From contig JAWXAT010000010.1 of the NCBI GenBank assembly GCA_034439615.1, forward strand, positions 5,001-69,000: a stretch of DNA of 64,000 nt, written 5' to 3'. The DNA comes from Oligoflexia bacterium (GTDB lineage Bacteria > Bdellovibrionota > Bdellovibrionia > JABDDW01). This document shows positions 1 through 64,000 of the stretch, piece after piece (within the stretch, counting starts at the first letter, position 1; every line of letters begins with the position of its first letter). Below the pieces are notes generated by a model. The model was not told where the DNA came from and made no database searches. It saw nothing but the letters and a program-made list of their open reading frames with translations. A program made the position numbers and the translations under genes.

Positions 1-383
1 TGGGTCAACTTACTAAACTTGGTATTGGCCAAAGCACATGCGTTGGCATCGGTGGAGACCCCGTGAACGGCACAAATTTTATTGATGTCCTTGAACAATT
101 TGCCGCTGACCCAGGAACAGATGCCGTAATCATGATTGGTGAAATCGGCGGTTCAGCTGAAGAAGAAGCCGCTCAATGGATTAAATCAAACATGAAAAAA
201 CCCGTTGTTTGCTTCATTGCAGGTTCAACCGCACCCGCCGGCAAACGCATGGGTCACGCAGGAGCAATTATTAGTGGCGGCAAAGGAACAGCTGAAGAAA
301 AATTCGCAGCTCTTCAAAGTGCCGGCTGTAAAATCGCCCGCAGCCCCGCTGAACTCGGCTCTACTTTAAAATCAGTTATCTAA
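1..383 (+). CDS. sucD: Succinyl-CoA ligase alpha subunit, C-terminal part (5' end lies outside the window)
   Basis: The frame is open from the window edge. Translation [25 protein letters not shown]...GHAGAII matches the conserved SucD C-terminus. Confidence 0.85.
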
Positions 384-488
384 ATAATTTCTGATCGATA
401 TTTGATTCGAAACCAAATGGATCTACGAATGTGTAACTTCTCGTCGAGGTGACGAAAATCACCCTTACATATAGAACAAATCTATATA

Positions 489-800
489 TTGTATAGATAT
501 CAAGGAGTGGTTACGTTAGTAAGATTTGAATGGGATGAAAAGAAGAATAAATCAAATCGCCGGAAACGTGGAGTTTGGTTTGAAGAGGCGACCCATGTAT
601 TCGGTGATCCTTATCACCGCTTCTTTTTAGATAAAGACCACTCAGACCATGAAGATAGATATATCGTTATTGGTTATGGGGCTGAGAACAGATTACTTGT
701 TGTAATCCATGTTTATTGTAACGCCACTGAGATCGTGAGAATTGTGTCCGCTCGTAGAGCAACAAAAAAAGAGAGGCTATATTATGAAGAAGGAATATAA
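489..800 (+). CDS. brnT: BrnT-family toxin (DUF497, type II TA ribonuclease)
   Basis: FEWDEKKNKSNRRKRG...FEEA..VFGDPY matches the BrnT N-terminal signature. The ~100-aa size fits. The gene overlaps the downstream antitoxin-like gene. The start is uncertain: the track uses TTG at 489 and aaggag lies at 501-506. Confidence 0.65.
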   Translation: MYRYQGVVTLVRFEWDEKKNKSNRRKRGVWFEEATHVFGDPYHRFFLDKDHSDHEDRYIVIGYGAENRLLVVIHVYCNATEIVRIVSARRATKKERLYYEEGI

Positions 801-999
801 TTTTTCAAAAATGAAAGAAGCAGCTAATCCTCTTAAAGGCAAGAAGATTGGTGTTGGCATTAATTTGAGTCCTACGGTTATTGATTATTTCAAAAAGATG
901 AGCGAAGAAACAGCAATTCCTTATCAAAAACTTATCGATATGTATCTTTTGGATTGTGTGCAAAAAAAGAAGAAGCTCAAGTTAGATTGGGCTGGGTAA
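784..999 (+). CDS. brnA: BrnA-like antitoxin (CopG/RHH-like)
   Basis: A 71-aa ORF beginning MKKEYNFSK overlaps the brnT 3' end, the typical BrnT-BrnA arrangement. The small basic C-terminus resembles BrnA. Confidence 0.55.
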   Translation: MKKEYNFSKMKEAANPLKGKKIGVGINLSPTVIDYFKKMSEETAIPYQKLIDMYLLDCVQKKKKLKLDWAG

Positions 1000-1061
1000 T
1001 ATGTTGCTACCGAAAGTAATAGTTTCTGACTTCTATTTGAATCGAAATACAAAGTGAAAAC

Positions 1062-1134
1062 GAGTACCACAAGATTACACCTATGGAGTTAGGCTTCTAT
1101 TAGATGCCTAACTCCATAGGGCGATGATTTCTGA
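1062..1134. repeat. ~75-bp palindromic intergenic repeat, copy 1
   Basis: Contains a 15-bp-arm hairpin cctatggagttaggc-N11-gcctaactccatagg. A second, near-identical copy (nearly identical hairpin arms; several substitutions and an indel in the 5' flank) lies at 52134-52210. Confidence 0.75.
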
Positions 1135-1373
1135 CTTTATTCTGACTTTATAAAGAGTGACCTCAAGTAGGTCATAGTTGTCTAAATCGTGGCCAGGCTT
1201 AACCTAGACCTGCCCCCAAGCGTACTTACAACCCCTTAATAATTCTCATGTATTTTCTTGTCACATTGCTCTCAGGACGGCTTTTCAGCTGGTACTAATT
1301 ATGCAATTAAAGTGGTTCAAGGTCGCTGCGGGCGTGCTATAAAGCAGGCGTAAACTCTAAGGTGGGCGTGGAT

Positions 1374-1793
1374 ATGACGAACTTAAACATATTTGATTGG
1401 ACCGCAAGCATTAGCGAAAACTTGCGTCGCACCATTGATAAAAATCCCAAGAAAAATGTTGAGCTCACAGTTATTCTTGAAGTTCCATGTCTTCATGGCC
1501 TTCATGATGCCAAAGATTTTCGTGAACATTTTTTTGAAATTAAAACCAATAATGATCTCTGGAAAACTCAAGTTTTTAATCTTGAAGTTTTATCATACAA
1601 TTTTGTTCCTGATGAAAACGACACTTCAAAAATACCTTCGGGCGTTTTATTTATTAAGGTTAAAGGTTCAGTAAAAAATATTTTTAAAGCGGTTAAAGAA
1701 GTACGCTTCTTAGATGATGAAGAAGGTCACCCTAGACGCTTTGCTATTTCTAAAGCATCAATGGATTCTGAAATACTCACATTAAATTCCTGA
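1374..1793 (+). CDS. Hypothetical protein
   Basis: 140-aa ORF with no recognisable motifs. ORFs on both strands inside it look spurious. Confidence 0.35.
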   Translation: MTNLNIFDWTASISENLRRTIDKNPKKNVELTVILEVPCLHGLHDAKDFREHFFEIKTNNDLWKTQVFNLEVLSYNFVPDENDTSKIPSGVLFIKVKGSVKNIFKAVKEVRFLDDEEGHPRRFAISKASMDSEILTLNS

Positions 1794-2795
1794 TTTAAGC
1801 ATTTCAATGGCACCTTTGCAGGTGAAGTGAACTCCGTCGTTCCAATACCTAACTGATTTATCATCATTTGGAATACCAGAGAAAAAATCTAAAACTTTTA
1901 CATTTGAAATTTTAAGAGCTTTAAGTTTTTCAATCCATTGGCCATGGCGTTCTATAACTTCTGGGAAATCTTTTGTCAGTCTGATTGTGAATTGTGGATA
2001 ATAAGGCGGAATTAAGACTAACACCTCAATACCCATTTCACTTAAGGCATTTAATTTTTTAACAAAAGCTGACCACGCTTGAGGTGATTGTTGTTTTTTT
2101 AAAACATTCCGAGAATATGTATCGTATGTGATTCCTGTTTCTTTTTGAAGTTCATGGGGTGTTTTTTCACCTATGTATTCATCACTATCACAAAGTTCAT
2201 CATCAAGGTGCCAGCCACTTCCTCGATCTAGTTCGTACTGATCAGAATTATTAAGTGCGTAAAAAGATGCCTCAAGCGTATTATGATCAATGAGCCCCAA
2301 ATATTGACTAAATTTAGCAGACAAATTTGATTCGCCAAAACCTTCTTCAAGATACGCACGTAGTGCGGGCGTGTTTTTAATTTTTGCATCAGCGACATCT
2401 GTTATGAGTTCAAAATAATCAGCATACCAAATCACTTTTTTAAGTTTTAGTTTTTCTAAAGCAATATTGAGAAAAGCAATTTTAGCAGACAATTCTGAAG
2501 CGCCCATTGAGAGGTTAATAACTTTTAATTTTTCACGCTTCTCAATCCATTTAAGTGGAGTGGTTTGCCCTCTAGATGATCCTAAAATTGCAATTTCAGC
2601 ATCAGGGTGTGCTAATACTTTTTGGCCAATCTGATAAAAATGATTACGCGTACGTTTTGTTAAATCGAGTTTTTCACAATTGTAATAGCACATCGGATCA
2701 ACACGGTAGTTAAACACAGCAATGACCAATAAAATTACTAATGTCACAGACGCTGATATAAAAAGTGCTGTTTTTGGATTCATTTTAATCCTCAA
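1782..2795 (-). CDS. DltD/AlgJ-like (SGNH-type) O-acyltransferase partner protein with an N-terminal membrane anchor
   Basis: N-terminal TM helix followed by a periplasmic domain. The gene is translationally coupled (4-nt overlap) to the upstream MBOAT gene, as in dltBD, algIJ and patAB pairs. Confidence 0.5.
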   Translation of the reverse strand: MRIKMNPKTALFISASVTLVILLVIAVFNYRVDPMCYYNCEKLDLTKRTRNHFYQIGQKVLAHPDAEIAILGSSRGQTTPLKWIEKREKLKVINLSMGASELSAKIAFLNIALEKLKLKKVIWYADYFELITDVADAKIKNTPALRAYLEEGFGESNLSAKFSQYLGLIDHNTLEASFYALNNSDQYELDRGSGWHLDDELCDSDEYIGEKTPHELQKETGITYDTYSRNVLKKQQSPQAWSAFVKKLNALSEMGIEVLVLIPPYYPQFTIRLTKDFPEVIERHGQWIEKLKALKISNVKVLDFFSGIPNDDKSVRYWNDGVHFTCKGAIEMLKSGI

Positions 2796-4207
2796 AACTG
2801 AAAGTAAAGAAACGGCGATTCATCGCCCATATACATCAAACAAACAGCAAATAATAATCCCAATACCAAAGCAGTAACTCGCGAGGGTTTAAGATTTATC
2901 TCCCACGTATTTTTACTAAAAAATGCCAACAACACAGACAATGCTAAGGCGATAAAAAATCGATCTTTATGTCTTTCGGGGAGAGATAAAACATCCCAAG
3001 TGAGATCGCCATTAAGCAAAAATACTTTTTGTAACCATAAAAATGCCGTTGAAAAATCAGGGGCACGAAAGAATATCCAACCTAAATTCACGAGCAAAAA
3101 AGTAAACATCCATTTTACTGTGTTGTTATTTAAAAGATTCCAGTTTCGATCTTTAAAAAATCTTTCTGTGCACAATATAATTCCGTGAAAAAGACCCCAG
3201 GCAAAAAATGTCCAATTTGCACCATGCCACATTCCACCAATTGCCATGGTGATTAAAAGATTTCTATACGTCAGTAATTTCCCAAAGCGATTACCACCCA
3301 ACGAGACGTAGAGATAATCTTTTAACCATGAAGACAAAGTAATATGCCATCTTTGCCAGAATTCAGTTATCGAACGTGCTTTATATGGTGAATTAAAATT
3401 TTGAGGAAACTGAATATTCATCATCAAACCCAAACCCACGGCCATGTCTGAATAACCACTGAAATCAAAGTAAAGTTGCATTGTGTAACCAAGCATAGCC
3501 AAAACGGCCTCCGTGTTTGAAGCCGATGACATATTAGTTACAAGTGGTGAAACAATGAGAGCCAAAAGATCTGCGATAAGAATTTTTTTAGACAAGCCGA
3601 GAATAAAAAATGCGCAACCTCTCCAAAAATTATCAGCAGTGAAATTATAAGTTTTACTATCTTCAAGCTGCGGAACAATTTGATTGTGCCTTACAAGGGG
3701 CCCAGAAATTTGATGAGGGAATAAAGTCACATAACTTGCAAATGAAAGTAACCTTGCATGTGCTGTGGAGGTTCCTCGATAAACATCGATAACATATGAA
3801 AGTGACTGAAATGTATAAAAAGAAATTCCAATGGGCAATACAAGCGCCAACGTTGGAAGTACCGTGCTTGCGCCCGTTAACACATCTAGTACTTCATTAA
3901 GTGTTCCAGCAAAAAAATTATAATATTTAAAAAACCCAAGTACTGAAAAATTAGTTACAAGTGAAACTATTAAAAGTCTTTTTTTGATTTTTAATTCTTT
4001 TGTATTAAAAATTTTCTTCGCTAAATAAAAATCAAGAATTACTGTGAATAAAAGCAAAAAAACGTACTTAGTACTCCAATAGGCATAAAAGACAACACTC
4101 GATAGGAATAGAAAAAATAGCTGCGCCCTTGGGTTTTTAATCAGGTAATACCCAAGCAAAGTGATGGGCAAAAATACAAAAATGAAGACATATGAATTAA
4201 AGAGCAT
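2792..4207 (-). CDS. MBOAT-family membrane-bound O-acyltransferase (DltB/AlgI/PatA-like)
   Basis: Polytopic membrane protein carrying the MBOAT signature region FWQRWHITLSSWLKDYLYVSLGGNR with the conserved His. Confidence 0.85.
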   Translation of the reverse strand: MLFNSYVFIFVFLPITLLGYYLIKNPRAQLFFLFLSSVVFYAYWSTKYVFLLLFTVILDFYLAKKIFNTKELKIKKRLLIVSLVTNFSVLGFFKYYNFFAGTLNEVLDVLTGASTVLPTLALVLPIGISFYTFQSLSYVIDVYRGTSTAHARLLSFASYVTLFPHQISGPLVRHNQIVPQLEDSKTYNFTADNFWRGCAFFILGLSKKILIADLLALIVSPLVTNMSSASNTEAVLAMLGYTMQLYFDFSGYSDMAVGLGLMMNIQFPQNFNSPYKARSITEFWQRWHITLSSWLKDYLYVSLGGNRFGKLLTYRNLLITMAIGGMWHGANWTFFAWGLFHGIILCTERFFKDRNWNLLNNNTVKWMFTFLLVNLGWIFFRAPDFSTAFLWLQKVFLLNGDLTWDVLSLPERHKDRFFIALALSVLLAFFSKNTWEINLKPSRVTALVLGLLFAVCLMYMGDESPFLYFQF

Positions 4208-4346
4208 TTCTTATTATTAATAGAGTGGATTTGGGGTGTCTATGACAGAAATTCTTGCCCAAAAGCCACCTTCTATGGGAGAAAGTGATTCAAAATCATT
4301 ATCGCAAGTGTCTGGCCCCAGTGGTCAGCTTTTAAGGAGTTATAAA

Positions 4347-4769
4347 ATGGAACAAACTTTCAGTATTATTAAGCCCAATGGTGTGAAAAAAAACGTTATT
4401 GGCAAAGTCATTGATCGTTTCGAATCAAGCGGTCTAACAATTGCTGCGGCAAAACTAGCACACCTTGATCGCGCAAAAGCAGAGGGTTTCTACGCAGAAC
4501 ATAAAGAACGCCCCTTCTTTGGTGAACTTGTACAATTTATGACTTCTGGCCCGGTTCTATTAATGGTTCTTCAAGGTGAAAACGCCGTTGAAAAAAATCG
4601 CAAAATCATGGGCGCAACTGATCCTAAAAAAGCTGATCCCGGCACCATTCGACGTGATCTAGGTGATAGCATGGGTGAGAATACCGTTCATGGCTCTGAT
4701 AGTCTCGCAAGCGCTAAGCGCGAAATTGCTTTTTTCTTTGAACCAAACGAACTTGTCAACGCTCGATAA
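4347..4769 (+). CDS. ndk: Nucleoside diphosphate kinase
   Basis: [13 protein letters not shown]...NTVHGSDS is the Ndk active-site region. aaggag lies 8 nt upstream of the ATG at 4347. Length is 140 aa. Confidence 0.9.
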
Positions 4770-4785
4770 AAATTCAGAAATCACA

Positions 4786-5913
4786 GTGCCCATCGCTTCT
4801 CTCTCATACGGAGGAAGCGGTGTGGGCCGCTATAATAATTTTGTTATTTTCACACCCTACACGGCACCCGGCGATGTCGCGCGCGTGCGTATACTCAATC
4901 ACAAAAAAAGCTACGCTGAAGCAGAACTAATATCTATCGAGGCGCCATCGAGTTCTCGAGTAAATCCCCCATGCCCCGTTTTTATGAAATGCGGGGGCTG
5001 TCAATGGCAGCATGTGACCTATCAAGAACAATTAAAACAAAAACAACTCATCGTTGAACATGCGCTCAATCGCATTGCTCACGAAAGCGATATTGAAATT
5101 TTACCGATTATCCCCTCACCTCAAGAATTTCATTACCGAAACCGCGCACAATTTCGTGCCGAGGGAAAAACCGTGGGGTTTTATCAAAAAAAATCTCACA
5201 ATATAATCGAATTTGAAAAATGCCTTATCATCGATGAAAAACTTAACGAAGAATTGGCAAAAATTAAAAATGAACGCATCAATACTCCATCAGAAAAAAC
5301 AGACAAGATTGAAGTATTTTTATCTCAGAAAAATGCAGTCATTCGCTCACTCAATCATGCACATGGCGAAGAATCGGGGTTTTCTCAAGTAAACACTCAG
5401 CAAAATGAACAAATGCTCAAATATGTTGCCGATCTTTTAGGAACACCTGGTCAAATCGCCACCGATAATAGCTTCGCGGGCAATCTCTTGGATCTTTACT
5501 GTGGAAATGGCAATTTCTCCCTACCCTTAAACAAAAAAGGATGGCGCATTCACGGAATCGATAACAATCGGTCAGCCATTCAAGCAGCTCGCGAAACAGC
5601 AAGCCAAAGCGCATTTTTTTCTCCAGAAGATTGCACTTTAGGAGTGACGAAATTAGCCTCTCAAAATCGAAAATTCGAAGTGATTCTCATAGACCCGCCC
5701 CGCGTCGGAGCCGATGAACGCATATGGACATCTTTGGCAAAATTAGCGGCACCAAAAATTGTGTATGTGAGTTGTAACCCCACCACTTTTGCTCGTGATT
5801 GGGCTCGCCTTAAGCAAACTGCCCCCTACAAACTCATCAGCATTCAACCCTTTGATATGTTCCCTCAGACTTTTCATGTGGAATTAGTCGCTACAGCGGT
5901 GCTTCAAAAATAA
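4786..5913 (+). CDS. rlmD: 23S rRNA (uracil-C5)-methyltransferase, RlmD/RumA type (TRAM + 4Fe-4S + SAM methyltransferase)
   Basis: TRAM-like N-terminus, a CPVFMKCGGCQWQH cysteine cluster, and C-terminal methyltransferase motifs (LDLYCGNGNFSLPL, IDPPRVG). There is no ATG after the ndk stop. An in-frame GTG at 4786 is proposed as the start. Confidence 0.7.
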   Translation: MPIASLSYGGSGVGRYNNFVIFTPYTAPGDVARVRILNHKKSYAEAELISIEAPSSSRVNPPCPVFMKCGGCQWQHVTYQEQLKQKQLIVEHALNRIAHESDIEILPIIPSPQEFHYRNRAQFRAEGKTVGFYQKKSHNIIEFEKCLIIDEKLNEELAKIKNERINTPSEKTDKIEVFLSQKNAVIRSLNHAHGEESGFSQVNTQQNEQMLKYVADLLGTPGQIATDNSFAGNLLDLYCGNGNFSLPLNKKGWRIHGIDNNRSAIQAARETASQSAFFSPEDCTLGVTKLASQNRKFEVILIDPPRVGADERIWTSLAKLAAPKIVYVSCNPTTFARDWARLKQTAPYKLISIQPFDMFPQTFHVELVATAVLQK

Positions 5914-5964
5914 TTCAAGTATTGAAATTCACTTGTTTTTATTGAGTCCGTTTGCTAGCAATTA

Positions 5965-6711
5965 ATGATGATTAAAAAGCTTCTTCTCGCACTTCTCTTC
6001 ATGGGATTGATCAGCTGTTCCTCTAGTTCACTTCGTAAAGAACAAGCTCAGTTGCATTTAAAAATTGGAACCAGCCATTTGATGAAGGGCCACTACCCCC
6101 AAGCACTTAAAGTACTACTCGAAGCAGAGAAACTTGACCCTGAAGATCCGGTTATTCAAAACAATTTGGGCTTGGCTTATTTTGTACGCAAAGAATACGA
6201 GTTAGCGCTCACACACATGAACAAAGCCTTACAACTTAACCCCAAGTACAGTGATGCGAGAAATAATCTTGGACGTGTTTATATTGAACTCACACGCTAT
6301 GATGCCGCAATTCTTGAGTTAAACACAGTTACAAAAGATCTCACTTACCCAACGCCAGAAAAAGCCTATGTTAATTTGGGGCTAGCGCATCTGAAAAAAA
6401 ACGACACAAACCATGCACTACAAAGCTTCAAAAAAGCCATGGAAGCTAACAATCGATTTTGCCCAGGGCATAATTATTATGGACAAGCGCTCTTTCAGCT
6501 TCAAAAATATGAAGCTGCTGCCGACGCGTTTGAAAATGCACTTAAACTCTGCAACAATAATTACGACGAAGCCCATTACTACACAGGACTTTGTTATTAT
6601 AAATTAGGGCAAAGAGAAAAAGCTAAGGCTCGTTTAGAAGAAGTGGTTAAGCTTTACCCAGATAGTGAATATTCAGGTAAGGCAAAATCAATGCTTAAAA
6701 TTATTCAATAG
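5965..6711 (+). CDS. TPR-repeat lipoprotein (PilF/PilW-like)
   Basis: Lipobox LISC with a signal peptide and repeated TPR units. Its position between a rRNA methyltransferase and rodZ mirrors the ndk-rlmN-pilF-rodZ arrangement of other proteobacteria. Confidence 0.65.
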   Translation: MMIKKLLLALLFMGLISCSSSSLRKEQAQLHLKIGTSHLMKGHYPQALKVLLEAEKLDPEDPVIQNNLGLAYFVRKEYELALTHMNKALQLNPKYSDARNNLGRVYIELTRYDAAILELNTVTKDLTYPTPEKAYVNLGLAHLKKNDTNHALQSFKKAMEANNRFCPGHNYYGQALFQLQKYEAAADAFENALKLCNNNYDEAHYYTGLCYYKLGQREKAKARLEEVVKLYPDSEYSGKAKSMLKIIQ

Positions 6712-6720
6712 GAAGATTAC

Positions 6721-7710
6721 ATGAAAGACATAGGACAACTTCTTAAAGACAAACGCGAGTCACTTAAAATTTCTCTTGAAGAAGTTTCAGTAGCAACAAA
6801 AATTGGTTTCAAGATATTACAAGCTATTGAAGATGGAGATCTTAGTAAACTTCCCGCAAAACCATTTATTCGCGGATTCATTCAGTCATATGCAAAATAT
6901 TTAGGTCTCGATGTTACTGACATACTTGCACTTTTTCAGTCATCAATGAAGACCACAAAACCCGTAACTTCCCAATCAAATAATTTATCTTGTCCAAGCT
7001 CAGCAGCAACAAAGCAACGAGAAACAGCAGAAGATATTGAAAAAAACTTACCTGGCAGTGGGCGAAATATTTTAGCAATTGTTGCAATCGTTTTAACTAT
7101 TATTGGAATTATCGCCATACAAAGAGTGCTTAATCAACGCGAAGAAGAAATGCGTTCGGGCGAAGTTCAAGCAATTACCGGCAGCGATGCGCCACTTAAT
7201 ATTTCATCGGCACCGTCAGCAAACACAAGTCCCGGCGTCGAAGCCGCAGCTTCACCAGGCGCAAGTGTGACGGAATCATCGGCACCAACTGTCGTGGCTA
7301 TTAGTTCGCCATCACCATCAGCTGTGCTATCACCGTCACCGATATCGTCGCCATCACCTTCACCCAAAGCAACTCCAACACCTAAGCCTTCACCATCAGC
7401 AAGTCCATCGGCCTCACCATCAGCTTCACCATCGGCAACTCCAGCAGCGTCTGCATCACCCGCTGAAGTAGCCGTTCCCCAAGAAATTATTGTTGAAGCA
7501 CTTGATATGGTCACCGTGAAAATCAATGTCGACGGTGCAGCGGCAAAGGAAGTCAGCATGAATGCCGATCAAATTCAAACATTCAAAGCAAAACGCAAGA
7601 TCACACTCAGCATCGAAAATGGTGGGGCAATTAGCATTATCCATAATGGTCGCGAATTAGGTGTTCCAGGAAATCTAGGTCAGCCAAAAACAATGGTTTT
7701 TGGAAAATGA
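6721..7710 (+). CDS. rodZ: Cytoskeleton protein RodZ-like (HTH + TM + Ser/Pro-rich linker + C-terminal domain)
   Basis: N-terminal XRE-type HTH (SLEEVSVATKIGFKILQAIEDGD), a single TM helix, a long SPSPSA repeat linker and a conserved C-terminal domain. Confidence 0.7.
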   Translation: MKDIGQLLKDKRESLKISLEEVSVATKIGFKILQAIEDGDLSKLPAKPFIRGFIQSYAKYLGLDVTDILALFQSSMKTTKPVTSQSNNLSCPSSAATKQRETAEDIEKNLPGSGRNILAIVAIVLTIIGIIAIQRVLNQREEEMRSGEVQAITGSDAPLNISSAPSANTSPGVEAAASPGASVTESSAPTVVAISSPSPSAVLSPSPISSPSPSPKATPTPKPSPSASPSASPSASPSATPAASASPAEVAVPQEIIVEALDMVTVKINVDGAAAKEVSMNADQIQTFKAKRKITLSIENGGAISIIHNGRELGVPGNLGQPKTMVFGK

Positions 7711-9056
7711 CGTTATGGCAAATTTGGTGGCTTGCACTTGCTATCAAAACTATTTTGCTGCCAATTATCCCAATTACACCTGATGAAGCATATTACTTCG
7801 CATGGTCACGTCATCTTGCCTTAAGTTATTTTGATCATCCGCCCTTTATCTCATGGATCATGACAGTAGCTCAACCTCTCTGGAAAACCGCCGTCGGTAT
7901 TCGCTGGCCCGGAGTAATACTCATTCATCTTGGCTATATTCCCTGGATTTTTATGTTACGAAGGCTCGGTTTTTCTGAACGTGCACAAATTTTTTGGATG
8001 ATCTCTCTTCTACTTGGCCCACTTACCGGACTTGGTGGATTTGTCATCACACCCGACGTTCCATTAACATTTTTTTGGAGCTTAGGAATGTTAGCACTAC
8101 TTTGGATATTTGATAAGCCCACCGTTTCAAGATGGCTGCTTCTCGGAGTAATCGTAGGGCTTGGGATGCTTTCAAAGTACGTCATGGTTTTATTTGTTCC
8201 ATGCATGCTTGCGTGGATGTTTTGGGATAACAAAGCTCATGAGCTTAAAAAACCTGGAATTTGGCTAGCAGGAATTGTTTCGATCATAACTTTTTCGCCT
8301 GTCCTAATTTGGAATTATCAAAATGATTTTGCTTCATTTTTATTTCAAGCCAAGCACGGCCTTGAGAGCACTGCCATTCAATGGAAAATGCCCGTTGAAT
8401 ATCTGAGCACTCAATTTGCGATGATTAATCCACTTTTATTTTTTGTCGCCTATTCGTCACTTCGCAAACGTTGGGACAAACAAAAACTTTTATTTGTTTT
8501 TGCGATAATTCCATTTGCATTTTTTTTCATGACATCATTTCGTGCACGGGTCGAAGCCAATTGGCCCGTGTGTGGGTATCCGAGCCTACTTGCATTTTAT
8601 GCGATGGTTTTTGATTATACTGCAGAAAGAGAACGTTGGACAAAATGGGTAAAAATGAGCCTGGGTATCGCAGGGGTTTTTTGCATATTAATTATTACTC
8701 ACACTGTACACCCTTGGCTTCCCATCAGAAAAGACAAAGACCACACAGAAATTACTCGTGAATGGACCCCCGACATACAGGCGGTTAAAAACTTACGACC
8801 ACTGTATACACGTAGTTATCAAATGGCGGCATTTCACTCTTATTACCGCCCCGCCGAAGATGAAGCTTTTAAAATAAAAGGTATTGATCGATTGGATGTT
8901 TATGATTTTTTACCAGAATCACTACCTTCACAAAAAGGATATGTGATTTTAAAAGCAGATGATAAATTGCCCGAGATCATCGAAAAAAATTACACCTTAC
9001 AAAATCCGACACTGTTACCAAGTAATCTTGTCGTCTTTGAAATCATTCCAAAATGA
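7707..9056 (+). CDS. GT-C-fold glycosyltransferase (ArnT/PMT family 39/83-like)
   Basis: Polytopic membrane protein with a PDEAYY motif in the first periplasmic loop, typical of ArnT/PMT glycosyltransferases. The start overlaps the rodZ stop. Confidence 0.65.
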   Translation: MTLWQIWWLALAIKTILLPIIPITPDEAYYFAWSRHLALSYFDHPPFISWIMTVAQPLWKTAVGIRWPGVILIHLGYIPWIFMLRRLGFSERAQIFWMISLLLGPLTGLGGFVITPDVPLTFFWSLGMLALLWIFDKPTVSRWLLLGVIVGLGMLSKYVMVLFVPCMLAWMFWDNKAHELKKPGIWLAGIVSIITFSPVLIWNYQNDFASFLFQAKHGLESTAIQWKMPVEYLSTQFAMINPLLFFVAYSSLRKRWDKQKLLFVFAIIPFAFFFMTSFRARVEANWPVCGYPSLLAFYAMVFDYTAERERWTKWVKMSLGIAGVFCILIITHTVHPWLPIRKDKDHTEITREWTPDIQAVKNLRPLYTRSYQMAAFHSYYRPAEDEAFKIKGIDRLDVYDFLPESLPSQKGYVILKADDKLPEIIEKNYTLQNPTLLPSNLVVFEIIPK

Positions 9057-10264
9057 AACGCTGGGTATTTTTTGTTTTATTTTTATTCGTGATTTTTTAT
9101 ACAACACTTACATTTATTAGTTCACAAGTTACTTTTCCTTTAATTTCATCTTTGAGTTCTGTTTCTAAGTTAAAATATTATGATTACTCAGGTGTTACTC
9201 ATGTGCACTCCAAACTCAGTACAGGCAGTGGTACAATCGATGAAATTGCACAAGCTGCAAGCTTAGCAAATTGTGACTTCTTAATTTTAACTGATCTTAA
9301 CGTCGGTCAAAAACCTGAGTTTGTAGAAGGTTACAAAGATGATGTCGCTGTTATTTGGGCTGGTGAGTTTAGCTATTTGGGCGGTCACCTATTAGCCTAT
9401 GATCTGCCAGAAACAGAATCTTTTAAAGGTTTAGGGCAAGCACAAATTATTTTTAACGATCTCCTCCATCAAAAACCAAGACCCTCTAGTCAGGGTTTTC
9501 TCATTGCTTCACATCCTAATTTACCTCAGCATACCTGGGGAAATTTAAATGACTCCGGGCTCACAGGCATGGAAGTTATAAATCTTGATAGTCTCTGGAG
9601 AGATGAGATTGTAAGTAATAAATTATCAATTCTTTGGAGCATTCTAATTTTACCCTTTAACCCAGATCTAAGTTACTTAAGACTTTTCAATGACCCCGAA
9701 AAAGAATTATCCGCTTGGGATGAAATATTAAAAACACGCTCATTTGTAGGTGTCGGCGGAAGCGACGCCACAGCCAACGCTATTCCATGGCCCAACGAAT
9801 CGTTTAAATTTCCTAGTTACACACAATCGTTTAGCTTGATGAAAAATCATTTACTTTTAAAAAGTGAATTAACCGGGTCATACAAAAGTGACCGCACAAA
9901 AATAATGTCAGCCCTTGCTCAAGGTAATTTTTATTTCAGCGTAGATATTATCGGTGATCCAACTGGGTTTTATTTTATCGGGCAACAACGAAGACAAGAG
10001 TGGTTACCAGGCTCTACTGTTTCAAGAAGTAATGGTCCGATTCGTTTTGTCGTAGATTTAGGCCGCCAGATTGAACTTCCTCACGAGATTATTTTATACC
10101 GAAACGGGGTTAAAGTTGGCATCTCAAACTCTCACCGCTTAGAATATACGGCTGATCAAGCGGGAGCATATCGCGTCACAGTGCGAGTTATCCCCACACT
10201 CCCATTGCCTGATGGCAAAACTTGGTACACATGGATTTTTTCAAATGCCATCAGAGTTGAATGA
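9053..10264 (+). CDS. PHP-domain-like metal-dependent phosphoesterase with N-terminal TM helix
   Basis: HVHS...GTIDEIAQAA...DFLILTDLN resembles the PHP/CehA N-terminal His motif. The gene overlaps the upstream gene by 4 nt. Confidence 0.45.
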   Translation: MKRWVFFVLFLFVIFYTTLTFISSQVTFPLISSLSSVSKLKYYDYSGVTHVHSKLSTGSGTIDEIAQAASLANCDFLILTDLNVGQKPEFVEGYKDDVAVIWAGEFSYLGGHLLAYDLPETESFKGLGQAQIIFNDLLHQKPRPSSQGFLIASHPNLPQHTWGNLNDSGLTGMEVINLDSLWRDEIVSNKLSILWSILILPFNPDLSYLRLFNDPEKELSAWDEILKTRSFVGVGGSDATANAIPWPNESFKFPSYTQSFSLMKNHLLLKSELTGSYKSDRTKIMSALAQGNFYFSVDIIGDPTGFYFIGQQRRQEWLPGSTVSRSNGPIRFVVDLGRQIELPHEIILYRNGVKVGISNSHRLEYTADQAGAYRVTVRVIPTLPLPDGKTWYTWIFSNAIRVE

Positions 10265-10576
10265 CGGAATAACGACAACCAAACCATCCTCTGCAGTAGC
10301 CTGACAACCCAACCGTTCATCGGGCTTCCAATCACGCATTATAATATGTTCTTTTTCAACCCCATTAGGCGGGGCAAGTTTTTCGAGCCCTTTTTCAATA
10401 AATACACGACAAGTCGTACAGCTACCCATCCCGCCGCAGGAGTGATTTAGTGGAATGTCGTTTGCGATAGCCACCTCGAGAATGCTGGGCATGCCCGAAA
10501 ACCAACAGTGGCGCTTCAGAGGCATAAATGTCATGAGTTTGTCCCCTTTAGGGGCGTTTTTTTTCTTTTTGACCAT
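10241..10576 (-). CDS. fdx: 2Fe-2S ferredoxin (adrenodoxin/ISC Fdx type)
   Basis: CGGMGSCTTCRV...LGCQ cysteine pattern. The true start may be the internal Met at 10534 (MTFMPLK). Confidence 0.75.
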   Translation of the reverse strand: MVKKKKNAPKGDKLMTFMPLKRHCWFSGMPSILEVAIANDIPLNHSCGGMGSCTTCRVFIEKGLEKLAPPNGVEKEHIIMRDWKPDERLGCQATAEDGLVVVIPSFNSDGI

Positions 10577-10644
10577 TCGTAGATTCTAAAGTATTCAGTA
10601 ACTACTTGTTAATTATTATCTGTTTTGGGGAATAAAATAAAATC

Positions 10645-11268
10645 ATGCAATTTGTAGCCTTTGATATTGAAACAACTGGCTTTTTACCCCATGTCGATCA
10701 AATCGTTGAAGTCGCAGCTGTTCGTTTTGTTAATGGAAAACCTGTTGAATCTTATGCCAGTTTAGTTAATCCAAAAGTGCGCATTCCACCTGAGGCAGCA
10801 CGCATCCACGGCATCACAGATGAAATGGTTAAAGATCAACCACTCATAGATAAAGTATTAGAAGAATTTTCGACCTTTTGCGCTAGTGATCCTATGGTTG
10901 CCCACAATGCACCTTTTGATACCGAATTTTTAAAAGCTGATATTCAAAAATTTGAAACCAATGCTCCAAAAGGGCTTATTCTTGATAGTTGTGCAATGGC
11001 TCGAAAAGTAATTCAAGGCAGCGCCAATTATAAACTAGGAACCCTTGTGGCTCATTTACAAATTCCAGTAGAGGGGGCTTATCACAGGGCTGAAGCTGAT
11101 GCTCGTTATTGCGGAAATCTTTTTGCAATAATGCTCGGAAGAATTTTTGCCCAAGGTCAACCTGTGGTTTTAGAAAATCTAATTAACCTTTCAAGCGGGC
11201 AACCCGTACGATTTCCACAAGTGCTCAAAAGTTATCGTCAACTAGATCTCATGGGATTTTTGTCTTAA
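10645..11268 (+). CDS. DEDDh 3'-5' exonuclease (DnaQ/epsilon-like domain protein)
   Basis: Exo I FDIETTG, Exo II HNAPFD and Exo III YHRAEADA motifs are present. Confidence 0.75.
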   Translation: MQFVAFDIETTGFLPHVDQIVEVAAVRFVNGKPVESYASLVNPKVRIPPEAARIHGITDEMVKDQPLIDKVLEEFSTFCASDPMVAHNAPFDTEFLKADIQKFETNAPKGLILDSCAMARKVIQGSANYKLGTLVAHLQIPVEGAYHRAEADARYCGNLFAIMLGRIFAQGQPVVLENLINLSSGQPVRFPQVLKSYRQLDLMGFLS

Positions 11269-11279
11269 ATAATTACTAC

Positions 11280-12893
11280 TTAATTGTTTTTGAATGCAAT
11301 TGGCTTTCGACGGCCGCGACCAAAGGCATGTTCTGATACACGTAATATTGGCGGAGATTGCCATCGCTTGAATTCATTACTAATTAATTTATCAGCTAGC
11401 CAATTTTCCGTTTTATTTGAAGGTGATTTTTTAAGCTCCACTAATTTTACAACTGCCTTATCAAGTTCATCATAAGGAGGAAGTGATTCTTGATCATGCT
11501 GATCTGGAGCAAGTTCAGCCGAAGGTGCTTTATCTAAAATTTCTTTTGGAATAATTTCTCGCCCTAAATTATAATGCTTTGCTAAAGCATATACTTCAGC
11601 TTTTAAAAGATCACCCAACGGATTCAGCCCCCCAATTAAATCACCGTAAAGCGTTGAATAGCCTGAAGCGATCTCACTTTTATTTGATGTTCCCAAAAGC
11701 ATACTCGATTGCACATTTGAATAAGCCATCAATACAACACATCGAAGTCTTGCTTGGAGATTTTGATCAAAAGCTGTTCGAGCAGCTTGATCTCCAGAAA
11801 AATATTTCATTGTTTGTTTCGAAGTCTCATACATAGAAACAATGCTTATCGTCTCAGTTTTAATTTTTAAATTTTTAGCCAAGGTCAAAGAATCGTCGAT
11901 GCTACCCTTGCTGCTGTAAGGGCCTGGTAATAAAATTCCGGTGACATTACCCGGCCCCACGGCATCAATTGCCAATGCTGCGGCAAGGGCTGAATCAATT
12001 CCGCCTGAAAGACCGAGATGAATTTTTTTCTGACCTGTTTTATTAATAAAATCACGAATACCAAGCACAAGTGCTTTTCGCATTATTTCTATTGGCGATT
12101 CATCTTGAGGCCGATGCTCAAAGCGCTTTGAAGCTAAATCGACCATGACAAGATCTTCTTCACATGAAGCAGCTCTTACTATTTCTTTACCTTTTTCATC
12201 TAAAATAAAACTGCGGCCGTCAAAAATGAGCTCATCTTGCCCACCCACCTGATTAACATACACAAAAGGAGCTTTTATTTTTCTGACATGTTTGCGCGCT
12301 GTCTCTAATCTTTTTTGCATTTTGTTTTTTGAAAAGGGGCTGGCAGAAATATTAATAATAAGATCTACATCCTTTATTTTTTTCATGGGATCATTTTTAT
12401 AATAAGATACTGGCCCACCAGGAAAATCAGTCCACATATCTTCACATACGCTGATGGCTAATTTTCCAATACCTTCAATTTTGATTATGCCGGTATCATC
12501 GCCAGGTTCAAAAAATCTTGTCTCATCAAACACATCGTATGTGGGTAAAAGTTGTTTTGCAAAAAACTTAAGTTTTTTACCCTTACGTGCAATGACTGCA
12601 ACATTGCTAAAGGGTTTACCCATTTTTGATTTATTTTTAATTACCGCTCCAAATACAGCGGTGATTTTTAAAGGGATATTTTTGATGATTCGCTGAAGTT
12701 GAACTTCTTGTTTGGCTACAACATCGGCATTTTCAATACAATCAGTGGCTGGGTAGCCAAAAAGAACCATTTCAGAAAAAACAACTACATGTGCCCTTTT
12801 TTCATGAGCGCGCTTAATGAATTCAATAATTTTATCAGCATTGCTTTTAAAATCACCCAAAGTTGGGTTTATTTGCGCCAGTGCAATTCTCAT
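11280..12893 (-). CDS. nadE: Glutamine-dependent NAD+ synthetase (nitrilase domain + NAD synthase domain)
   Basis: N-terminal CN-hydrolase domain and C-terminal GLSGGIDSALAAALA P-loop of NAD synthetase. Length is 537 aa. Confidence 0.9.
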   Translation of the reverse strand: MRIALAQINPTLGDFKSNADKIIEFIKRAHEKRAHVVVFSEMVLFGYPATDCIENADVVAKQEVQLQRIIKNIPLKITAVFGAVIKNKSKMGKPFSNVAVIARKGKKLKFFAKQLLPTYDVFDETRFFEPGDDTGIIKIEGIGKLAISVCEDMWTDFPGGPVSYYKNDPMKKIKDVDLIINISASPFSKNKMQKRLETARKHVRKIKAPFVYVNQVGGQDELIFDGRSFILDEKGKEIVRAASCEEDLVMVDLASKRFEHRPQDESPIEIMRKALVLGIRDFINKTGQKKIHLGLSGGIDSALAAALAIDAVGPGNVTGILLPGPYSSKGSIDDSLTLAKNLKIKTETISIVSMYETSKQTMKYFSGDQAARTAFDQNLQARLRCVVLMAYSNVQSSMLLGTSNKSEIASGYSTLYGDLIGGLNPLGDLLKAEVYALAKHYNLGREIIPKEILDKAPSAELAPDQHDQESLPPYDELDKAVVKLVELKKSPSNKTENWLADKLISNEFKRWQSPPILRVSEHAFGRGRRKPIAFKNN

Positions 12894-12902
12894 GGCTCAA
12901 AT

Positions 12903-13766
12903 TTAACTCTCAGCATCACCCTTTGTCAGCTTAAAAAACTGCAAATTGAGTTGATAAACACTCGTACCATTACCATGTGAAAAATAAGCGTTCATCTCTC
13001 TAAGAAAGTCTTTTAGCTTTAACTTAAACTGTGGCAATTGTGTTGGCGTTAAAGCGATCGTGAGGGTGCGTATTTCACGATCTTCCGGTTTATCAAAGTG
13101 AAGGGCTTGGGAGGCTTGTTCAATAAAAGAATCATGAAATTTACGAAACTCTTTAACTGAAACATTTTCAGGTGCTGCGATTTGAGCAGCGATGGGCATG
13201 AGTTTTTTATCATGACGCTTGATGATTCCGATTTTCTCCATCAACTCTAAACTTTCGTGCACCTGACTTGGAGTTACTAGCCCCTTAAGTCGACGGCTAA
13301 TAAGTGCAGGATCTTCTACGAAATTATCTTGGCAAAGCATTTCAAAAATAACTATGTGATACCAAGTTGTGAAGAATTCATGTTGCGCACTATCTAGTGT
13401 TAGGGCTGATTTTTTCTTTTGCAAATGTAATACGCGATTTAAATATTTACGATACTCGACATTATCTCGAGATTGATTTAAATGCACAAGTGCTTCAAAG
13501 TACTCTGCCCGCGCATGATCAAGACCTAAACCTTTTATGAATTTTGGAACATTGCGGTTTGTAAGACTACGACTACCATCCATCACCACTTTGAGATAAT
13601 TTTGTGAGCGCAAGCCTGCTATGCGCGCAAAAAATCGAATTGAGAATTTACGATCAGTGCTACGACGAACTTTGTAATAGTCCTTTAGGTAGTTACGAAA
13701 ATCTTGATAAGAATAAATATCAACTTGTGACATCTTAATTAGACTAGGCCCTGAAAACTGCATCAA
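12903..13766 (-). CDS. Hypothetical protein (possible HTH-containing paralogous-family protein)
   Basis: 287-aa soluble protein with no catalytic motifs recognised. Any family assignment is unverified. Confidence 0.35.
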   Translation of the reverse strand: MMQFSGPSLIKMSQVDIYSYQDFRNYLKDYYKVRRSTDRKFSIRFFARIAGLRSQNYLKVVMDGSRSLTNRNVPKFIKGLGLDHARAEYFEALVHLNQSRDNVEYRKYLNRVLHLQKKKSALTLDSAQHEFFTTWYHIVIFEMLCQDNFVEDPALISRRLKGLVTPSQVHESLELMEKIGIIKRHDKKLMPIAAQIAAPENVSVKEFRKFHDSFIEQASQALHFDKPEDREIRTLTIALTPTQLPQFKLKLKDFLREMNAYFSHGNGTSVYQLNLQFFKLTKGDAES

Positions 13767-13804
13767 AACAAGCCAGTTTTGGTATAGATAATAGCCAGAT
13801 CAAA

Positions 13805-14641
13805 TTAATCAGGTTTGTGTTTATTTGCTCTAATAGCTTTTAAATAACTAATGATGTCATTAATGATTTTATCTCTCCCCGAAACCTCTGGAAATGGAGG
13901 CATGGGTGTGCGGAAACGAATACTTTTTGGGTCACTTATCCATTTTTTAAGCCAGGTCTCTTTATAATACTGCGTAATGTTAACTGGATAATTTAATTCT
14001 GGCGCTTCTTTTCCGCCATTACCATTTATGGAATGACATGGAAGACAGTTTTTTCTAAACGCCAGAAAACCCCTTTTCACAGCGGGTGAAGAATTTTTCG
14101 GAGGTGCAATTTTTGGAAACGTCTCATTAAACGTTGTGAGATCAACAGCCGCTAATTGGTAGGGCCAGCTTGGACCATCACCCACTTTAAGTTCTGGGTA
14201 CTTACTATTTTCCCAAATTAAATAATACGGACCTAATTCAATTTTTTTATTAATCTTCATGAGATCAAAATTTTTATTATCTGTTCGCGCCACTGCGATA
14301 AAGGCTTTGTGTTGTATGAATCGAGAAGTTGGAATCGAGGGGCGATATCCGTCAATACAAGTAAAAAGTATTTCTTCTGAATTTTTCCAAGCATTACCGA
14401 AAACAGATTGAAAAACAGCTTCTACCGAATGAGCACGATAAGAAATTTCTTTTTCAGAAGTTGGATCCCACACGAGAATCGTTTGCGCTGGTGATATTTT
14501 TTCTAACTCGCTAGCACCAAGGGTTTTAACGACTCTTCCATGACTTTTAAAAGTCATATCTTGAGCTAAACCCAATGAAGCAAAGAGCAATAGAACAAAG
14601 ACCATCAAAAGTCTAAATTTCATAACGATCCCTGAATTCAA
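13805..14641 (-). CDS. Periplasmic c-type cytochrome
   Basis: Signal peptide and a CLPCH haem-binding CxxCH motif. Confidence 0.65.
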   Translation of the reverse strand: MNSGIVMKFRLLMVFVLLLFASLGLAQDMTFKSHGRVVKTLGASELEKISPAQTILVWDPTSEKEISYRAHSVEAVFQSVFGNAWKNSEEILFTCIDGYRPSIPTSRFIQHKAFIAVARTDNKNFDLMKINKKIELGPYYLIWENSKYPELKVGDGPSWPYQLAAVDLTTFNETFPKIAPPKNSSPAVKRGFLAFRKNCLPCHSINGNGGKEAPELNYPVNITQYYKETWLKKWISDPKSIRFRTPMPPFPEVSGRDKIINDIISYLKAIRANKHKPD

Positions 14642-14647
14642 ATTTAA

Positions 14648-15052
14648 CTAATGCTCGAGAGAAGGTTCATGCTTGGCGCCATAAATCTCTGGCGTGATTC
14701 GTATCCGCGCTTGAAACCCTTCTGTATAACTGTGAAAGTGTTCCAGTTTTTCTTCTGGAAATTTCCAACAGTAATATCCGGTTCCACAATCGAAATCCAC
14801 CAACCACAAACCCTTGCCTTCAGCGCCGAGCTTAGCAATTTTTGTTTGCCATTCTTCAACGTGCTTGCTGATTTTCTCTTCGAGTTCCTTTGTTTTTACA
14901 GGATCTCGATCGCGCACAGCTTCAAGCAGTGATAGCAAACCTTTGATTCGATTGTTGGCTTCTTCGGTAACACGACGAACCACGGGCAGTAATTCCCGCG
15001 CGTCCCCAATTGTAAACACCCTCTTTCGATTTAACTCGAAAACATTCCCCAT
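14648..15052 (-). CDS. DUF2203-family protein
   Basis: Conserved block VFTIGDAREL...GLWLVDFDCGTGYYCWKFPE...HFH. The start is taken at the internal Met (MGNVFEL) because the upstream part of the long ORF looks non-coding. Confidence 0.5.
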   Translation of the reverse strand: MGNVFELNRKRVFTIGDARELLPVVRRVTEEANNRIKGLLSLLEAVRDRDPVKTKELEEKISKHVEEWQTKIAKLGAEGKGLWLVDFDCGTGYYCWKFPEEKLEHFHSYTEGFQARIRITPEIYGAKHEPSLEH

Positions 15053-15161
15053 GTTCACGCTTATTACACCCCCCTGGGTTTCATTCAACCTAATAGTTAG
15101 ACATACAGAATATTTCATCTGGTTAGTGACCGTGAATTCTTTACTGTAAAATAATGCGGAT

Positions 15162-16199
15162 TTAGAGAAGTTGACCTTTGCCACGAACTTTAGCGAAAAG
15201 CTCCATGACGTCAGCTGATTTGAGAGGAAAATATGCTGCATGGGGTTTAAGTATTTCTTGCAACTCTTCTTGCCCAAAAGAGGCATTACGCTCCATTGTC
15301 CATGCGAGACGATCTGCAATGTTTAAAATTGCGACACCCAAGAATGCATCAGGATTCCGTGTTTTTAAAAGTGTACTATCGTGGTGAAAATCAATATCTG
15401 TTTCAAGATCTCTTAAAAACTTAGTTTGAAACACAAGTGCTGAACCTACTTCCATATGAGATAAATCAAAATATTCACGCTCAATTCGAGCCTCGTAGGC
15501 ATCGTTGGTCTTATGAGAATCTTTTTCATCGCGCATTCTTATAATGAGCGGGGCATACTCTCTAAACACATGTATTGATGTGGCCAATTTTCCAATGTCA
15601 TGTAATAGTCCTGCGGCGAATACAATTTTTCTATGTGAAATAAAAACGCGTTCATGAGTCGCCAATGCCCAAGCCAATGTAGCGGTGCGAATTCCGTGTT
15701 TCCATATCGATTCTAAATATGGTTCTAGAGTTTCTTTAAATCGAAGTTCACTATTTATCCAATAAGTGAAGACATCAAATATGTAGCCCGCAGCAAATGC
15801 GAGCCCAGCATATTCATTATTACATTTTTTCGCATGCTCTTCGGCTTTTAAGGCGTATTTAAGATGCTTTCCTGATTCTTCAAGACTTACATATTCTGCA
15901 TCTGCGTTCTCAGAAAACATACGCATGATTGAATGCCCTAATACCATGTTGCGCACGTTTGTTTGCCCAACAACAACAACTCCATGGCCTAAACTAGAAA
16001 CGACAGAAGCTTTCATATTTGCTGATGCTCGTGAACAAATCACTGTAGTAAAAAATTTATCTTTTTTTAAGATCTCTTCATAATCATCAGCTTTTTCACT
16101 ACCAGCGATAATTTTTTGCATAAGATCCGCAGCCACACCATCAAAATCAAACTTACTCAAAAGGCCACGGTACATTGCTCTTAATTCAAGTGCCATCAT
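15162..16199 (-). CDS. HDOD-domain signalling protein (HD-related output domain)
   Basis: GLLHDIGKL motif and the overall HDOD architecture. The gene overlaps the upstream gene by 4 nt. Confidence 0.65.
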   Translation of the reverse strand: MMALELRAMYRGLLSKFDFDGVAADLMQKIIAGSEKADDYEEILKKDKFFTTVICSRASANMKASVVSSLGHGVVVVGQTNVRNMVLGHSIMRMFSENADAEYVSLEESGKHLKYALKAEEHAKKCNNEYAGLAFAAGYIFDVFTYWINSELRFKETLEPYLESIWKHGIRTATLAWALATHERVFISHRKIVFAAGLLHDIGKLATSIHVFREYAPLIIRMRDEKDSHKTNDAYEARIEREYFDLSHMEVGSALVFQTKFLRDLETDIDFHHDSTLLKTRNPDAFLGVAILNIADRLAWTMERNASFGQEELQEILKPHAAYFPLKSADVMELFAKVRGKGQLL

Positions 16200-17026
16200 C
16201 GCTTATTACCCCTACTAATTGCCAAGAGTTGAGAACCCACAAAAAAGATAATTGCAAAAATAAGTGCTGCGATAAGTAGATAGCGAAAAATATTTCCGAA
16301 AGTTAGTTCTACTTCGATATCCTTAGCTGTCTTCTGTTGTTTTTCTGCTGAAATTTCTCGCAACGTTTTTTTATCTCGCTCATTAAGTGGAATTGAATCA
16401 TTGCCTTTATTGGCAGAAATATTATCGCCTTTATTAAACGGAACATAGCGAGTTTTTAAATCTTGCTGATTAGAGCCTCCGCCACTGCTGCCGGAGCCAC
16501 CGCCACCTCGCGAAGCAACCCCGCCAGTGCCCGTGGCTTTTTGATTTGAACCTTCACCTGATTCACCAGCACCACTATCACCAATATATTTTCCGTTGTT
16601 GCCCGCAAATTTTCCGGCTGGAATATTACTTGATTTTTCATTAGCACGTCCTGCACCACCCGCACCTGAAGAAGATTGCGCGGGACTCTTGGCATTTTTT
16701 GAACCCGTTGCACTATTTGGATTTGTAGGATTAATCGATGTGCCACCAACACCTGAGGTATTTGTGGGAAGTTTTTTTCCTGCTTCAAATGTAAGTTTAG
16801 GCTTTGGGCATTGCCCGCCAGTGTCACCGGGCAAGAGCCCTTCTTTAATTAGACAAGCAATGTAGCTATTTTCATCACCAAAAAATTTATCTGCGAAATC
16901 AGCAAAGCCCGTGTTGAAACGATAAACAGCGCCAAGCAAAACAATTATAACAATAGAGAGCAAGAAGATGTACTCGATGAGAGTTTGGCCAGATTCACTG
17001 GATTTAAACTTATGCTTTAGACACAT
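16196..17026 (-). CDS. Pilin-like N-terminus / Gly-Ser-rich low-complexity protein with a C-terminal TM helix
   Basis: SGQTLIEYIFLLSIVIIVLL resembles a class-III (prepilin) leader with E at +5. A long G/S/N-rich disordered region follows, and a second hydrophobic helix sits near the C-terminus. Confidence 0.4.
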   Translation of the reverse strand: MCLKHKFKSSESGQTLIEYIFLLSIVIIVLLGAVYRFNTGFADFADKFFGDENSYIACLIKEGLLPGDTGGQCPKPKLTFEAGKKLPTNTSGVGGTSINPTNPNSATGSKNAKSPAQSSSGAGGAGRANEKSSNIPAGKFAGNNGKYIGDSGAGESGEGSNQKATGTGGVASRGGGGSGSSGGGSNQQDLKTRYVPFNKGDNISANKGNDSIPLNERDKKTLREISAEKQQKTAKDIEVELTFGNIFRYLLIAALIFAIIFFVGSQLLAISRGNKR

Positions 17027-17203
17027 GGTTTAATTGTATCAAAGGTTGTGGCGCACGCACAGAAGGGCCGTAAAACTCGACTTCTAATTGCGATTAATTA
17101 GATCAAGTACAGGACTTTCGTATTAATGACAGGTTCAAAGATTTCTTAAATCCCAATTGGCCGACGAGGTGGGTTGAGTGGTTGCATAAGCAGTCTAATA
17201 GCT

Positions 17204-17692
17204 TCAAAAAACCGCCTTAAATTGAGAGTCATATTTTTTCTCTAATTCGTCCAATCTTTCTGAAAGTTCTTTGTTTGATAAAAGAAGTTGTCGAAGTCTT
17301 ACAAAAGTTCTCATGATTTCAATATTCACGAGAGCGGCTTTTTCACTTTTAAGTACACTTGAAAGCATAGCAACACCTTGTTCTGTAAATACTAAGGGTC
17401 TGTAACGACGACCGCCTCTTTCATCATCAGTAGCTCGAATTTTTGAGGTTCCAATTTGGAACCTCAAAAATTCCCCTTCCTTTTCAGTAACTTGGAACAT
17501 AAAATCTTCAGGAAATCTGATGATATTTCGGCGTACGGCCTTGTTCAGATTTTTGGTCTTAACCTCATAAAGTAATGCCAAATCCGAATCCAGCATGACC
17601 TTATGTCCACGAATGAAAAATATTTTCTGACTGATCTCAATATGAATTTGATTTTTTTCCACAAAACCCTCCTTTGCATCTTCGTTGTGCAA
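17204..17692 (-). CDS. ORF6N (KilA-N-related) domain protein
   Basis: [40 protein letters not shown] ... [22 protein letters not shown] matches the ORF6N domain consensus. Confidence 0.6.
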
Positions 17693-17730
17693 ATGAGTGC
17701 CTATGCCTAGATTGATTTAATCGACTAATT

Positions 17731-17758
17731 AAGAAAAATGTCCGGATAATGGACACTC
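17731..17758 (-). terminator. Rho-independent terminator ending the BMC operon
   Basis: On the minus strand the hairpin gtgtcc-attatcc-ggacat is followed by a T-run. It lies directly 3' of the last BMC gene. Confidence 0.5.
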
Positions 17759-17770
17759 GCTACTTTTAAA

Positions 17771-18040
17771 TTATTCCAACTCGATATGATCAACAATCGC
17801 CGCAATCACTGCATTGACTGGCGCTTGATCGTTACCCCACATTTGCCGACAACCATTACCTTCACGACAAATGAGCACAATATCGCCGGGGCCTGATTGC
17901 ACATGATCAAACGCTAAGTAAGCTGAGCCGTGAGGCTTGAGACCTTCATTGAGTGGTTGAACGGAAAAAATAGTTTTCCCTTCAAAGTGTGGGTTTTTTT
18001 GTGTGCTGACAACTGACTCTAAAACTTTTGCTAAAATCAT
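17771..18040 (-). CDS. BMC vertex protein (BMC-P; EutN/CcmL/PduN family)
   Basis: 89 aa. MILAKVLESVVSTQK...GDIVLI matches the EutN/CcmL fold. Overlaps the next gene by 4 nt. Confidence 0.85.
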   Translation of the reverse strand: MILAKVLESVVSTQKNPHFEGKTIFSVQPLNEGLKPHGSAYLAFDHVQSGPGDIVLICREGNGCRQMWGNDQAPVNAVIAAIVDHIELE

Positions 18041-18315
18041 AATTCAAATGACCTATCGCCCATGCGATCAACCAAACCTACAACAGCTGCATCAACTGGT
18101 GCAAATTTATTATCTAAAGCAAGGCTTGCTTCACGACTTGCAACCCACATCACTGTATCACCATGACGAGCACCAACGGGGTCAGCCGTAACGATGGTTC
18201 CACCCACAGGATTTAATTGATCATCAAGGGGTTGCATTAATAAAAGTTTAACACCCAAGAGACTTGGATCTTTTTGTGAGCAAACTACTGTGCCTAAAAT
18301 TTTTCCTAAATGCAT
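18037..18315 (-). CDS. BMC vertex protein (BMC-P), second paralog
   Basis: 92 aa. MHLGKILGTVVCSQKDPSL...GDTVMWVA matches the EutN/CcmL family. Confidence 0.85.
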   Translation of the reverse strand: MHLGKILGTVVCSQKDPSLLGVKLLLMQPLDDQLNPVGGTIVTADPVGARHGDTVMWVASREASLALDNKFAPVDAAVVGLVDRMGDRSFEL

Positions 18316-18364
18316 AAGTCACACCTTAAACTTATAATTGAACTTGGACTCAACGACATATGTT

Positions 18365-18934
18365 TTATGAGACTGGTTCAATATTAAAATACTTTAAAAA
18401 ATCCTCGTGAGGACTCGCAATAATCTCTGTACGAATGAGTGTACCTTTATCAGCTATCGACGATATTCCATCTGCCACACTGGCTTGTACATTTTCTAAT
18501 GTGCCAGTAACAAAGTAATATGCTTTTCCACCAATTCCTCTAGCCATTCTAAAATCAATCAAATGAACATCGGCTGCTTTACAAGCACGATCTGCACTGA
18601 TTAACCCCGAGCTCACCGCTGCGGTTTCAACAATACCAATGCTTTCTAAAACAGGAAATCGATTTTGAGAATACATTCCCGGTAAAACTTCAGGATGCAA
18701 ATATGGAATATACACTTCATCAATAATTTGATTTGCAGCTAACTCCAGTAACTCTTTTCTGCTTTCTTCAACACTTGCTTCATCACCATTGATTAAAATA
18801 AAAAACTTACCTGGGCTCACGGCAGCTGCTTCAAGAATTCGTACAGGTGCTTTTTTAACAAGTTTGTCTAAAAGGAAATATCCCCGCGCAATGCTTGAGA
18901 TTTCAAAAGACGCAATGGCTGGGCCAAATATCAT
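18365..18934 (-). CDS. Tandem BMC-domain shell protein (BMC-T, PduT-like)
   Basis: 189 aa containing two consecutive BMC-like domains. The second (SIGIVETAAVSSGLISADRACKAADVHL...) is canonical. Confidence 0.7.
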   Translation of the reverse strand: MIFGPAIASFEISSIARGYFLLDKLVKKAPVRILEAAAVSPGKFFILINGDEASVEESRKELLELAANQIIDEVYIPYLHPEVLPGMYSQNRFPVLESIGIVETAAVSSGLISADRACKAADVHLIDFRMARGIGGKAYYFVTGTLENVQASVADGISSIADKGTLIRTEIIASPHEDFLKYFNIEPVS

Positions 18935-20331
18935 ACAATCCTAAAATGATCTTTAAGTGTGCAACGACGTACGCGACTAAAATTACGAGCCGTTGTCATG
19001 CCTTCTCCTGTGGGTGAAGCAATTGTAAATGAAGTATAACCTTCACCACCCATTCCAAGGCCAGCATAACTAGGAGCATTTTTAACAAAGATACTTGTAT
19101 TGATCACTTTTGCCATTTTGTGAAGATGATCGATGTGACGAGAATGCATAACAGCCGTGTGACCGTAGCCATGCTCAACACGTTTTGCCATATCAATTGC
19201 CGCGTGTACATTGGGTGCACGAACAAAACCAACAACGGGCATTAATAGTTCTAACTGTACAAAAGGATGATTCTCAGAAACATCAGCAAAGATAAGCCTT
19301 AGTTCATCACCAGCTGGAACTCCAATTTCTTTTAAAATAACACCTGCGTTTTTGCCTACGAATTTTTTTGCCGGGTATTTTCCATCAACAACTACTTTTT
19401 CAAGTCTACGCGTTTGCTCAGCCGATAATTGATAAGCGCCAAAAGTTTTTAAAAGTTTAGCTAACTCATCTGCAACAGCGTCAACCACAATAATTTCTTT
19501 TTCAACGATACAGACAATATTATTATCAAGACTTGCACCAGCGATAATATCCCGCGCAGCTTTTGCAAGATCAGCTGTTTCATCGACAACTACTGGTGGG
19601 TTACCAGGGCCTGCTCCAATAACTTTTTTGCCAGAACTCATAGCCTCTTTCACAACACCGGGACCACCCGTGACAACAAGTAATCTAATACCGGGGTGGC
19701 GCATAAGTTCTTTTGCAGAATCAATTGTTGGTTCACGTAATACTGTGATGCAATTATCTGGCCCACCGTTTTGCACAATGACTTGATTCATCACATCGAC
19801 AACTTTTGCACAGACTTTTTTAGCTGAAGGATGTGGGTTAAATACGACAGTGTTACCAGCTGAAATGATACTGATACCATTATTGATAATTGTTTCCGTA
19901 GAATTTGTTGTGGGTGTGATGCTTCCTAAAACTCCAAATGGGGCATATTCCATAAGTGCTAGGCCATCATCGCCTGTGAAAACTTCAGGATTTAAAATTT
20001 CAGGGCCAGGAGTTTTATCTATTACTAAAAGATTTTTTTTAACTTTATCTTCAACGCGGCCAAGACCAGTTTCGCTCACAGCCTCAGCTGCCATCCATTG
20101 TAAACATTCACGAAGGCGACACCGTAATTTATCAATTATTCGTTTACGATGATCAAGTCTCAGTGCTGACCAAACAGGAAAAGCTGTTTGTGCTGCTTCA
20201 ACTGCGCGATTGACGTCGCTGAAAATGCCTCGTGAACCAGCAACTGGAGATTCTTTTTGTTCAACCTCACCCATGCGTGAAAGTACACGCTTCACAAGAA
20301 CGTTAATTTGCTCTTGATCAAGAGTTGACAT
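18931..20331 (-). CDS. CoA-acylating aldehyde dehydrogenase (EutE/PduP-like) with an N-terminal encapsulation-peptide-like helix
   Basis: ALDH-superfamily core with catalytic Cys in NNIVCIVEKE. The amphipathic N-terminal helix STLDQEQINVLVKRVLSRM precedes a linker. The start is taken at the Met at 20331; the longer ORF runs to 20364. Confidence 0.8.
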   Translation of the reverse strand: MSTLDQEQINVLVKRVLSRMGEVEQKESPVAGSRGIFSDVNRAVEAAQTAFPVWSALRLDHRKRIIDKLRCRLRECLQWMAAEAVSETGLGRVEDKVKKNLLVIDKTPGPEILNPEVFTGDDGLALMEYAPFGVLGSITPTTNSTETIINNGISIISAGNTVVFNPHPSAKKVCAKVVDVMNQVIVQNGGPDNCITVLREPTIDSAKELMRHPGIRLLVVTGGPGVVKEAMSSGKKVIGAGPGNPPVVVDETADLAKAARDIIAGASLDNNIVCIVEKEIIVVDAVADELAKLLKTFGAYQLSAEQTRRLEKVVVDGKYPAKKFVGKNAGVILKEIGVPAGDELRLIFADVSENHPFVQLELLMPVVGFVRAPNVHAAIDMAKRVEHGYGHTAVMHSRHIDHLHKMAKVINTSIFVKNAPSYAGLGMGGEGYTSFTIASPTGEGMTTARNFSRVRRCTLKDHFRIV

Positions 20332-20587
20332 CAATGGTGTCCACGATGGCCATGATGACGGCATCTACTGGTTTATTTTGCGTAGTTTGAGTTTGTCGAG
20401 CTGAGCTACCTGTGGCGAACAAAACTGTTTCACCAACACCAGCTCCTACAGAATCAATGGCAACAATCACTCCGCCAGCGTTTTTACCGCTAGCATCGAT
20501 TTGTTGAACCACGAGCATTGTCATACCCTGAAGCTTTTCGTCTTTTCGGGTGGCGACACATGTCCCCACCACTTTCCCTAACAGCAT
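20318..20587 (-). CDS. BMC vertex protein (BMC-P), third paralog
   Basis: 89 aa. MLLGKVVGTCVATRKDEKL...GETVLFATG matches the EutN/CcmL family. Confidence 0.85.
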   Translation of the reverse strand: MLLGKVVGTCVATRKDEKLQGMTMLVVQQIDASGKNAGGVIVAIDSVGAGVGETVLFATGSSARQTQTTQNKPVDAVIMAIVDTIDVNS

Positions 20588-20649
20588 TTGTTCCTTTTGG
20601 TCCTTGGTGAACTACTTAATAAAGTACACATCGGCTGTGCGTTTTAACC

Positions 20650-20958
20650 TTACTTATTGTTAACGCGTTTTGCGCCACGACCAAGTGGAAGAGCCATATC
20701 GATGTTGCCATGAGGACGAGGAATAACGTGTACACTTACAAGTTCGCCTACTTTTTCAGCAGCGCGTGAACCCGCTTCTGTTGCAGCTTTCACTGCAGCA
20801 ACGTCGCCACGAACGATAGCAGTTACATAACCACCACCAATTTTTTCGTAACCAACGAGTTCTACTTTTGCAGCTTTAACCATGGCGTCGGAAGCTTCAA
20901 CCATTCCGATAAAACCTTTGGTTTCGATCATGCCTAATGCGTCTGATGAATTATCCAT
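20650..20958 (-). CDS. BMC hexamer shell protein (BMC-H; PduA/EutM-like)
   Basis: [53 protein letters not shown] is the canonical Pfam00936 sequence. Confidence 0.9.
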
Positions 20959-21007
20959 TTGGATCTCCTGATGTGTGCGCCATTATTAGCGCGACACTAG
21001 TTATGAG

Positions 21008-21625
21008 TTATACACCCGTAATATTTTCTAAAGCTTTAATAGCGGCTTCACGAGCCGAATCGATTTCACTTTCAGTACCCGCCATCCACAAACGCCCGAA
21101 TGCGCCAAAAGGTTTCACTTCAACTAAAGAAACGTTGGCCGCTTTTTCTGCTTCGTTTGCAGCAAAAGTAATGTAGCCCGCTGGTTCAGTTTCTAAAATA
21201 AAAAGTGATTGGCCAGGTAACAGCATATTTCCCCAGCGATTTGAGTTAACTAAAATCGCATGGTCAGGTTCTACGTGTCTGATGACTTGGTTTGAAACAA
21301 CTTTTGGTTTTTGTCTTTGTTCTTCGCTTAATTCTAATGAATCAAGAATTGCTTTACCCGCTTGGCGCACTTCACCTTGATCTGGATGATGAACTTCAAG
21401 CAAACCAAACGCACGCTCAACAATTTGCATTGCGGGTCTGACTTTTGTCGCCTTCAAAGCGATATCCATAACTGTGTTGATCGCAATACCTGGCGCGATC
21501 TCTACATATAAGGCAGCATCCCCTGGAATTGGCAAAAAACCGCGAGCCGTTGTGCCGACGAATGTGGCAAGTTGCGGTTGAAGTGAGTCGATAAAACTAA
21601 AAGCTTTTAAAGTTACTTTGGACAA
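21008..21625 (-). CDS. BMC-domain protein, probably tandem (second BMC-T-like shell component); first gene of the BMC operon
   Basis: The 205-aa protein shows two BMC-like segments (…[23 protein letters not shown]… and …[28 protein letters not shown]…). PduL RHIH motifs are absent. A strong RBS aagaggtgg precedes the ATG. Confidence 0.5.
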
Positions 21626-21858
21626 AGAATTACCACCTCTTAAATTGAATATTCCACATGTGGTTGCAAGTCGTTAGGCGCAAACTAGCACGGTGCAGAA
21701 AATTGAGTCAACGACCAAGATATATAGATGCGAATCTTGTCTAACGTTTTGACGCTATGTGTATATTAATTTGGCGATCTAGCCTAAAGTTCCGTCGATA
21801 TCAGCCGATCAGTGAGGTGCATATGCTTAATGCTAATTCTTTTAAGGGGGCCTTTTAT

Positions 21859-22863
21859 ATGAAACATTTAATACTTTTCTCACTCATGGTGCTGTTCGCA
21901 AGCTCTGCAATGGCTAAATATGAAAACGCACACTTCTTTATGGTCGAGAAAGACTGTTTTTATGAAGAAGATGGTAGTTTTTGGAAAATTCACCGAGCAA
22001 AAAATGTAAGCAAACAAGTCTGTAACTTACAAGTTGCTCAGGGTGCTAAAAAAGAAGAGCGCGTTTCAAAACTTCCAAAATCACCACTTGTTAGCCCCGA
22101 TGGTAAGGCTCTTGAAGGTTTTATTCGTGTTAAAGGTAATGATTCAAACGGAGTCTACGTTCGTTCAGTAAATGGAAAATTAGAATTTGCAAATCAAAAA
22201 AGTGAACGCGTTTATTTAGGGTTTTCAAAAGATGTACAAGATTTCGGAAAACTTAAAGAGGGCGCTAAAACTTCAACTAGTTTTGGTCTTGATAGTGAAT
22301 CTGGTCATCAAAAAATTACAGATACAAAGTCAACATCTGCACCTACTGAGCCCGCGCCTCCAGTTGTCGCCCCTGTAGTGCCAAAACCCGCACCAACACA
22401 GGTGGCTGAAACTCCAGCATGCGAACTTAAAGGTTTAGAGCATGTTTGTAAATGTAAAGACCCCAAAGCCTGTAAAGCTGAATACCTTTTAGTTGGTAAC
22501 GATCTTAAAATTAAAACTGCTGATGAAAAAATTAAAACGGCACAAGCTAAAATCAATGAGTTGCAAAAGCAAATCAATGAAATTAGAAAAAATGAACTTG
22601 CTCCAGCTCAAAAAGCATATGTTAGCACTTTTAATGGCTACCTTGGACTCGCAAATAACAAATGTGTGGCTCCAATTAAAGTGGCGTCTGATTATAGTCG
22701 GCATAATTCACGCCTCAACGCTATTATCCGTGCATACAATAATTGCTTAGCTGCTAAGGCAAAAAAAGAAGGTGGCAGCTCTCCACAAAAACCAGGTAAA
22801 GGACGCGTTTCTGAAGCAGATGTAGAAAATGATCGCGACGTTGCTTCTGAGGATCCATTATAA
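21859..22863 (+). CDS. Secreted hypothetical protein with coiled-coil and Cys-rich regions
   Basis: Signal peptide MKHLILFSLMVLFASSAMA and a Pro-rich linker. No known domain recognised. Confidence 0.4.
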   Translation: MKHLILFSLMVLFASSAMAKYENAHFFMVEKDCFYEEDGSFWKIHRAKNVSKQVCNLQVAQGAKKEERVSKLPKSPLVSPDGKALEGFIRVKGNDSNGVYVRSVNGKLEFANQKSERVYLGFSKDVQDFGKLKEGAKTSTSFGLDSESGHQKITDTKSTSAPTEPAPPVVAPVVPKPAPTQVAETPACELKGLEHVCKCKDPKACKAEYLLVGNDLKIKTADEKIKTAQAKINELQKQINEIRKNELAPAQKAYVSTFNGYLGLANNKCVAPIKVASDYSRHNSRLNAIIRAYNNCLAAKAKKEGGSSPQKPGKGRVSEADVENDRDVASEDPL

Positions 22864-22892
22864 ATTTTTGAAAATTTAATTTGAACTTTAAG

Positions 22893-22926
22893 CCCCTCAC
22901 CTGAACAGTGAGGGGTTTTTGTTTTT
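22893..22926. terminator. Bidirectional rho-independent terminator
   Basis: Hairpin cccctcac-ctgaaca-gtgagggg followed by ttttt. It lies between convergent genes. Confidence 0.6.
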
Positions 22927-23731
22927 ACGGCAAACCGTAAAGCGATTCTAAATCCGCCATCAATTTTTGATTACAACTTATGATTTCACCTTTTGGTTTT
23001 ATTTCTAAACCTTGATCCACAAGTTGCACATACTTGCTTTCACTCTCCAGAGTGAGAGTAATCTCCGTGGGTAATTTATCAGAGGGTGTATCAGTAGGAG
23101 CCGGTGTGGCACTCGCGGTTGTAACAACGGGCGCTGCAACAACCGGCATTCCGATAATCGCAGTTTGATTAATTTTAGTTAGTGATGATTTTTTACCTTT
23201 TGGTTTTGGATTCGCTTCAGCTGCGCGTTCATTTTCTTCTGCCTTTGTAAACGCTTTAAGTTTTAGTTTACCGCTGCATAAAACCACATTGTCGATTTCT
23301 TTTGCGTCAGTTGAAGCTTTAAAACTTGCGCCCAATGGTTCGATTACACCTCGGGGCAAAATCATCTCGTGATCACCCAATCTTTTAAATAAAACTGTAA
23401 TATCACCGCCAATAAGTTCTAAGCGCGTAAGGTCTCGGCCTTGAAATTTTGTCATACGAAATTTTGTCTGAGAACCCATGCGAAAAAGGCCGAGCCCTGG
23501 AATTTTTATTATCGCAACACTTCTTTCCCCCGTTTCAAGAAGATCGCCATCTTTAACTCCAGAAAACTCAGGCGCAGGCTCACCATTACGCGTAAGTGTT
23601 CCGTCAAGTTTTAGAATTTGATTCACAACAATATTAAGTTTCGAACGTTTTTTCTTTCGCGCTTCTGCATCAACAGAAAATAAATTAAAAATTAAAAATG
23701 CAAATACAGTTGTGGATAATAACTTGGTCAT
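22925..23731 (-). CDS. Secreted hypothetical protein
   Basis: Signal peptide, a basic KKKRSK stretch and an Ala/Pro/Thr-rich linker. No known domain recognised. Confidence 0.4.
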   Translation of the reverse strand: MTKLLSTTVFAFLIFNLFSVDAEARKKKRSKLNIVVNQILKLDGTLTRNGEPAPEFSGVKDGDLLETGERSVAIIKIPGLGLFRMGSQTKFRMTKFQGRDLTRLELIGGDITVLFKRLGDHEMILPRGVIEPLGASFKASTDAKEIDNVVLCSGKLKLKAFTKAEENERAAEANPKPKGKKSSLTKINQTAIIGMPVVAAPVVTTASATPAPTDTPSDKLPTEITLTLESESKYVQLVDQGLEIKPKGEIISCNQKLMADLESLYGLP

Positions 23732-23736
23732 CGCCG

Positions 23737-24822
23737 TTATTCTTTCCAGCTTAAATAGTAGTTGGCGTTTTCAACAGCCAGCGCTTCTTTTGTTGGGTTC
23801 AGTGGTCTGTAGGTATCGACCATCACGGCGTACTCGTTTGTCATTACTTTTCCTTTAGCACCTTCGGCGGCAGTTGGGTGTGGGCCATGATGAATGCCGT
23901 ACGGGTGAAACGTTACCATTCCAGCACCCATGTCTTTACGTGAGAAGAAATCACCGTCATGATAAAATATCACTTCATCACAATCAATATTGCGATGATA
24001 AAACGGAACTCGATTTGCACCAGGCTCTGTTTCAAAAGGCCTTGGCACAAAACTACAAATGACAAATCCACCGCCGACAAAAGTTGAATGCACAGAAGGC
24101 GCTAAATGATATCTATGACTTGTCACCGGTCTAAAATCTTTAATGTTCACTTTCACAACACACAAATCACCCTTCCAACCGACGACATCAAGTGGGTTAA
24201 AACCATAAGTGACTATTGTGAATTCATTTTGTCTTTTTATTTTTACTTCAAAACTTCCTTTTTCATCTTTAGGCTCAGGATTCGGAGTTGCAATAACAGC
24301 TGGGTCAAAGAGCGCATGCTGACCTAATAAACCTTTATCGGGCAAATTAACTTCTGTTCGAGATTCAACGACAAGATATTTTTGCGCACCTGAAGACGTA
24401 ACAAAACGATGTGTTGTTCCTTTTGGAACAACTAAATAATCGCCACGCTCGTAATTAAGCGGGCCAAAATCAGTTTCAATTACGCCTTGACCTTCATGAA
24501 TAAAATAAACAACGTCGCCATCTGCACAACGATAAAAGTAAGGCATTGTTCCAGTGGGTTGCATGAACCCAACTTTCACATCGTTATTTTCTAATCCAAA
24601 AGTTGCCTGCCAGGGGTCTTTTCCGGCGGCCATTTTTAAATAGTTAAAAGCCTGGGGTTTGCATTTACCCTCAATCTTTTGCCAATTTGTGGGAGCGTTT
24701 GTGTGATAGAGATGTGTAACTCGCCCGAAAAAACCTTTTCTCCCATGTTCATCCTCATAAGTGCCTTTGGGAATATCCACATGAGCTTGTGGCGTTGTCT
24801 TACCTTTATTTTGATGAAACAT
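23737..24822 (-). CDS. hmgA: Homogentisate 1,2-dioxygenase-like cupin protein
   Basis: 361-aa cupin with a His-rich C-terminal region (FHPYGIHHGPHP), consistent with short-form HGD-family dioxygenases. The assignment is by resemblance only. Confidence 0.5.
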   Translation of the reverse strand: MFHQNKGKTTPQAHVDIPKGTYEDEHGRKGFFGRVTHLYHTNAPTNWQKIEGKCKPQAFNYLKMAAGKDPWQATFGLENNDVKVGFMQPTGTMPYFYRCADGDVVYFIHEGQGVIETDFGPLNYERGDYLVVPKGTTHRFVTSSGAQKYLVVESRTEVNLPDKGLLGQHALFDPAVIATPNPEPKDEKGSFEVKIKRQNEFTIVTYGFNPLDVVGWKGDLCVVKVNIKDFRPVTSHRYHLAPSVHSTFVGGGFVICSFVPRPFETEPGANRVPFYHRNIDCDEVIFYHDGDFFSRKDMGAGMVTFHPYGIHHGPHPTAAEGAKGKVMTNEYAVMVDTYRPLNPTKEALAVENANYYLSWKE

Positions 24823-24940
24823 GCATTACCTCCGCTTGCTAAATACAAATTAACACTTCAAATATGCCTTACTTGCAATCACCTGGCAACGTGCCTATAC
24901 TCAGTGTCACCAACATTAATCAGCGTAAGGATTTTCAGCA

Positions 24941-26770
24941 ATGTTAAGCGCACTTAAAAGATTCATGGTCGGCGTACCACTTTCAACAGACCGCGTCAGC
25001 CACGAACGACTCTCTAAACGAAAAGCCTTAGCTGTATTTTCCTCTGATGCCCTTTCATCTGTTGCCTACGCCTCTGAAGCTATAATTCTTGAACTCGCCA
25101 AAGCTGCAATTATTGTCCACGCACTTCCCTGGACATGGCCAATTTCACTAAGCATTGTTGGCTTGTTGTGGATTTTAGTCTTGAGCTATCGCCAAACCAT
25201 TTCTGCTTATCCAAATGGCGGTGGCGCCTACACAGTGAGTAAAGAAAACTTAGGAGAAAATGTTGGCCTCGTTGCGGGAGCATCTCTACTTATAGATTAT
25301 ATTTTAACAGTCGCTGTTTCTATTGCAGCTGGTGTGGCCGCCGTTACGTCAGCATTTCCGACGATGCTGCCGCATAGTGTGGCGATTGCAAATGTTGCGA
25401 TTTTAATTTTGATGTTTATGAATTTGCGAGGCATACGCGAATCAGGAAGCGTTTTTGCTATTCCGACTTATGTTTTTATTATTGGAATGTTCATTTTATT
25501 TGCTTGGTTAGGAATTCAATCCATTTTTATTAATCCACCAGAAGTTACAACTCCACTCATGCCTCAAACAACTGATGGTGTTGGTATTTTTATGATCTTA
25601 ATTGCCTTTTCAAGTGGTTGCGCAGCACTCACGGGAGTTGAAGCCATCAGTAATGGCGTAACAGCATTTAAACAACCCGAACAAAAAAATGCAAAAACAA
25701 CTCTTGTGTGGATGGCAATACTGCTCGCCATTTTATTCGCGGGGGTTAGTTACTTCACGCACGTTTACAATATTATGCCTAAAGATCATGAAACTGTTAT
25801 TTCGCAATTGGCGCGCATCACGGGCAGCAATCTTTTTTATTACTTCATTCAAGCGTCAACTGCTTTGATTTTATTTTTAGCTGCCAATACAAGTTTCAAC
25901 GGATTTCCCTTAGTCACTTCACTCTTAGCTGAAGATCGATATTTGCCAAGACAACTCGCATCGCGCGGAGATCGCCTGGTGTTTAGTAACGGCATTATGG
26001 GTCTTGGTTTAATTTCGATGTTTCTCATCTGGATTTTTAAATCAGACGTTCATCTTTTGATTCCACTCTATGCTATTGGGGTTTTCTTAAGTTTTACTTT
26101 GTCACAAGCGGGCATGGTGAAACATTGGTATGTGCACAAAGGCAATAACTGGCAACGCAATATCGTGATCAACGCTGTTGGTTGCTTGACTACTTTTGTG
26201 GTTCTTATGGTTATTGTTATTACAAAATTTCCTCAAGGTGGTTGGCTCGTTTGTCTGATGACACCACTTTTGGTTTTTCAATTTCGCCGCATCAAACATC
26301 ACTACACACTTGTCGGAAGTCAACTGCGCCTTGACGGGCCACCACCAGAAACCCCGCCCATTTCTACACATCACGTGGTGATTCCTGTTTCAGGAATTCA
26401 TCGTGGCGTTTTAGAAGCACTGAATTACGCTCGAAGCATTAGTAAAAACATCACAGCTTGTTACATCGACATTACTCCTCGAATCACAGAGCGCATTATT
26501 AATGAATGGGGAATATATGGAATGGGTGTTGAGCTTAAAATATTGCCTTCACCTTACCGCTCAGTGACGCGGCCATTATTTGATTTTATTGCTGAAGAAA
26601 TGAAGCGAAATCCCGAAGGTCGAATTACCGTAATTATTCCTGAGTTTGTTACAGCAAAATGGTGGCAAAACATTCTGCATAATCAAACCGCAATTATCAT
26701 AAAAGCCGCCCTCGCCTTCAAACGCCGCGTCGTCGTAACCACCGTCCGCTATCACCTCACCCACGGCTAA
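24941..26770 (+). CDS. APC-superfamily permease with cytoplasmic C-terminal domain (KimA-like K+/H+ symporter candidate)
   Basis: SSDALSSVAYASEA N-terminal motif, ~12 TM helices and a ~150-aa soluble C-terminal domain. Length is 609 aa, similar to KimA. Confidence 0.65.
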   Translation: MLSALKRFMVGVPLSTDRVSHERLSKRKALAVFSSDALSSVAYASEAIILELAKAAIIVHALPWTWPISLSIVGLLWILVLSYRQTISAYPNGGGAYTVSKENLGENVGLVAGASLLIDYILTVAVSIAAGVAAVTSAFPTMLPHSVAIANVAILILMFMNLRGIRESGSVFAIPTYVFIIGMFILFAWLGIQSIFINPPEVTTPLMPQTTDGVGIFMILIAFSSGCAALTGVEAISNGVTAFKQPEQKNAKTTLVWMAILLAILFAGVSYFTHVYNIMPKDHETVISQLARITGSNLFYYFIQASTALILFLAANTSFNGFPLVTSLLAEDRYLPRQLASRGDRLVFSNGIMGLGLISMFLIWIFKSDVHLLIPLYAIGVFLSFTLSQAGMVKHWYVHKGNNWQRNIVINAVGCLTTFVVLMVIVITKFPQGGWLVCLMTPLLVFQFRRIKHHYTLVGSQLRLDGPPPETPPISTHHVVIPVSGIHRGVLEALNYARSISKNITACYIDITPRITERIINEWGIYGMGVELKILPSPYRSVTRPLFDFIAEEMKRNPEGRITVIIPEFVTAKWWQNILHNQTAIIIKAALAFKRRVVVTTVRYHLTHG

Positions 26771-26773
26771 AAA

Positions 26774-26941
26774 TGCACGGCCTTACTTTTGGTAATTATT
26801 TGAGTTAATTTGCATTTAAAAAGCAAACAAACGGCTCCTCAGGTTTTTTCCATCTAGATTTAAGTCTTAAAAACCTCAATTCCACTACATTCGTTATTAT
26901 ATCCAATTAAAGCTCATAATTACCAAAAGTAAGGCCGTGCA
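26774..26941. repeat. Inverted-repeat element, copy 1 (26-bp perfect arms, 116-nt spacer)
   Basis: tgcacggccttacttttggtaattat ... ataattaccaaaagtaaggccgtgca. It starts 3 nt after the permease stop. A related copy lies at 41591-41689. Confidence 0.75.
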
Positions 26942-27054
26942 TTTCGTGGCTCGACGGAGGTCCTCAAGTATTCAAGGGTTTGGGCCGATATAATCATTGG
27001 TGAGATGTGTTTAAGCGCATCCATTGATGTCTATTTTATTACCCGGAGGGGCAG

Positions 27055-27228
27055 ATGAAAAAATTTATGGCAATTTTAAAAGATGAAAACGGCCAGGGGA
27101 TGCTTGAGTACATTCTACTTGTTGGCGTACTTGCGACCATCATTCTTGTTTTTAAAGGCCAAATTTCCGGCTTAATTACAAAGTGGACAGGTAATGTCGG
27201 CGATGCTGGCGACAATGTTTTTAAATAA
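27055..27228 (+). CDS. flp: Flp-family pilin (57 aa; below the ORF-track threshold)
   Basis: MKKFMAILKDENGQGMLEYILLVGVLATIILVF shows the Flp G/XXXXEY processing motif followed by a hydrophobic helix. Confidence 0.75.
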   Translation: MKKFMAILKDENGQGMLEYILLVGVLATIILVFKGQISGLITKWTGNVGDAGDNVFK

Positions 27229-27277
27229 TTAACGGGCGAGACATAGAAGTCTCAATTTATCGGAGAAGGGCTAAAAA

Positions 27278-27499
27278 GTGAATGCGGCAGGGCAAGCACT
27301 TGTAGAATTCGTTCTACTCACGGCTATCTTTTTAACTTTCATTGGCGTCATCGCCAAGAAGGTCCCGCTTACTTTTAGCAGTGCCACACCCTATCTCGGA
27401 GGTAAAATCCAACAACGCCTTGAAACAGGCGGGGGTTTTGCCAAAGGCGCATGGGCTGTTCCTGTGAAATCAAAGGGAGGAGTGGATAATGATAAATAA
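27278..27499 (+). CDS. Second Flp/pilin-like protein
   Basis: AGQALVEFVLLTAIFLTFIGV prepilin-like N-terminus. 73 aa. Confidence 0.5.
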   Translation: MNAAGQALVEFVLLTAIFLTFIGVIAKKVPLTFSSATPYLGGKIQQRLETGGGFAKGAWAVPVKSKGGVDNDK

Positions 27500-27983
27500 C
27501 TACACTCTTCTTTGCGCATTTGGAATTTTAACCGCTGCGACAATTACCGACTTTCGCACTCATCGCATACCAAATAAACTCATGCTCATCAGCGCTGTTA
27601 TTTCAGTAATCGTAGTTGTAATTACAGCAGGCGGAGCTGGGTTAACAAATGCAGGACTTGGGTTTTTAACAGGCTTTGGATTTTATTTTCCTTTGGCTTG
27701 GTTTGGCGTGATTGGTGGCGGTGATCTTAAACTTTTAGCAGTAGTTGGCATCACCACTGGTGCGCTTAACATTTTGATGATCGGACTCTTCTCACTCATC
27801 TGGGGTGCGATCTTTGGCGTTTTGCAATCTGCATTTCGCGGAGAAATTAAGGCTGTTTCACAAAATCTTTTGCATTTATTTTTATTTAAAAAAATCGAAA
27901 ATAAACAACTTCATCGTTTTCCATTTGCAGCATCAATGTTGATGGCAGCACTTACTCAATGGTCATGGAGCAAAATGCCATGA
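27489..27983 (+). CDS. cpaA: Prepilin peptidase CpaA/TadV (A24 family)
   Basis: ITDFRTHRIPN, a second Asp motif (GGGDLKL) and the multi-TM architecture. Confidence 0.8.
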   Translation: MINNYTLLCAFGILTAATITDFRTHRIPNKLMLISAVISVIVVVITAGGAGLTNAGLGFLTGFGFYFPLAWFGVIGGGDLKLLAVVGITTGALNILMIGLFSLIWGAIFGVLQSAFRGEIKAVSQNLLHLFLFKKIENKQLHRFPFAASMLMAALTQWSWSKMP

Positions 27984-28240
27984 AAAATTTAAAACGATTG
28001 AAATCAAAATCAGGTCAAGCTCTTGTAGAGTCAATTCTTCTGATGGCCGTAGTCATCGTATGTTGGACTGGCGCTGCAAAAATTTTACGTGAAAAAGGTT
28101 TGTTTCAAAATGTGTTCGGAAAATCTTGGGGCAAACTTTCAACCGTAATAGAATTTGGAATACCCGTCACCGCTCGCGGGACTGCTGCGCCTAATCACCC
28201 AACGGCTTTTCAACGTCACTCAACGCGGGTGTCAAAATGA
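27980..28240 (+). CDS. TadE-like pseudopilin
   Basis: SGQALVESILLMAVVIV N-terminus. Confidence 0.45.
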   Translation: MKNLKRLKSKSGQALVESILLMAVVIVCWTGAAKILREKGLFQNVFGKSWGKLSTVIEFGIPVTARGTAAPNHPTAFQRHSTRVSK

Positions 28241-28845
28241 AAAATATATTAAATCAATCAGGGCAACTCACCGTAGACTTCATGTTTTCACTGATTCTTA
28301 TTATCAGCATCTCTACTCTTTTAGGCGCACTGACATTTGCATTAACATTAACCGAAGTCGTACAGTATGTGAGTTTTGCCGGAAGCCGCGCTTATTTTGC
28401 AGCCGATCTCACCGAGACAGATCAAAAAAATGTTGGAAATAATAAAATGGAAGTTCTCACAAAGAGCTTACCCTTCTTAGCCTCAGCGCAAAAAGCTGGT
28501 TGGATCGTTCTTCCACCCCAAAGCCGCGATGTCGGAGATTTCACCGCGTATCGAGAACAAATAAATGCTCCATCTACCCGTAATCAATTTGTAGGCGCAC
28601 AAATCAAATTTATAATTCCGATATTAAATTTAAACTTACCTTTTTTGGGTGAAGCTATTGAACCGCCAAACGGAGGTTCTTTTAAAGCTACGGTATCAAG
28701 TTTTTTACTTCGAGAGCCCTCTTTTCAAGAATGCTCCAAATTCATGTCAACAAGTTATAAGGCACTTCTTGAAGTGGTCTCGCCAACATGCCCCGGGGGT
28801 TGTGATGCCGGAAGATTTATACCAATTACAGATAATGGATGTTGA
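28237..28845 (+). CDS. TadE/TadG-like pilus assembly protein
   Basis: SGQLTVDFMFSLILIISI N-terminal pilin-like segment followed by a soluble domain. Confidence 0.45.
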   Translation: MKNILNQSGQLTVDFMFSLILIISISTLLGALTFALTLTEVVQYVSFAGSRAYFAADLTETDQKNVGNNKMEVLTKSLPFLASAQKAGWIVLPPQSRDVGDFTAYREQINAPSTRNQFVGAQIKFIIPILNLNLPFLGEAIEPPNGGSFKATVSSFLLREPSFQECSKFMSTSYKALLEVVSPTCPGGCDAGRFIPITDNGC

Positions 28846-29324
28846 TGATGAAAATGTGTAAGAAAAATAAAAAGGATGAAAAAGGTTTTGCACTTGTAGA
28901 AACTTTAGCTTTTTTATTTGTGTTCATCACACTCACTGCTTACGTCATTGATTTTTTCACCGTCATTCATACAGGTATTTTAAATTCTATTGCTGCACGC
29001 ACCTATCTTTTTGAAACACTTCAACATCGCAGCAATCCAAACACTCTTCGACAAGAACTTACACTAGAAGAGGCCAAGCAAAAAGGGGTTGATTTCACAG
29101 CCGACGGACAACGATTTCACGCCATAAACGACGAAGATCAATTAGAAAATGATAATGCTCAAATCAGTGCCGTTGGTAGAATTTTAACTCAGGTAAAAGA
29201 AGATAATCAAGTTAAGCCAAGTATCACGCAGTCTGATCGATTGGATGATCGCACTTCAAAAGCATCAACGATCGTTATTAAATCTGGTTACGGAATTTGC
29301 TTAGATGCTCGGTGCGGGGGATAA
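28839..29324 (+). CDS. TadE-like protein
   Basis: EKGFALVETLAFLFVFITL N-terminus. Confidence 0.45.
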   Translation: MLMMKMCKKNKKDEKGFALVETLAFLFVFITLTAYVIDFFTVIHTGILNSIAARTYLFETLQHRSNPNTLRQELTLEEAKQKGVDFTADGQRFHAINDEDQLENDNAQISAVGRILTQVKEDNQVKPSITQSDRLDDRTSKASTIVIKSGYGICLDARCGG

Positions 29325-29326
29325 GT

Positions 29327-30247
29327 ATGAATCAAAACAGTAGAACATTTTGGGTATCAATGGGATGCGCACTCGTGGCGATGTTTCTTATTTACAGTTA
29401 CACTCAAGAGCAAAAAGCCCAATACGATAAACGCTACGGCACAACAAAAACAGTTCTCATTGCATCAAAAGATATAGTCGAAATGATCACTCTTGATGAA
29501 ACAATGTTAACTCAAGAAGAGCGTCCAGTTGATTTTATTCAGCCAGGTGCAATTGAAAACCCCGACGACGCTGTTGGTTTAGTAGCAGCTGCCCCCATTA
29601 AAAAAGGTGAGCAAATTTTACTGACAAAACTTTTAGCCCCCGGGCCAAACACCGGTCTATCACTACAAGTGGCTCCTGATAAACGCGCAGTTACAATTCC
29701 CGTTGACGAAGTCAGAGGCGTTGGAAAACTCATTCGCCCTGGCGATCGCGTAGATATACTTACAAGCATAAGTTATGGAGATGGTAAAAACGAGCGCCGC
29801 GAAGTTAAAACATTGCTCCAAGATATTTTGATATTAGCAACAGGTCTTAATGTCACAAATAATATACCTCGCGTATTACAACTTGATTCATTTAACGGAA
29901 AACCCGTTTATAAAAATCTTAACGGCGACACCGGTTATAATACCGTCACCGTAGAAGTAGATCCCCGTCAGGCGCAAAATCTAATTTACATTTTAAGCGT
30001 TGCGCCCGGAGCAATTTTTCTAAGCTTAAGAAATGGCAATGATAAAATTCTCACACGTTTAAGAACAGCCACAATTGATTCTGTCTTAGAAATGGACAGT
30101 GATCGCGCTTTACAAGCCAAACTTCAACAAGCCCAACAACAAGCAGCTACTGCCACTGCTGCAGCACAAGCTGCTAGCTCTGCCCAACGCGCTCCTGCTA
30201 AAGCGGGCGGCTTTGTCGAAGTTCGTGGCAGTGAAGTTAAGTATTAG
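29327..30247 (+). CDS. cpaB: Flp pilus assembly protein CpaB (SAF domain)
   Basis: N-terminal TM helix, a SAF-like domain, and its position between the pilins and the secretin. Confidence 0.7.
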   Translation: MNQNSRTFWVSMGCALVAMFLIYSYTQEQKAQYDKRYGTTKTVLIASKDIVEMITLDETMLTQEERPVDFIQPGAIENPDDAVGLVAAAPIKKGEQILLTKLLAPGPNTGLSLQVAPDKRAVTIPVDEVRGVGKLIRPGDRVDILTSISYGDGKNERREVKTLLQDILILATGLNVTNNIPRVLQLDSFNGKPVYKNLNGDTGYNTVTVEVDPRQAQNLIYILSVAPGAIFLSLRNGNDKILTRLRTATIDSVLEMDSDRALQAKLQQAQQQAATATAAAQAASSAQRAPAKAGGFVEVRGSEVKY

Positions 30248-30255
30248 GGAGGATC

Positions 30256-31728
30256 ATGAAGATTAAGGTGAAAATGTTGATATTTTTATTTCTAGGATTT
30301 CTTATCCTGGTACCAAATCAAAGTTTTGCTGGAAAGCAATACATCGGCCTTACCATTGGTTTGACTGAGGAAAAGAAAGTTCCAAACATGCCTGATACTT
30401 TAAGCGAAGATTCATCGTACAACCGAAGTGTTGTAAGAATCGCAATTGCTAAAGAATTAAAAATCATTCGCTTTGAGCCCCTACAAGCCGGAACCACAAA
30501 TTTTAACTTACGCGATTCAAAAGGCCGACTCATTGCCGAATACGTCATCACTGTACGAAAAAACAATCTTAACCGCGTTGCTTCAGAAATTAAAAGCCTA
30601 CTAGGTGACGTTGATGGCATTCAAATTAAAATAGTTAATAACAAGGTCATTATCGACGGAGAAATATTATTACCACGAGATATGAACCGCATTTATAGTG
30701 TTGTTACTCAATTTAGCGATGTTGCCTCAAGCATTGTTACAATGAGTCCACTTGCTCAGAAAAAAATCGCTGAACTTATTGAAAAGGATATCGGTAACCC
30801 TGAGATTCATGTTCGCGCTGTTAATGAAAAATTTATTCTTGAAGGTGTAGCTGCAAGTGAATCCGAAAAGCAAAAAGCTGAGATCATAGCAAAAACATAT
30901 GTTCCCGACATTATTATTGAAGCTGCAGAGAGTGCGGGGCTTCTTAAAAAACGTAAAATTGATTCTGTAATTAATTTATTAAGTGTTAAGCCCGGTGCTG
31001 AACCCCAACCCGGTAAAATCATCAAGGTTGTTGTTCACTTTGTTGAACTTCAAAAAGATTACACGCGGGGTTTTAGATTTCAATGGACCCCTACTTTAAA
31101 AGAAGATTCAGGAGTGCAATTCTCCACCGGTGGCAACTCACCGGGAGGAGTTTTAAGCACGATCACAGGTACAATAAACGATTTATTGCCAAAACTTAAT
31201 TTCGCAAAAGCACACGGGCATGCGCGCGTTCTTCAAAGCTCAAGCATTATCGTTCAAGATGGAAATCCCGGAATGATTAAATCAATTACGCGTATTCCAT
31301 ACACCGTTCAAAATCAGTACGGTCAACTCACAACAAATTTTGAAGAAGCTGGCATTGACATGACAATTACTCCCAGCATTGTGAGTAGCAAATCAGACAG
31401 CGTGAATATGACTATCGTATTTAGTTTAAAAAGTCTTATCGGTCAGACCGAAAAAGGCCCGCTTGTTAGTAGTAAAAGCATTTCTACTCGTCTTGCCGTA
31501 CGAAGTGCACAAAGTGCAGCAATTGGTGGACTCGTAAGCAATGACTCAAGCATGGCTTATAATCGATTACCAAAAGGTGCTAGTGAGAATCCTTTGATTT
31601 CACTGTATGCCAGTAAACAGTTTCAGCGTAACCAAAGTCAATTTGTGGTGTTTGTCACACCCGTAATTATGTATTCAGCCTCTGAAGGCAGTGATGACAT
31701 CAAAAAGAAGTTTCGCTTAAAAGAATAA
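30256..31728 (+). CDS. cpaC: Flp pilus secretin CpaC/RcpA
   Basis: Signal peptide and a C-terminal secretin domain (…GGLVSNDSSMAYNRLP…ENPLISLYAS…QFVVFVTPVIM). Confidence 0.8.
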   Translation: MKIKVKMLIFLFLGFLILVPNQSFAGKQYIGLTIGLTEEKKVPNMPDTLSEDSSYNRSVVRIAIAKELKIIRFEPLQAGTTNFNLRDSKGRLIAEYVITVRKNNLNRVASEIKSLLGDVDGIQIKIVNNKVIIDGEILLPRDMNRIYSVVTQFSDVASSIVTMSPLAQKKIAELIEKDIGNPEIHVRAVNEKFILEGVAASESEKQKAEIIAKTYVPDIIIEAAESAGLLKKRKIDSVINLLSVKPGAEPQPGKIIKVVVHFVELQKDYTRGFRFQWTPTLKEDSGVQFSTGGNSPGGVLSTITGTINDLLPKLNFAKAHGHARVLQSSSIIVQDGNPGMIKSITRIPYTVQNQYGQLTTNFEEAGIDMTITPSIVSSKSDSVNMTIVFSLKSLIGQTEKGPLVSSKSISTRLAVRSAQSAAIGGLVSNDSSMAYNRLPKGASENPLISLYASKQFQRNQSQFVVFVTPVIMYSASEGSDDIKKKFRLKE

Positions 31729-31810
31729 GCTAAAACTCGACTCGACATAGATCTAGTTACCTTGAAGATTCTCACGTTTTTTCCGATAAGAAGTTGGGAG
31801 AAAAGTCACT

Positions 31811-34006
31811 GTGGCGATCAATCAACAATGTCATATCATTGCGGTATCAGGCGGAAAAGGCGGCGTTGGCAAAAGTGTTTTTGCAGCAGGCTTTGCCCAA
31901 GCTCTGATTTTAGAATTGCGTGCTCGCGTTTTACTTATCGACCTTGATGCACAAAGTTGTGGTGATCAAAACGTCATTCTTGGTTTACGTCCGAATAAAA
32001 CAATTTCTGAAGTCGCAACGTTTAGCGGACAAATTGCGCCAGCAACAATTAATTCTCTCATTACACCACATGCATCAGGCTTACATTTTATCGGTGCTGT
32101 AAAAAGCCCTAGCGATGCCTATGATGTGAATATCGAAGGTCTTAAAAAATCTCTCGATGGCTTAAGTAATTTTTATAATTTTATCATTGTAGATGTTGGC
32201 ACTACTTTTTTAAATCCACAACTCGCAGTTATGGAAGTTGCCTCATGCGCACTGGTATTAACATTGCCTGAAATATTAGCTGTAAATCAAACCATGAAAA
32301 TGCTCAATCAACTTATGGGCATGATGTTCCCATCTGACATGCTTCAAATAGTTATTAACAAAGTGGGCGCTGGTTCACAACTCAACCCCCAGGGTGTCGC
32401 TCAAGCTTTAAGAAAAAATGTTGTGGGTTTAATTCCTCAAGACGACACAACAGCAGGTGCGGCCCTTGCTCGCTCAACCCCTTTTGTAGCGTCGCAACCC
32501 AGAACCGCAATTTCAGTAGCATTTCACGAGACCGTAAGAAAACTCACACAAGGTGGCGCACTTGATAAAATGCGACAACTTAATAAACCCAAAAGTGTTA
32601 AAGCTATTGATACAACGGGCAATCAAATCAAAGCTCTCGGTGCTGCGAGCACAACACAAGCGCGCCCCAATGATACAAAAAAATCTGAAGAGTTTGATGT
32701 TCGCACAAGTCTTAAGCGACGCTTACACCGCGGCCTTATTGAAACAATGGATCTCAAAAAAGGCATTACTGAAACAGGTGGTGATGTTGCAAAAGAAAGT
32801 GATCTGAGACTTAAAACTCAACAAGTCATTGCTAGTCTTCTTGAAAAAGAAGGGCAAAGTTTTTCTCGCGAAGAGCGCGCACAAATCGTAAAAGAAGTTC
32901 TTGATGAAGCCTTAGGCCTTGGGCCACTGGAAGATTTATTAGCTGATATCGCAGTTTCTGAAATCATGGTTAATAGACGTGATCTTATCTTCGTTGAGAG
33001 AAATGGTCGACTTACAAAATCTGATTTAAGTTTTACTAGCAACCAACAACTTCTCACAATCATAGAAAGAATCGTTACACCACTTGGTCGTCGCATTGAT
33101 GAAAAATCACCTTACGTTGATGCAAGACTTAAAGACGGAAGCCGCGTGAATGCTGTGATTCCACCACTAGCACTTGACGGCCCCTGTATCACGATAAGAA
33201 AATTTGCAAAAACTCCCATCACATATAAAGACTATGTTGGCTTTGGCACAATGACTGAACCGATGATAGATTTCTTGCGCATCTGCATTGAAAATAGACT
33301 CAACGTTATTATCAGCGGTGGTACAGGTTCTGGTAAAACAACACTCCTGAATGTGCTCTCAGGGTTTATTCCCGCTACTGAGCGCATCATAACTGTTGAA
33401 GATGCAGCAGAACTACAACTTAAACAAGAACATGTTATTCGCCTTGAAACTCGCCCCTCAAACATTGAAGGCGAGGGAGCCGTTACGATTCGCGATCTCG
33501 TACGCAACACACTACGCATGCGACCTGATAGAATTATCGTCGGAGAATGTCGAGGCGGTGAAGCATTAGATATGCTCTCAGCTATGAATACAGGTCACGA
33601 TGGAAGTTTAACAACAGTGCATTCAAATAATCCACGTGAAGCTGTTAGTCGTCTTGAAACACTTTGTTTAATGTCTGGCATGGAACTCCCAGCACGCGCC
33701 ATTCGTGAACAAGTTGCAAGTGCAATAGATCTCATTATTCAAATTAGTAGACTCTCAGATGGTACACGAAAAATTACCAGTATTACCGAAGTCATCGGAA
33801 TGCAAGGTGACATCGTCACACTTCAAGAAATTTATCGATACAAAGAAGAAGGTTTTGATAAAAATAGAAAAATCATCGGCCAATTTCAAGCTACTGGTTT
33901 TATACCAACTTTCATTGAAGAGTTTGAACGTAAAGGTGTGAAAGTTCCGCGCACACTTTTTACCGGCGTGAGTAACGGATTAGCCGCTGGAGGAGTTAAG
34001 AAATGA
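31811..34006 (+). CDS. cpaF: In-frame fusion of a TadZ/CpaE-like ParA/MinD ATPase domain and the CpaF/TadA secretion ATPase
   Basis: Residues 1-~250 carry the deviant Walker A of ParA/MinD (IIAVSGGKGGVGKS, LIDLD, IIVDVGT). Residues ~300-731 are a full CpaF (GLGPLEDLL, IMVNRRD, Walker A GGTGSGKTT, Walker B, Asp/His boxes). One continuous 731-aa frame begins at GTG. Confidence 0.8.
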   Translation: MAINQQCHIIAVSGGKGGVGKSVFAAGFAQALILELRARVLLIDLDAQSCGDQNVILGLRPNKTISEVATFSGQIAPATINSLITPHASGLHFIGAVKSPSDAYDVNIEGLKKSLDGLSNFYNFIIVDVGTTFLNPQLAVMEVASCALVLTLPEILAVNQTMKMLNQLMGMMFPSDMLQIVINKVGAGSQLNPQGVAQALRKNVVGLIPQDDTTAGAALARSTPFVASQPRTAISVAFHETVRKLTQGGALDKMRQLNKPKSVKAIDTTGNQIKALGAASTTQARPNDTKKSEEFDVRTSLKRRLHRGLIETMDLKKGITETGGDVAKESDLRLKTQQVIASLLEKEGQSFSREERAQIVKEVLDEALGLGPLEDLLADIAVSEIMVNRRDLIFVERNGRLTKSDLSFTSNQQLLTIIERIVTPLGRRIDEKSPYVDARLKDGSRVNAVIPPLALDGPCITIRKFAKTPITYKDYVGFGTMTEPMIDFLRICIENRLNVIISGGTGSGKTTLLNVLSGFIPATERIITVEDAAELQLKQEHVIRLETRPSNIEGEGAVTIRDLVRNTLRMRPDRIIVGECRGGEALDMLSAMNTGHDGSLTTVHSNNPREAVSRLETLCLMSGMELPARAIREQVASAIDLIIQISRLSDGTRKITSITEVIGMQGDIVTLQEIYRYKEEGFDKNRKIIGQFQATGFIPTFIEEFERKGVKVPRTLFTGVSNGLAAGGVKK

Positions 34007-34878
34007 CCCTCTTTGGCTCTCCATGGATCGTTATACCTGGCGTAGGAATGTGTATTTTTATTATTGTCTACTCTTACGCAGATCGTATTCTCGAATGGCT
34101 AAAAGAACAAAGCCTTGGCAATCGTGAGTACGTTATTAAGCGCCTTGATATTATGTTTGTTGAAATCAATCATCGCCAGATCACAGGCGCCATGCTCATG
34201 GGAAGTTTTGGCGGCGGCGCACTTGTATTTATTTTGTTTTATCCTAATTTATTATTTGGAATCACACTCGGTTGCATTGTTACCTTTGTGGGCTGGAAGA
34301 TTCCCCGATTTTTGGTTGACGCTTACTATGCGCGCAGATCAAGTCAGTTTGTCGATCAACTAGTTGACGGCCTAACATTGATGTCAAGCGGACTCAAATC
34401 AGGTTTAAGTATTCCTCAAGCCATGAAATTAATCGTCGATAATATGCCCGATCCAATTTCCCAAGAATTTGAACTTATGCTCTCACAAATTTCCTTAGGC
34501 GTAAGTTTAGAAGAAGTTATGGTAGATCTCGCAAAACGTATTCCCTATGCGGATGTTCAAATGTTCGTGACTGCTGTTAACATTCTCAAAGACACCGGCG
34601 GAAATATTGCTGAAACTTTTGACACGATCGTAAAAACAATTCGTGAGAGAATTAAAATAGAGAAAAAAATCGCAGCCGTAACAGCACAAGGTGTTATGCA
34701 AGGAATGATTATAACCGCCACACCGTTTGTACTGCTTGTGGTGTTTTATTTTATGGATCCAGCTTACATTGCACCACTTTTTAATAAGACATTGGGCTGG
34801 TTCATCTTGGTAATCATGTTGACGCTACAAATTATTGGTGGCTTGATGATCAGGAAAATTGTTAAAATTAAGGTCTAA
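34003..34878 (+). CDS. TadB/TadC-type (T2SS-F domain) inner-membrane platform protein
   Basis: A single 291-aa GspF-like protein overlapping the ATPase gene stop. No second TadB/C paralog follows. Confidence 0.7.
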   Translation: MTLFGSPWIVIPGVGMCIFIIVYSYADRILEWLKEQSLGNREYVIKRLDIMFVEINHRQITGAMLMGSFGGGALVFILFYPNLLFGITLGCIVTFVGWKIPRFLVDAYYARRSSQFVDQLVDGLTLMSSGLKSGLSIPQAMKLIVDNMPDPISQEFELMLSQISLGVSLEEVMVDLAKRIPYADVQMFVTAVNILKDTGGNIAETFDTIVKTIRERIKIEKKIAAVTAQGVMQGMIITATPFVLLVVFYFMDPAYIAPLFNKTLGWFILVIMLTLQIIGGLMIRKIVKIKV

Positions 34879-34898
34879 CAACAATATGGGAATTTTCA

Positions 34899-36530
34899 AT
34901 GAAAACAATTTTTAATGCACTGGTTTTGACACTGAGTTTGGTTTCTATTAATGCCCACGCTCTTGTCGATTTAAAAAACGCTAATTACGCTGATGCGTGG
35001 TTAGACCTATCTATTCCCGGCACAGGTTATGATCTTAAAGTTGTTCGAGCTTATAACAGCCGCACTCTTTATAATGGTCTGTTTGGTTTTGGATGGTGTT
35101 CTGATTTTGAAACCTCACTTGAAATCACCGCCGAAGGAAATCTCAGGCTTACAGAATGTGGCGCCGGACAAGAAACACTATTTTTATCAAAAGGCTTTTC
35201 AGAAAAAGACATTGAGAAAACAGTTAAAACTATTATTGAAAAAACAAAGGCCGATAATCCCAATTCAAATGCAGCTTATTTGAATGAATTAGAAAAACGA
35301 TTAAAAACAGAAAACGCACTTCGCTCTGAGTATGCCAGTAAATACAATATCGTTCGCCCTATCGTCGATAAATCGCGCTTCTACGCTCACGGGCGTGATG
35401 TTGAATTTATTGAAAAATCTGGAAATTACTATTCACGCACAACAGTTGAAGGCAGCATTCAAAAATTTACATTGCAGGGAAAGCTTGAAAAAATTTATGA
35501 CCGCAACAGCAATTACCTCACCTTCGCTTACGACGGAAAACGCCTTCGCGATGTAGCTGACAACAATGGCCGTAAAATAAGTTTTAGCTATTATGACAAT
35601 GGCAAAGTAAAAAGCATCACCGGGCCTGGTGGAATTCAAGTCGATTATAAATTTAAGAATCTAAATGATCTCATCTATGTCAAAGCCGCTAACGGGCAGA
35701 TTTTCACATATGACTACGATGATCTCCATAATCTAACAAAAGTAACATTTCCAGATAAAGCCACTAAAGAACTTACCTACAATAAAAACTACGATCTCGT
35801 GACTTCATATAAAGATCCAGAAGGTTGCCTTGAGACTTATGATTACAAAGAGTCCGAAGACAAACCACGTGATCATTTTTGGGCAAGCGTTATTAAAAAA
35901 TGCAAAGACAAAATAATCTTGAGAGCAAAATATGAATTTTGGTACGAACTTAAAAACGATAAAACCGGAAAATATCTTAAGCGCAGTAAAACCCAAGAAA
36001 ACGATGCGAGCACAGATGTTACATATAATGAACTAGGCAAACCCATGAATGTTGCTCGTAACGGTAAATCTACAAAATTTGAATACTACGATAATGGGCT
36101 TTTGAAAAAGAAACTCACACCCGATGGAGTTTCAACAGTATTGCAATATGATGCGAATCTTAAAAAAGTTAACAAAGTTATTCGCGGCAATAAATCCAGT
36201 GAGTTCTTTTACGACACCAAAGGAAATCTCGTTAGAGCCAGTAATTCTGATGGCCAAAAAATCACACTAAACTATGATGCTCGCGGACGCATCGCTGTTA
36301 TTGAAGACCAAGCAAAACGCAAAGTAGCAATCAAGTACGAAGAGCGTTTTGGAAAGCCTTCCATTATTGAGCGTGAGGGGGTTGGCAGCATTACTGTTAA
36401 TTACGGCAAAGGTGGCGAAATCGAAAAAGTAACAAGCCCCGCCGGCCCATCGGTCGCCATTCAAGTGGCAAGTACATTTAGCAATCTTTTAGATTTATTA
36501 CAGCCCACGGGCGTAAGCTTGAGCTTTTAA
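34899..36530 (+). CDS. Secreted YD-repeat (Rhs-like repeat) protein, short form
   Basis: Signal peptide and repeated YD motifs (ISFSYYDNGKVKSITGPGG, FTYDYDDLHNLTKVTFPD, LETYDY, KFEYYDNGLLKKKL…). No C-terminal toxin domain is evident. Confidence 0.55.
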   Translation: MKTIFNALVLTLSLVSINAHALVDLKNANYADAWLDLSIPGTGYDLKVVRAYNSRTLYNGLFGFGWCSDFETSLEITAEGNLRLTECGAGQETLFLSKGFSEKDIEKTVKTIIEKTKADNPNSNAAYLNELEKRLKTENALRSEYASKYNIVRPIVDKSRFYAHGRDVEFIEKSGNYYSRTTVEGSIQKFTLQGKLEKIYDRNSNYLTFAYDGKRLRDVADNNGRKISFSYYDNGKVKSITGPGGIQVDYKFKNLNDLIYVKAANGQIFTYDYDDLHNLTKVTFPDKATKELTYNKNYDLVTSYKDPEGCLETYDYKESEDKPRDHFWASVIKKCKDKIILRAKYEFWYELKNDKTGKYLKRSKTQENDASTDVTYNELGKPMNVARNGKSTKFEYYDNGLLKKKLTPDGVSTVLQYDANLKKVNKVIRGNKSSEFFYDTKGNLVRASNSDGQKITLNYDARGRIAVIEDQAKRKVAIKYEERFGKPSIIEREGVGSITVNYGKGGEIEKVTSPAGPSVAIQVASTFSNLLDLLQPTGVSLSF

Positions 36531-36533
36531 GGA

Positions 36534-36833
36534 GTGAACATGAAAAAAATAATTAGCGTATTAGTTTTTATCCTCATGAGCGTTTTCGTCTCAAGTGCTA
36601 TAGCAACTAAGACTCAAGATTTGTATGGTGGAATTAATGCGCAAACAGTGGGCTTTCGCGGCACTCCCTACCAACCATCTTCCGGAGGAGGCGGTGCATT
36701 CCATGGAAATACTGAACTCTGCGATCAAAATCAAAACTGCGATTTAGCTCTGAATCCCGAAGAATGTCGTCGCAAATTTCAACTTACATCAGATGCAACC
36801 GGCAATACTGGCGGCTCAGGCTCCGCCAGATAA
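36534..36833 (+). CDS. Small secreted Gly-rich protein
   Basis: Signal peptide, a GGGG stretch and paired Cys residues. Confidence 0.3.
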   Translation: MNMKKIISVLVFILMSVFVSSAIATKTQDLYGGINAQTVGFRGTPYQPSSGGGGAFHGNTELCDQNQNCDLALNPEECRRKFQLTSDATGNTGGSGSAR

Positions 36834-36978
36834 GCTGACTGCACGGCATCCAGTTGTCTGTTCTTTAGACAACCACACGGTCAAGAACCCATTTCACCTC
36901 TGTAATATCAGCTAGTTAGCCCACCCACTCCCTTGGCACATAGCTTGTAATACTAAGTCCATGAAGGAGAGTGTATTT

Positions 36979-37197
36979 ATGAACAAACTCTTATTGTTAT
37001 TCGCATTTGCCATGATTTCATCTACCGCTCACGCCGTTGATATAAAAGGTAGTGAAGAGTGTATTTTAAAATCAGCGCGCAATGATTCTCGTTATTTTGA
37101 GAAACGCCGTTGTACTACTGAACTTTCATGTGAAGCAAAATATGTGAAGGCAAACAGTAATCAAGGCAAAACATCTAGTGGAAAAAGAGAACAATAA
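36979..37197 (+). CDS. Small secreted protein
   Basis: Signal peptide MNKLLLLFAFAMISSTAHA. Hypothetical. Confidence 0.3.
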   Translation: MNKLLLLFAFAMISSTAHAVDIKGSEECILKSARNDSRYFEKRRCTTELSCEAKYVKANSNQGKTSSGKREQ

Positions 37198-37566
37198 TTA
37201 CCGTGGATGAGGAACCGAAGATTTCACTCTTGGAGCGATTTCTTCTAAATCCTCATCATCTTCTTTTCCATCGTTATGTCTTTTAAGTTCAAAATTTCCA
37301 AGACTGCGATCTTTTTTATCTTCACGTCGTTTACTCAATTTTGACAAAATCTTACGTACATTCGTATCTGCTGATTTGTATCCCGCCCTTGTGAGCACAA
37401 CACCGCCATCGACTGCCTCTTGAATGAGATCCACAAAGACAGATGTTTTAATCCAGTGATGAAATTCTTCTTCAACACTTTTATCACCAAACTTAGTTTG
37501 AAAAGCCAATGCAACAATAACGGTAAGGCCGAGCATTTTTATCACGAACAAAAGGTCTTTAATCAC
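37198..37566 (-). CDS. Hypothetical membrane-anchored protein with acidic C-terminus
   Basis: N-terminal TM helix. Overlaps the receiver gene by 4 nt. Confidence 0.35.
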   Translation of the reverse strand: MIKDLLFVIKMLGLTVIVALAFQTKFGDKSVEEEFHHWIKTSVFVDLIQEAVDGGVVLTRAGYKSADTNVRKILSKLSKRREDKKDRSLGNFELKRHNDGKEDDEDLEEIAPRVKSSVPHPR

Positions 37567-37946
37567 GATGAAACCCCCAGGTGTTTTTCACAAACCTTAT
37601 TTACAATTGCTATCACGTCTTTTGCGGCAAAGGGTTTCTTGATAAAATCATGGGCCCCCGCCTCCATTATTTTCATAAGCATCGTATCTTGATCTACAGT
37701 ACTACAGGCAATTATTTTAGTGTTAGGAAGTAACGCACAGATTTCTTTTGTGGCTTGCACACCACTTTTTCGCGGCATGACGATATCCATAATGATTAAA
37801 TCAGGCTTAAACTCCTGAGCTTTTTGCACGGCATCCTCGCCATCTTCCGCCTCCGCCACGACGATATGTCCAGATTTTAATAAAATCTGTCTCAGGACTT
37901 CGCGAATGAAGGGTGCATCGTCTACAATAAGTACATGAAGTTTCAT
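37563..37946 (-). CDS. Stand-alone CheY-like response regulator receiver
   Basis: Conserved Asp positions (VLIVDDAPFIR, the phospho-acceptor Asp in DLIIMDIVMP, and the T/K positions). Confidence 0.8.
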   Translation of the reverse strand: MKLHVLIVDDAPFIREVLRQILLKSGHIVVAEAEDGEDAVQKAQEFKPDLIIMDIVMPRKSGVQATKEICALLPNTKIIACSTVDQDTMLMKIMEAGAHDFIKKPFAAKDVIAIVNKVCEKHLGVSS

Positions 37947-38001
37947 GATATCATTATAAGCTTGCTACGACCGCACACCCAAAAGGATAATTAGAGTTTC
38001 C

Positions 38002-38625
38002 ATGGACGCATCGTTTCTCGACTTAATTCTAGATAAGATCAGTCACCTTGAAGGTTCGGCCGCATACACGGCTATCTTCTCTGTACTCTTTGCCTGCGGT
38101 CTTGGCCTTCCCATTCCGGAAGATATTACGCTTTTTGCGGCGGGGTATCTTTCATATTTAGAAAATATTGAACTTCACTGGGCCATAGTCGTATGCATGG
38201 TAGGAGTTCTGCTTGGCGACTTTACATTATTCACTATCGGACGAGTTTTTGGAAAACGCGTTTTAAGTCTCCCAGGTGTTCGTTATGTTATGACCCCAGC
38301 ACGAATCGCACTTGCTCAAGCAAAACTTAAGAAAAATGCTCGCAAAGTTTGTTTCGTCGCAAGATTTCTCGCAGGCCTTAGAGCTCCGATTTATTTTTCT
38401 GCAGGAATGCTCGGAGTCCGACCCCTCACTTTTTTTACATTAGACTCTCTCGCCGCCCTCATCAGTGTTCCAGCACTCACTTATTTAGGATTTTACTTTG
38501 GTGATGAAATTGAAATCGGACTTCTCTACATGCGACGCGCAGAACGCTACATAATGATCACATTGGCGGTAATTGGCTTACTTGTAGTTTTGAATATTTT
38601 GAGAAAAAAAATGAAAATGGCTTAA
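38002..38625 (+). CDS. DedA/TVP38-family membrane protein
   Basis: GLGLPIPEDITLFAAGYL motif typical of DedA proteins. Confidence 0.75.
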   Translation: MDASFLDLILDKISHLEGSAAYTAIFSVLFACGLGLPIPEDITLFAAGYLSYLENIELHWAIVVCMVGVLLGDFTLFTIGRVFGKRVLSLPGVRYVMTPARIALAQAKLKKNARKVCFVARFLAGLRAPIYFSAGMLGVRPLTFFTLDSLAALISVPALTYLGFYFGDEIEIGLLYMRRAERYIMITLAVIGLLVVLNILRKKMKMA

Positions 38626-39794
38626 CGGCCAAAAGTCACACCAAAATCAAAAAGATAAAACACATTACTCACCGGAACATTTGTTGGAACCATACTTGTG
38701 TTTGGGTCCGTTTTGTTTGCAGAGCCAGAAAATTGTGATTTATACATAATCGCTGAAACTTTAAAAAACGTTCTCGTCTGTCGAGCGAATCGATACTCAC
38801 CACCAATATTTGCGCCTACTCCGATAGTTTGATTACTTTGACCAGCACGAACATCTGCGCTGCCCACTTTTTCTGTATGAACCATGTAAGGCTGTACCAT
38901 CAAACCTAAATTCCAAAAATAGCTTTTGCTTGATGGAATACTCATATCGATGTCAATTTCCACACCACCTAAACCATGCTTAAGTCGCCCCACATTTGGA
39001 GGCAACGAAAGTGAATAATCTGCATACTTAAGTGTAAATGCGAGAGATGAAGAATTAAGTGCCATCCCAAAAAATCTTCTAAATTTTAAACCGAGATTAA
39101 ACCAAGTGTGAGAGCTAGCAACATATATATCTTGCGTAGGATTGTCTTTTAATTCATTGAGCATCGAAAATCGATAGTCAGCTACAATGCCCAAAAAAGG
39201 TGTGAACCAAAGATTTAATCCGAAAAATGCACCAGGACTTTGATTAATATAATTACGATAATAATAAGGACTCACTGAAGAGTTGTAAATGTACGAAGGA
39301 CTTATCGTAAACTCAAAAAGATTCTTACGAATATCTTCAGAGTCTAAAAACGATCTATATTTATCAATTTCTTCTAATTCACCGCCGAGCAACATATCTC
39401 TCATGCGCGTACCCATTCCGGAATCTTCTGCTTTTTTTCCAGTGACCTCTGCTGGTGGAGCCGATGCATTATTAAAATTTTCGCCACCTAGCCCGGGAAG
39501 TGGCGCCACGTTAGGGGCCGCTGATTCAGCTATGGGGCGATCAAAAACAGTTTCGCCATCATCTTGCGCAGGCCTTCTATTTTGAATTTGAGCAGTTTTA
39601 TCTTTTTTCTTATGTGATGTTGACTTGCGAATATAGCGAGAACTCTCAGTACTATCTTGAGTTTGCGGTTGCACTGGGCGACGCGCAGTTGGCGATTGGG
39701 TATCTCCCATTAGGCCCAAAAAACTTGGGTCAATTTCTTGTGCGTGAGCAAGCACACCAAGATGAAGTAATGCGATAACAACAAGTGTTCTCAT
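38622..39794 (-). CDS. Putative outer-membrane beta-barrel protein
   Basis: Signal peptide, a Pro/Gln-rich linker and an aromatic-rich C-terminal half. No known domain recognised. Confidence 0.4.
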   Translation of the reverse strand: MRTLVVIALLHLGVLAHAQEIDPSFLGLMGDTQSPTARRPVQPQTQDSTESSRYIRKSTSHKKKDKTAQIQNRRPAQDDGETVFDRPIAESAAPNVAPLPGLGGENFNNASAPPAEVTGKKAEDSGMGTRMRDMLLGGELEEIDKYRSFLDSEDIRKNLFEFTISPSYIYNSSVSPYYYRNYINQSPGAFFGLNLWFTPFLGIVADYRFSMLNELKDNPTQDIYVASSHTWFNLGLKFRRFFGMALNSSSLAFTLKYADYSLSLPPNVGRLKHGLGGVEIDIDMSIPSSKSYFWNLGLMVQPYMVHTEKVGSADVRAGQSNQTIGVGANIGGEYRFARQTRTFFKVSAIMYKSQFSGSANKTDPNTSMVPTNVPVSNVFYLFDFGVTFGR

Positions 39795-39966
39795 TACATT
39801 ACTTCTCGGTATTTTTCGTCTTAGTTTGGATCAATATCGATAAAAACTGGGCTCGACGTTAGCCTCGAAATAGTGATGGGTCTAGTTAAGCTTCACGCTA
39901 TTTGGCAAGCTTGCATTGACCCTGGCAGCAATCACCTTTAAAATTAATGAAAGAGGTTAATTCAAC

Positions 39967-41589
39967 GTGAAACACAGCACACTGATTATTATTTTCTTAA
40001 CAGTCTTTGGGGTTTACGCTTTTGCGCAACAACCCACAAATAAAGTTTCAGTTAAAAATTCTTATCACAGTCAAATTGATAAACAAATTACTGTTCGCAA
40101 AGTAGGGGTTTTACCCGCAACAGATAACGTTAACGGCCTCTACGCCCGACATTTAGAGAATAAACTTAATGAACTTCTCAAAAACACCCATCGCTTTGAT
40201 CAAGTCGAAGTCAAAGACGCTAACGCACAAAATTCCATTGAAGATTATGAAGGCCAACCTGAACTCATCAAAAAATTAGGCATCAAAAATAATGCCGAGG
40301 CCTTTGTAGCAGGAAGAGTACTTAAACAAAAAAAAGGCTTAGACATCACACTTGATCTCTACCTTGTGTCTGATGGGCAACTCTTTGTTCAAGAACTGGT
40401 TGCAAACGAACCTATTATGCAAACAAAAGAGCTAGAACAAAAAACAACCGAGATGTTCAACAAGCTCATCAACAAAATTCCATACAAAGGCTTAGTACTT
40501 AGCCGCCAGGGAAACCGCGTTACTATTGATATCGGTGCTCGCGATGGAATTCGAAACAATACAGTTGTAAGTGTAGAGCAGGTTATTTCACTAAAAAGGC
40601 ATCCCAAATTTAATTTTCTACTAAGTACAGAAAAAGAAATTATGGGGAAAATCAAAATCATAAAAGCCGATGAAACATTAAGTTTTGGAATTATTCTCTC
40701 CGAAAAAGATCAAGGCGTTATTGCACCTGAGAGTAAAGTAACCGGTCTTGATTTTATAACCTACGCTGATCCCACTGCCGAAATGTTTAGACCCACACCT
40801 CATGGTGAGCTTGGTCAAGACAACGTGAGTTTTGGAAAAAACCCAAGAGAATGGCTTCCACCAAAACAACCCACACTTGGTAAAATCGGATTAGGTTTAG
40901 GTCTTGGCTCACTGAGAAGCTCAACAAGCATTCAAAATACAATTACAAATGAACAAAAATCATATTCAGGTGATGCTCCAATTTACCCACAGATTGATTT
41001 AGCCGCAGAAATTTGGCTGACATCAAATTGGTATATGTCAGGTCTCATTCGACAAGGTGTGTTTAGTGTACCAAATCCTGAAGCGGGAGGAGCCCCGTCT
41101 CGACTAGCTGCAAACAATGCGCATTATGATTTACATGGTGGTTATAAATTTTTACTACAAGATAATTTCTGGGGCCCACAGATCAACCTTCACGCTGGTT
41201 TTGCAAAATACAGTATGTTTGTTGATGCCAGCACCCCACTCACATTCACATCAACTTCTTATAGTGGAATGTATTTAGGCCTTGGCGGTTCACTCCCAAT
41301 TACTAACGATCACGCCTGGTATTTAGATATTAATTTAGATAGATTTTTATACCCCAACGTCACTGAAACTCCCGTATCAAGCGGCGCCACAAGTGACACG
41401 ACAATCACCGCATTCTCTTTTGGCGGCTCATATAAACTCGCCCCTCAATATGGGCTACACGCACATTTAAATTTTGAATTTTACTCAAGCACCTATTCAG
41501 GCGCCGGCAACCGAGGCAACGGCATCATCGGCCTAAACTCAAGCCAAAGCCTAACCACCCTCATCACCGGAATCGACTACATGTTCTAG
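39967..41589 (+). CDS. Putative outer-membrane protein
   Basis: Signal peptide, alternating beta-strand-like C-terminal half, terminal residue Phe. Confidence 0.4.
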   Translation: MKHSTLIIIFLTVFGVYAFAQQPTNKVSVKNSYHSQIDKQITVRKVGVLPATDNVNGLYARHLENKLNELLKNTHRFDQVEVKDANAQNSIEDYEGQPELIKKLGIKNNAEAFVAGRVLKQKKGLDITLDLYLVSDGQLFVQELVANEPIMQTKELEQKTTEMFNKLINKIPYKGLVLSRQGNRVTIDIGARDGIRNNTVVSVEQVISLKRHPKFNFLLSTEKEIMGKIKIIKADETLSFGIILSEKDQGVIAPESKVTGLDFITYADPTAEMFRPTPHGELGQDNVSFGKNPREWLPPKQPTLGKIGLGLGLGSLRSSTSIQNTITNEQKSYSGDAPIYPQIDLAAEIWLTSNWYMSGLIRQGVFSVPNPEAGGAPSRLAANNAHYDLHGGYKFLLQDNFWGPQINLHAGFAKYSMFVDASTPLTFTSTSYSGMYLGLGGSLPITNDHAWYLDINLDRFLYPNVTETPVSSGATSDTTITAFSFGGSYKLAPQYGLHAHLNFEFYSSTYSGAGNRGNGIIGLNSSQSLTTLITGIDYMF

Positions 41590-41590
41590 C

Positions 41591-41689
41591 AGGCACGGCC
41601 TTACTTTTCGTAATCCCAATGATGTTTGCAAATCAATTATTCCGAATAAAATCAGCCATTTAGTGATTACGAAAAGTAAGGCCGTGCCT
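41591..41689. repeat. Inverted-repeat element, copy 2 (25-bp perfect arms, 49-nt spacer)
   Basis: aggcacggccttacttttcgtaatc ... gattacgaaaagtaaggccgtgcct. It exactly fills the gap between two convergent stop codons. Confidence 0.75.
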
Positions 41690-42349
41690 TTATGTAATGA
41701 TGACTGTGAGGTTACTGTGTGATTTTAGTAGTGTGGCTGGAATTAAGGGAGTGGGTTCACTTTCTAATACTTTTTTTAGAATTGCGGATTTTTCTTTTCC
41801 GATTACCACCATGATTATTTTTTCTGCACGCATAAATGCTCCGGCTCCGAAAGTGAAAACATCATTTGTGTTTGCTCCGGTCACGCGGTCTCGGGTTTCA
41901 TCGGCAATGATTACTCGCCCACCCATAAATGAAAGTCCACTTTGGCCAGGCTCATGAAAACCAACATGCCCATTAGGCCCCAAGCCCAAAAGACTTACAT
42001 GGATTTTTTCTGAAATCACATCTTCCACATGCATAAGCATTTGTGCATCGGACCACGATGGATCAATAAGTTTTGATTTATTCTCGACACCCAATGGCAA
42101 AAGAACTTGTTCACGCAATTGACTGTAAAACAGACGGCGTGAATCTATAAATTCATCTATTTGAATGGGGCATAGCTTTTTTGACCAAAAATCTTTTTCT
42201 TGAGAAAAACCCTTATAAATCAATGTCGGTGTACCACCTGTGGGTAAAAAAATATTCAACGCACCTGTGACACCTTGTGCATAAGCCTTTAACAAATCTA
42301 CAGTTGTCGTGGCAACCTCTTGCGGATCTTTGCAGTGAATCAGTTTCAT
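41690..42349 (-). CDS. Glucosamine-6-phosphate deaminase / 6-phosphogluconolactonase family protein (NagB/Pgl-like)
   Basis: …LGLGPNGHVGFHEPG… matches the NagB/Pgl family signature. Confidence 0.7.
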   Translation of the reverse strand: MKLIHCKDPQEVATTTVDLLKAYAQGVTGALNIFLPTGGTPTLIYKGFSQEKDFWSKKLCPIQIDEFIDSRRLFYSQLREQVLLPLGVENKSKLIDPSWSDAQMLMHVEDVISEKIHVSLLGLGPNGHVGFHEPGQSGLSFMGGRVIIADETRDRVTGANTNDVFTFGAGAFMRAEKIIMVVIGKEKSAILKKVLESEPTPLIPATLLKSHSNLTVIIT

Positions 42350-42444
42350 GTCATCCCTTGCTTAACGCTTCACTCATTGAGTAACCTTATTGTGTAAGCA
42401 GGCAAACCAAAACACAAGTGTTACCAGACTTTAAGGAAAAATTT

Positions 42445-43122
42445 ATGTTCAAAAAACCCAGCGCACTCGTTGTTGTTGCTCACCCCGATGATGAAGCAAT
42501 TTTTTTTGGCGGCCTTATTCTTTCAAAAAAATATGACTGGCATGTGATTTGTGTCACCGATGGAAACGCCGATGACATGGGAGACTTTCGAATCGGGCAG
42601 TTTAAAAAATCATGCAAAGCTCTTGGTGCAAAAAAAGCCGAGTGTTGGGGATTTCCCGATATCTTTGAACACAGACTCGATGTTCACGCATTAATTGAAA
42701 AACTTCTCACGCTTAAAAAATTCAACAAAGTTTTCACACACGGAATCTTAGGTGAATACGGCCACGCTCACCATCAAGATGTCAGCTATGCAACACATAA
42801 AGTATTTTCTAAAAACACCTCTGTCTATTCAGTTGCATACAACATACAACCTGAAATTAAACTGACACTTACTGCCGATCTCTATAAGAAAAAACAAAAA
42901 ATACTTTGGGATATTTATAAAGATGAGATTAAACGTTTTGTGAATGTGATTCCCGCAACATGGTCTGAGGGTTTCACAGAAGTTTCGCTTAAAGAAGTTG
43001 AGGCCCTCTACAATTGGCTAACTGAAAATAAATCCTTTGAACCAAAATCACTTCATCACTACAAATGGCTCGCCCCCTATCTTCAAGGGGGCGGCGGACA
43101 CCTTAAGCTAAGACCTTTTTAA
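42445..43122 (+). CDS. PIG-L/LmbE-family N-acetylglucosaminyl deacetylase
   Basis: AHPDDE motif near the N-terminus plus a downstream His motif. Confidence 0.75.
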   Translation: MFKKPSALVVVAHPDDEAIFFGGLILSKKYDWHVICVTDGNADDMGDFRIGQFKKSCKALGAKKAECWGFPDIFEHRLDVHALIEKLLTLKKFNKVFTHGILGEYGHAHHQDVSYATHKVFSKNTSVYSVAYNIQPEIKLTLTADLYKKKQKILWDIYKDEIKRFVNVIPATWSEGFTEVSLKEVEALYNWLTENKSFEPKSLHHYKWLAPYLQGGGGHLKLRPF

Positions 43123-43126
43123 TTTT

Positions 43127-43681
43127 TTAAAAATAAAGACTAAAGGCTGCAGCGAGAGTAAATGCCCCCACATCAGATGCAAAATTACGCAAATATGAAA
43201 CTCTTGGGCCAAATGCGACAACAGGAGTAATGAAATAGTTCATCCCCAACTTTGTCTCACTCGTCCAACGAGTTGAAATAGAACTATTGTACGAGTAGTC
43301 GTTGTATTCATTTAAGTTATAAAGAAAATCTTGTCCGACATAAGTAGATACACGTTCATTTGACCAAAAATGATAGACAACTGAAGGCCCCATATTTAGA
43401 TAAGTACTCACAGCACTTGTTATAAAATTACCAGTGACCCCTAATGCTAAACGGTCAATAACAAAATACCGCACCGTAGGATTTATCTGAAAAAGAGATC
43501 CGCCAACTACTGAATACCCAAAATCAATTGTGCCACCAAGCTCAACATTGTTTTGATTAATATTAGCCAAGGCACTTCGTCTTTGATCTTGTGATCGAGA
43601 AATACTAACCGTGGATTCCGTAGCTGCGACAGCTGTGTTTGAAACTATTAAAACCAAAAGCATGAGTAAATTAAATTTCAT
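43127..43681 (-). CDS. Small outer-membrane beta-barrel protein
   Basis: Signal peptide, alternating hydrophobic strands, C-terminal FSLYF. Confidence 0.4.
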   Translation of the reverse strand: MKFNLLMLLVLIVSNTAVAATESTVSISRSQDQRRSALANINQNNVELGGTIDFGYSVVGGSLFQINPTVRYFVIDRLALGVTGNFITSAVSTYLNMGPSVVYHFWSNERVSTYVGQDFLYNLNEYNDYSYNSSISTRWTSETKLGMNYFITPVVAFGPRVSYLRNFASDVGAFTLAAAFSLYF

Positions 43682-43695
43682 AAATTCTCCTCACT

Positions 43696-43731
43696 AAATA
43701 AAAAGCCCCGACTCAAAAGAATCGGGGCTTT
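43696..43731 (-). terminator. Rho-independent terminator of groESL
   Basis: Minus-strand hairpin aaagccccga / tcggggcttt followed by TTTTTATTT. Confidence 0.6.
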
Positions 43732-43751
43732 GGAAATTCGATTCGACTCGA

Positions 43752-45718
<1,967 letters not shown>

Positions 45719-45749
45719 TTAAGACCTCCTTCATTGATTAATTGCTATA

Positions 45750-45768
45750 GCGCTACGCAACGTAGCGC
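45750..45768. promoter_or_regulatory. Perfect palindrome gcgctacg-caa-cgtagcgc upstream of groES (candidate operator; not CIRCE)
   Basis: 8-bp arms with a 3-nt spacer, 32-50 nt upstream of the groES start codon. No TTAGCACTC-N9-GAGTGCTAA element was found. Confidence 0.3.
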
Positions 45769-45940
45769 AAATCGTCATAAATATCGATACATAGTATGGA
45801 AATTTATTAAAATTCCTCGAATCGTCACTAATGTGTGTTCGCTATTTACTTTGTCAAGGTTGTGCTGATATTTTGCCCTCGGGTAGTAAAAATTATAAGG
45901 GCTTAAGAGTAAGTCCTAGTAAGCATTTAAGGGGGTTTAT

Positions 45941-46228
45941 ATGAAGTTCATATTCTCTGTTTTAGCCGCACTTACGTTCATTTTCGCACTTGCACCGGTA
46001 GCCAAAGCCGATAATGGCGGCACATGCGAATTGCGTAACACCTATTACGTTGGGCGATGTTTCGTAAAAGTTAACTCCAGTGAAGAAACAAGCATACTTC
46101 AAGCTTGTGAAGAAGCAGTAAGCTGCCTCAATACCATCATGGGTTGTGCTCACACCACCATGTGCAACAACACAAACCTTCGATCTGGTTGGCAATTGGT
46201 AAGAGTTTTTGAAGATCAAGCACTCTGA
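45941..46228 (+). CDS. Small secreted Cys-rich protein
   Basis: Signal peptide and eight Cys residues. Confidence 0.35.
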   Translation: MKFIFSVLAALTFIFALAPVAKADNGGTCELRNTYYVGRCFVKVNSSEETSILQACEEAVSCLNTIMGCAHTTMCNNTNLRSGWQLVRVFEDQAL

Positions 46229-46693
46229 TTAGAGGGCTGGGGATTCGAATTGGGATGATCCACCCTGGGCTCCGACGAGCTCGGGGGCTTGTAGTTTTCT
46301 TTGATAGGCCTCAAGAATATCGGCCATGTCACTGGGACTTAGAGTTTTTGCCGCAGATTTGAGAGCTTCGTAATTGTTCTTCGCTTGCGGAGCTAAATAG
46401 AGCAAAAAATAATCGTTAGCTGAAAGCTCTTGGATTACTCCCCAATTAAGTTCTGCATGGGATAAACGCAAATTCAGAGATGAAAGGTACTCTTCTTCTT
46501 CAGGGTTTTTTGGATTATTGTATTTTCGAATTTCTTTTTTAAGTTCTGTTAACAAGGCTTGAGAATCTGTGATTTTCTTTTGTTTCCACACTTTATAAGA
46601 AAGCATATTGGCCTTGGGGTTCGCGGAGCCTTTATTTACAGCGAATATGGCTAAGATAATAATGAAGATACAAACACCTAATCGACTCATCAA
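46229..46693 (-). CDS. Secreted hypothetical protein
   Basis: Signal peptide. No known domain recognised. Confidence 0.4.
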   Translation of the reverse strand: MMSRLGVCIFIIILAIFAVNKGSANPKANMLSYKVWKQKKITDSQALLTELKKEIRKYNNPKNPEEEEYLSSLNLRLSHAELNWGVIQELSANDYFLLYLAPQAKNNYEALKSAAKTLSPSDMADILEAYQRKLQAPELVGAQGGSSQFESPAL

Positions 46694-46999
46694 GTGCTGG
46701 TTAGAGCAAAGCTGAGGCCAGCCTTATGGCTAATTTATCAGTGTTTCTAGACTTTTAGAGTGTTTAAAGTGCCATTATTAGGCCTTACGGTGACCTCCAT
46801 TGGCACTTAGACTGTCTAATAATTTTTTGACAACCGCTCATATTATAATCACCACCGTATAAGTAAAATTTAGTAATTTCAAATACTTACATGCATTCAG
46901 GATGGTCTGATTCTTCCAAGAGTAGTACATCATAGCGCAGACGCAGGAATGGCTTCCAGCCAACAGGCTTTAATGCGCATTAATTAGAGTAAGGGGATT

Positions 47000-47599
47000 A
47001 TGACGCATCTTAATTTTAATAGGTCAAAAAGACAGATCCATAGATTACAACGCAAATCTCATCATAATTGGTCGCTACGTATTGGAGACGACGCGCTCAT
47101 TACTAGAAATATCACAAACCTGAGTCCTGCGGGTCTTGCGTTTAAGGCACCGGAATGGTCTGAATTCAAAATGGGCCAACAAATCAAGGTTCAGCTTTAT
47201 TTGAACAAAGATGAAAACTTTGAGTGCGAAGCTAAAATTGTATGGGTGAAACAAGCTGAAGAACGAACAGGTAGTCTGAATGCCTTAGGATTAGAATTTT
47301 CAAAACTACCAACTCATGTTGATACGGCGATTATGAAACTCGTCAATGATGATGCGCTTGAAGGACGCCGTTTAAATTTTTCTAAAGAATTTAGTGAGAA
47401 ATTTCTCATAACTAAAAAGTTTGATTTTAGATCTGCTTTCTCAAAAATCATGGGGGCTCTGATGATCGCAAGCCTCACAGCCGCATTAATGGCAGCACTT
47501 TATTTACACAAACATAACAATCCAGAAGAATCTCTGGCTTTTAAATTAACAAACGCCTTCAATAAAAGGCTTATAGCAATTGATTCGTCATCAAAATAA
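47000..47599 (+). CDS. PilZ-domain protein
   Basis: RKSHHNWSLRIGDD…NLSPAGLAF resembles the RxxxR / D-x-S-x-x-G c-di-GMP-binding motifs. A C-terminal TM helix is present. Confidence 0.55.
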   Translation: MTHLNFNRSKRQIHRLQRKSHHNWSLRIGDDALITRNITNLSPAGLAFKAPEWSEFKMGQQIKVQLYLNKDENFECEAKIVWVKQAEERTGSLNALGLEFSKLPTHVDTAIMKLVNDDALEGRRLNFSKEFSEKFLITKKFDFRSAFSKIMGALMIASLTAALMAALYLHKHNNPEESLAFKLTNAFNKRLIAIDSSSK

Positions 47600-47632
47600 T
47601 ACTACGGCCCTGGGTATGGCAGCCCAAGAAAA

Positions 47633-47667
47633 GGGCTTGGATTCGATCCAAGCCCTTTATTTTTCCC
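47633..47667 (+). terminator. Rho-independent terminator
   Basis: Hairpin aagggcttgga-ttcga-tccaagccctt followed by a T-run. Confidence 0.55.
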
Positions 47668-47690
47668 CATTAATATGTGTCTAATGTTGT

Positions 47691-48389
47691 ATGAGCAAAG
47701 ATTCGAACAGTAATGACCAAAACTTCTTTCAACTTATTGATGCTGTTGAGCAAGCCGATATTTTTGAATTTATTAGTAATAAGAAAAACTCTATCTTTAT
47801 CAAAGATGTAACTAATAAAAATGCCAGCGCACAACTCACCGAAGTTGCAGTGCACCAATATAAAAATTCATTGATCAAAGGGCGTTATAAAAATGGCCCA
47901 AGTCTTGGCGAGGGCACTGAAATTACATTGACCTTTGATCAGGCCAGCGCAAAGTTTTTTGCAGGAGGAACGTTAATATCTGAAGCAGAAAATATTTATG
48001 AAATCTCCTTGAAAAAATTATTCAAACTTCAAAGGCGCGATAGCTTTCGAGTTACGATTCCCAAAATAATCATGTATGCGGCTATTAATATTTCTGGAAA
48101 GAATTTTACGTTGATAGATCTTTCTGCTGGGGGCTGTGCATTTCAAGTTCCAGTATCTGAGGCTTCATTATTTGAAATGGGGAGCCTTGTTACCGGAAAT
48201 CTATCTGTCGGTACAAGTGAACCCGTAGATGTGAGTTTTAAGGTTAAATTTCGAAGAAAAAATACTTACGAGTCGAAAGAATTTCTACACATCGGTGCTG
48301 AATTCACCGATACAAGTCTTGTTTTTAATCAAAAAATGCAATCTCTTGTTTACGAATGCCAACGTCAGATCATTATTTCAGATAAATAA
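47691..48389 (+). CDS. PilZ-domain protein
   Basis: QRRDSFRV … IDLSAGGCAF are the canonical PilZ RxxxR and DxSxGG motifs. Confidence 0.65.
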   Translation: MSKDSNSNDQNFFQLIDAVEQADIFEFISNKKNSIFIKDVTNKNASAQLTEVAVHQYKNSLIKGRYKNGPSLGEGTEITLTFDQASAKFFAGGTLISEAENIYEISLKKLFKLQRRDSFRVTIPKIIMYAAINISGKNFTLIDLSAGGCAFQVPVSEASLFEMGSLVTGNLSVGTSEPVDVSFKVKFRRKNTYESKEFLHIGAEFTDTSLVFNQKMQSLVYECQRQIIISDK

Positions 48390-49004
48390 ATCAACACCCA
48401 GATCTTTTAAGTCATTTCTGACTTGTTGGGTGTTGAGAAATTGAATGCCTCTGATTCCTATAGATTTTCCTGCTTCGATATTTTCGGCGACATCATCAAT
48501 AAAGACGCACTCTGCGGCGGGCACTTTTATACGCTCTAAAAGTAGGTTATAAAATGCAAGATCGGGTTTAATAAGTTTTTCTTCACCAGAAATTAAAATA
48601 GTTTCAAAATGATTTAAGAACTCATGCTTTGGCCGTACTAGCGCAAAAGTTTCAGTGGCCCAATTAGATAGAACGCAAAGACGATAGCCTGCATTTTTAA
48701 GATCAACGAGAAGTTCAACTGTTGGTGAAATGGGGCCTGCTAACATTTCTATCCATCGATGATGGTAAGCTTCAATTTCTGATTTATGTTCAGGAAATTT
48801 TTTAAGTAACTCTTGGATGCCCTCAATAAATGGTCGACCTTTATCTTGGCGTAAATTCCATTCTTGGTTACAGACATTATTTAAAAAATATTCCATTTTT
48901 TCTTCGGAATTAAATATTTTTTTAAATAGGTACCGTGGGTTCCAGTCAAAGAGAACACCGCCAAGATCAAAAATGATCATTTTAATTTTGTGATTGGAAT
49001 GCAC
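48378..49004 (-). CDS. HAD-superfamily hydrolase (subfamily IA-like)
   Basis: MIIFDLGGVLFDW motif I and a downstream DD motif. Confidence 0.7.
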   Translation of the reverse strand: MHSNHKIKMIIFDLGGVLFDWNPRYLFKKIFNSEEKMEYFLNNVCNQEWNLRQDKGRPFIEGIQELLKKFPEHKSEIEAYHHRWIEMLAGPISPTVELLVDLKNAGYRLCVLSNWATETFALVRPKHEFLNHFETILISGEEKLIKPDLAFYNLLLERIKVPAAECVFIDDVAENIEAGKSIGIRGIQFLNTQQVRNDLKDLGVDLFI

Positions 49005-49007
49005 GCT

Positions 49008-49421
49008 TTAATCCATCCCGATGGCCTTGAGCCACTCAGGAGTTGGCAATATAAGTTTTCTTGTTTTCAAATCAAAAAAACCAAATATTATCGTGGCAGA
49101 ACACGCCTCTTCGCCATTTTCTTTAAACAGTATCTGTTCAAGCTTTCCCGTTTTACCTTCATACTCAATACATCGTGATTTGATGATCGTTTTTTCTCGG
49201 CAATGAACTTCGCGCTTAAACCGAATATTGATTTCTAAGATGATCGGGCTTTTTTGTTTTTCATGAACTTCTTTAAGTCCCCAACCATTTTTAGTGCAGA
49301 GCTCCCACCTTGCTTCTTCAAAAATAGCCAGGTAAGTGGCGTTGTTTACGTGTTGAAGTGTATCAATGTGAAACTCTCTGATGGTGAGCGGATATTCAAA
49401 AACAGTAGGATTTATTTTCAT
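49008..49421 (-). CDS. Acyl-CoA thioesterase (4HBT/YbgC hotdog family)
   Basis: FHIDTLQHVNNATYLAIFEEAR matches the hotdog-fold thioesterase signature. Confidence 0.75.
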   Translation of the reverse strand: MKINPTVFEYPLTIREFHIDTLQHVNNATYLAIFEEARWELCTKNGWGLKEVHEKQKSPIILEINIRFKREVHCREKTIIKSRCIEYEGKTGKLEQILFKENGEEACSATIIFGFFDLKTRKLILPTPEWLKAIGMD

Positions 49422-49587
49422 ACTTATTTTAAATCACACTGTAGGGGTTCATTCAAGATTTGCGGCTTCTTTGCATAAGCATTAGACAGCTGAACAGCAA
49501 TCTACAGCTCTTTGACTCATAACTAGCTAGAATTACTCATGATAAGACCTTAAATTCGATTTAAAGGGTGCCAGTCTTGCAATACTA

Positions 49588-51465
49588 TTGGTTATGAGGA
49601 AGTCTCTTGTTTTCATACTTTTAGCACTAACTTTGGTTACACCAAATACCATGGCTGCCACGGGTATTACTATGAGTATGGACAATCCCATTCCCGATGC
49701 CATGGGTCTCTTTTTAAGTAATCCAAAAGGGCAAGATGTACTTTTACATGATCAACTCGAACATATTCTTTGGAATTACGGCATGTCGTTTAAATCCGGC
49801 CATTTTAAAGAATTATCGTTAATTCCTGATCAAGAAATTGATCTAAATAGTTTACCTCCGGAATACAAAAAATATGAAGACACCCTACATGATATAAAAT
49901 CAGCTATTAAAAAATGGACTCAAAACTACAGTATGAAAAACCCTAAGCTTGAGATGAAAATCAAAGATATAGGTTTTTCTCTCAAACTTTCACACATGTC
50001 ATTACTTCCAGATTATAATCTCTTTGCAAAATCAGGCGAAAGAGACGGGGCCATACTTGTATTAAAATTAGTTATTCCTGATATCAAAGTAAATATTCGA
50101 GCAATTGTCGCAAAAGATACTAACAATGAAATATTAAGAAGTTTTGGACTTACAGGAATCACAGCCTCTCTTGCACCTGAATGCCGGGCGGATCAAAAAG
50201 CTGACAACATTTTGGTGCCCGATTGTGTAGAAAAAAAGCAAGATCTGGTTATCACAGTACCTTTGCTTATTAAAATTGATGGTGATGGCAAGCTCATAGC
50301 TCAAACATTTAGCAAAAAAAATAACGACAAAGAGGATCCAAAAAACCCAAATCCACTATTCATAAATACAAACACGAGTGCACTTCAAATTATTTTAGGT
50401 TATGAAAAGAAGGTGTTACCACAGCTGACATTAATGGTGGCCGACTCAGCAGATGCAAAAGATTTTGATGAAAATTATAAATCAAAAAAACCCGACGCGA
50501 TAAAATTCACAACTGATCATATCGATGATATTTTTAAAAAAAATCATTCTAAATTAGTTAAAATTACACAGACCTATTTAGAAAAATTTATTCAAACACA
50601 ATTTTCTCGTGAATTTAACGGCTTTTTGTCTAAAATTTCTCACGTCATTCGAGACGTGAGTCAAATGCCTCCACCGGGTGTTCCAAAAGGCACTAAAGAA
50701 GAATTGGGTTTTCGTCGCAGCACAAAGCTTGATGAAGTCGTTCAGACAGATAAATATCTCGGATTTCGATTCAGCGGTTATGTAGAAGATCCCGAAAAAA
50801 CAACACCTGCGATTGTGTCAAAGGACACCCATCGCCATGCAGAGCCAAAACTTGCCTCCGACCAATATGATTATGCTTTTTCATTAAACCAGAACTATAT
50901 TAACCGCATTGTGCAGTTGAGTTTCAATCGAGGGTACTTTGAAAACATCGTAGTTAAAACAGAGAAAATAAAAAAAGACGATGGTACTGAAGAAATAAAG
51001 CAGAAATATATTGGCCTTGATAAACCACCAGCACTTCAATTTGACGACAGTCTCTGCAAACGCGGGCAACTAGACACAAAATTTAGAACAAGACTTAAAA
51101 TTTTTCACCATGCAGTTGGTTTTTGGGAGGATGTTGCTTTTGACAAACTTACTGCAAGTGTTGATTTGTTATTTCGCCTAAAGCCCGTGCCTGGCGGAAT
51201 TGCTGTGATTTATGATTCTTTTGATTTGAGCACCTTAAATGTCGAAGACAAAACAATTAGATTTGGGTTCGGCTGGAAAGTGAAGGGAAATATTAAAGGG
51301 ACATTGGCAGAAGAAAACAAAACCTATGCTTCTAAAGAATCAATCGCTATTGCAAAAATACCCATCCCTCCTAATTTCACAGGAATTCCCGCACAGCTCC
51401 ATACAATTTGCTCCGATGGATCGGGTCATTTAATGATGTATTTAGATAAGATGGGTGGAAAATGA
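49588..51465 (+). CDS. Large secreted hypothetical protein
   Basis: Signal peptide. 625 aa, Lys/Asp-rich. No known domain recognised. Confidence 0.4.
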   Translation: MVMRKSLVFILLALTLVTPNTMAATGITMSMDNPIPDAMGLFLSNPKGQDVLLHDQLEHILWNYGMSFKSGHFKELSLIPDQEIDLNSLPPEYKKYEDTLHDIKSAIKKWTQNYSMKNPKLEMKIKDIGFSLKLSHMSLLPDYNLFAKSGERDGAILVLKLVIPDIKVNIRAIVAKDTNNEILRSFGLTGITASLAPECRADQKADNILVPDCVEKKQDLVITVPLLIKIDGDGKLIAQTFSKKNNDKEDPKNPNPLFINTNTSALQIILGYEKKVLPQLTLMVADSADAKDFDENYKSKKPDAIKFTTDHIDDIFKKNHSKLVKITQTYLEKFIQTQFSREFNGFLSKISHVIRDVSQMPPPGVPKGTKEELGFRRSTKLDEVVQTDKYLGFRFSGYVEDPEKTTPAIVSKDTHRHAEPKLASDQYDYAFSLNQNYINRIVQLSFNRGYFENIVVKTEKIKKDDGTEEIKQKYIGLDKPPALQFDDSLCKRGQLDTKFRTRLKIFHHAVGFWEDVAFDKLTASVDLLFRLKPVPGGIAVIYDSFDLSTLNVEDKTIRFGFGWKVKGNIKGTLAEENKTYASKESIAIAKIPIPPNFTGIPAQLHTICSDGSGHLMMYLDKMGGK

Positions 51466-52052
51466 AAAAATTAGTATTTGTTTTGATTTTTATATTTTCG
51501 ACCTCAGCCTTCTCATATCAAACACTTCCCGCTATTCAGATTAAAAATCTAAATGAATTTGCAGGTTCTTATTTAACTGTTTTTTATGTCAGTGGAAGCA
51601 TGGGCTCTATGGGCCTTGATTTCCCCGGGCAAAAACCAAAAATAAATACGATTTTACCCATTGTCACTAAAGGTGCAACAGAGTCTCAGAATATTGAAAT
51701 TCCACTGCGCCGTTATTTAATCAAAGCTGAAGGTGAAATAAATATTCCAAAAGCATATATCCAAAAAATTGGAATCAGAGCTGCCACCCTTATTATTTTT
51801 GTAATTCACAAACAAGATGAGGTCTTTCTCAGAAACACGAGCAAAGAATTTGCCGATAGAATTGTTGGTGAAAAGGGCGATACACGCCTGCTTGATGATC
51901 GCACTACGATTAAAAAAACAAATAAAACACTTGAAACTGGCAATATTCAATTTCAATGTATTCAAACTTACAGCACTTGGAATTTAGGCGCACAAGTAAA
52001 TGAAAAGTCTGTTCTGCCAATGAACTTTGATTCAAAGCAATGTCTCAAATAA
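51462..52052 (+). CDS. Secreted hypothetical protein
   Basis: Signal peptide. Overlaps the preceding gene by 4 nt. Confidence 0.4.
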   Translation: MKKLVFVLIFIFSTSAFSYQTLPAIQIKNLNEFAGSYLTVFYVSGSMGSMGLDFPGQKPKINTILPIVTKGATESQNIEIPLRRYLIKAEGEINIPKAYIQKIGIRAATLIIFVIHKQDEVFLRNTSKEFADRIVGEKGDTRLLDDRTTIKKTNKTLETGNIQFQCIQTYSTWNLGAQVNEKSVLPMNFDSKQCLK

Positions 52053-52133
52053 TTTAATCTTCGCCTCAAAACCCGTGTCACAGGTAGCACACTGTTTCTG
52101 TTTCGTAACAGCCATCACCCCTGTGCATGAAAT

Positions 52134-52210
52134 GAGTACCAGGAGATTACACCTATGGAGTTAGGCATCTAATAGAGGCCTAACTCCATAGTGTGATGAT
52201 TATGACCAAG
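52134..52210. repeat. ~75-bp palindromic intergenic repeat, copy 2
   Basis: gagtacc-aggagattacacctatggagttaggcatctaatagaggcctaactccatagtgtgatgatt closely matches copy 1 at 1062-1134 and carries the same hairpin arms. Confidence 0.75.
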
Positions 52211-52382
52211 TCGTGACTTTAGAGATTATGAAAATCGAACAGGAAGAGCAAGAGAGTGAGACGAGCCGCCCTAATGTTAGCGAACCGACCACGGTTGCAA
52301 AGGATTACTCCTTTACCGTTTAAATGAAACGGGAGTTTGTAAGCAGGAAATATCGAAAAACAGAATCTTCAATACAGATTTT

Positions 52383-52766
52383 CTAGGGAGCAGTAACAAT
52401 ATTCAATTCGCTGTGCTTTGAAATCATCAACAAGTCTTGATCTGCAGTGAGCAGAGGAATTTCGGAATCAATGCACAATTGTGCGATATAAATATCAGCT
52501 ATAGAAACACCTTTTCCTTCTTGGTAGATTTTTCGTCTCAGAAGCCCTGCTCGCTCGAAAAACCCTAACTCAATTTCAATACGTGGCAGATCAAGAAGAT
52601 ACTTTTCAGTTTTTTTTGGTAGTTTAGGCGAGCTAAGGAGTTCGCTTAACACGAAGGGATTCATTAAAAGCTGCTTTTCATCAAAAGCTTTTTGTAGCAC
52701 TTCGATTGACTTGCCACTGGTTCCTCGAAAAAAATCGATGAAAATGTTGGTGTCAGCGCAAATCAC
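52383..52766 (-). CDS. vapC: PIN-domain toxin VapC
   Basis: ICADTNIFIDF at the N-terminus and a conserved distal Asp (LLTADQDL). The gene overlaps the upstream small antitoxin-like gene. Confidence 0.75.
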   Translation of the reverse strand: MICADTNIFIDFFRGTSGKSIEVLQKAFDEKQLLMNPFVLSELLSSPKLPKKTEKYLLDLPRIEIELGFFERAGLLRRKIYQEGKGVSIADIYIAQLCIDSEIPLLTADQDLLMISKHSELNIVTAP

Positions 52767-52968
52767 GCTTGTGCTTTCTCATCGCCTTAACATCAAGTTC
52801 GAGGTCAACGGTTCCTCGCATTTTTGAGAGTTCCCGATAGGCTTCTGTTGAGGCAAGAATCTTCAACCCTTGTCGTACAGTATCGGTGAAGCTTTTGCCG
52901 GTCGCTTTAACCGCTGACTTGACCAGAGATTCTTCTAACTCTAGGGTATATTTTTTATTCGCTTTCAT
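52753..52968 (-). CDS. vapB: VapB-like antitoxin
   Basis: 71-aa protein overlapping the vapC start by 14 nt. Confidence 0.55.
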   Translation of the reverse strand: MKANKKYTLELEESLVKSAVKATGKSFTDTVRQGLKILASTEAYRELSKMRGTVDLELDVKAMRKHKRDLR

Positions 52969-53789
52969 ACCATATATAATACCATACTAAAATATGGTAT
53001 TTCAAGGCAAATAAATAATAGTGATTCAAGCTGTTTAAGACTGCAAATTCTTTTAAAAATGGAGTTAACTTTTTCAGAAAAACGGGTAGCAGCCAAAATC
53101 AGCACGGAAAGGCCATAAAAACGGCCAAGTTGAATTTGAAGCCTTCGCTCAAGAGAGGGCTTTTCAAAGAGTCTACCAAATGAAAGCTTTGTCAGTGCCC
53201 AAACGCCCTGAGGTCTCTCATTGAAGATTCCCTTCGGATCCATTTTCAGATTTGACGGTGAGCTACTTATCTAGTTTACTTTCAATATGCACCTCATCAT
53301 GGTCTTTTTATTACTGATCAATTTTCATGCTGAAGCTTCCGACTATTGTCAGAAAAGAGTGGAAGCAAAGCTGATTCAAATCATCTCCCAAGAAAAATTT
53401 GACGGTAGCTGTTAAATTAAAACGAAGACTAAAGTATTGCGTTTAAAGCCTCCTAATGCCGAGAGCGGTACATATAATTGCGAGATGCCTGGATTAGGTA
53501 TTAAAAATATGACAATAGTAGTTCCTAATAAAAAGGAACGACTGAAGCTTAATTCAATGATCGGAAAGATAGTCATTTTAAAATATGAAAAGAGCTGCGG
53601 TGAGGATAGCGAATGTTTGGAAATTTGGAAGTTTCCTTTTGAAGACTAACTTTGGCCATCTGCCACTCCTATAAATTTCAACGGCTGGACGATTTAGAAT
53701 TGATTCAGCCGTTCTATTTTTCAGGAATTTCCTAAGCTCAATAAAGCGCTGTCGAGTAGTCATATAATATTCTCCTAATAAATAAAGTT

Positions 53790-55690
53790 ATTGTGAGAAG
53801 ATTTATTTCCCTCACAGAACCGTACTTGCGATTTTCCCGCATACGGCTCTTCGTAATATTCACGTGCTAGAAAATCCGGTATAAAAGTTATGATGGATCG
53901 CAGGCGTGGGAAGAGGATGTCGCTTGAGGTACAGTGAATAGCCCTCAAGGTTAAAACTCTTTTTCTGACTGCGCCGGTTAAGCCACTTAAATACTAACCG
54001 CTTAACCGTGGAGTTAAAGTCGTTAATACTTCGGTAGTTTCCACTTACCCCATAATATTGAAAGTGCCCTCGTAGCTTTGCCTTCAATATTTTCCATATC
54101 ACTTCGAGCTGATAGAGATTGCGTGAGTTTTTCAACCACAGATTCATCTCCGTTATTTTCGCTGTGAACTTTTTCCGATCTGTTTTCCGACCAAGCTTAA
54201 AAGTGTTCTTCTTCGTTCGGTCAATAAAGTGAGTAAAGCCTAAAAAGTTAAATGTTGCTGGACGCTGCTCTTTGCTATGCGCATTTTGCTTGGCAAATCG
54301 ACCAAACTCAATCACACGCGTCTTCTCTTCTGAGAGCTCAAGATTAAATTTCTTGAGCCTTGCAGTCAGGGCTTCGCGGATTTTAATGGCGTCGTCTTTG
54401 TATTGTACACAGATGATAAAATCATCAGCGTATCTAATCATTTCAACGACTCCACGACAGTTTCGCTTCACCACTTTCTGCATCCAAAGATCCAGCACAT
54501 AATGAAGATAGATGTTGGCAAGGATCGGAGAGATCACGCCACCTTGAGGTGTGCCCTCATCAGTTGCGTGAAGCTTTCCTTCTTCCATGTATCCATTCTT
54601 CAAAAAGCGTTTGATCAATCGAAGAAGGGCTGGATCGTTAATTCTCACGCTCAAGAACTTCATCATCCATTCATGATCGACATTATCAAAGAAGCCTTTG
54701 ATGTCGGCATCGATGACGTGGTTGATCGGATTCATCATGATAACCTGGTTCAGTTGCTTGAGCGCTTGGTGACAGCTCCGGTGAGGTCTAAAGCCGTAGG
54801 AAAAATCTAGAAAGTCGACTTCGTAAATGGATTCTAGTATCCGCACAATCCCGCGTTGAACGATTTTATCTTCAACCGACGGAATTCCAAGAGCCCGTTC
54901 TTTCCCATTTGCCTTTGCGATATATGACCTTCGCACCGGCTGCGGTTTGTACGACTGGGCTTTCATGCGAGCGACTAGTGCCGCTACATTCGCATCTAAA
55001 TTCTTTCCGTATTCTTCGACACTCACACCGTCAATGCCGGCCGCTTTTCCGCGCTTAAGCATTCCAAAACATTCCTTTAAGCTTTCTTCCCCTAGCAGAT
55101 ACGCAACATTATTCACGCGACATTTCTCGTCCCGTTTCACAAGCTCCGATATGAGATTTAATTTCGTTTGCATGTATTTTCCTGACTCTGAAGTTCAGTA
55201 CCTGTTTCCTTAAATCTCTGCATACTAACGCTGATCCCTTCAAGTGAGGCTCTTTCCTCGCGCCGGACATTACTCCGACTACTCCTTTAATACGAACCAG
55301 TCCGACTTCCTGCTATTCATCCCCGCATCCTCTCTTTTTCAGATTGTTTGCCGGTATCCATTGCTGGAAAATAACAGGATCTCCCAAGTTCCGATCGCTT
55401 CTCAATGACTTCGTACCGCGGACTTAGACCCCGAAAGAGAAAACAAGTTCTCGCATTACGACCTTGCTCTTACTGCCTTCCGATACATGAACATCGTCGG
55501 CCTCTTTAACACTGGAAAATTTCGGGGCTCAATACCTTCACTTGCGTTGCGGTCCAACGTCTCCTGTCTTGCGGCTTCACGGATCTTGTTACCGCCACCC
55601 GTGCGCATTAAGTTTCAGGCCGCCTGCTCGGCTTTGCCTGCGTCGGATTTCTTACCGACAAGAAACGATCGATTTAGCTTGGCGCACTCA
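53790..55690 (-). mobile_element. Bacterial group II intron (~1.9 kb) with an RT/maturase ORF and no endonuclease domain
   Basis: On the minus strand the 5' end reads GTGCGCCAAGC… (group II consensus GUGYG) at ~55690. Domain V GAGCCGTATGCGGGAAAATCGCAAGTACGGTTC lies at ~53815-53850, and a domain VI-like hairpin GTGAG…CTCAC follows. The RT ORF sits inside. Confidence 0.8.
53860..55173 (-). CDS. Group II intron-encoded reverse transcriptase/maturase
   Basis: RT domains 0-7 including YADD (IRYADDFIICV) and a maturase X region. The protein ends without an HNH/En domain. Length is 437 aa. Confidence 0.9.
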   Translation of the reverse strand: MQTKLNLISELVKRDEKCRVNNVAYLLGEESLKECFGMLKRGKAAGIDGVSVEEYGKNLDANVAALVARMKAQSYKPQPVRRSYIAKANGKERALGIPSVEDKIVQRGIVRILESIYEVDFLDFSYGFRPHRSCHQALKQLNQVIMMNPINHVIDADIKGFFDNVDHEWMMKFLSVRINDPALLRLIKRFLKNGYMEEGKLHATDEGTPQGGVISPILANIYLHYVLDLWMQKVVKRNCRGVVEMIRYADDFIICVQYKDDAIKIREALTARLKKFNLELSEEKTRVIEFGRFAKQNAHSKEQRPATFNFLGFTHFIDRTKKNTFKLGRKTDRKKFTAKITEMNLWLKNSRNLYQLEVIWKILKAKLRGHFQYYGVSGNYRSINDFNSTVKRLVFKWLNRRSQKKSFNLEGYSLYLKRHPLPTPAIHHNFYTGFSST

Positions 55691-55861
55691 TATTTATTCC
55701 TTGAAGTTTTGGAAACCAATATTGTTGATTAAAACCAAAGACTCTAAATGTTACGTTTTTTCATCAGAAGACGCGCTCTCAGCATCAAGAGAGTTAGCTC
55801 TGATTTGTAAAACTGAAATAACATCAGATGTTAGATTCGTGGCATAGTTGAAGGAGAGAGC

Positions 55862-56350
55862 TTGAAGAAACTTGATGTTGATTGTGATAAACTAATCTCT
55901 CTGTGTGGGATAATGGCTGTAACGACAAACAAGATTATTTGCGAGAAATACCCACCATTAGAAAATATTAAGCTAACCGAGTTTCTTGCCTTTTATGCGG
56001 TCGCCTGTCTTGCTGAGATTCTCTCTATGTTCGCCTCAGAGCACGATGAGGCTGCTTTTAATTCTTGGTATAAAACAGCTTTAGTTCCTGTGCTGAATAA
56101 AAAATATCAACATGGGTCCACACTACTTATTGATTGCATGGAAGCAAAAGCCACTTTTATAAAACAAGCTGAAAAAATAAAATTTGAAAACCATGAGGAG
56201 CCATTAAAAATATTACCCTGCTCAGTTGGCGGGTGGCTTTTAATTAATTTAGTTGGAAAAGATTTTGCAAAGCAGAATATGGAAATTGCAGAAATTCTTG
56301 GTGGTTTAGCAGAGCGCGATGGGCAGGAAATTTTGCGCACGCTAGCATAA
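55862..56350 (+). CDS. Hypothetical protein
   Basis: 162-aa soluble ORF. No known domain recognised. Confidence 0.3.
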   Translation: MKKLDVDCDKLISLCGIMAVTTNKIICEKYPPLENIKLTEFLAFYAVACLAEILSMFASEHDEAAFNSWYKTALVPVLNKKYQHGSTLLIDCMEAKATFIKQAEKIKFENHEEPLKILPCSVGGWLLINLVGKDFAKQNMEIAEILGGLAERDGQEILRTLA

Positions 56351-56381
56351 TGTCAAAGCTATTCATCGGGTCATCCATACC

Positions 56382-57388
56382 GTGGACTCAGTGTTTGTGT
56401 CCCAGAAAACTCATGGAAATAGAAAATTTGTGTATATAGGAAGAGTAAAAAATAAAGTAAACACCGTCATCGGCAATATTCTGTCGGCCATTACCTATTA
56501 CAAGCAGCTTAACAAGTTTGTTAGGTTCGAGTTGAATGAAAGTGATTTAGTTAAAGCTCAAATCCTCAATATCTTGCAAAAAAAGCTGGGCAATGATCAC
56601 CACAACTCCATATTAGCGACGGAGCTCTCTGAAGCTATTATAAACATGATTGAAGCCAATGACGAATCCCTTGTTTTGGACAGAGTGAGCAAGCATTTTG
56701 GACCACTGCTTGAATTAATAGTGCACAAAACTGGATTACTCTGCGGTGTTGCAGGACTGTGGGAATTAAATCTTAAATTTCTTGCACACAAACTGAATAT
56801 TGATGTTTTTGAGGAGCGTCGAGACGAAGTAAGAACCACTAACTTATCAGTAATTTGCAAAGAGATAAATCGTCGTTACCCTAAAATTAAAGTGGATTTT
56901 GAATTTCATGGGAATATTCGCCATTGCCTGTTTCATGGGAATTTCAAGCAGCTTAGGATAATGATGGAGTTAAAGTTGAGTGCTGAAGATAGAGAAATTC
57001 TGAAGAGTAAAATTGTTGCCCTCCATTTCGGGAAACAAGGAAATGATCGCTTCACAATGTCTGACGATCAAATGTCAATTAATCAGGCCATTGAGATGGG
57101 TCCATTTTTTTGGTTTTATCGGGCGGTAATTCTAAACTTATTGATTTTGTGGTTCGGGAATTTGAACATGGGCTTGCTCTAATCGAAAAGCTAATCATGA
57201 TCCAGGGTGTGAGCTTTGATGACTGCGCTGGTATTTTTGATCAGCTGGCGATTGAAGGAAGAAGGCTGACGCCAATACAGGAGGAGCGTCTTTTTCAGCA
57301 GCATAAAAGATTCGCGCCGCATTTTACCGACACTAGAGAAGACTTTATTAAGCGACTATATCAATCCTTTGATGTTGTTGTTGCGTAG
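56382..57388 (+). pseudogene. Hypothetical gene apparently split by a +/-1 frameshift at a T7 homopolymer (~57103-57109)
   Basis: The 266-aa ORF (56382-57182) ends in implausible hydrophobic sequence after GPFF. A protein-like reading continues in another frame through 57110-57388. Confidence 0.35.
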
Positions 57389-57499
57389 GTTTCAGCCGTG
57401 GCGGCATTGGGCCGACTACACTCCGGTGCGCCTAGGACCCTATATGGACCCTAAAATAAAAAGTCTTGAAACCCAATTCTGGTAAGTGTTTGAAAAGAT

Positions 57500-57576
57500 T
57501 GGTGCGGCCGGCAGGAGTCGAACCTGCGACCCTCAGATTCGTAGTCTGATATTCTATCCAGCTGAACTACGGCCGC
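57500..57576 (-). tRNA. tRNA-Arg (anticodon ACG)
   Basis: Reverse complement GCGGCCGTAGTTCAGCTGGATAGAATATCAGACTACGAATCTGAGGGTCGCAGGTTCGACTCCTGCCGGCCGCACCA folds into a cloverleaf with a 7/7 acceptor stem, GTTCGA T-loop and encoded CCA. Confidence 0.9.
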
Positions 57577-57731
57577 ATCGAGGGAAATAAAGAAAGAAAT
57601 GGATAACACTGTGTGACCCGGTTTGCAACCCTCTAAAACTTGCCCAATGTTATTGAAATCATTAGAAGATGTGGATTATCTACACGATTTTACATAACAT
57701 TTACTTTGATCAACAATTAATGAGGGCGGCG

Positions 57732-58547
57732 ATGACAATTCTTCAAAGCATTATCCTTGGAATCGTTCAAGGTTTGGGAGAATTTCTCCCCATCTCTAGT
57801 TCCGCTCACCTTATTATAGTTCCGTGGCTTATGGGCTGGCCAGATCACGGCCTTACTTTTGATATCGCACTTCACTTCGGCACACTGACAGCGCTTCTTA
57901 TTTATTTTCATCGCGAGTGGTACGAATTAAGCCTTGCTTGCCTCCGCTTACGGCCAAAACATTTCAAGCCCGGAGCTCTTAATAACGACACCAATCTTAG
58001 GCTTGCACTTTATATTGTGATCGCAACAATACCGGGTGCGATTTTAGGCCTCTTACTTGAGCACCATGTAGAGACTGTGTTTCGTAATCCAAAACTCATC
58101 GCATTTACTCTAAGTGGCATGGGTATAGCGTTGTGGATTGTGGATAAGAAGGCGCCGAAATCTCGAGACATCGTAAGTCTCACATTAAAAGATGCAGTGA
58201 TCATTGGCATCTCCCAAGGCCTTGCATTGTTTCCGGGAATTTCAAGATCTGGCATCACAATCACAACTGGTCTCTTACGTGGACTCGATCGCGGAGCTGC
58301 CGCAAGATTTTCATTTATGCTTTCAATGCCCATCACAGCGGGTGCTTGTATTTTAAAACTTCGACATCTAACCGCCGCTGATTTTACAAATAGTTTTATC
58401 GTAGGAGTAATCGTTGCAGCAATCTTTGGTTACTTAGCAATTGGTGGATTAATCAGGTTTTTGCAAACAAGGTCATACGGTGTATTTGCCGTCTATCGCG
58501 TGGTGTTGGCTCTTATTATTGGGGTGGTGATTTTTTACCGCGGTTAA
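57732..58547 (+). CDS. uppP: Undecaprenyl-diphosphatase
   Basis: GLGEFLPISSSAHL and the eight-TM UppP/BacA architecture. The start is taken at the internal Met (MTILQSII). Confidence 0.85.
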   Translation: MTILQSIILGIVQGLGEFLPISSSAHLIIVPWLMGWPDHGLTFDIALHFGTLTALLIYFHREWYELSLACLRLRPKHFKPGALNNDTNLRLALYIVIATIPGAILGLLLEHHVETVFRNPKLIAFTLSGMGIALWIVDKKAPKSRDIVSLTLKDAVIIGISQGLALFPGISRSGITITTGLLRGLDRGAAARFSFMLSMPITAGACILKLRHLTAADFTNSFIVGVIVAAIFGYLAIGGLIRFLQTRSYGVFAVYRVVLALIIGVVIFYRG

Positions 58548-59207
58548 TTCAAATTCAATCTTTTCAAATACAGGTAAAAGATTTTTTAAAACCGTGATGT
58601 CACCCTCGATTTTTCCCCATATTTTTTCACTCTTTATATTTTCTTTTTGGGAAACCAAGCGAATCCAATCTCTTAGATTTAGAGTTACGACGCTTTGAAC
58701 TCCGATAAGATTTACTACTTCGTGAGGCAAAATATTTCGAACAGATATGTTTTGAGTTTCACCACGTTCCAAAAGATATGAATCCGTCTTGCCACTATGA
58801 CAAACTCTAATCTCCACACACCCTTCTCCACGCCCTAAAAATGAACACATAAGTCTTAGAGTGAGTGAAACATCTATTTGTTCTTGTGACCCAGGTTTTC
58901 CCCAGATGTTTTGATTAGCCCAAATAAAAACCCGCCTTAACACTGGCATAAACGATTTACCAATTTCAGTTAATTGATATTCTACGCGAGGTGGTGCTTC
59001 AGAATATTCTTGCCTCACAATAATGCCTTTTACACAGAGATGTTCAAGTTTACGCGTGAGCTGATCCATGGAAATACTTGAAATATTCGCTTTAATAGTT
59101 TTAAATCGCTTGGGCCCCATCATGAGTTCGCGCAAGATTAGTAATGACCAACGATCACCAATAATATCTGCACTGCGCGTAATAGGGCACCATTGTTCAT
59201 TACTCAC
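58473..59207 (-). CDS. HxlR-family HTH transcriptional regulator with C-terminal extension
   Basis: CPITRSADIIGDRWSLLILREL…PPRVEYQLTEIGKSF matches the HxlR-type winged helix. The 3' end overlaps uppP by ~75 nt. Confidence 0.55.
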   Translation of the reverse strand: MSNEQWCPITRSADIIGDRWSLLILRELMMGPKRFKTIKANISSISMDQLTRKLEHLCVKGIIVRQEYSEAPPRVEYQLTEIGKSFMPVLRRVFIWANQNIWGKPGSQEQIDVSLTLRLMCSFLGRGEGCVEIRVCHSGKTDSYLLERGETQNISVRNILPHEVVNLIGVQSVVTLNLRDWIRLVSQKENIKSEKIWGKIEGDITVLKNLLPVFEKIEFELTAVKNHHPNNKSQHHAIDGKYTV

Positions 59208-59365
59208 AAAATAAGAGTATCAACATCAAGGTTAAGAATCTTTGGGAATACGCGAGACAATCAATTTTTAGACATTGGTCCTAAAACAATATACCAAATC
59301 GAAGTTGGCTTTACGATGAGTTTGTTTTTGCAACATCACTCCTTTGTGACTAAACTTTTTAGTCT

Positions 59366-60370
59366 ATGATTCAAGTAAAAGGTCTATCTAAGGTATTTCG
59401 TGTTCATCAAAAAGAAGCGGGTCTCAAAGGCTCTATTCGATCACTTTTTAATAGAAAGTGGCTCGATAAGTGGGCACTCAACGATGTATCTTTTGACGTT
59501 AAGGCTGGTGAAATCGTAGGCCTTGTCGGTTCAAATGGCGCAGGTAAAACCACACTCATGAAACTTCTTGCGGGAATTGTTCACCCCACCTCGGGTGAAG
59601 CCCATGTGCTTGGACACATTCCGTGGGAAAGAAACAATGATTTTCGCCGACAAATTGCTTTGATCATGGGGCAAAAAGCGCAGTTATGGTGGGATCTTCC
59701 TGCCGCTGATTGTTTTTTATTATTAAAAGAAATTTATCAGATTCCCGATGATCTTTACCATTCAACTTTAGACGATTTGACAAACGCACTTCAGGTAAAA
59801 AAACAACTCAACATTCAGGTGCGGAGATTAAGCCTGGGTGAGCGCATGAAGATGGAACTTGTTGCAGCACTCTTACATCAACCTAAAATTGTTTTTTTAG
59901 ATGAACCCACTATAGGTCTTGATTTAGCTGCACAAAAAGCAATTCGTGAGTTTTTACTTCACTACAGAAAATTGCACAACCCTGCAATGATCGTTACGTC
60001 TCACTACATGGAGGACATCACACGTCTTTGTGAGCGTATTATTATTATCAGAGAAGGTCAGTTTATTTATGACGGACCCATTGGCAACGTAGCTAAAAAA
60101 TTCACCTCTCATAAATTAATCTCAGCACATCTTGATACAATTTCTACTTCAACTGAACAAACCTCTATCGCGAGTCAGTTAGGCATTGATGTAAGTGATG
60201 TCATTGTTCAAACTTCTGAACTCATTAAAGTTAAAATTTCACGAGATAGAATCGCAGAAGTTTCTGCTCAAATTTTAAAATTACTTCCAGTTGTTGATCT
60301 TACCATTGAAGAACAAGACATTGGAGAGGTGATTTCTTCACTCATGCGCGGAAAGAAGGACTTTCTTTGA
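59366..60370 (+). CDS. ABC transporter ATP-binding protein (COG4586-like)
   Basis: Walker A GSNGAGKTT, signature LSLGERMKMEL and Walker B IVFLDEPT. Confidence 0.85.
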   Translation: MIQVKGLSKVFRVHQKEAGLKGSIRSLFNRKWLDKWALNDVSFDVKAGEIVGLVGSNGAGKTTLMKLLAGIVHPTSGEAHVLGHIPWERNNDFRRQIALIMGQKAQLWWDLPAADCFLLLKEIYQIPDDLYHSTLDDLTNALQVKKQLNIQVRRLSLGERMKMELVAALLHQPKIVFLDEPTIGLDLAAQKAIREFLLHYRKLHNPAMIVTSHYMEDITRLCERIIIIREGQFIYDGPIGNVAKKFTSHKLISAHLDTISTSTEQTSIASQLGIDVSDVIVQTSELIKVKISRDRIAEVSAQILKLLPVVDLTIEEQDIGEVISSLMRGKKDFL

Positions 60371-61176
60371 TTCCTAACTGGGTTAAAGATGTCTACACTC
60401 TTGAGCTTAGAAAAATTTTTTCTTACCGTGTTGATTTTTGGATGGAATTTTTAGGCTCAATCGGAATTCATCTCACAGCCGCATATTTTCTTTGGAAAGC
60501 GATATTTGAAGCAAACTCCGCAAGCACTATCGGAGGATACACGTTTGGCCATATGATGGTTTATTATCTACTTGTTCCATTAATTGAAAAATTAGTTCGC
60601 GGACACGAAAGAGGAAATATTTCAAATGAGATCTATGACGGCAGCCTCACCCGCTATCTTATCTACCCACTGTCTTTTCTTGGGTATAAGTTTGTAACAA
60701 ATATTGCCGTGAGTACGATTGGGGTGCTTCAATTTTTTTTGATCATGATTATATATTTAATATTCTTTGATGTGCCCCCGACAGTTCACTTTAACTTAAC
60801 AAATACTGTCATGGCATTTATCGCCATAGGCTCCGCAAGTATTTTATTTTTTCTCATCACCGCAAGTCTAGAATGTATCGCCTTTTGGGCTGACAGTATT
60901 TGGAGCTTACTTGTCATGTTGCGCTTTTGTATCGGAATGCTCGGGGGCGGAATGATTCCACTCTCACTATTCACGCCACAAGCTCAAGAGATCTTAAGCT
61001 ATCTTCCCTTTATTTATATTGCTTCATTTCCCATTCGCACACTCACAGGTGAAGTTTCGTTTACACAATGGGGACAAGGAATGTTTATATTATTTTTTTG
61101 GATAGCAGTTTTTGCTACGGTTTCTAAAACCGTACTCAAGCGAGGGCTTTACCAGTACTCAGGTGTAGGGATATGA
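60367..61176 (+). CDS. ABC-2-type permease (COG4587-like)
   Basis: Six-TM hydrophobic protein that is translationally coupled to the ATPase gene. Confidence 0.55.
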   Translation: MIPNWVKDVYTLELRKIFSYRVDFWMEFLGSIGIHLTAAYFLWKAIFEANSASTIGGYTFGHMMVYYLLVPLIEKLVRGHERGNISNEIYDGSLTRYLIYPLSFLGYKFVTNIAVSTIGVLQFFLIMIIYLIFFDVPPTVHFNLTNTVMAFIAIGSASILFFLITASLECIAFWADSIWSLLVMLRFCIGMLGGGMIPLSLFTPQAQEILSYLPFIYIASFPIRTLTGEVSFTQWGQGMFILFFWIAVFATVSKTVLKRGLYQYSGVGI

Positions 61177-61967
61177 AGATACTTCGCTACTTGAAACTCT
61201 ATGGTTACTTCGTACGATTTTCTGTGAGTCGTTCTATGGAATTTCGAATTGATTTCTTTTTTCGCATTATCATGGATCTTCTTTATTATGTCGTTAACCT
61301 CGCATTTTTTCACATTCTCTACAAACACACACCAGCACTGGCTGGGTGGCGCGAGCCTGAGATGATGGTGTTTGTATCTGTGTATTTACTTATTGACGCC
61401 ATCAATATGACCTTATTTTCAAACAATATGTGGATATTGCCAAGTCTCGTTAACAAAGGGGATCTTGATTATTATCTAATACGCCCAGTTTCTTCTTTGT
61501 TTTTTTTATCGCTCAGAGAGTTCGCATTTAATTCATTTATTAATTTAATTATCGCCTTAGGAATTGTCGCGTGGGCATTTATGAATTACCCGCACCCCAT
61601 TTCATTTTTTCAGATAATATTTTTCTTTTTTAACGTCTGCGTAGGTACCCTGCTTTATTTTTCAGTACGCCTCATTACATTACTTCCTGTTTTTTGGACT
61701 CATTCTGCTCGAGGATTTGACGCCTTATTTTGGCCAATGACGCGTTTTATGGAAAGACCTGATCGTATTTTTAATGGATGGACACGGGTTTTATTTATTA
61801 CCGTTTTACCATTTAGCTTAATGGCGTCTTATCCAGCGCGATTGTTTTTAGATCAATTTGATCCATTAATTTTTTTACACCTTATTAGTGCCGCTATTAT
61901 CTATTTTTTACTTCTCATCTGGGCATGGAATCGTGCACTCAAAGTTTATAGTTCCGCCTCTTCTTAA
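61173..61967 (+). CDS. ABC-2-type permease (COG3694-like)
   Basis: Six-TM hydrophobic protein overlapping the preceding gene by 4 nt. Confidence 0.55.
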   Translation: MKILRYLKLYGYFVRFSVSRSMEFRIDFFFRIIMDLLYYVVNLAFFHILYKHTPALAGWREPEMMVFVSVYLLIDAINMTLFSNNMWILPSLVNKGDLDYYLIRPVSSLFFLSLREFAFNSFINLIIALGIVAWAFMNYPHPISFFQIIFFFFNVCVGTLLYFSVRLITLLPVFWTHSARGFDALFWPMTRFMERPDRIFNGWTRVLFITVLPFSLMASYPARLFLDQFDPLIFLHLISAAIIYFLLLIWAWNRALKVYSSASS

Positions 61968-62152
61968 CCGCCCCACATTTACTCACTCGAGTTATTTTGC
62001 CCCAACTAAACGCATTATAACTGAGGTGATTTGAGGCCCAAACATTGCAACACCAGACATTAGCGGTTTTTTCATCCCTTAATACCTCGACCTTCCTCGA
62101 GATCATTTCATAAAAAATTAAACAAATTAATAGAATTTCCGAAAAGTAACAC

Positions 62153-62917
62153 ATGAGTAGGCTCTACATTGTGCTCTTAAGCATAGCCGCATTTTCGATC
62201 TCTTTAATTGGGGCGACATTTTCCGTTGTGGGCCTCGCGCAACTTTTTTCTGGTGCCGGCAAGTCAGTAGCTCTTATGGCCGCAGCACTTGAATTTGCCA
62301 AAATAGTTTCTGCAGGTTTTTTATACCGCTACTGGGGCCATGTTAATAATCTCATGCGATATTATCTTTCTATCTCAGTAGTTGCACTAGTGGCAATCAC
62401 GAGTATGGGTATTTTTGGGTATCTCTCTAACGCCTATCAAAAATCTTCACTGGGTTTAAAAACTCAACTTGTGAAAATTGAATCTCTTGAAGGCGAAAAT
62501 TTACGTGTCGTTGCAGAAATCAAAGAGGTGCAACAATTTATTGATTCAATCCCACGAAATAGAATTACCAAAAAATTTGCATTTCAAAAAGAATATGCCC
62601 CCTATATTCGAAAACTCAGAGAAAAATCTGATGGCATTTCAAAAGAAGTTCAAGTTATGAAACTTGAAATTTTAAATACGCAAACAAAAATCGGCCCCAT
62701 TATTTATGTGGCCAAAGAACTTGGCACGGATGTGGATACGGTTGCAAAATATTTGATATTCTTATTTGTAAGCGTATTTGACCCTCTAGCAATTTGCCTT
62801 GTTTTTGCCACAAGCCTTGCCATAAATCTGCGTGAAAAATATCGTGGAAATGAACGCCGGATCGCCGCACATTCATTAAGCAACCCTGTTGACCACCGCC
62901 TTAAGAAAGCCAGCTAA
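62153..62917 (+). CDS. Hypothetical membrane protein with central coiled-coil
   Basis: TM helices flank a coiled-coil segment. No known domain recognised. Confidence 0.35.
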   Translation: MSRLYIVLLSIAAFSISLIGATFSVVGLAQLFSGAGKSVALMAAALEFAKIVSAGFLYRYWGHVNNLMRYYLSISVVALVAITSMGIFGYLSNAYQKSSLGLKTQLVKIESLEGENLRVVAEIKEVQQFIDSIPRNRITKKFAFQKEYAPYIRKLREKSDGISKEVQVMKLEILNTQTKIGPIIYVAKELGTDVDTVAKYLIFLFVSVFDPLAICLVFATSLAINLREKYRGNERRIAAHSLSNPVDHRLKKAS

Positions 62918-62951
62918 TACTTGCAAATTAAAACAAGCCGTAGTAACTCTC

Positions 62952-63926
62952 ATGTCCATGACAAAAGGACCTATTTCACAATTTATTGAGAAAAATTTTT
63001 TGCACTTCAATGCCGCAAGCCTTGTTGACGCCGCCAAAGGCTACAACAAGCATCTTGAAAGTGGCGGCAAGATGTTTGTCACACTTGCGGGTGCGATGAG
63101 TACTGCTGAGCTTGGCATTTCATTAGCCGAAATGATCAGACAAGATAAGGTTCATGGAATTTCATGTACGGGTGCAAATTTAGAAGAAGATATTTTCAAC
63201 CTCGTTGCGCACAATCACTATAAACGAATTCCTGATTACCGATCACTTAGCACTGCACAAGAACAAGAACTATTAGAACAACATTTGAATCGCGTTACAG
63301 ATACTTGTATTCCCGAAGAAGAAGCAATTCGTCGTATTGAGAGAGTCGTTCTTGACGAATGGGCAAGCGCTTCAGATAAAAAAGAGAGCTATTTCCCCCA
63401 TGAGTATTTATATAAAATAATCAGAAGTGAAAAATTAGTTAAGAGCTACCAAATTCCTGAAGAAAACAGCTGGCTCGTTGCCGCTTGCAAAAAGAATTTA
63501 CCCATTTTTGTGCCAGGCTGGGAAGACTCAACATTAGGAAATATTTTCTCAGCTCGTTGTATTCAAAATAAACTCTCCCCCCGAGCAATGAAGAGCGGGA
63601 TTGAATACATGATAAATCTTGCTGATTGGTATGAGAAAATGAGTAAACACTCTGTTGGTTTTTTTCAAATTGGTGGCGGTATTGCTGGGGATTTCCCCAT
63701 TTGCGCAGTTCCCATGATGAGACAAGATCTTGAAAAAGACGTTCCGCTTTGGGGATACTTTTGCCAGATAAGTGATTCTACGACAAGCTATGGCTCTTAC
63801 TCAGGTGCTGTTCCAAATGAAAAAATCACCTGGGAAAAACTCGATGCAACAACTCCCAAATTCATTATCGAATCTGATGCAACGATTGTTGCTCCTCTGA
63901 TTTTTGCTTATGTTTTAGGCAAATAA
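62952..63926 (+). CDS. Deoxyhypusine synthase-like protein
   Basis: …CTGANLEEDIFN… and …GGGIAGDFP… NAD-binding and active-site regions of the DHS family. The start is taken at the internal Met MSMTKGP. Confidence 0.7.
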   Translation: MSMTKGPISQFIEKNFLHFNAASLVDAAKGYNKHLESGGKMFVTLAGAMSTAELGISLAEMIRQDKVHGISCTGANLEEDIFNLVAHNHYKRIPDYRSLSTAQEQELLEQHLNRVTDTCIPEEEAIRRIERVVLDEWASASDKKESYFPHEYLYKIIRSEKLVKSYQIPEENSWLVAACKKNLPIFVPGWEDSTLGNIFSARCIQNKLSPRAMKSGIEYMINLADWYEKMSKHSVGFFQIGGGIAGDFPICAVPMMRQDLEKDVPLWGYFCQISDSTTSYGSYSGAVPNEKITWEKLDATTPKFIIESDATIVAPLIFAYVLGK

Positions 63927-64000
63927 GACTCCAGCTATAGACATTCTTCATGGTTAATATGCGCCCGTCGGTTGCCCCATTGCAGCTGATATGTTATGTT

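Follow-up and report, generated by a model that had tools for sequence, protein, structure and literature searches.

A dispersed palindromic repeat in accessory DNA and beside two toxin-antitoxin operons of an Oligoflexia genome

Two copies of a palindromic unit and their surroundings

The DNA under study is a 64,000-nt stretch from an Oligoflexia bacterium (hereafter the window), in which two toxin-antitoxin (TA) operons, brnTA and vapBC, are recognised and the small ORF pairs tested yielded no further TA; both of the two carry a copy of a short palindromic element in their 3′ spacers. The first operon comprises the brnT toxin gene (519-800, plus strand; PF04365, E=9e-25; 'BrnT family toxin' in NCBI), which is the upstream neighbour of copy 1, and a putative brnA antitoxin gene (784-999, plus strand) that overlaps brnT and is called mainly from its operon position, its match to CopG_antitoxin being weak and sub-threshold (E=0.001, 20.2 bits against a cut-off of 28). 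Copy 1 spans 1057-1150 on the plus strand, in the same sense as brnTA, and its unit begins 57 nt after the brnA stop at 999; 63 nt separate that stop from the GAGTACC word at 1062, in line with the ~65 nt of the initial annotation. The second operon lies on the minus strand and consists of the vapC toxin gene (52383-52766; PIN domain, PF01850, E=1e-10) and a putative vapB antitoxin gene (52753-52968), a 71-aa ORF that overlaps vapC and has no Pfam match; such a 71-aa partner is likewise encoded upstream of VapC homologues. The earlier identification of the operons as brnTA and vapBC holds on these matches. Copy 2 spans 52130-52221 on the plus strand, in the orientation of copy 1, and is antisense to vapBC, with vapC convergent to it and ending 161 nt away; for the limits first given to this copy (52134-52210), the proposed distance of ~170 nt from vapBC comes to 173 nt, counted to the vapC end at 52383. 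The nearest gene 3′ end on the strand of copy 2 itself belongs to an orphan 196-aa gene (ORF196; 51462-52052, plus strand), which stops 77 nt before the copy and has no homologue among 5.8 billion proteins. Both copies are intergenic according to independent gene calls.

The sucD-ndk gap, in which copy 1 lies, measures 98 nt in the nearest relative (contig L004 9430-9529, of the Oligoflexia MAG nzgw168) versus 3.85 kb in the window (384-4235), where it is filled by brnTA, copy 1, an orphan 143-aa ORF, an unknown 337-aa gene and an MBOAT (AlgI-like) gene. From this one comparison, the core genes here appear to flank an accessory islet (384-4235), DNA that L004 lacks and that would reflect either insertion here or loss there. 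Copy 2 borders a 5.3-kb stretch with vapBC, a group II intron and orphan ORFs, and this islet ends at a tRNA-Arg(ACG) gene (57500-57576). The group II intron, located between vapBC and the orphan ORFs, is complete (53751-55690, minus strand; Rfam D1-D4 122.7 bits, D5/D6 55.8 bits), with a 437-aa RT/maturase ORF (53860-55173) and a GTGCG 5′ end near 55688; it lies 1.6 kb from copy 2, and a link between it and the element was rejected, as its flanks have neither a hairpin target nor similarity to the element. Likewise rejected were att sites of a tRNA-linked island: the 3′ end of tRNA-Arg has no second copy, and neither 51.9-57.8 kb nor 0.3-4.4 kb is enclosed by direct repeats. The core genes ndk, groES, groEL and nadE do lie between the two copies, which upholds the earlier argument that these are unlikely to be the att sites of a single island.

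A repeat search of the window returned a direct repeat of 72 nt with 89% identity (1058-1129 versus 52130-52201), bearing out the initial observation of two copies of one element, ~51 kb apart and with few substitutions. In the covariance model built from three copies (the third is described below), copies 1 and 2 score 104.3 bits (E=7e-22) and 100.9 bits (E=4e-21), that is, E-values of ~1e-21. Alignment of the three copies reveals an asymmetric unit of ~90 nt, composed of a 24-nt 5′ arm, a 41-nt palindrome and a looser 3′ tail; the hairpin with 15-bp arms that had been noted at first stands, but its assignment to a ~75-bp element does not, the units being 1057-1150 and 52130-52221. The 5′ arm (AAAACGAGTACCACAAGATTACA in copy 1) is conserved (AAAAYGAGTACCNNNAGATTACA) and can be written AAA(A)YGAGTACCNNNAGATTACA. 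Copies 1 and 2 start with AAA(A)YGAG, at 1057 and 52130, and end with GACTTTA, at 1150 and 52221; the unit ends, AAAAYGAGTACC and ...TGACTTTA, are not complementary to each other, and the central palindrome is the only inverted repeat. The 3′ tail is built from an 11-nt TTCTGACTTTA-like motif, which local alignments of the 3′ flanks recover as a perfect tandem duplication of TTCTGACTTTA in copy 1 (1129-1150, plus strand), a degenerate double in copy 2 and one unit in copy 3. Of the three copies, 1 and 2 are the most closely related, and they have this extra 3′ tail in common. In all pairwise comparisons, homology stops exactly 24 nt 5′ of the hairpin in 3/3 copies, and similarity further upstream is random. 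Segmental duplication including flanking sequence, which had been named at the outset as a refuting alternative, is ruled out because this sharp 5′ boundary is identical in three contexts and the flanks are unrelated. Two further candidates were discarded: a small ORF inside the element, whose start codon, on reading the sequence, is ATG in copies 2 and 3 but ACG in copy 1 and whose length is not conserved, and a second conserved hairpin 3′ of the element, since the short hairpins after copies 1 and 3 yield no RNAalifold consensus on either strand.

The hairpin core occupies 1080-1120 in copy 1, with 15-bp perfect arms and an 11-nt semi-palindromic loop, and 52152-52192 in copy 2, for which the repeat search gives an inverted match with 98% complementarity over 40 nt. 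The arms (CCTATGGAGTTAGGC / GCCTAACTCCATAGG) pair perfectly over 15 bp in copy 1 and with one stem-base mismatch in copy 2, and the 11-nt loop is itself nearly palindromic, which gives effective arms of 19-20 bp set 1 nt apart (in copy 1, 20 nt, 95% complementary, 1 nt between). With up to 3 mismatches allowed, the arm occurs four times in the window against 0.72 expected, a number that 0/100 shuffles reach. Folding, which had been suggested as a check, gives a stable hairpin for single strands of 101-nt segments (copy 1, -34.2 kcal/mol, z=-7.1; copy 2, -36.2 kcal/mol, z=-6.1), and the opposite strands of both segments fold about equally well, as expected of a DNA palindrome. Divergence between copies is unevenly spread: the stem has 0-1 differences at 30 positions, the 5′ arm 3-5 differences per 24 nt (12-21%) and the loop 2-3 per 11 (18-27%). 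The copy 1 loop has one difference from the reverse complement of the copy 2 loop versus three from its direct sequence (on three informative positions only); the hairpin core may lie inverted in copy 1 relative to the other two copies. Next to the hairpin, copy 1 carries a tandem duplication of 11 nt and copy 3 one of 13 nt, which suggests that the DNA there is slippage-prone.

A third copy and the range of the element

The exact hairpin, queried as 11+11 specified bases with a loop of 7-15, has two matches in JGI metagenome contigs, one on L002 and one on L003. The former is a true copy (copy 3; L002 7298-7389, minus strand; 85.9 bits in the covariance model), with the same 5′ arm and hairpin as copies 1 and 2 and a 13-nt tandem duplication, ATTACACCTATG(T); three independent assemblies, from three samples, contain it without any difference. 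The latter was rejected as a chance palindrome, in which only 11-bp stem words match, on a high-GC contig with unrelated flanks and a score of 23.7 bits. By exact-sequence matches, the L002 proteins correspond to SGI74_10615-10645 (NCBI locus tags; a 54-kb contig of 'MAG: Oligoflexia bacterium') and the window proteins to SGI74_03260 and further tags from a 70-kb contig of this MAG; the shared SGI74 tags therefore place the three copies in one genome. At least three copies on two contigs are thus known from the ~77 kb of this MAG that was read, copy 3 having been found through the element itself. With its sharp 5′ edge, unrelated flanks and a third copy on another contig, the element is indeed the dispersed, discrete repeat that the initial annotation took it for.

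Copy 3 has an unknown gene on one side and an mscL-like gene on the other, and follows the stop of ORF236 by 96 nt; the gene upstream of it has its own canonical terminator (L002 7266-7283). A few kb away on the same contig are an IS transposase, a Gp49/HigB-like gene and HTH genes, which make the region mobile-element-rich. On the MAG contig of copy 3 (L094 8049-9376 and 10837-11797), the transposase, of the DDE_Tnp_1_4 type, is split in two ORFs, and the 105-aa Gp49/HigB-like gene is paired with a 98-aa ORF, with an HTH_3 gene nearby. Each of the three copies is hence in, or at the edge of, accessory (flexible) DNA. As a separate observation, the mscL-like gene (L002 7500-7781, equivalent to L094 2701-2940) is called at 79 aa only, and its frame extends upstream through a TM1-like GVIGLAIAVVIGG until it reaches a stop, with none of ATG, GTG or TTG on the way; 5′ truncation or an unusual start may account for this. 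L002 also encodes, at 4137-5071, an overlapping pair in which a 115-aa ORF precedes a 196-aa ORF with an N-terminal CxxC...CxxC. The 115-aa protein has eight near-identical cluster members on many contigs from several sources, and this wide occurrence suggests that the pair is a mobile module. Gene order and the CxxC...CxxC motif further suggest an MqsRA-like pair; searches of Pfam, PADLOC and PDB returned nothing significant for that identity.

All three copies (3/3) are intergenic and follow a stop codon by 57-96 nt (57 for brnA, 77 for ORF196 and 96 for ORF236). The window also holds a second, unrelated palindromic repeat family, with full copies at 26771-26944 and 41591-41689 and partial matches at 37513-37538 and 57845-57866. 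Its arms, (AAAT)GCACGGCCTTACTTTT(G/C)GTAAT, are 40 nt long (90% complementary) and enclose 94 nt in the first full copy, and are 25 nt long (100%) and enclose 49 nt in the second. Both full copies start directly after stop codons (of genes ending at 26770 and 41589), which indicates that this genome tolerates such elements there, and the second fills a convergent spacer. The 22-nt arm pattern of this family has no match in IMG/VR, and its 16-nt arm word none in the 93 loci collected. It looks like either a true TIR-type MITE or a bidirectional terminator family. Other features of the window, with no bearing on the repeat, are a gene for a BMC-domain (bacterial microcompartment shell) protein (20650-20958) beside an aldehyde dehydrogenase gene (18931-20364), and a gene for an RHS-repeat protein (34899-36530) downstream of type II/IV secretion genes, among them a secretin (30256-31728) and a T2SSE ATPase (31811-34006).

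Beyond the source genome, the exact hairpin has no match (0) in 185,579 species genomes or in IMG/VR; the former set consists of GTDB representatives, one per species, and the source MAG is not among them. The 5′ arm has no match in IMG/VR, and as a pattern it gave no further copy in the 93 loci. Blastn of the element found nothing in PLSDB or a phage collection, and Rfam 15 has no match to it, the group II intron and tRNA-Arg being the only features of the window to reach a gathering threshold. The three-copy covariance model detected no further copy in the window, in L004, in ten Bdellovibrionota loci drawn from a methyltransferase scan or in the TA-homologue loci. These blanks are explained by distance, because the species set comes no closer than another Oligoflexia MAG, which has only 61% amino-acid identity for a housekeeping methyltransferase. 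The JGI metagenome scan gave a single true match, though the source organism is present in those samples, which may reflect either few copies or fragmentary assembly. In the searches made, the element is, as far as can be judged from sequence, lineage-specific and confined to the lineage of its source genome.

Origin of the repeat and of its association with TA operons

We regard it as probable that the element is a lineage-specific, non-coding, dispersed palindromic repeat of the REP/MITE-like kind and that its adjacency to TA operons stems from shared residence in accessory islets; MITE/REP-like, as first proposed, is the best available label. On this explanation, a hairpin-bearing unit would have been copied around the genome, most plausibly by a trans-acting enzyme that recognises the hairpin together with the conserved 5′ arm. 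Recognition of hairpin plus flank in trans fits best because the hairpin is invariant, the arm is one-sided and at a fixed distance, terminal inverted repeats are absent, no target-site duplication is visible, and the copies sit in 3′ spacers; HUH/Y1 transposases recognise REPs and the ends of IS200/IS605 elements in this very manner. Where the unit is part of a 3′ UTR, its stable hairpin would block 3′ exonucleases and protect the upstream mRNA, in the way that E. coli REPs shield upstream mRNA from such enzymes. TA cassettes and selfish repeats would both accumulate in dispensable intergenic islets, and the neighbourhoods of brnTA and vapBC would follow from this, with the element standing outside the cassettes themselves. 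Three points count against the REP/MITE-like explanation: a high copy number is the hallmark of REPs and MITEs, yet three copies are known; both recognised TA operons of the window carry a copy 3′ of them, for which the chance of both copies falling in TA-flanking gaps (n=4) is ~0.002 (76 gaps) to 0.03 (20 gaps of at least 90 nt), an estimate from a crude gene call and post hoc, but not negligible; and no mobilising transposase was identified, terminal inverted repeats and GTAG are absent, and no target-site duplication is visible. If it is correct, the element adds one more lineage-specific palindromic repeat family, an item for annotation and a marker of flexible spacers in the poorly sampled Oligoflexia.

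Less probable by a wide measure is that the repeat is not mobile and goes back to an ancestral 3′ hairpin, of which ectopic recombination or gene conversion between spacers made a few copies, with no function or propagation of its own. The few copies known would suit such a history, as would the lack of terminal inverted repeats, of a visible target-site duplication and of an identified transposase, and the 11-nt and 13-nt duplications of copies 1 and 3 point to slippage-prone DNA. However, three unrelated contexts show one and the same sharp 5′ boundary, and the hairpin arms are identical where the rest has diverged by 12-27%; boundary and arms together imply a defined unit that is under sequence constraint or was recently copied from a template.

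We also consider it unlikely, and a little more so, that the element serves TA operons as a functional 3′ module, either as an mRNA-stabilising or terminating hairpin or as an attC/pdif-like site that captures or moves TA cassettes. The low chance (0.002-0.03) of finding a copy in the 3′ spacer of both operons speaks for such a module, and so do the closer kinship of copies 1 and 2, with their shared extra tail, and the presence in the arms of GTTAGGC / GCCTAAC, which are attC core and inverse-core words. Yet the orientation of the element relative to the operon is opposite at brnTA and vapBC, copy 3 has no TA operon beside it, the order of the words is the reverse of attC R''...R' with no extrahelical bases, and no integrase is found next to either copy. 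Nor is brnTA or vapBC bracketed by a second copy detectable by the covariance model. The informative homologous loci, searched with filters off, are equally devoid of the element: it is absent from those of the VapC relatives on L087 (71%) and L088 (81%) and of the BrnT relatives on L090 (71%) and L091/L093 (58%), and the contig of another VapC relative (L089, 78%) stops 69 nt past vapC. Since these VapC and BrnT loci are without it, the element is, on the homologues compared, not a component of either TA cassette family. With copy 3 in a non-TA setting and these four relatives (VapC at 71% and 81%, BrnT at 71% and 58%) lacking it, the idea in the initial annotation that recurrence next to TA loci is a property of the element is not borne out. 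Two further observations concern the vapBC lineage itself: a VapC 99% identical to that of the window (P0002) is encoded on a 58-kb JGI contig, and in L088 a putative tRNA gene, judged by eye from a T-arm-like sequence, lies in reverse orientation at 1897-1970, directly after vapC of the 81% relative; the vapBC lineage of the window may travel with tRNA-targeting islands.

It is improbable that the unit encodes a small structured RNA, in whole or as its 3′ end, or acts as a cis-regulatory RNA (e.g., an antisense regulator of neighbouring transcripts). This reading draws on the high stability of the hairpin (z of about -6 to -7), the conserved single-stranded 5′ arm and a TGTAAT word, resembling a -10 element, which all copies have after the hairpin on the opposite strand. 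However, no Rfam family matches, and the element has no attached promoter- or terminator-like site beyond shuffled expectation. The stem is followed by no U-tract on either strand, and an intrinsic terminator was discarded as a candidate on the same grounds: there is no T-run within 3 nt of the stem and the terminator scan calls neither strand. Compensatory changes are absent, with 16/18 pairs invariant and no double changes, which in three copies, few and similar, argues neither way. A perfect palindrome that folds equally on both strands is better suited to an element acting at the DNA level. In sum, for the structured RNA suggested initially, the search of Rfam, the pair changes and the promoter and terminator signals yield no positive evidence.

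More speculative still is the proposal that Bdellovibrionota/Oligoflexia possess an undescribed recombination system, single-strand or hairpin-directed, which would recognise the hairpin and 5′ arm and seed or capture small accessory cassettes, TA operons included, beside this site. The apparent flip of the core in copy 1 against the other two copies would on this view record recombination inside the palindrome. A real enrichment at TA or accessory cassettes would point to hairpin-based capture or mobilisation outside integrons, and would offer a cheap way to find islets in MAGs. Finally, a palindrome 3′ of TA genes with GTTAGGC / GCCTAAC might call to mind a true integron attC, the TA operons being cassettes of a degenerate chromosomal integron (a lone attC with no integrase), but this is highly implausible, as it is contradicted on defining features (inverted core-site order, motifs at the loop end and a perfect stem), the copies form no array but are separated by 51 kb that include groESL, nadE and ndk, and their orientation to the 'cassette' differs between the two TA loci.

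Comparison with known palindromic elements

The REP/BIME/REPIN elements of Enterobacteria and Pseudomonas, which are mobilised by RAYT Y1 enzymes, resemble the Oligoflexia element in being short, non-coding and intergenic, mostly located just 3′ of genes, and centred on a stable palindrome; they are similarly asymmetric with a conserved single-stranded flank, have lineage-specific sequences and are found with chromosomal TA loci. In E. coli, the variable folA-apaH spacer holds both REPs and a chromosomal TA locus, ccdO157 (PMC3184786). REPs are, however, ~35 nt long and imperfect, whereas the stem here is longer, with 15-20 bp perfectly paired in a 41-nt palindrome. REPs and REPINs come with a cognate RAYT gene and have GTAG at the 5′ foot of the hairpin, a word that stands at neither foot of this element (ACA|CCTATGG ... 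CCATAGG|G). They form inverted doublets or clusters, in contrast to the singletons that the model search returned here, and reach tens to hundreds of copies per genome, against the three seen in ~77 kb of the MAG. No transposase is encoded next to any of the three copies.

With bacterial MITEs (e.g., Correia/NEMIS of Neisseria, ERIC, RUP and Nezha) the element shares a length of ~100 bp, dispersal, intergenic position, a long hairpin and proximity to mobile or accessory DNA. The defining marks of MITEs are terminal inverted repeats and target-site duplications, whereas this element has a central inverted repeat only and unrelated ends, and its sharp 5′ edge displays no shared or duplicated flank indicative of a target-site duplication (the 3′ edge is loosely defined). 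Integron attC sites, including the Vibrio VCRs that lie 3′ of TA cassettes, offer the parallel of a palindrome 3′ of TA genes with GTTRRRY / RYYYAAC words. In attC these words sit at the base of the stem, R'' (RYYYAAC) on the 5′ side and R' (GTTRRRY) on the 3′ side, together with L''/L' boxes and extrahelical bases; in the element, as read by eye, their order is reversed (GTTAGGC-loop-GCCTAAC), they lie at the loop end and the stem is perfect. The genes neighbouring the copies include no integrase and form no cassette array. A hairpin-directed capture system of the kind considered above would nevertheless parallel attC/pdif modules in function, with a different site architecture.

The subterminal hairpins of IS200/IS605 elements and of their non-autonomous derivatives (PATEs) resemble the element in anatomy only, as a hairpin with a conserved flank at a fixed distance, no TIRs and no visible target-site duplication. 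At IS200/IS605 ends two different hairpins bracket a cargo, whereas the element has one hairpin and no tnpA/tnpB nearby. By analogy with IS200/IS605, its anatomy would fit recognition by a single-strand 'peel and paste' mechanism.

Follow-up and report, generated by a model that had tools for sequence, protein, structure and literature searches.

A 64 kb stretch of DNA from a Bdellovibrionota bacterium, analyzed here as a whole and called the window, carries a compact cassette of bacterial microcompartment (BMC) genes with a single enzyme gene among them. This raises the question of whether the locus encodes an intact organelle operon, to which known type it belongs, and what such an organelle may do. 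From the ORF listing and Pfam, we located seven co-directional genes on the minus strand (17771-21625), in the order BMC-Tdp, BMC-H, BMC-P, aldehyde dehydrogenase (AldDH), BMC-Ts, BMC-P, and BMC-P, and all seven products passed the Pfam thresholds. The operon is genuine and intact, and its seven genes specify a bacterial organelle with a protein shell and one enzyme, AldDH. The span given in the initial annotation, 17731-21700, brackets it correctly. The genes had also been called mostly overlapping; overlaps do exist, but since they occur at three of the six junctions (+49, +62, −14, −4, +49, and −4 nt, from the first gene to the last), this was slightly overstated.

An ORF6N gene lies downstream of the operon (17204-17692, Pfam E = 7.5e-32). 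The two upstream neighbors have no Pfam match, and their N-termini, read from the sequence by eye, are signal-peptide-like. A consensus scan placed a terminator-like hairpin at 17736-17758 on the minus strand, 13 nt past the last BMC-P stop codon, where the operon probably ends; the count of terminator-like sites in the region was not above the shuffled expectation, so the hairpin is suggestive by position only. Upstream of the first gene, the ORF map leaves a divergent intergenic region of 131 bp (21626-21756), presumed from its position only to be the promoter region, in which no significant sigma-70 match and no Rfam element were found. Comparing the seven proteins by phmmer with all ORFs of at least 60 aa in the 64 kb, we found no shell gene outside the cassette. 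The earlier view of a self-contained module is supported.

The shell proteins begin with a 205-aa BMC-Tdp (21008-21625, minus strand). Its gene has a TTG start preceded by AAGAGGTGG, its second domain matches PF00936 (E = 1.8e-7), and the precomputed Pfam of an identical protein adds PF27545 (CsoS1D_N). The best solved match, over the full length, is HO-5816 of Haliangium ochraceum (5v74/6n07, E = 1e-83), followed by CcmP and CsoS1D. The product is a tandem BMC protein resembling CsoS1D and CcmP, and proteins of this kind form stacked trimers with a gated pore. The sole hexamer-forming shell protein is a BMC-H of 102 aa (20650-20958, minus strand; PF00936, E = 3.8e-30) with the motifs KAAK and PRPH. 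Among solved structures it comes closest to H. ochraceum HO-5815 (5djb/5v74, E = 1.2e-45; approximately 80% of residues identical in the printed alignment), if 6ner, in which this protein was fused in tandem by design, is set aside.

The second tandem protein, BMC-Ts (18365-18934, minus strand), contains two PF00936 stretches (E = 5.2e-30) and represents the single-layer tandem-BMC trimer. Its best solved matches are the PduT-like 3nwg and 3pac, HO-T1 (5dih) being weaker at E = 4.6e-23. At the position of the [4Fe-4S] pore cysteine of PduT it has a serine (vSpgk, against vCpgk in 3nwg and iCpgk in 3pac). Three genes encode pentameric vertex proteins. The lone member of this BMC-P triplet, number 1 (20318-20587, minus strand; PF03319, E = 5.4e-30), has as its best solved match the BMC-P of H. 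ochraceum (5v74, E = 3.9e-29). Number 2, first of the adjacent pair (18037-18315, minus strand; PF03319, E = 5.9e-26), diverges from number 1 and matches 5v74 at E = 3.8e-15. Number 3 (17771-18040, minus strand; PF03319, E = 1.1e-22), which also has PDB matches, overlaps number 2 by 4 nt. The full shell set proposed earlier (three BMC-P, one BMC-H, and two BMC-T) passes the PF00936/PF03319 HMM check throughout, and the kit is complete, with three different BMC-P, one BMC-H, a single-layer BMC-T, and a double-layer BMC-T like CsoS1D.

The single enzyme is a CoA-acylating AldDH of the PduP/EutE class (18931-20331, minus strand; PF00171, E = 2.4e-35), as the initial annotation had it. The open frame reaches 20364; public gene calls start at M12 (20331), giving 466 aa (P0001, 100% identical). 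The best solved match is Rhodopseudomonas palustris PduP (5jfl, E = 2.9e-130, residues 28-461), where the cysteine of NNLPCVAEKE aligns with that of NNIVCIVEKE in the window protein. We take this cysteine to be catalytic. In our alignment of 16 homologues it is invariant (C274). Homology to PduP begins only at residue 28, and the preceding part contains an amphipathic helix, LDQEQINVLVKRVLSRMGE (20266-20322, minus strand), and then a short linker to the catalytic domain. Across the alignment, the helix pattern QIxxLVxxVxxRL is conserved and the linker varies by several tens of residues. The helix is a putative encapsulation peptide (EP), which may serve to target the enzyme.

In its shell genes and its enzyme, the locus resembles that of H. 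ochraceum, one of the "MIC" loci of Axen et al. 2014 (PMC4207490) and the source of the name HO type in Sutter et al. 2021 (PMC8217296). There, the HO main locus contains shell proteins including a BMC-P triplet and, as its only enzyme, an AldDH with N-terminal EP; in a second HO type the main locus encodes almost every component, and the aldolase is missing from about half of these loci (Sutter et al. 2021, PMC8217296). H. ochraceum itself (type I) shares with the window one BMC-H, three BMC-P, AldDH with N-terminal EP as the only main-locus enzyme, and no PduS, and BMC-H, BMC-Tdp, and BMC-P number 1 each have their nearest solved relative among its proteins. Its tags are Hoch_5816 for Tdp, 5815 for H, and 5812 for Ts, with 5814 presumably the BMC-P and 5813 the AldDH. 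The order Tdp-H-P-AldDH-Ts(-P-P) is common to the Myxococcota HO type I loci (L080 from Kofleriaceae, L017 and L028 from Myxococcales) and the HO type II-like loci L016, L023 (Rickettsiales), L029, and L045, the latter type holding almost everything in one locus. When the AldDH catalytic domains are placed in a neighbor-joining tree, the sequences from Bdellovibrionota group together with those of the Myxococcota HO loci.

The differences are also clear. H. ochraceum, a myxobacterium, has its BMC-P pair in a satellite with the aldolase and three BMC-T in total, whereas the window, from a Bdellovibrionota host with 40% G+C, has the pair in the main locus and only one visible BMC-Tdp. Its BMC-Ts is nearer to PduT-like proteins than to HO-T1, which counts against the HO reading. 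A main-locus aldolase (pfam00596) is missing here, as in about half of the catalogued HO type II loci (11 loci in Supplementary Data 2 of Sutter et al. 2021, PMC8217296). However, in the same-order HO type II-like loci found here in other phyla, a class II aldolase follows 0-4 kb downstream; neither the window nor any of the 14 other Bdellovibrionota-type loci, with up to 10 kb of flank, has one.

We compared three further types. SPU3, a sugar-phosphate utilization BMC (Sutter et al. 2021, PMC8217296), has one BMC-H, a BMC-P triplet, BMC-Tdp, and a BMC-Ts with neither PduS nor pore cysteine, and L018, L068, L073, and L076 (Holophagaceae, Acidimicrobiia, Anaerolineales, and Phycisphaerae) show the identical seven-gene order; but its defining pfam02502 (RpiB) and pfam01791 (DeoC), directly upstream in these four loci, are absent from the window. 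The SPU5 locus L078 belongs to the same phylum (Bdellovibrionales bacterium GWA2_49_15), but it differs in gene order and additionally encodes PduS and two aldolases, one of the DeoC family and one of class II; its AldDH is only 52% identical to ours and branches outside the HO group, away from the other Bdellovibrionota sequences, and the catalogue gives SPU5 BMC-Ts a pore cysteine (Sutter et al. 2021, PMC8217296). MIC7 (Latescibacteria/Eisenbacteria) likewise has an AldDH with N-terminal EP as sole non-shell gene and a BMC-P triplet, but two kinds of BMC-H and a satellite BMC-Tdp, whereas the window has one BMC-H and BMC-Tdp as first gene. Judged by gene order, shell set, and AldDH rather than by the catalogue's own HMM-based classification, the locus is probably of the HO type in a compact layout, with all three BMC-P genes in the main locus. 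The initial annotation had described a metabolosome with incomplete core. A shell set with AldDH alone is indeed what we found, but this pattern is already named and has a model system, and so is not an unclassified oddity.

Pfam scans of the 62 ORFs of at least 120 aa in the window, and searches with local profile seeds (RpiB, DeoC, class II aldolase, PduS, PTAC, Zn-ADH, and EutA/B/C/G/H/L), found no aldolase, DeoC, RpiB, PduL/Pta, alcohol dehydrogenase, EutBC, or PduS among them. The reported lack of signature enzyme, PTAC, and alcohol dehydrogenase was thereby borne out for the 64 kb; acetate kinase and an adjacent DNA-binding regulator are likewise not present, and no overlooked complete core adjoins the operon in the window. 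At the 14 other Bdellovibrionota-type loci, aldolase, DeoC, RpiB, PduS, PTAC, alcohol dehydrogenase, and Eut proteins are absent within flanks of up to 10 kb. Among the 120 best homologues each of Bdellovibrionales DeoC and class II aldolase, no satellite candidate has a longest contig that matches, by length, one with an AldDH of this clade. Of the same-order loci from other phyla that had sufficient flank, most carry RpiB plus DeoC or a class II aldolase by the cassette.

The identical cassette recurs at each of the 14 other Bdellovibrionota-type loci that we examined (named loci: L001, L005, L006, L007, L031, L089-L095, and the P0024 contig), 13 being complete and one (L031) ended by the contig end. 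These fall into two stable synteny groups, and the gene order is unchanged across AldDH identities of 60 to 86%. None of the seven genes is broken, their dN/dS values against L001, L092, and L091 lie at 0.02-0.16, and purifying selection acts on the cassette. Identity to the 120 best AldDH homologues is 57-100%, and those homologues named to a taxon are all Bdellovibrionota, Bdellovibrionales, Bacteriovoracia, or Deltaproteobacteria. Bdellovibrionales entries also stand in the shell-protein trees of Sutter et al. 2021 (PMC8217296). The earlier view of the lineage as an unusual place for such an operon is therefore not supported.

Taken together, we favor, with some reserve, an operon that encodes an HO-type metabolosome, with a main locus of shell proteins plus AldDH. 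The N-terminal helix would target AldDH into the lumen, where a short-chain aldehyde, CoA, and NAD+ would be converted to acyl-CoA and NADH, the aldehyde being kept in by the shell. The same-order loci with RpiB plus DeoC or a class II aldolase support a C2-C3 aldehyde as the likely substrate. The aldehyde-making enzyme would be encoded beyond the 64 kb; roughly weighted, a DeoC-type or class II aldolase has about an even chance, an ethanolamine ammonia-lyase "EUT module" a small one, and something else takes the rest. Since PTAC, alcohol dehydrogenase, PduS, and an Fe-S pore are lacking, NAD+/NADH and CoA/acyl-CoA probably pass between the lumen and the cytosol, and the gated pore of BMC-Tdp is the most plausible route.

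That no aldehyde-generating enzyme occurs in the window or in the relatives' flanks counts against the HO-metabolosome reading. It suits another, which we consider unlikely: a minimal aldehyde sink with no dedicated signature enzyme, in which AldDH, sole cargo in the Bdellovibrionota clade, oxidizes aldehydes diffusing in from cytosolic reactions on prey-derived material, with cofactors passing the gated BMC-Tdp pore. The shared absence of the core enzymes from the window and from the flanks of up to 10 kb at the 14 other loci, their presence by most same-order cassettes of other phyla, the lack of a satellite candidate, and the purifying selection all fit such a sink. Against it, we know of no experimentally demonstrated metabolosome without a signature enzyme, and the view covers 64 kb here, at most 10 kb per side in relatives, and the top 120 hits in the contig-length comparison of satellite candidates. 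Moreover, HO type I genomes typically encode the aldolase far from the main locus, in a satellite (24 of 30), and the catalogue lists a Bdellovibrionales MAG with a main locus marked as incomplete and an EutL-type shell gene in a satellite (Sutter et al. 2021, PMC8217296).

The missing PTAC and alcohol dehydrogenase also remove the usual marks of a catabolic direction. PduP-class enzymes are reversible, and AldDH might act reductively, or the organelle might have some other, non-catabolic function; for example, acyl-CoA could be turned into an aldehyde confined for a later reaction. We regard this as quite improbable, because no locus examined links an aldehyde-consuming enzyme (reductase, transaminase, or decarbonylase) to the cassette, and the enzymes linked to related loci of the same order are aldolases, which produce aldehydes. 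Least probable is a decaying remnant, a shell operon from which the signature enzymes were lost and which can no longer build a functional organelle. Relative to SPU3-like and HO type II-like loci in other phyla, enzymes are indeed missing, but the seven intact ORFs, the low dN/dS of each, and the constant order in both synteny contexts argue against decay.

For a predatory Bdellovibrionota host, the aldehyde of the favored HO-type metabolosome could plausibly derive from prey deoxyribose, sugars, or ethanolamine. The locus is not a new kind; it adds a Bdellovibrionota cassette to an already catalogued type.

An ORF map combined with Pfam searches revealed seven genes at 17771-21625, all on the minus strand, where the initial annotation had placed seven co-directional genes (17731-21700). 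In gene order, they encode BMC-Tdp (21008-21625, 205 aa; BMC domain, E = 1.8e-7, with a precomputed PF27545 CsoS1D_N match on an identical protein), BMC-H (20650-20958; BMC domain, E = 3.8e-30), BMC-P1 (20318-20587; EutN_CcmL, E = 5.4e-30), an aldehyde dehydrogenase (AldDH, open frame 18931-20364; Aldedh PF00171, E = 2.4e-35), BMC-Ts (18365-18934, 189 aa; two BMC domains, E = 5.2e-30), BMC-P2 (18037-18315; EutN_CcmL, E = 5.9e-26), and BMC-P3 (17771-18040; EutN_CcmL, E = 1.1e-22). Public gene calls start AldDH at M12 (20331), giving a protein of 466 aa (P0001, 100% identical). The successive junctions measure +49, +62, −14, −4, +49, and −4 nt. The HMM check proposed in that annotation, with PF00936, PF03319, and PF00171, thus returned a match for each of the seven proteins. 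Three PF00936 and three PF03319 proteins, all above the Pfam gathering thresholds, are encoded inside 3.9 kb, the clustering that marks a BMC locus of any type.

A consensus scan placed a terminator-like hairpin 13 nt past the last stop codon of the operon. The promoter and terminator scans gave site counts not above shuffled expectation, so the hairpin is suggestive by its position alone. An Rfam search found no riboswitch or other RNA regulator near the operon. Directly after the operon lies the ORF6N-domain gene already named as its neighbor, which Pfam confirmed at 17204-17692. The close relatives L001 and L092 lack this gene at the matching position and have a pilin-like gene after the cassette; the ORF6N gene therefore looks like a local insertion. 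L003, a public contig of the same strain, ends just beyond it.

We then compared the shell proteins with solved structures. BMC-H is about 80% identical to the Haliangium ochraceum BMC-H, HO-5815, in the printed alignment. The best solved match of the 205 aa tandem protein is the H. ochraceum BMC-Tdp, HO-5816, aligned end to end (E = 1e-83), followed by CcmP and CsoS1D; therefore, we regard it as a double-stacking BMC-Tdp of the CsoS1D/CcmP-like clades, as expected for the H. ochraceum (HO) type. It shares with HO-5816 the Glu-Arg pair in the motif VERAFG, the pore gate in the CsoS1D and CcmP structures. BMC-P1 is closest to the HO pentamer of the shell structure 5v74 (E = 3.9e-29). BMC-P2 and BMC-P3 diverge more from that pentamer, and the three BMC-P proteins are mutually divergent. 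The genes for BMC-P2 and BMC-P3 adjoin with a 4 nt overlap and BMC-P1 stands apart, the arrangement of the HO BMC-P triplet; judged from the alignments, the divergence of BMC-P2 and BMC-P3 is as expected for such a triplet. We identify the 189 aa tandem protein as a BMC-Ts of the single-layer kind, nearest to the PduT-like 3nwg and 3pac and more distant from HO-T1 (5dih). At the position of the PduT [4Fe-4S] cysteine it carries Ser (vSpgk, against vCpgk in 3nwg and iCpgk in 3pac). The pore cysteine and the PduS homologue that characterize SPU5 loci are both missing from the window.

The AldDH is PduP-like, with 5jfl as the best solved match (E = 2.9e-130), and the cysteines of its motif NNIVCIVEKE and of the PduP motif NNLPCVAEKE fall in the same alignment column. 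A CoA-acylating pfam00171 AldDH of the BMC-associated class is therefore present in the locus, as in metabolosomes. Homology with PduP begins only at residue 28. Ahead of it, an amphipathic QIxxLVxxVxxRL pattern is kept in an alignment of 16 homologues, and the linkers after this N-terminal helix differ from one another by several tens of residues. A conserved amphipathic N-terminus followed by a variable linker is the signature of an encapsulation peptide (EP), so that, as a sequence pattern, the AldDH carries the N-terminal EP of HO AldDhs. In a distance-based NJ tree of 82 catalytic domains, which bears neither support values nor labelled catalogue sequences, the Bdellovibrionota clade fell within a group of Myxococcota AldDH-only and aldolase-linked type II-like loci. 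This placement in a support-free tree agrees with an HO AldDh, a group described as lying near SPU5/SPU7. The AldDH of L078, the SPU5 locus of Bdellovibrionales bacterium GWA2_49_15, was placed away from the Bdellovibrionota clade and is 52% identical to that of the window.

The initial annotation held that this shell set accompanies a single enzyme, the CoA-acylating AldDH, and that signature enzyme, PduL, alcohol dehydrogenase, and acetate kinase are all absent. Both statements stand within the 64 kb window. Pfam searches of all 62 ORFs of at least 120 aa, together with local profile searches, found no aldolase (including pfam00596), DeoC, RpiB, PduL/Pta, alcohol dehydrogenase, acetate kinase, EutBC, or PduS. 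The Pfam search of the same ORFs also returned no ethanolamine ammonia-lyase, diol dehydratase, or glycyl-radical enzyme, the enzymes that would indicate an EUT, PDU, or GRM locus, and Escherichia coli EutA/B/C/L seeds had no match in the window. When the seven cassette proteins were used as phmmer queries against ORFs of at least 60 aa, no further shell gene was found. The window therefore holds no complete core of signature enzyme, PduL/Pta, and alcohol dehydrogenase, and its main locus consists of shell proteins and AldDH only. Neither failing shell-protein matches nor an overlooked adjoining core, either of which had been named as fatal to the original reading, was encountered.

That reading, a metabolosome with an incomplete core, is correct under the definition of Axen et al. 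2014 (PMC4207490), who defined the term and listed the H. ochraceum locus among its members. Sutter et al. 2021 (PMC8217296) renamed that locus HO and assigned to the type 41 loci, mostly from Deltaproteobacteria, then including Bdellovibrionales. In their catalogue, the HO type I main locus comprises shell proteins and AldDh only; a pfam00596 aldolase occurs in the main or a satellite locus of many HO members, not all, and is lacking from the main locus in about half of the HO type II loci. A satellite "EUT module" is found in some HO, SPU3, and SPU6 genomes. The function of HO was called enigmatic, and a role in nucleic-acid or sugar-phosphate metabolism like that of SPU was suggested. Bdellovibrionales proteins already appear in the catalogue trees, where GWA2_49_15 is labelled SPU5 and RIFOXYD1_FULL_53_11 has an "incomplete" main locus with a satellite EutL (all PMC8217296). 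Our literature search found no paper that treats Bdellovibrionota microcompartments as its topic. Taking these features into account, we assign the locus to the catalogued HO type as a further member with a compact layout, a typing made by sequence comparison.

Does the cassette occur regularly in this lineage? The host had been considered unusual for a microcompartment, and this did not hold up: Bdellovibrionota are regular carriers. Identity to the window AldDH is 57-100% among its best 120 homologues, and the named taxa among them are all Bdellovibrionota, Bdellovibrionales, Bacteriovoracia, or Deltaproteobacteria. The order Tdp-H-P-AldDH-Ts-P-P is identical in the homologous loci L001, L005, L006, L007, L089, L090, and L091-L095 and in the P0024 contig, and in L031 it is kept as far as the contig end that cuts it. 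Two synteny groups were recognized. In the first (window, L001, L005, L006, and the P0024 contig), 5/5 loci have a Tad-locus Flp pilin gene at a distance of 0.2-8.7 kb, and after the cassette in several of them a pilin-like protein, DUF2203, and NAD synthase follow, with an HDOD protein too in the window and L001. In the second (L007, L089, and L090), SBP_bac_5 precedes the cassette, and SLT and PRPP synthase/Pth/YchF come after it, with a HAMP-like protein in between in L089 and L090. No candidate signature enzyme was found in any of these Bdellovibrionota-type loci within flanks of up to 10 kb.

In G+C content the cassette (0.421) differs little from the window (0.399), which together with the stable chromosomal synteny gives no sign of a recent island, and we rejected horizontal acquisition of that kind. 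Against L001, L092, and L091, dN/dS is 0.02-0.16 for every cassette gene, with dS saturated. Stable order and synteny, G+C, and low dN/dS together show that the clade inherits the cassette as part of its chromosome and that selection acts on it; it is not an oddity, nor is it a relic. A decaying remnant is contradicted by this conservation and purifying selection, and we consider it extremely unlikely.

Several neighboring genes were also inspected. We rejected the idea that the cassette extends to an eighth conserved gene following BMC-P3, as the small ORFs at this place in L005, L007, L089, L090, and L031 are of several unrelated kinds (membrane protein, thioredoxin-like 2Fe-2S protein, HAMP-like protein) and have no counterpart in the window. 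In L005 (12653-14020), a 109 aa membrane protein directly after the last BMC-P is followed by phosphofructokinase; in L007 (12850-13188), the corresponding gene encodes a non-homologous 112 aa thioredoxin-like [2Fe-2S] ferredoxin (weak Pfam match). At 23737-26770 of the window, a weakly HgmA-like cupin dioxygenase (361 aa) adjoins an AA_permease_2 transporter (609 aa). L001 has both genes next to its cassette, and L005 has the dioxygenase. Kept only in the closest relatives and set apart from the operon by an opposite-strand gene, the pair reflects synteny and was rejected as a pathway belonging to the system.

On the other side of the ORF6N gene, a 276 aa protein (16196-17026, minus strand) has a prepilin-type N-terminus (GQTLIEY, then a hydrophobic helix) and a long stretch rich in Gly/Ser/Asn, and is followed by an HDOD/HD-domain protein (15162-16199, minus strand). 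L001 keeps both of them downstream of its cassette, and L006 keeps the pilin-like protein. The Tad/Flp pilus locus (27200-36530; also in L001, L005, and L006) encodes a prepilin peptidase (27489-27983), RcpC (29297-30247), a secretin (30256-31728), a fused ParA-like and CpaF-type ATPase (31811-34006), TadB/C (34003-34878), and then an RHS/DUF6531 protein (34899-36530). Elsewhere in the window are two adjacent PilZ-domain proteins (47000-48389), a group II intron (53751-55651, minus strand) in which Rfam RF02005 (122.7 bits) and RF00029 flank an RT/maturase ORF (53860-55173; PF00078, PF08388), and, near the window end, a deoxyhypusine-synthase-like gene (62889-63926; PF01916, E = 8.4e-43).

A scan of species-representative genomes, in which Bdellovibrionota are under-sampled and which gives no prevalence estimate, yielded at least 80 loci; genes of the other-phylum loci were called homology-first. 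Among the loci listed, the same seven-gene order occurs in Holophagaceae, Rickettsiales, Pseudomonadota, Acidimicrobiia, Anaerolineales, Phycisphaerae, Nitrospinota, and Neomarinimicrobiota, usually joined to further genes. RpiB and DeoC lie directly upstream in L012, L015, L018, L068, and L073, SPU3-like loci of the same order, whereas the window lacks both and so cannot be typed as SPU3. A class II aldolase is encoded 0-4 kb downstream of the cassette in L016, L023, L029, L030, and L045. PduS is inserted between AldDH and BMC-Ts in L024, L025, L037, and L062, the last three also having a class II aldolase. Myxococcota loci such as L080, L028, and L017 consist of Tdp-H-P-AldDH-Ts only. L076 contains a fused 492 aa DeoC-family ORF in which only the DeoC seed scored. 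In the SPU5 locus L078 (6950-7903), a DeoC-family protein has about 100 residues ahead of its Pfam DeoC match. Over 100 proteins about 300 aa long (P0121-P0240, among the matches listed; 64-70% identity, 96% of length) keep this region, which may therefore be a structured domain and not just an EP with a linker.

The operon thus encodes a complete shell kit and one PduP-like AldDH with an EP pattern, and no PTAC, alcohol dehydrogenase, PduS, or Fe-S pore. We favor, as probable, the whole HO-type picture. In the shell, BMC-H would form the facets, BMC-T would add pseudohexamers, and BMC-P would close the vertices, following the H. ochraceum shell structures 5v74 and 6mzx, both found among the solved matches. 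The N-terminal helix would recruit AldDH, which would oxidize a C2-C3 aldehyde to acyl-CoA. The aldehyde would come from an enzyme encoded elsewhere, with DeoC, class II aldolase, and ethanolamine ammonia-lyase as candidates. The gated BMC-Tdp pore would let NAD and CoA pass, a route for large cofactors that Sutter et al. 2021 (PMC8217296) raised as a possibility. Regarding the aldehyde source, E. coli EutA/B/C/G/H/L seeds had no jackhmmer match in any retrieved locus. With DeoC and class II aldolase of GWA2_49_15 as queries, none of the best 120 matches was placed with AldDH-clade contigs, a weak negative because it is restricted to those matches.

The consistent absence of a linked enzyme throughout the Bdellovibrionota clade would also suit an organelle that is an aldehyde sink with AldDH only and no signature enzyme at all. 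Against this, the 64 kb window and flanks of up to 10 kb cover only a small part of each genome, and we regard such a sink as rather unlikely. A bolder form of the idea, which we hold to be unlikely, is that the Bdellovibrionota cassette makes a self-sufficient minimal organelle, with AldDH as sole cargo, a signature enzyme never encapsulated, cofactors entering through the BMC-Tdp pore, and aldehydes from prey digestion as its substrate. If so, a functional link would lie behind the conserved position of the cassette in one sub-clade, 0.2-8.7 kb from the Tad/Kil-like predation pilus locus. A reductive or otherwise non-catabolic role of the organelle appears very unlikely.

The locus brings no new architecture. 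Tdp-H-P-AldDH-Ts-P-P is a widely distributed module, combined elsewhere with RpiB and DeoC, class II aldolase, or PduS. The new point is modest: in a whole Bdellovibrionota clade, the bare cassette is retained by purifying selection and has no aldehyde-producing enzyme linked to it within flanks of up to 10 kb. For the structure and engineering of microcompartments, the HO shell serves as the main model, and its native function is still called enigmatic (Sutter et al. 2021). If studied in a cultured member, the Bdellovibrionota cassette would offer a stripped-down system for the function of an AldDH-only metabolosome and for the exchange of NAD and CoA.

Follow-up and report, generated by a model that had tools for sequence, protein, structure and literature searches.

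Two long inverted repeats in the genome of an Oligoflexia bacterium are probably non-autonomous doublets of a REP-type repeat unit that belongs to the RAYT locus (REPtron/TIRtron) of the same genome. Both were found in a 64,000-nt stretch of DNA, which was analyzed as a whole and is denoted the window below. Each of the two elements (copy 1 and copy 2) consists of two copies of one short repeat in inverted orientation, with spacers of 116 nt and 49 nt, respectively, which is the organization of a REPIN, or doublet. Both palindromes are real and lie well past chance expectation. Their components, in window coordinates, are as follows.

26771-26799, plus strand: copy 1 left repeat unit, AAATGCACGGCCTTACTTTTGGTAATTAT, beginning at the base after the permease stop
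26800-26915: copy 1 spacer, 116 nt, the outer 11 nt on each side still partly complementary
26916-26944, minus strand: copy 1 right repeat unit, matching the reverse complement of the left one perfectly
41591-41615, plus strand: copy 2 left repeat unit, AGGCACGGCCTTACTTTTCGTAATC, 2 nt past the stop of a 540-aa gene, with the outer A-run missing
41616-41664: copy 2 spacer, 49 nt, unique, with no relation to that of copy 1
41665-41689, minus strand: copy 2 right repeat unit, abutting the 6-phosphogluconolactonase stop

The first base of copy 1 is located directly 3' of the stop codon (TAA, 26768-26770) of a gene encoding a 609-aa permease of the APC family (24941-26770), and the right unit lies 110 nt upstream of the start of the flp pilin gene (27055). 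An earlier note on this DNA described perfect arms of 26 nt at this place; the perfect match actually covers 29 nt on each side, and complementarity runs on at 90% to 40 nt (26771-26810 and 26905-26944). The arms of copy 2, also located as described there, are perfect over 25 nt, and the element occupies the 100-nt gap between two convergent genes, the 540-aa gene (stop 41587-41589) and the minus-strand 6-phosphogluconolactonase gene (stop 41690-41692). Thus, the arms of both copies remained perfect upon realignment, and both elements indeed sit in 3' or convergent intergenic gaps, one after the permease stop and the other between convergent stops. The doublets fold with predicted free energies of -60.8 and -45.6 kcal/mol (z scores of -8.9 and -8.8; 0 of 200 shuffled sequences as stable), and each is predicted to form one long, stable hairpin in single-stranded nucleic acid. 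A search of the whole window against Rfam at gathering thresholds yielded nothing at copy 1 or copy 2; the matches were limited to a group II intron and a tRNA. The intron is represented by matches to RF00029 and RF02005 on the minus strand (53751-53851 and 55419-55651), about 1.6 kb apart, presumably domains of one intron with the intron-encoded protein between them.

The conserved repeat unit, as derived from the profile, is about 27 nt long, AAAA[G/T]GCACGGCCTTACTTTTNGTAAT. With up to 3 mismatches allowed, its 22-nt core has exactly 4 matches in the window compared to 0 in 100 shuffled versions, and a profile built from 16 units recovered the same four window units at E-values of 2e-8 or lower and nothing else convincing in the window. 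Together with the additional units found elsewhere in the genome, these matches bear out the suggestion that the elements represent a repeat family. Single units are weakly or inconsistently palindromic, and the window arms on their own show no significant fold. A small hairpin within the single unit (AAGGC-ACG-GCCTT) was considered and discarded: it is not significant and is broken in the T-variant, the one used by copy 1.

Certain units, when combined with a preceding ATTACAAAAA, can form a stem of 10-11 bp, namely, that in contig L010 (-5.6 kcal/mol, z -2.9) and unit A of the RAYT contig L009. The hexamer ATTACA, the complement of the terminal GTAAT of the unit, precedes three units (L010 2372-2385, L009 1294-1300 and window 41693-41699) and, with the unit, produces this 10-11-bp outer stem; in the window, it coincides with the last codons of the 6-phosphogluconolactonase gene. 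TTAC is the target of IS608, and ATTACA could be either part of a longer palindromic unit of about 33 nt or a TTAC-like target.

Apart from the four units, the window contains an exact match to 16 nt of the core, CACGGCCTTACTTTTG, at 57846-57861 on the plus strand (profile E-value 0.0016). This match is located inside a coding sequence for an undecaprenyl-diphosphatase-like protein, where it encodes DHGLTFD, and has no inverted partner. By our own estimate, 128 kb should contain about 3e-5 exact matches to a 16-mer; this one may be fortuitous, or it may be where the repeat originated or a target.

An exact-core scan of metagenome contigs yielded eight loci, with only four other contigs from the Oligoflexia genome, which contribute 3 solo units and the flanks of a RAYT gene. 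This suggests a low-copy family, with about a dozen units in the genome. No match was detected in the viral contigs that were scanned for the core. The single match in a genome collection, within a coding sequence of Balneola and without a partner, was set aside as consistent with chance, which by our own estimate would yield about four matches (19 specified bases, 596 Gb, both strands).

The repeat flanks a single RAYT-type gene. In contig L009 (the same as L019 and L020), five units in inverted orientation surround a 223-aa ORF at 1309-1980.

1271 and 1301, plus strand: L009 repeat units on one side of the ORF
2052, 2082 and 2176, minus strand: L009 repeat units on the other side of the ORF

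The right unit of copy 2 is identical at 26 of 26 positions to the RAYT-proximal unit (L009 1299-1324). The ORF product matches the NCBIfam model NF047646, "REP-associated tyrosine transposase", with an E-value of 1.8e-17 and a score of 63.6 bits, which is under the curated equivalog cut-off of 80, and shows a weak match to Pfam Y1_Tnp. The best solved relative is E. coli TnpA-REP (PDB 4ER8, E-value 7e-8), at low protein identity. The HUH motif (NHFH) and the tyrosine motif YKYxxxNP are invariant among the 13 homologs that were aligned, all 13 of which match Y1_Tnp and NF047646 (best NF047646 E-value 2.3e-21); the IS200 model is matched by 2 of the 13. In addition, the protein has a C-terminal extension of about 80 aa without a Pfam match, in which no HTH-type domain was detected. 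The 223-aa protein is thus a predicted RAYT-type HUH/Y1 transposase, that is, a putative single-strand DNA enzyme related to the IS200/IS605 TnpA. It is the one RAYT gene known in the Oligoflexia genome, and a tblastn search of the window identified none there. The 107 named RAYT homologs come from Bdellovibrionota, and several of them are named "REP element-mobilizing transposase RayT" by JGI.

Two features of the RAYT locus are noted here. A tandem array of three TAACGGC copies (L009 1253-1270) separates the M23 peptidase stop from the first unit. The RAYT stop codon falls within the adjacent repeat unit, as GTAAGG in L009 (1309-1322; unit 1301-1322) and as GTAGG in L011 (8939-8941), so that the 3' end of the gene overlaps the repeat in both, as Di Nocera et al. 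report for some REPtrons and TIRtrons.

Several observations place the RAYT locus and the two doublets in the same genome. Logan sample SRR6448212 and the JGI metagenome Ga0163151 each contain the window contig as well as the RAYT contig. By exact-sequence look-up at NCBI, proteins encoded in the window correspond to SGI74_03095, SGI74_03115 and SGI74_03195 of a metagenome-assembled genome (MAG) labeled Oligoflexia bacterium; proteins of the RAYT contig to SGI74_12065 and SGI74_12085, which by position would make the RAYT itself SGI74_12075; and proteins of contigs with solo units to SGI74_01950 (L003) and SGI74_08955 (L006), all likewise assigned to Oligoflexia bacterium. At NCBI, each deposited genome has a locus-tag prefix of its own. 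Given the common SGI74_ prefix, a single binned Oligoflexia genome therefore carries the two window doublets, three solo units and the RAYT locus, the link being that of a MAG, which is a bin and not a closed genome.

The arms of copy 1 and copy 2 differ by a G/C substitution that is mirrored in the opposite arm, as previously noted, and by two further mirrored differences, one toward the outer edge of the arms (T versus G immediately preceding GCACGG) and one toward the inner edge (GTAATT versus GTAATC); the "compensatory" pattern thus amounts to three mirrored sites in one comparison of two doublets. Mirrored changes in the arms have already been described for REPINs (Bertels and Rainey 2011, PMC3116915) and, therefore, by themselves are no proof of selection on an RNA hairpin or a terminator. 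They are equally expected if a doublet is copied as a unit or if a transposase needs the same sequence at both ends. Hence, of the interpretation in the earlier note, a selected hairpin or palindrome, the hairpin form holds, and the mirrored changes are the expected signature of REP doublets.

A third doublet was detected in contig L004, with a spacer of 8 nt, so that the spacers vary in length (8, 49 and 94-116 nt). The window spacers show no similarity to each other or to any of the fetched DNA, the RAYT locus included, and the copy 1 spacer resembles no other DNA in that set. Being unlike the RAYT locus, they indicate that the doublets did not arise from the RAYT unit by simple internal deletion. 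Neither conserved spacing nor related spacers, as expected of copies of one replicating REPIN, were found; because the spacers differ, the doublets are unlike such copies.

In an alternative reading, copy 2, and perhaps other pairs, consists of two independent single-unit insertions behind convergent stops, the spacer being the original intergenic DNA, an origin that we consider possible but doubtful. Both arms of copy 2 abut stops in the sense orientation, as solo units do, both represent the commonest variant, identical to the RAYT-proximal unit, and the spacer is unique. Such an origin does not explain copy 1, the arms of which show 0 differences from one another at 28 positions, whereas any other unit in the genome differs from them at 3 or more. 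Identical to each other yet unlike all others, these arms appear to share descent or to be homogenized together. Furthermore, complementarity in copy 1 extends 11 nt past the unit and the right arm follows no gene, and independent insertion leaves the L004 doublet with its 8-nt spacer unexplained.

Solo units were found in sense orientation 0-6 nt past a stop codon in three contigs of the Oligoflexia genome (L003 4641-4665, L006 179-205 and L010 2350-2376) and in L007 (166-188), and three of the four window arms are likewise sense-oriented behind a stop codon. At the solo-unit sites, the TAA stop often merges into the A-run of the unit. A transposase that prefers a given orientation or target could account for this adjacency, as could selection. 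In the latter case, the repeat could be a host-selected 3'-end signal, such as a terminator, an mRNA 3' stabilizer, a translation or ribosome-rescue signal, or a protein-binding site, with the RAYT link secondary or ancestral. Besides the position of the units, it can be argued for such a signal that the G-variant unit looks like a miniature stem followed by a T-run and was flagged once by the terminator scan, and that the doublets would make very stable RNA hairpins. However, the terminator scan called neither doublet, the loops are 49 and 94-116 nt long, and only TTT, with no U-tract, follows each stem. The canonical-terminator reading, which the earlier note had raised as a possibility for both copies, was rejected for lack of canonical features. 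The solo units in L003 and L007 are each followed, next downstream, by a separate, ordinary terminator hairpin, the small stem is broken in the T-variant of copy 1, and orthologous genes in relatives lack the motif. No gene precedes one arm of copy 1 or, in L009, the unit beside galU. We consider a host-selected signal unlikely as the primary function, whereas a secondary effect of the repeats on mRNA 3' ends is possible.

A further reading combines both ideas: the unit would be more than selfish DNA, with the RAYT maintaining a sense-oriented signal, within a few bases of stop codons, that acts on translation termination or mRNA 3' ends, and with the doublets as its paired form. This appears improbable; if true, it would amount to a lineage-specific domesticated HUH transposase curating gene-end signals in Oligoflexia.

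Neither target-site duplications nor other direct repeats were found at the borders of copy 1 (cggcta/AAATG...CATTT/cgtgg) or copy 2 (tctagc/AGGCA...TGCCT/ttatgt). Elements of the IS200/IS605 group, such as IS608 and ISDra2, employ HUH/Y1 chemistry and generate no target-site duplications. The lack of direct repeats at the borders fits HUH transposition and argues against a DDE-type MITE. In size (99-174 bp) and in their perfect terminal inverted repeats, the elements do resemble classical MITEs, deletion derivatives of a DDE-transposase insertion sequence, here with terminal inverted repeats of 25-29 bp; MITEs such as Correia elements are of comparable size and have terminal inverted repeats. 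This derivation is nevertheless highly improbable and was rejected for want of duplications; moreover, the sole gene found between such repeats is the HUH/Y1 RAYT, many units occur singly, and the spacers show no relationship to one another. We give next to no credence to a DNA uptake sequence, a short natural-transformation motif often paired as terminators: the layout of singletons and inverted pairs behind genes resembles that of the Neisseria uptake sequence, but the reading was rejected in view of the low count (four units in the 64-kb window and about a dozen genome-wide, with one partial match as the only occurrence inside a gene) and the direct association with a RAYT gene, and the motif is not conserved in relatives.

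The reading of the repeats as REP-type doublets of a RAYT draws further support from homologous loci in related genomes. RAYT homologs are bounded by inverted repeats that match at 24 of 24 positions in L013 (GGGTACGGCCTTTCTTTCTGTAAT, visibly akin to the window arm), at 37 of 37 positions in L014 (two tandem 19-nt units), and at 86% over 42 nt in L015, where a third copy is located nearby; in L011, only degenerate units were identified. GGTAG-type palindromes occur in the units of some of these relatives (L011 and L013). Thus, in L013, L014, L015 and L009, a RAYT-like gene is bounded by non-canonical terminal inverted repeats, which is the organization of a TIRtron, a class in which the repeat is sometimes also dispersed as singles and dimers. 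The unit motif itself is not conserved among the relatives. The arms are identical within a pair and the repeat has diverged between genomes, which is the mirrored-change pattern at a larger scale.

The element is absent at the orthologs of the permease gene (L016-L018) and of the 540-aa gene (L023), in relatives at 55-73% identity with other downstream genes, so that these are not strict empty sites; none of the latter was found in a close relative. The only other assemblies of the window loci, from a second sample (L021 and L022), are 100% identical. Insertion of the doublets at the two window sites is therefore presumed. In the Oligoflexia genome GCA_016715815.1 (L014, syntenic with the window), a RAYT gene with perfect 37-nt repeats lies inside a bacterial microcompartment (BMC) operon (9861-10684), between a BMC gene and an EutN gene. 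In the window genome (L002 1505-1555) and in L017, only 37-50 nt separate these two genes, which suggests that a whole RAYT unit may have been inserted at this site in L014. In the window genome, the microcompartment locus, with an aldehyde dehydrogenase, is located just upstream (before window 22925; L002 1-4815), and a Tad/Flp pilus operon (flp, prepilin peptidase, RcpC, secretin and TadA/B-like genes) occupies window 27055-30247 and beyond, followed by an RHS/YD-repeat gene. This arrangement of pilus and microcompartment genes is syntenic, with inversions, across several Oligoflexia MAGs.

By analogy with E. coli TnpA-REP and the REPINs, mobilization of the doublets by the RAYT would involve recognition of the repeat in single-stranded, folded DNA, and its cutting and rejoining without target-site duplication, whereby repeat units or doublets would spread into intergenic DNA. 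When transcribed, the 25-29-bp stem at the end of the permease gene and between the convergent genes could have secondary effects on mRNA 3' ends, through protection or partial termination, as reported for enterobacterial REPs.

On this reading, two conspicuous palindromes fall into the known class of RAYT-associated repeat doublets, and Oligoflexia (Bdellovibrionota) would possess a system of the REPtron/TIRtron type; the searchable literature yielded no description of such a system for this phylum. Such a small family could serve as a simple case for how enzymes of the RAYT type seed repeat families. For genome annotation, it follows that hairpins of this kind should be called terminators or regulatory RNAs only with transcript data.

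REPINs are REP doublets that form hairpins and are mobilized by RAYTs (Bertels and Rainey 2011, PMC3116915; Bertels et al. 2017, PMC5581495). The Oligoflexia family shares with them the inverted pair with a spacer, the strong hairpin, the mirrored changes, the intergenic location, the repeats flanking a single RAYT gene, and singlets beside doublets, singlets being regarded as remnants of doublets (PMC3116915). Unlike in the REPINs, neither the length nor the sequence of the spacer is conserved in Oligoflexia, the single unit is a poor palindrome, and about a dozen units are visible in the genome compared to the tens to hundreds in classic REPIN populations. For RAYT groups 1 and 4, however, the flanking 16-mers occur at only 12-14 per replicon (PMC5581495), close to the number visible here. 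The present system further differs from the REPIN systems in its host, Oligoflexia (Bdellovibrionota), and in the C-terminal extension of the RAYT.

TIRtrons, or TIRYTs, are RAYT-like genes with terminal inverted repeats, which also exist as small families of single and dimeric copies (Di Nocera et al. 2013, PMC3733652); subclasses of RAYT-like genes and TIRtrons have been discussed by Quentin et al. (2018, PMC6006769). As in TIRtrons, the RAYT-like gene of Oligoflexia is flanked by terminal inverted repeats rather than by textbook REP hairpins, the gene ends within the repeat, and the repeats make up a small dispersed family of singles and dimers; the spacers of TIRtron dimers are 20-100 bp long and may vary in sequence and size. 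Unlike in many TIRtrons, the flanking repeats lack the GGGGWSAS motif, and, unlike in subclass 2.1, C-terminal HTH-type domains (Bac_DnaA_C, HTH_23/28) were not detected in the Oligoflexia RAYT.

Among the solved proteins, the closest relative is the E. coli TnpA-REP (4ER8; described by Ton-Hoang et al. 2012 and Messing et al. 2012, as cited in PMC5581495 and PMC6006769), with the HUH and tyrosine motifs retained. As with E. coli REP/BIME, the repeats are found at gene 3' ends and between convergent genes. Unlike E. coli REP, the Oligoflexia unit contains no GTAG-tagged 35-nt hairpin. With the IS200/IS605 elements, the system shares the HUH/Y1 type and the lack of duplications, and the ATTAC preceding some of the units recalls the TTAC of IS608; unlike these elements, the ends of which are differing subterminal hairpins, it has inverted repeats, and for the Oligoflexia RAYT the RAYT model gives a far better score than the IS200 model. 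Previous work has described doublets as well as singlets, compensatory changes, variation in the spacers, and RAYT-like genes that have terminal inverted repeats on both sides along with dispersed dimers of these repeats (PMC3116915; PMC3733652; PMC6006769), and the combination observed here fits a family intermediate between REPtron and TIRtron, and between a canonical REP and a plain terminal inverted repeat.
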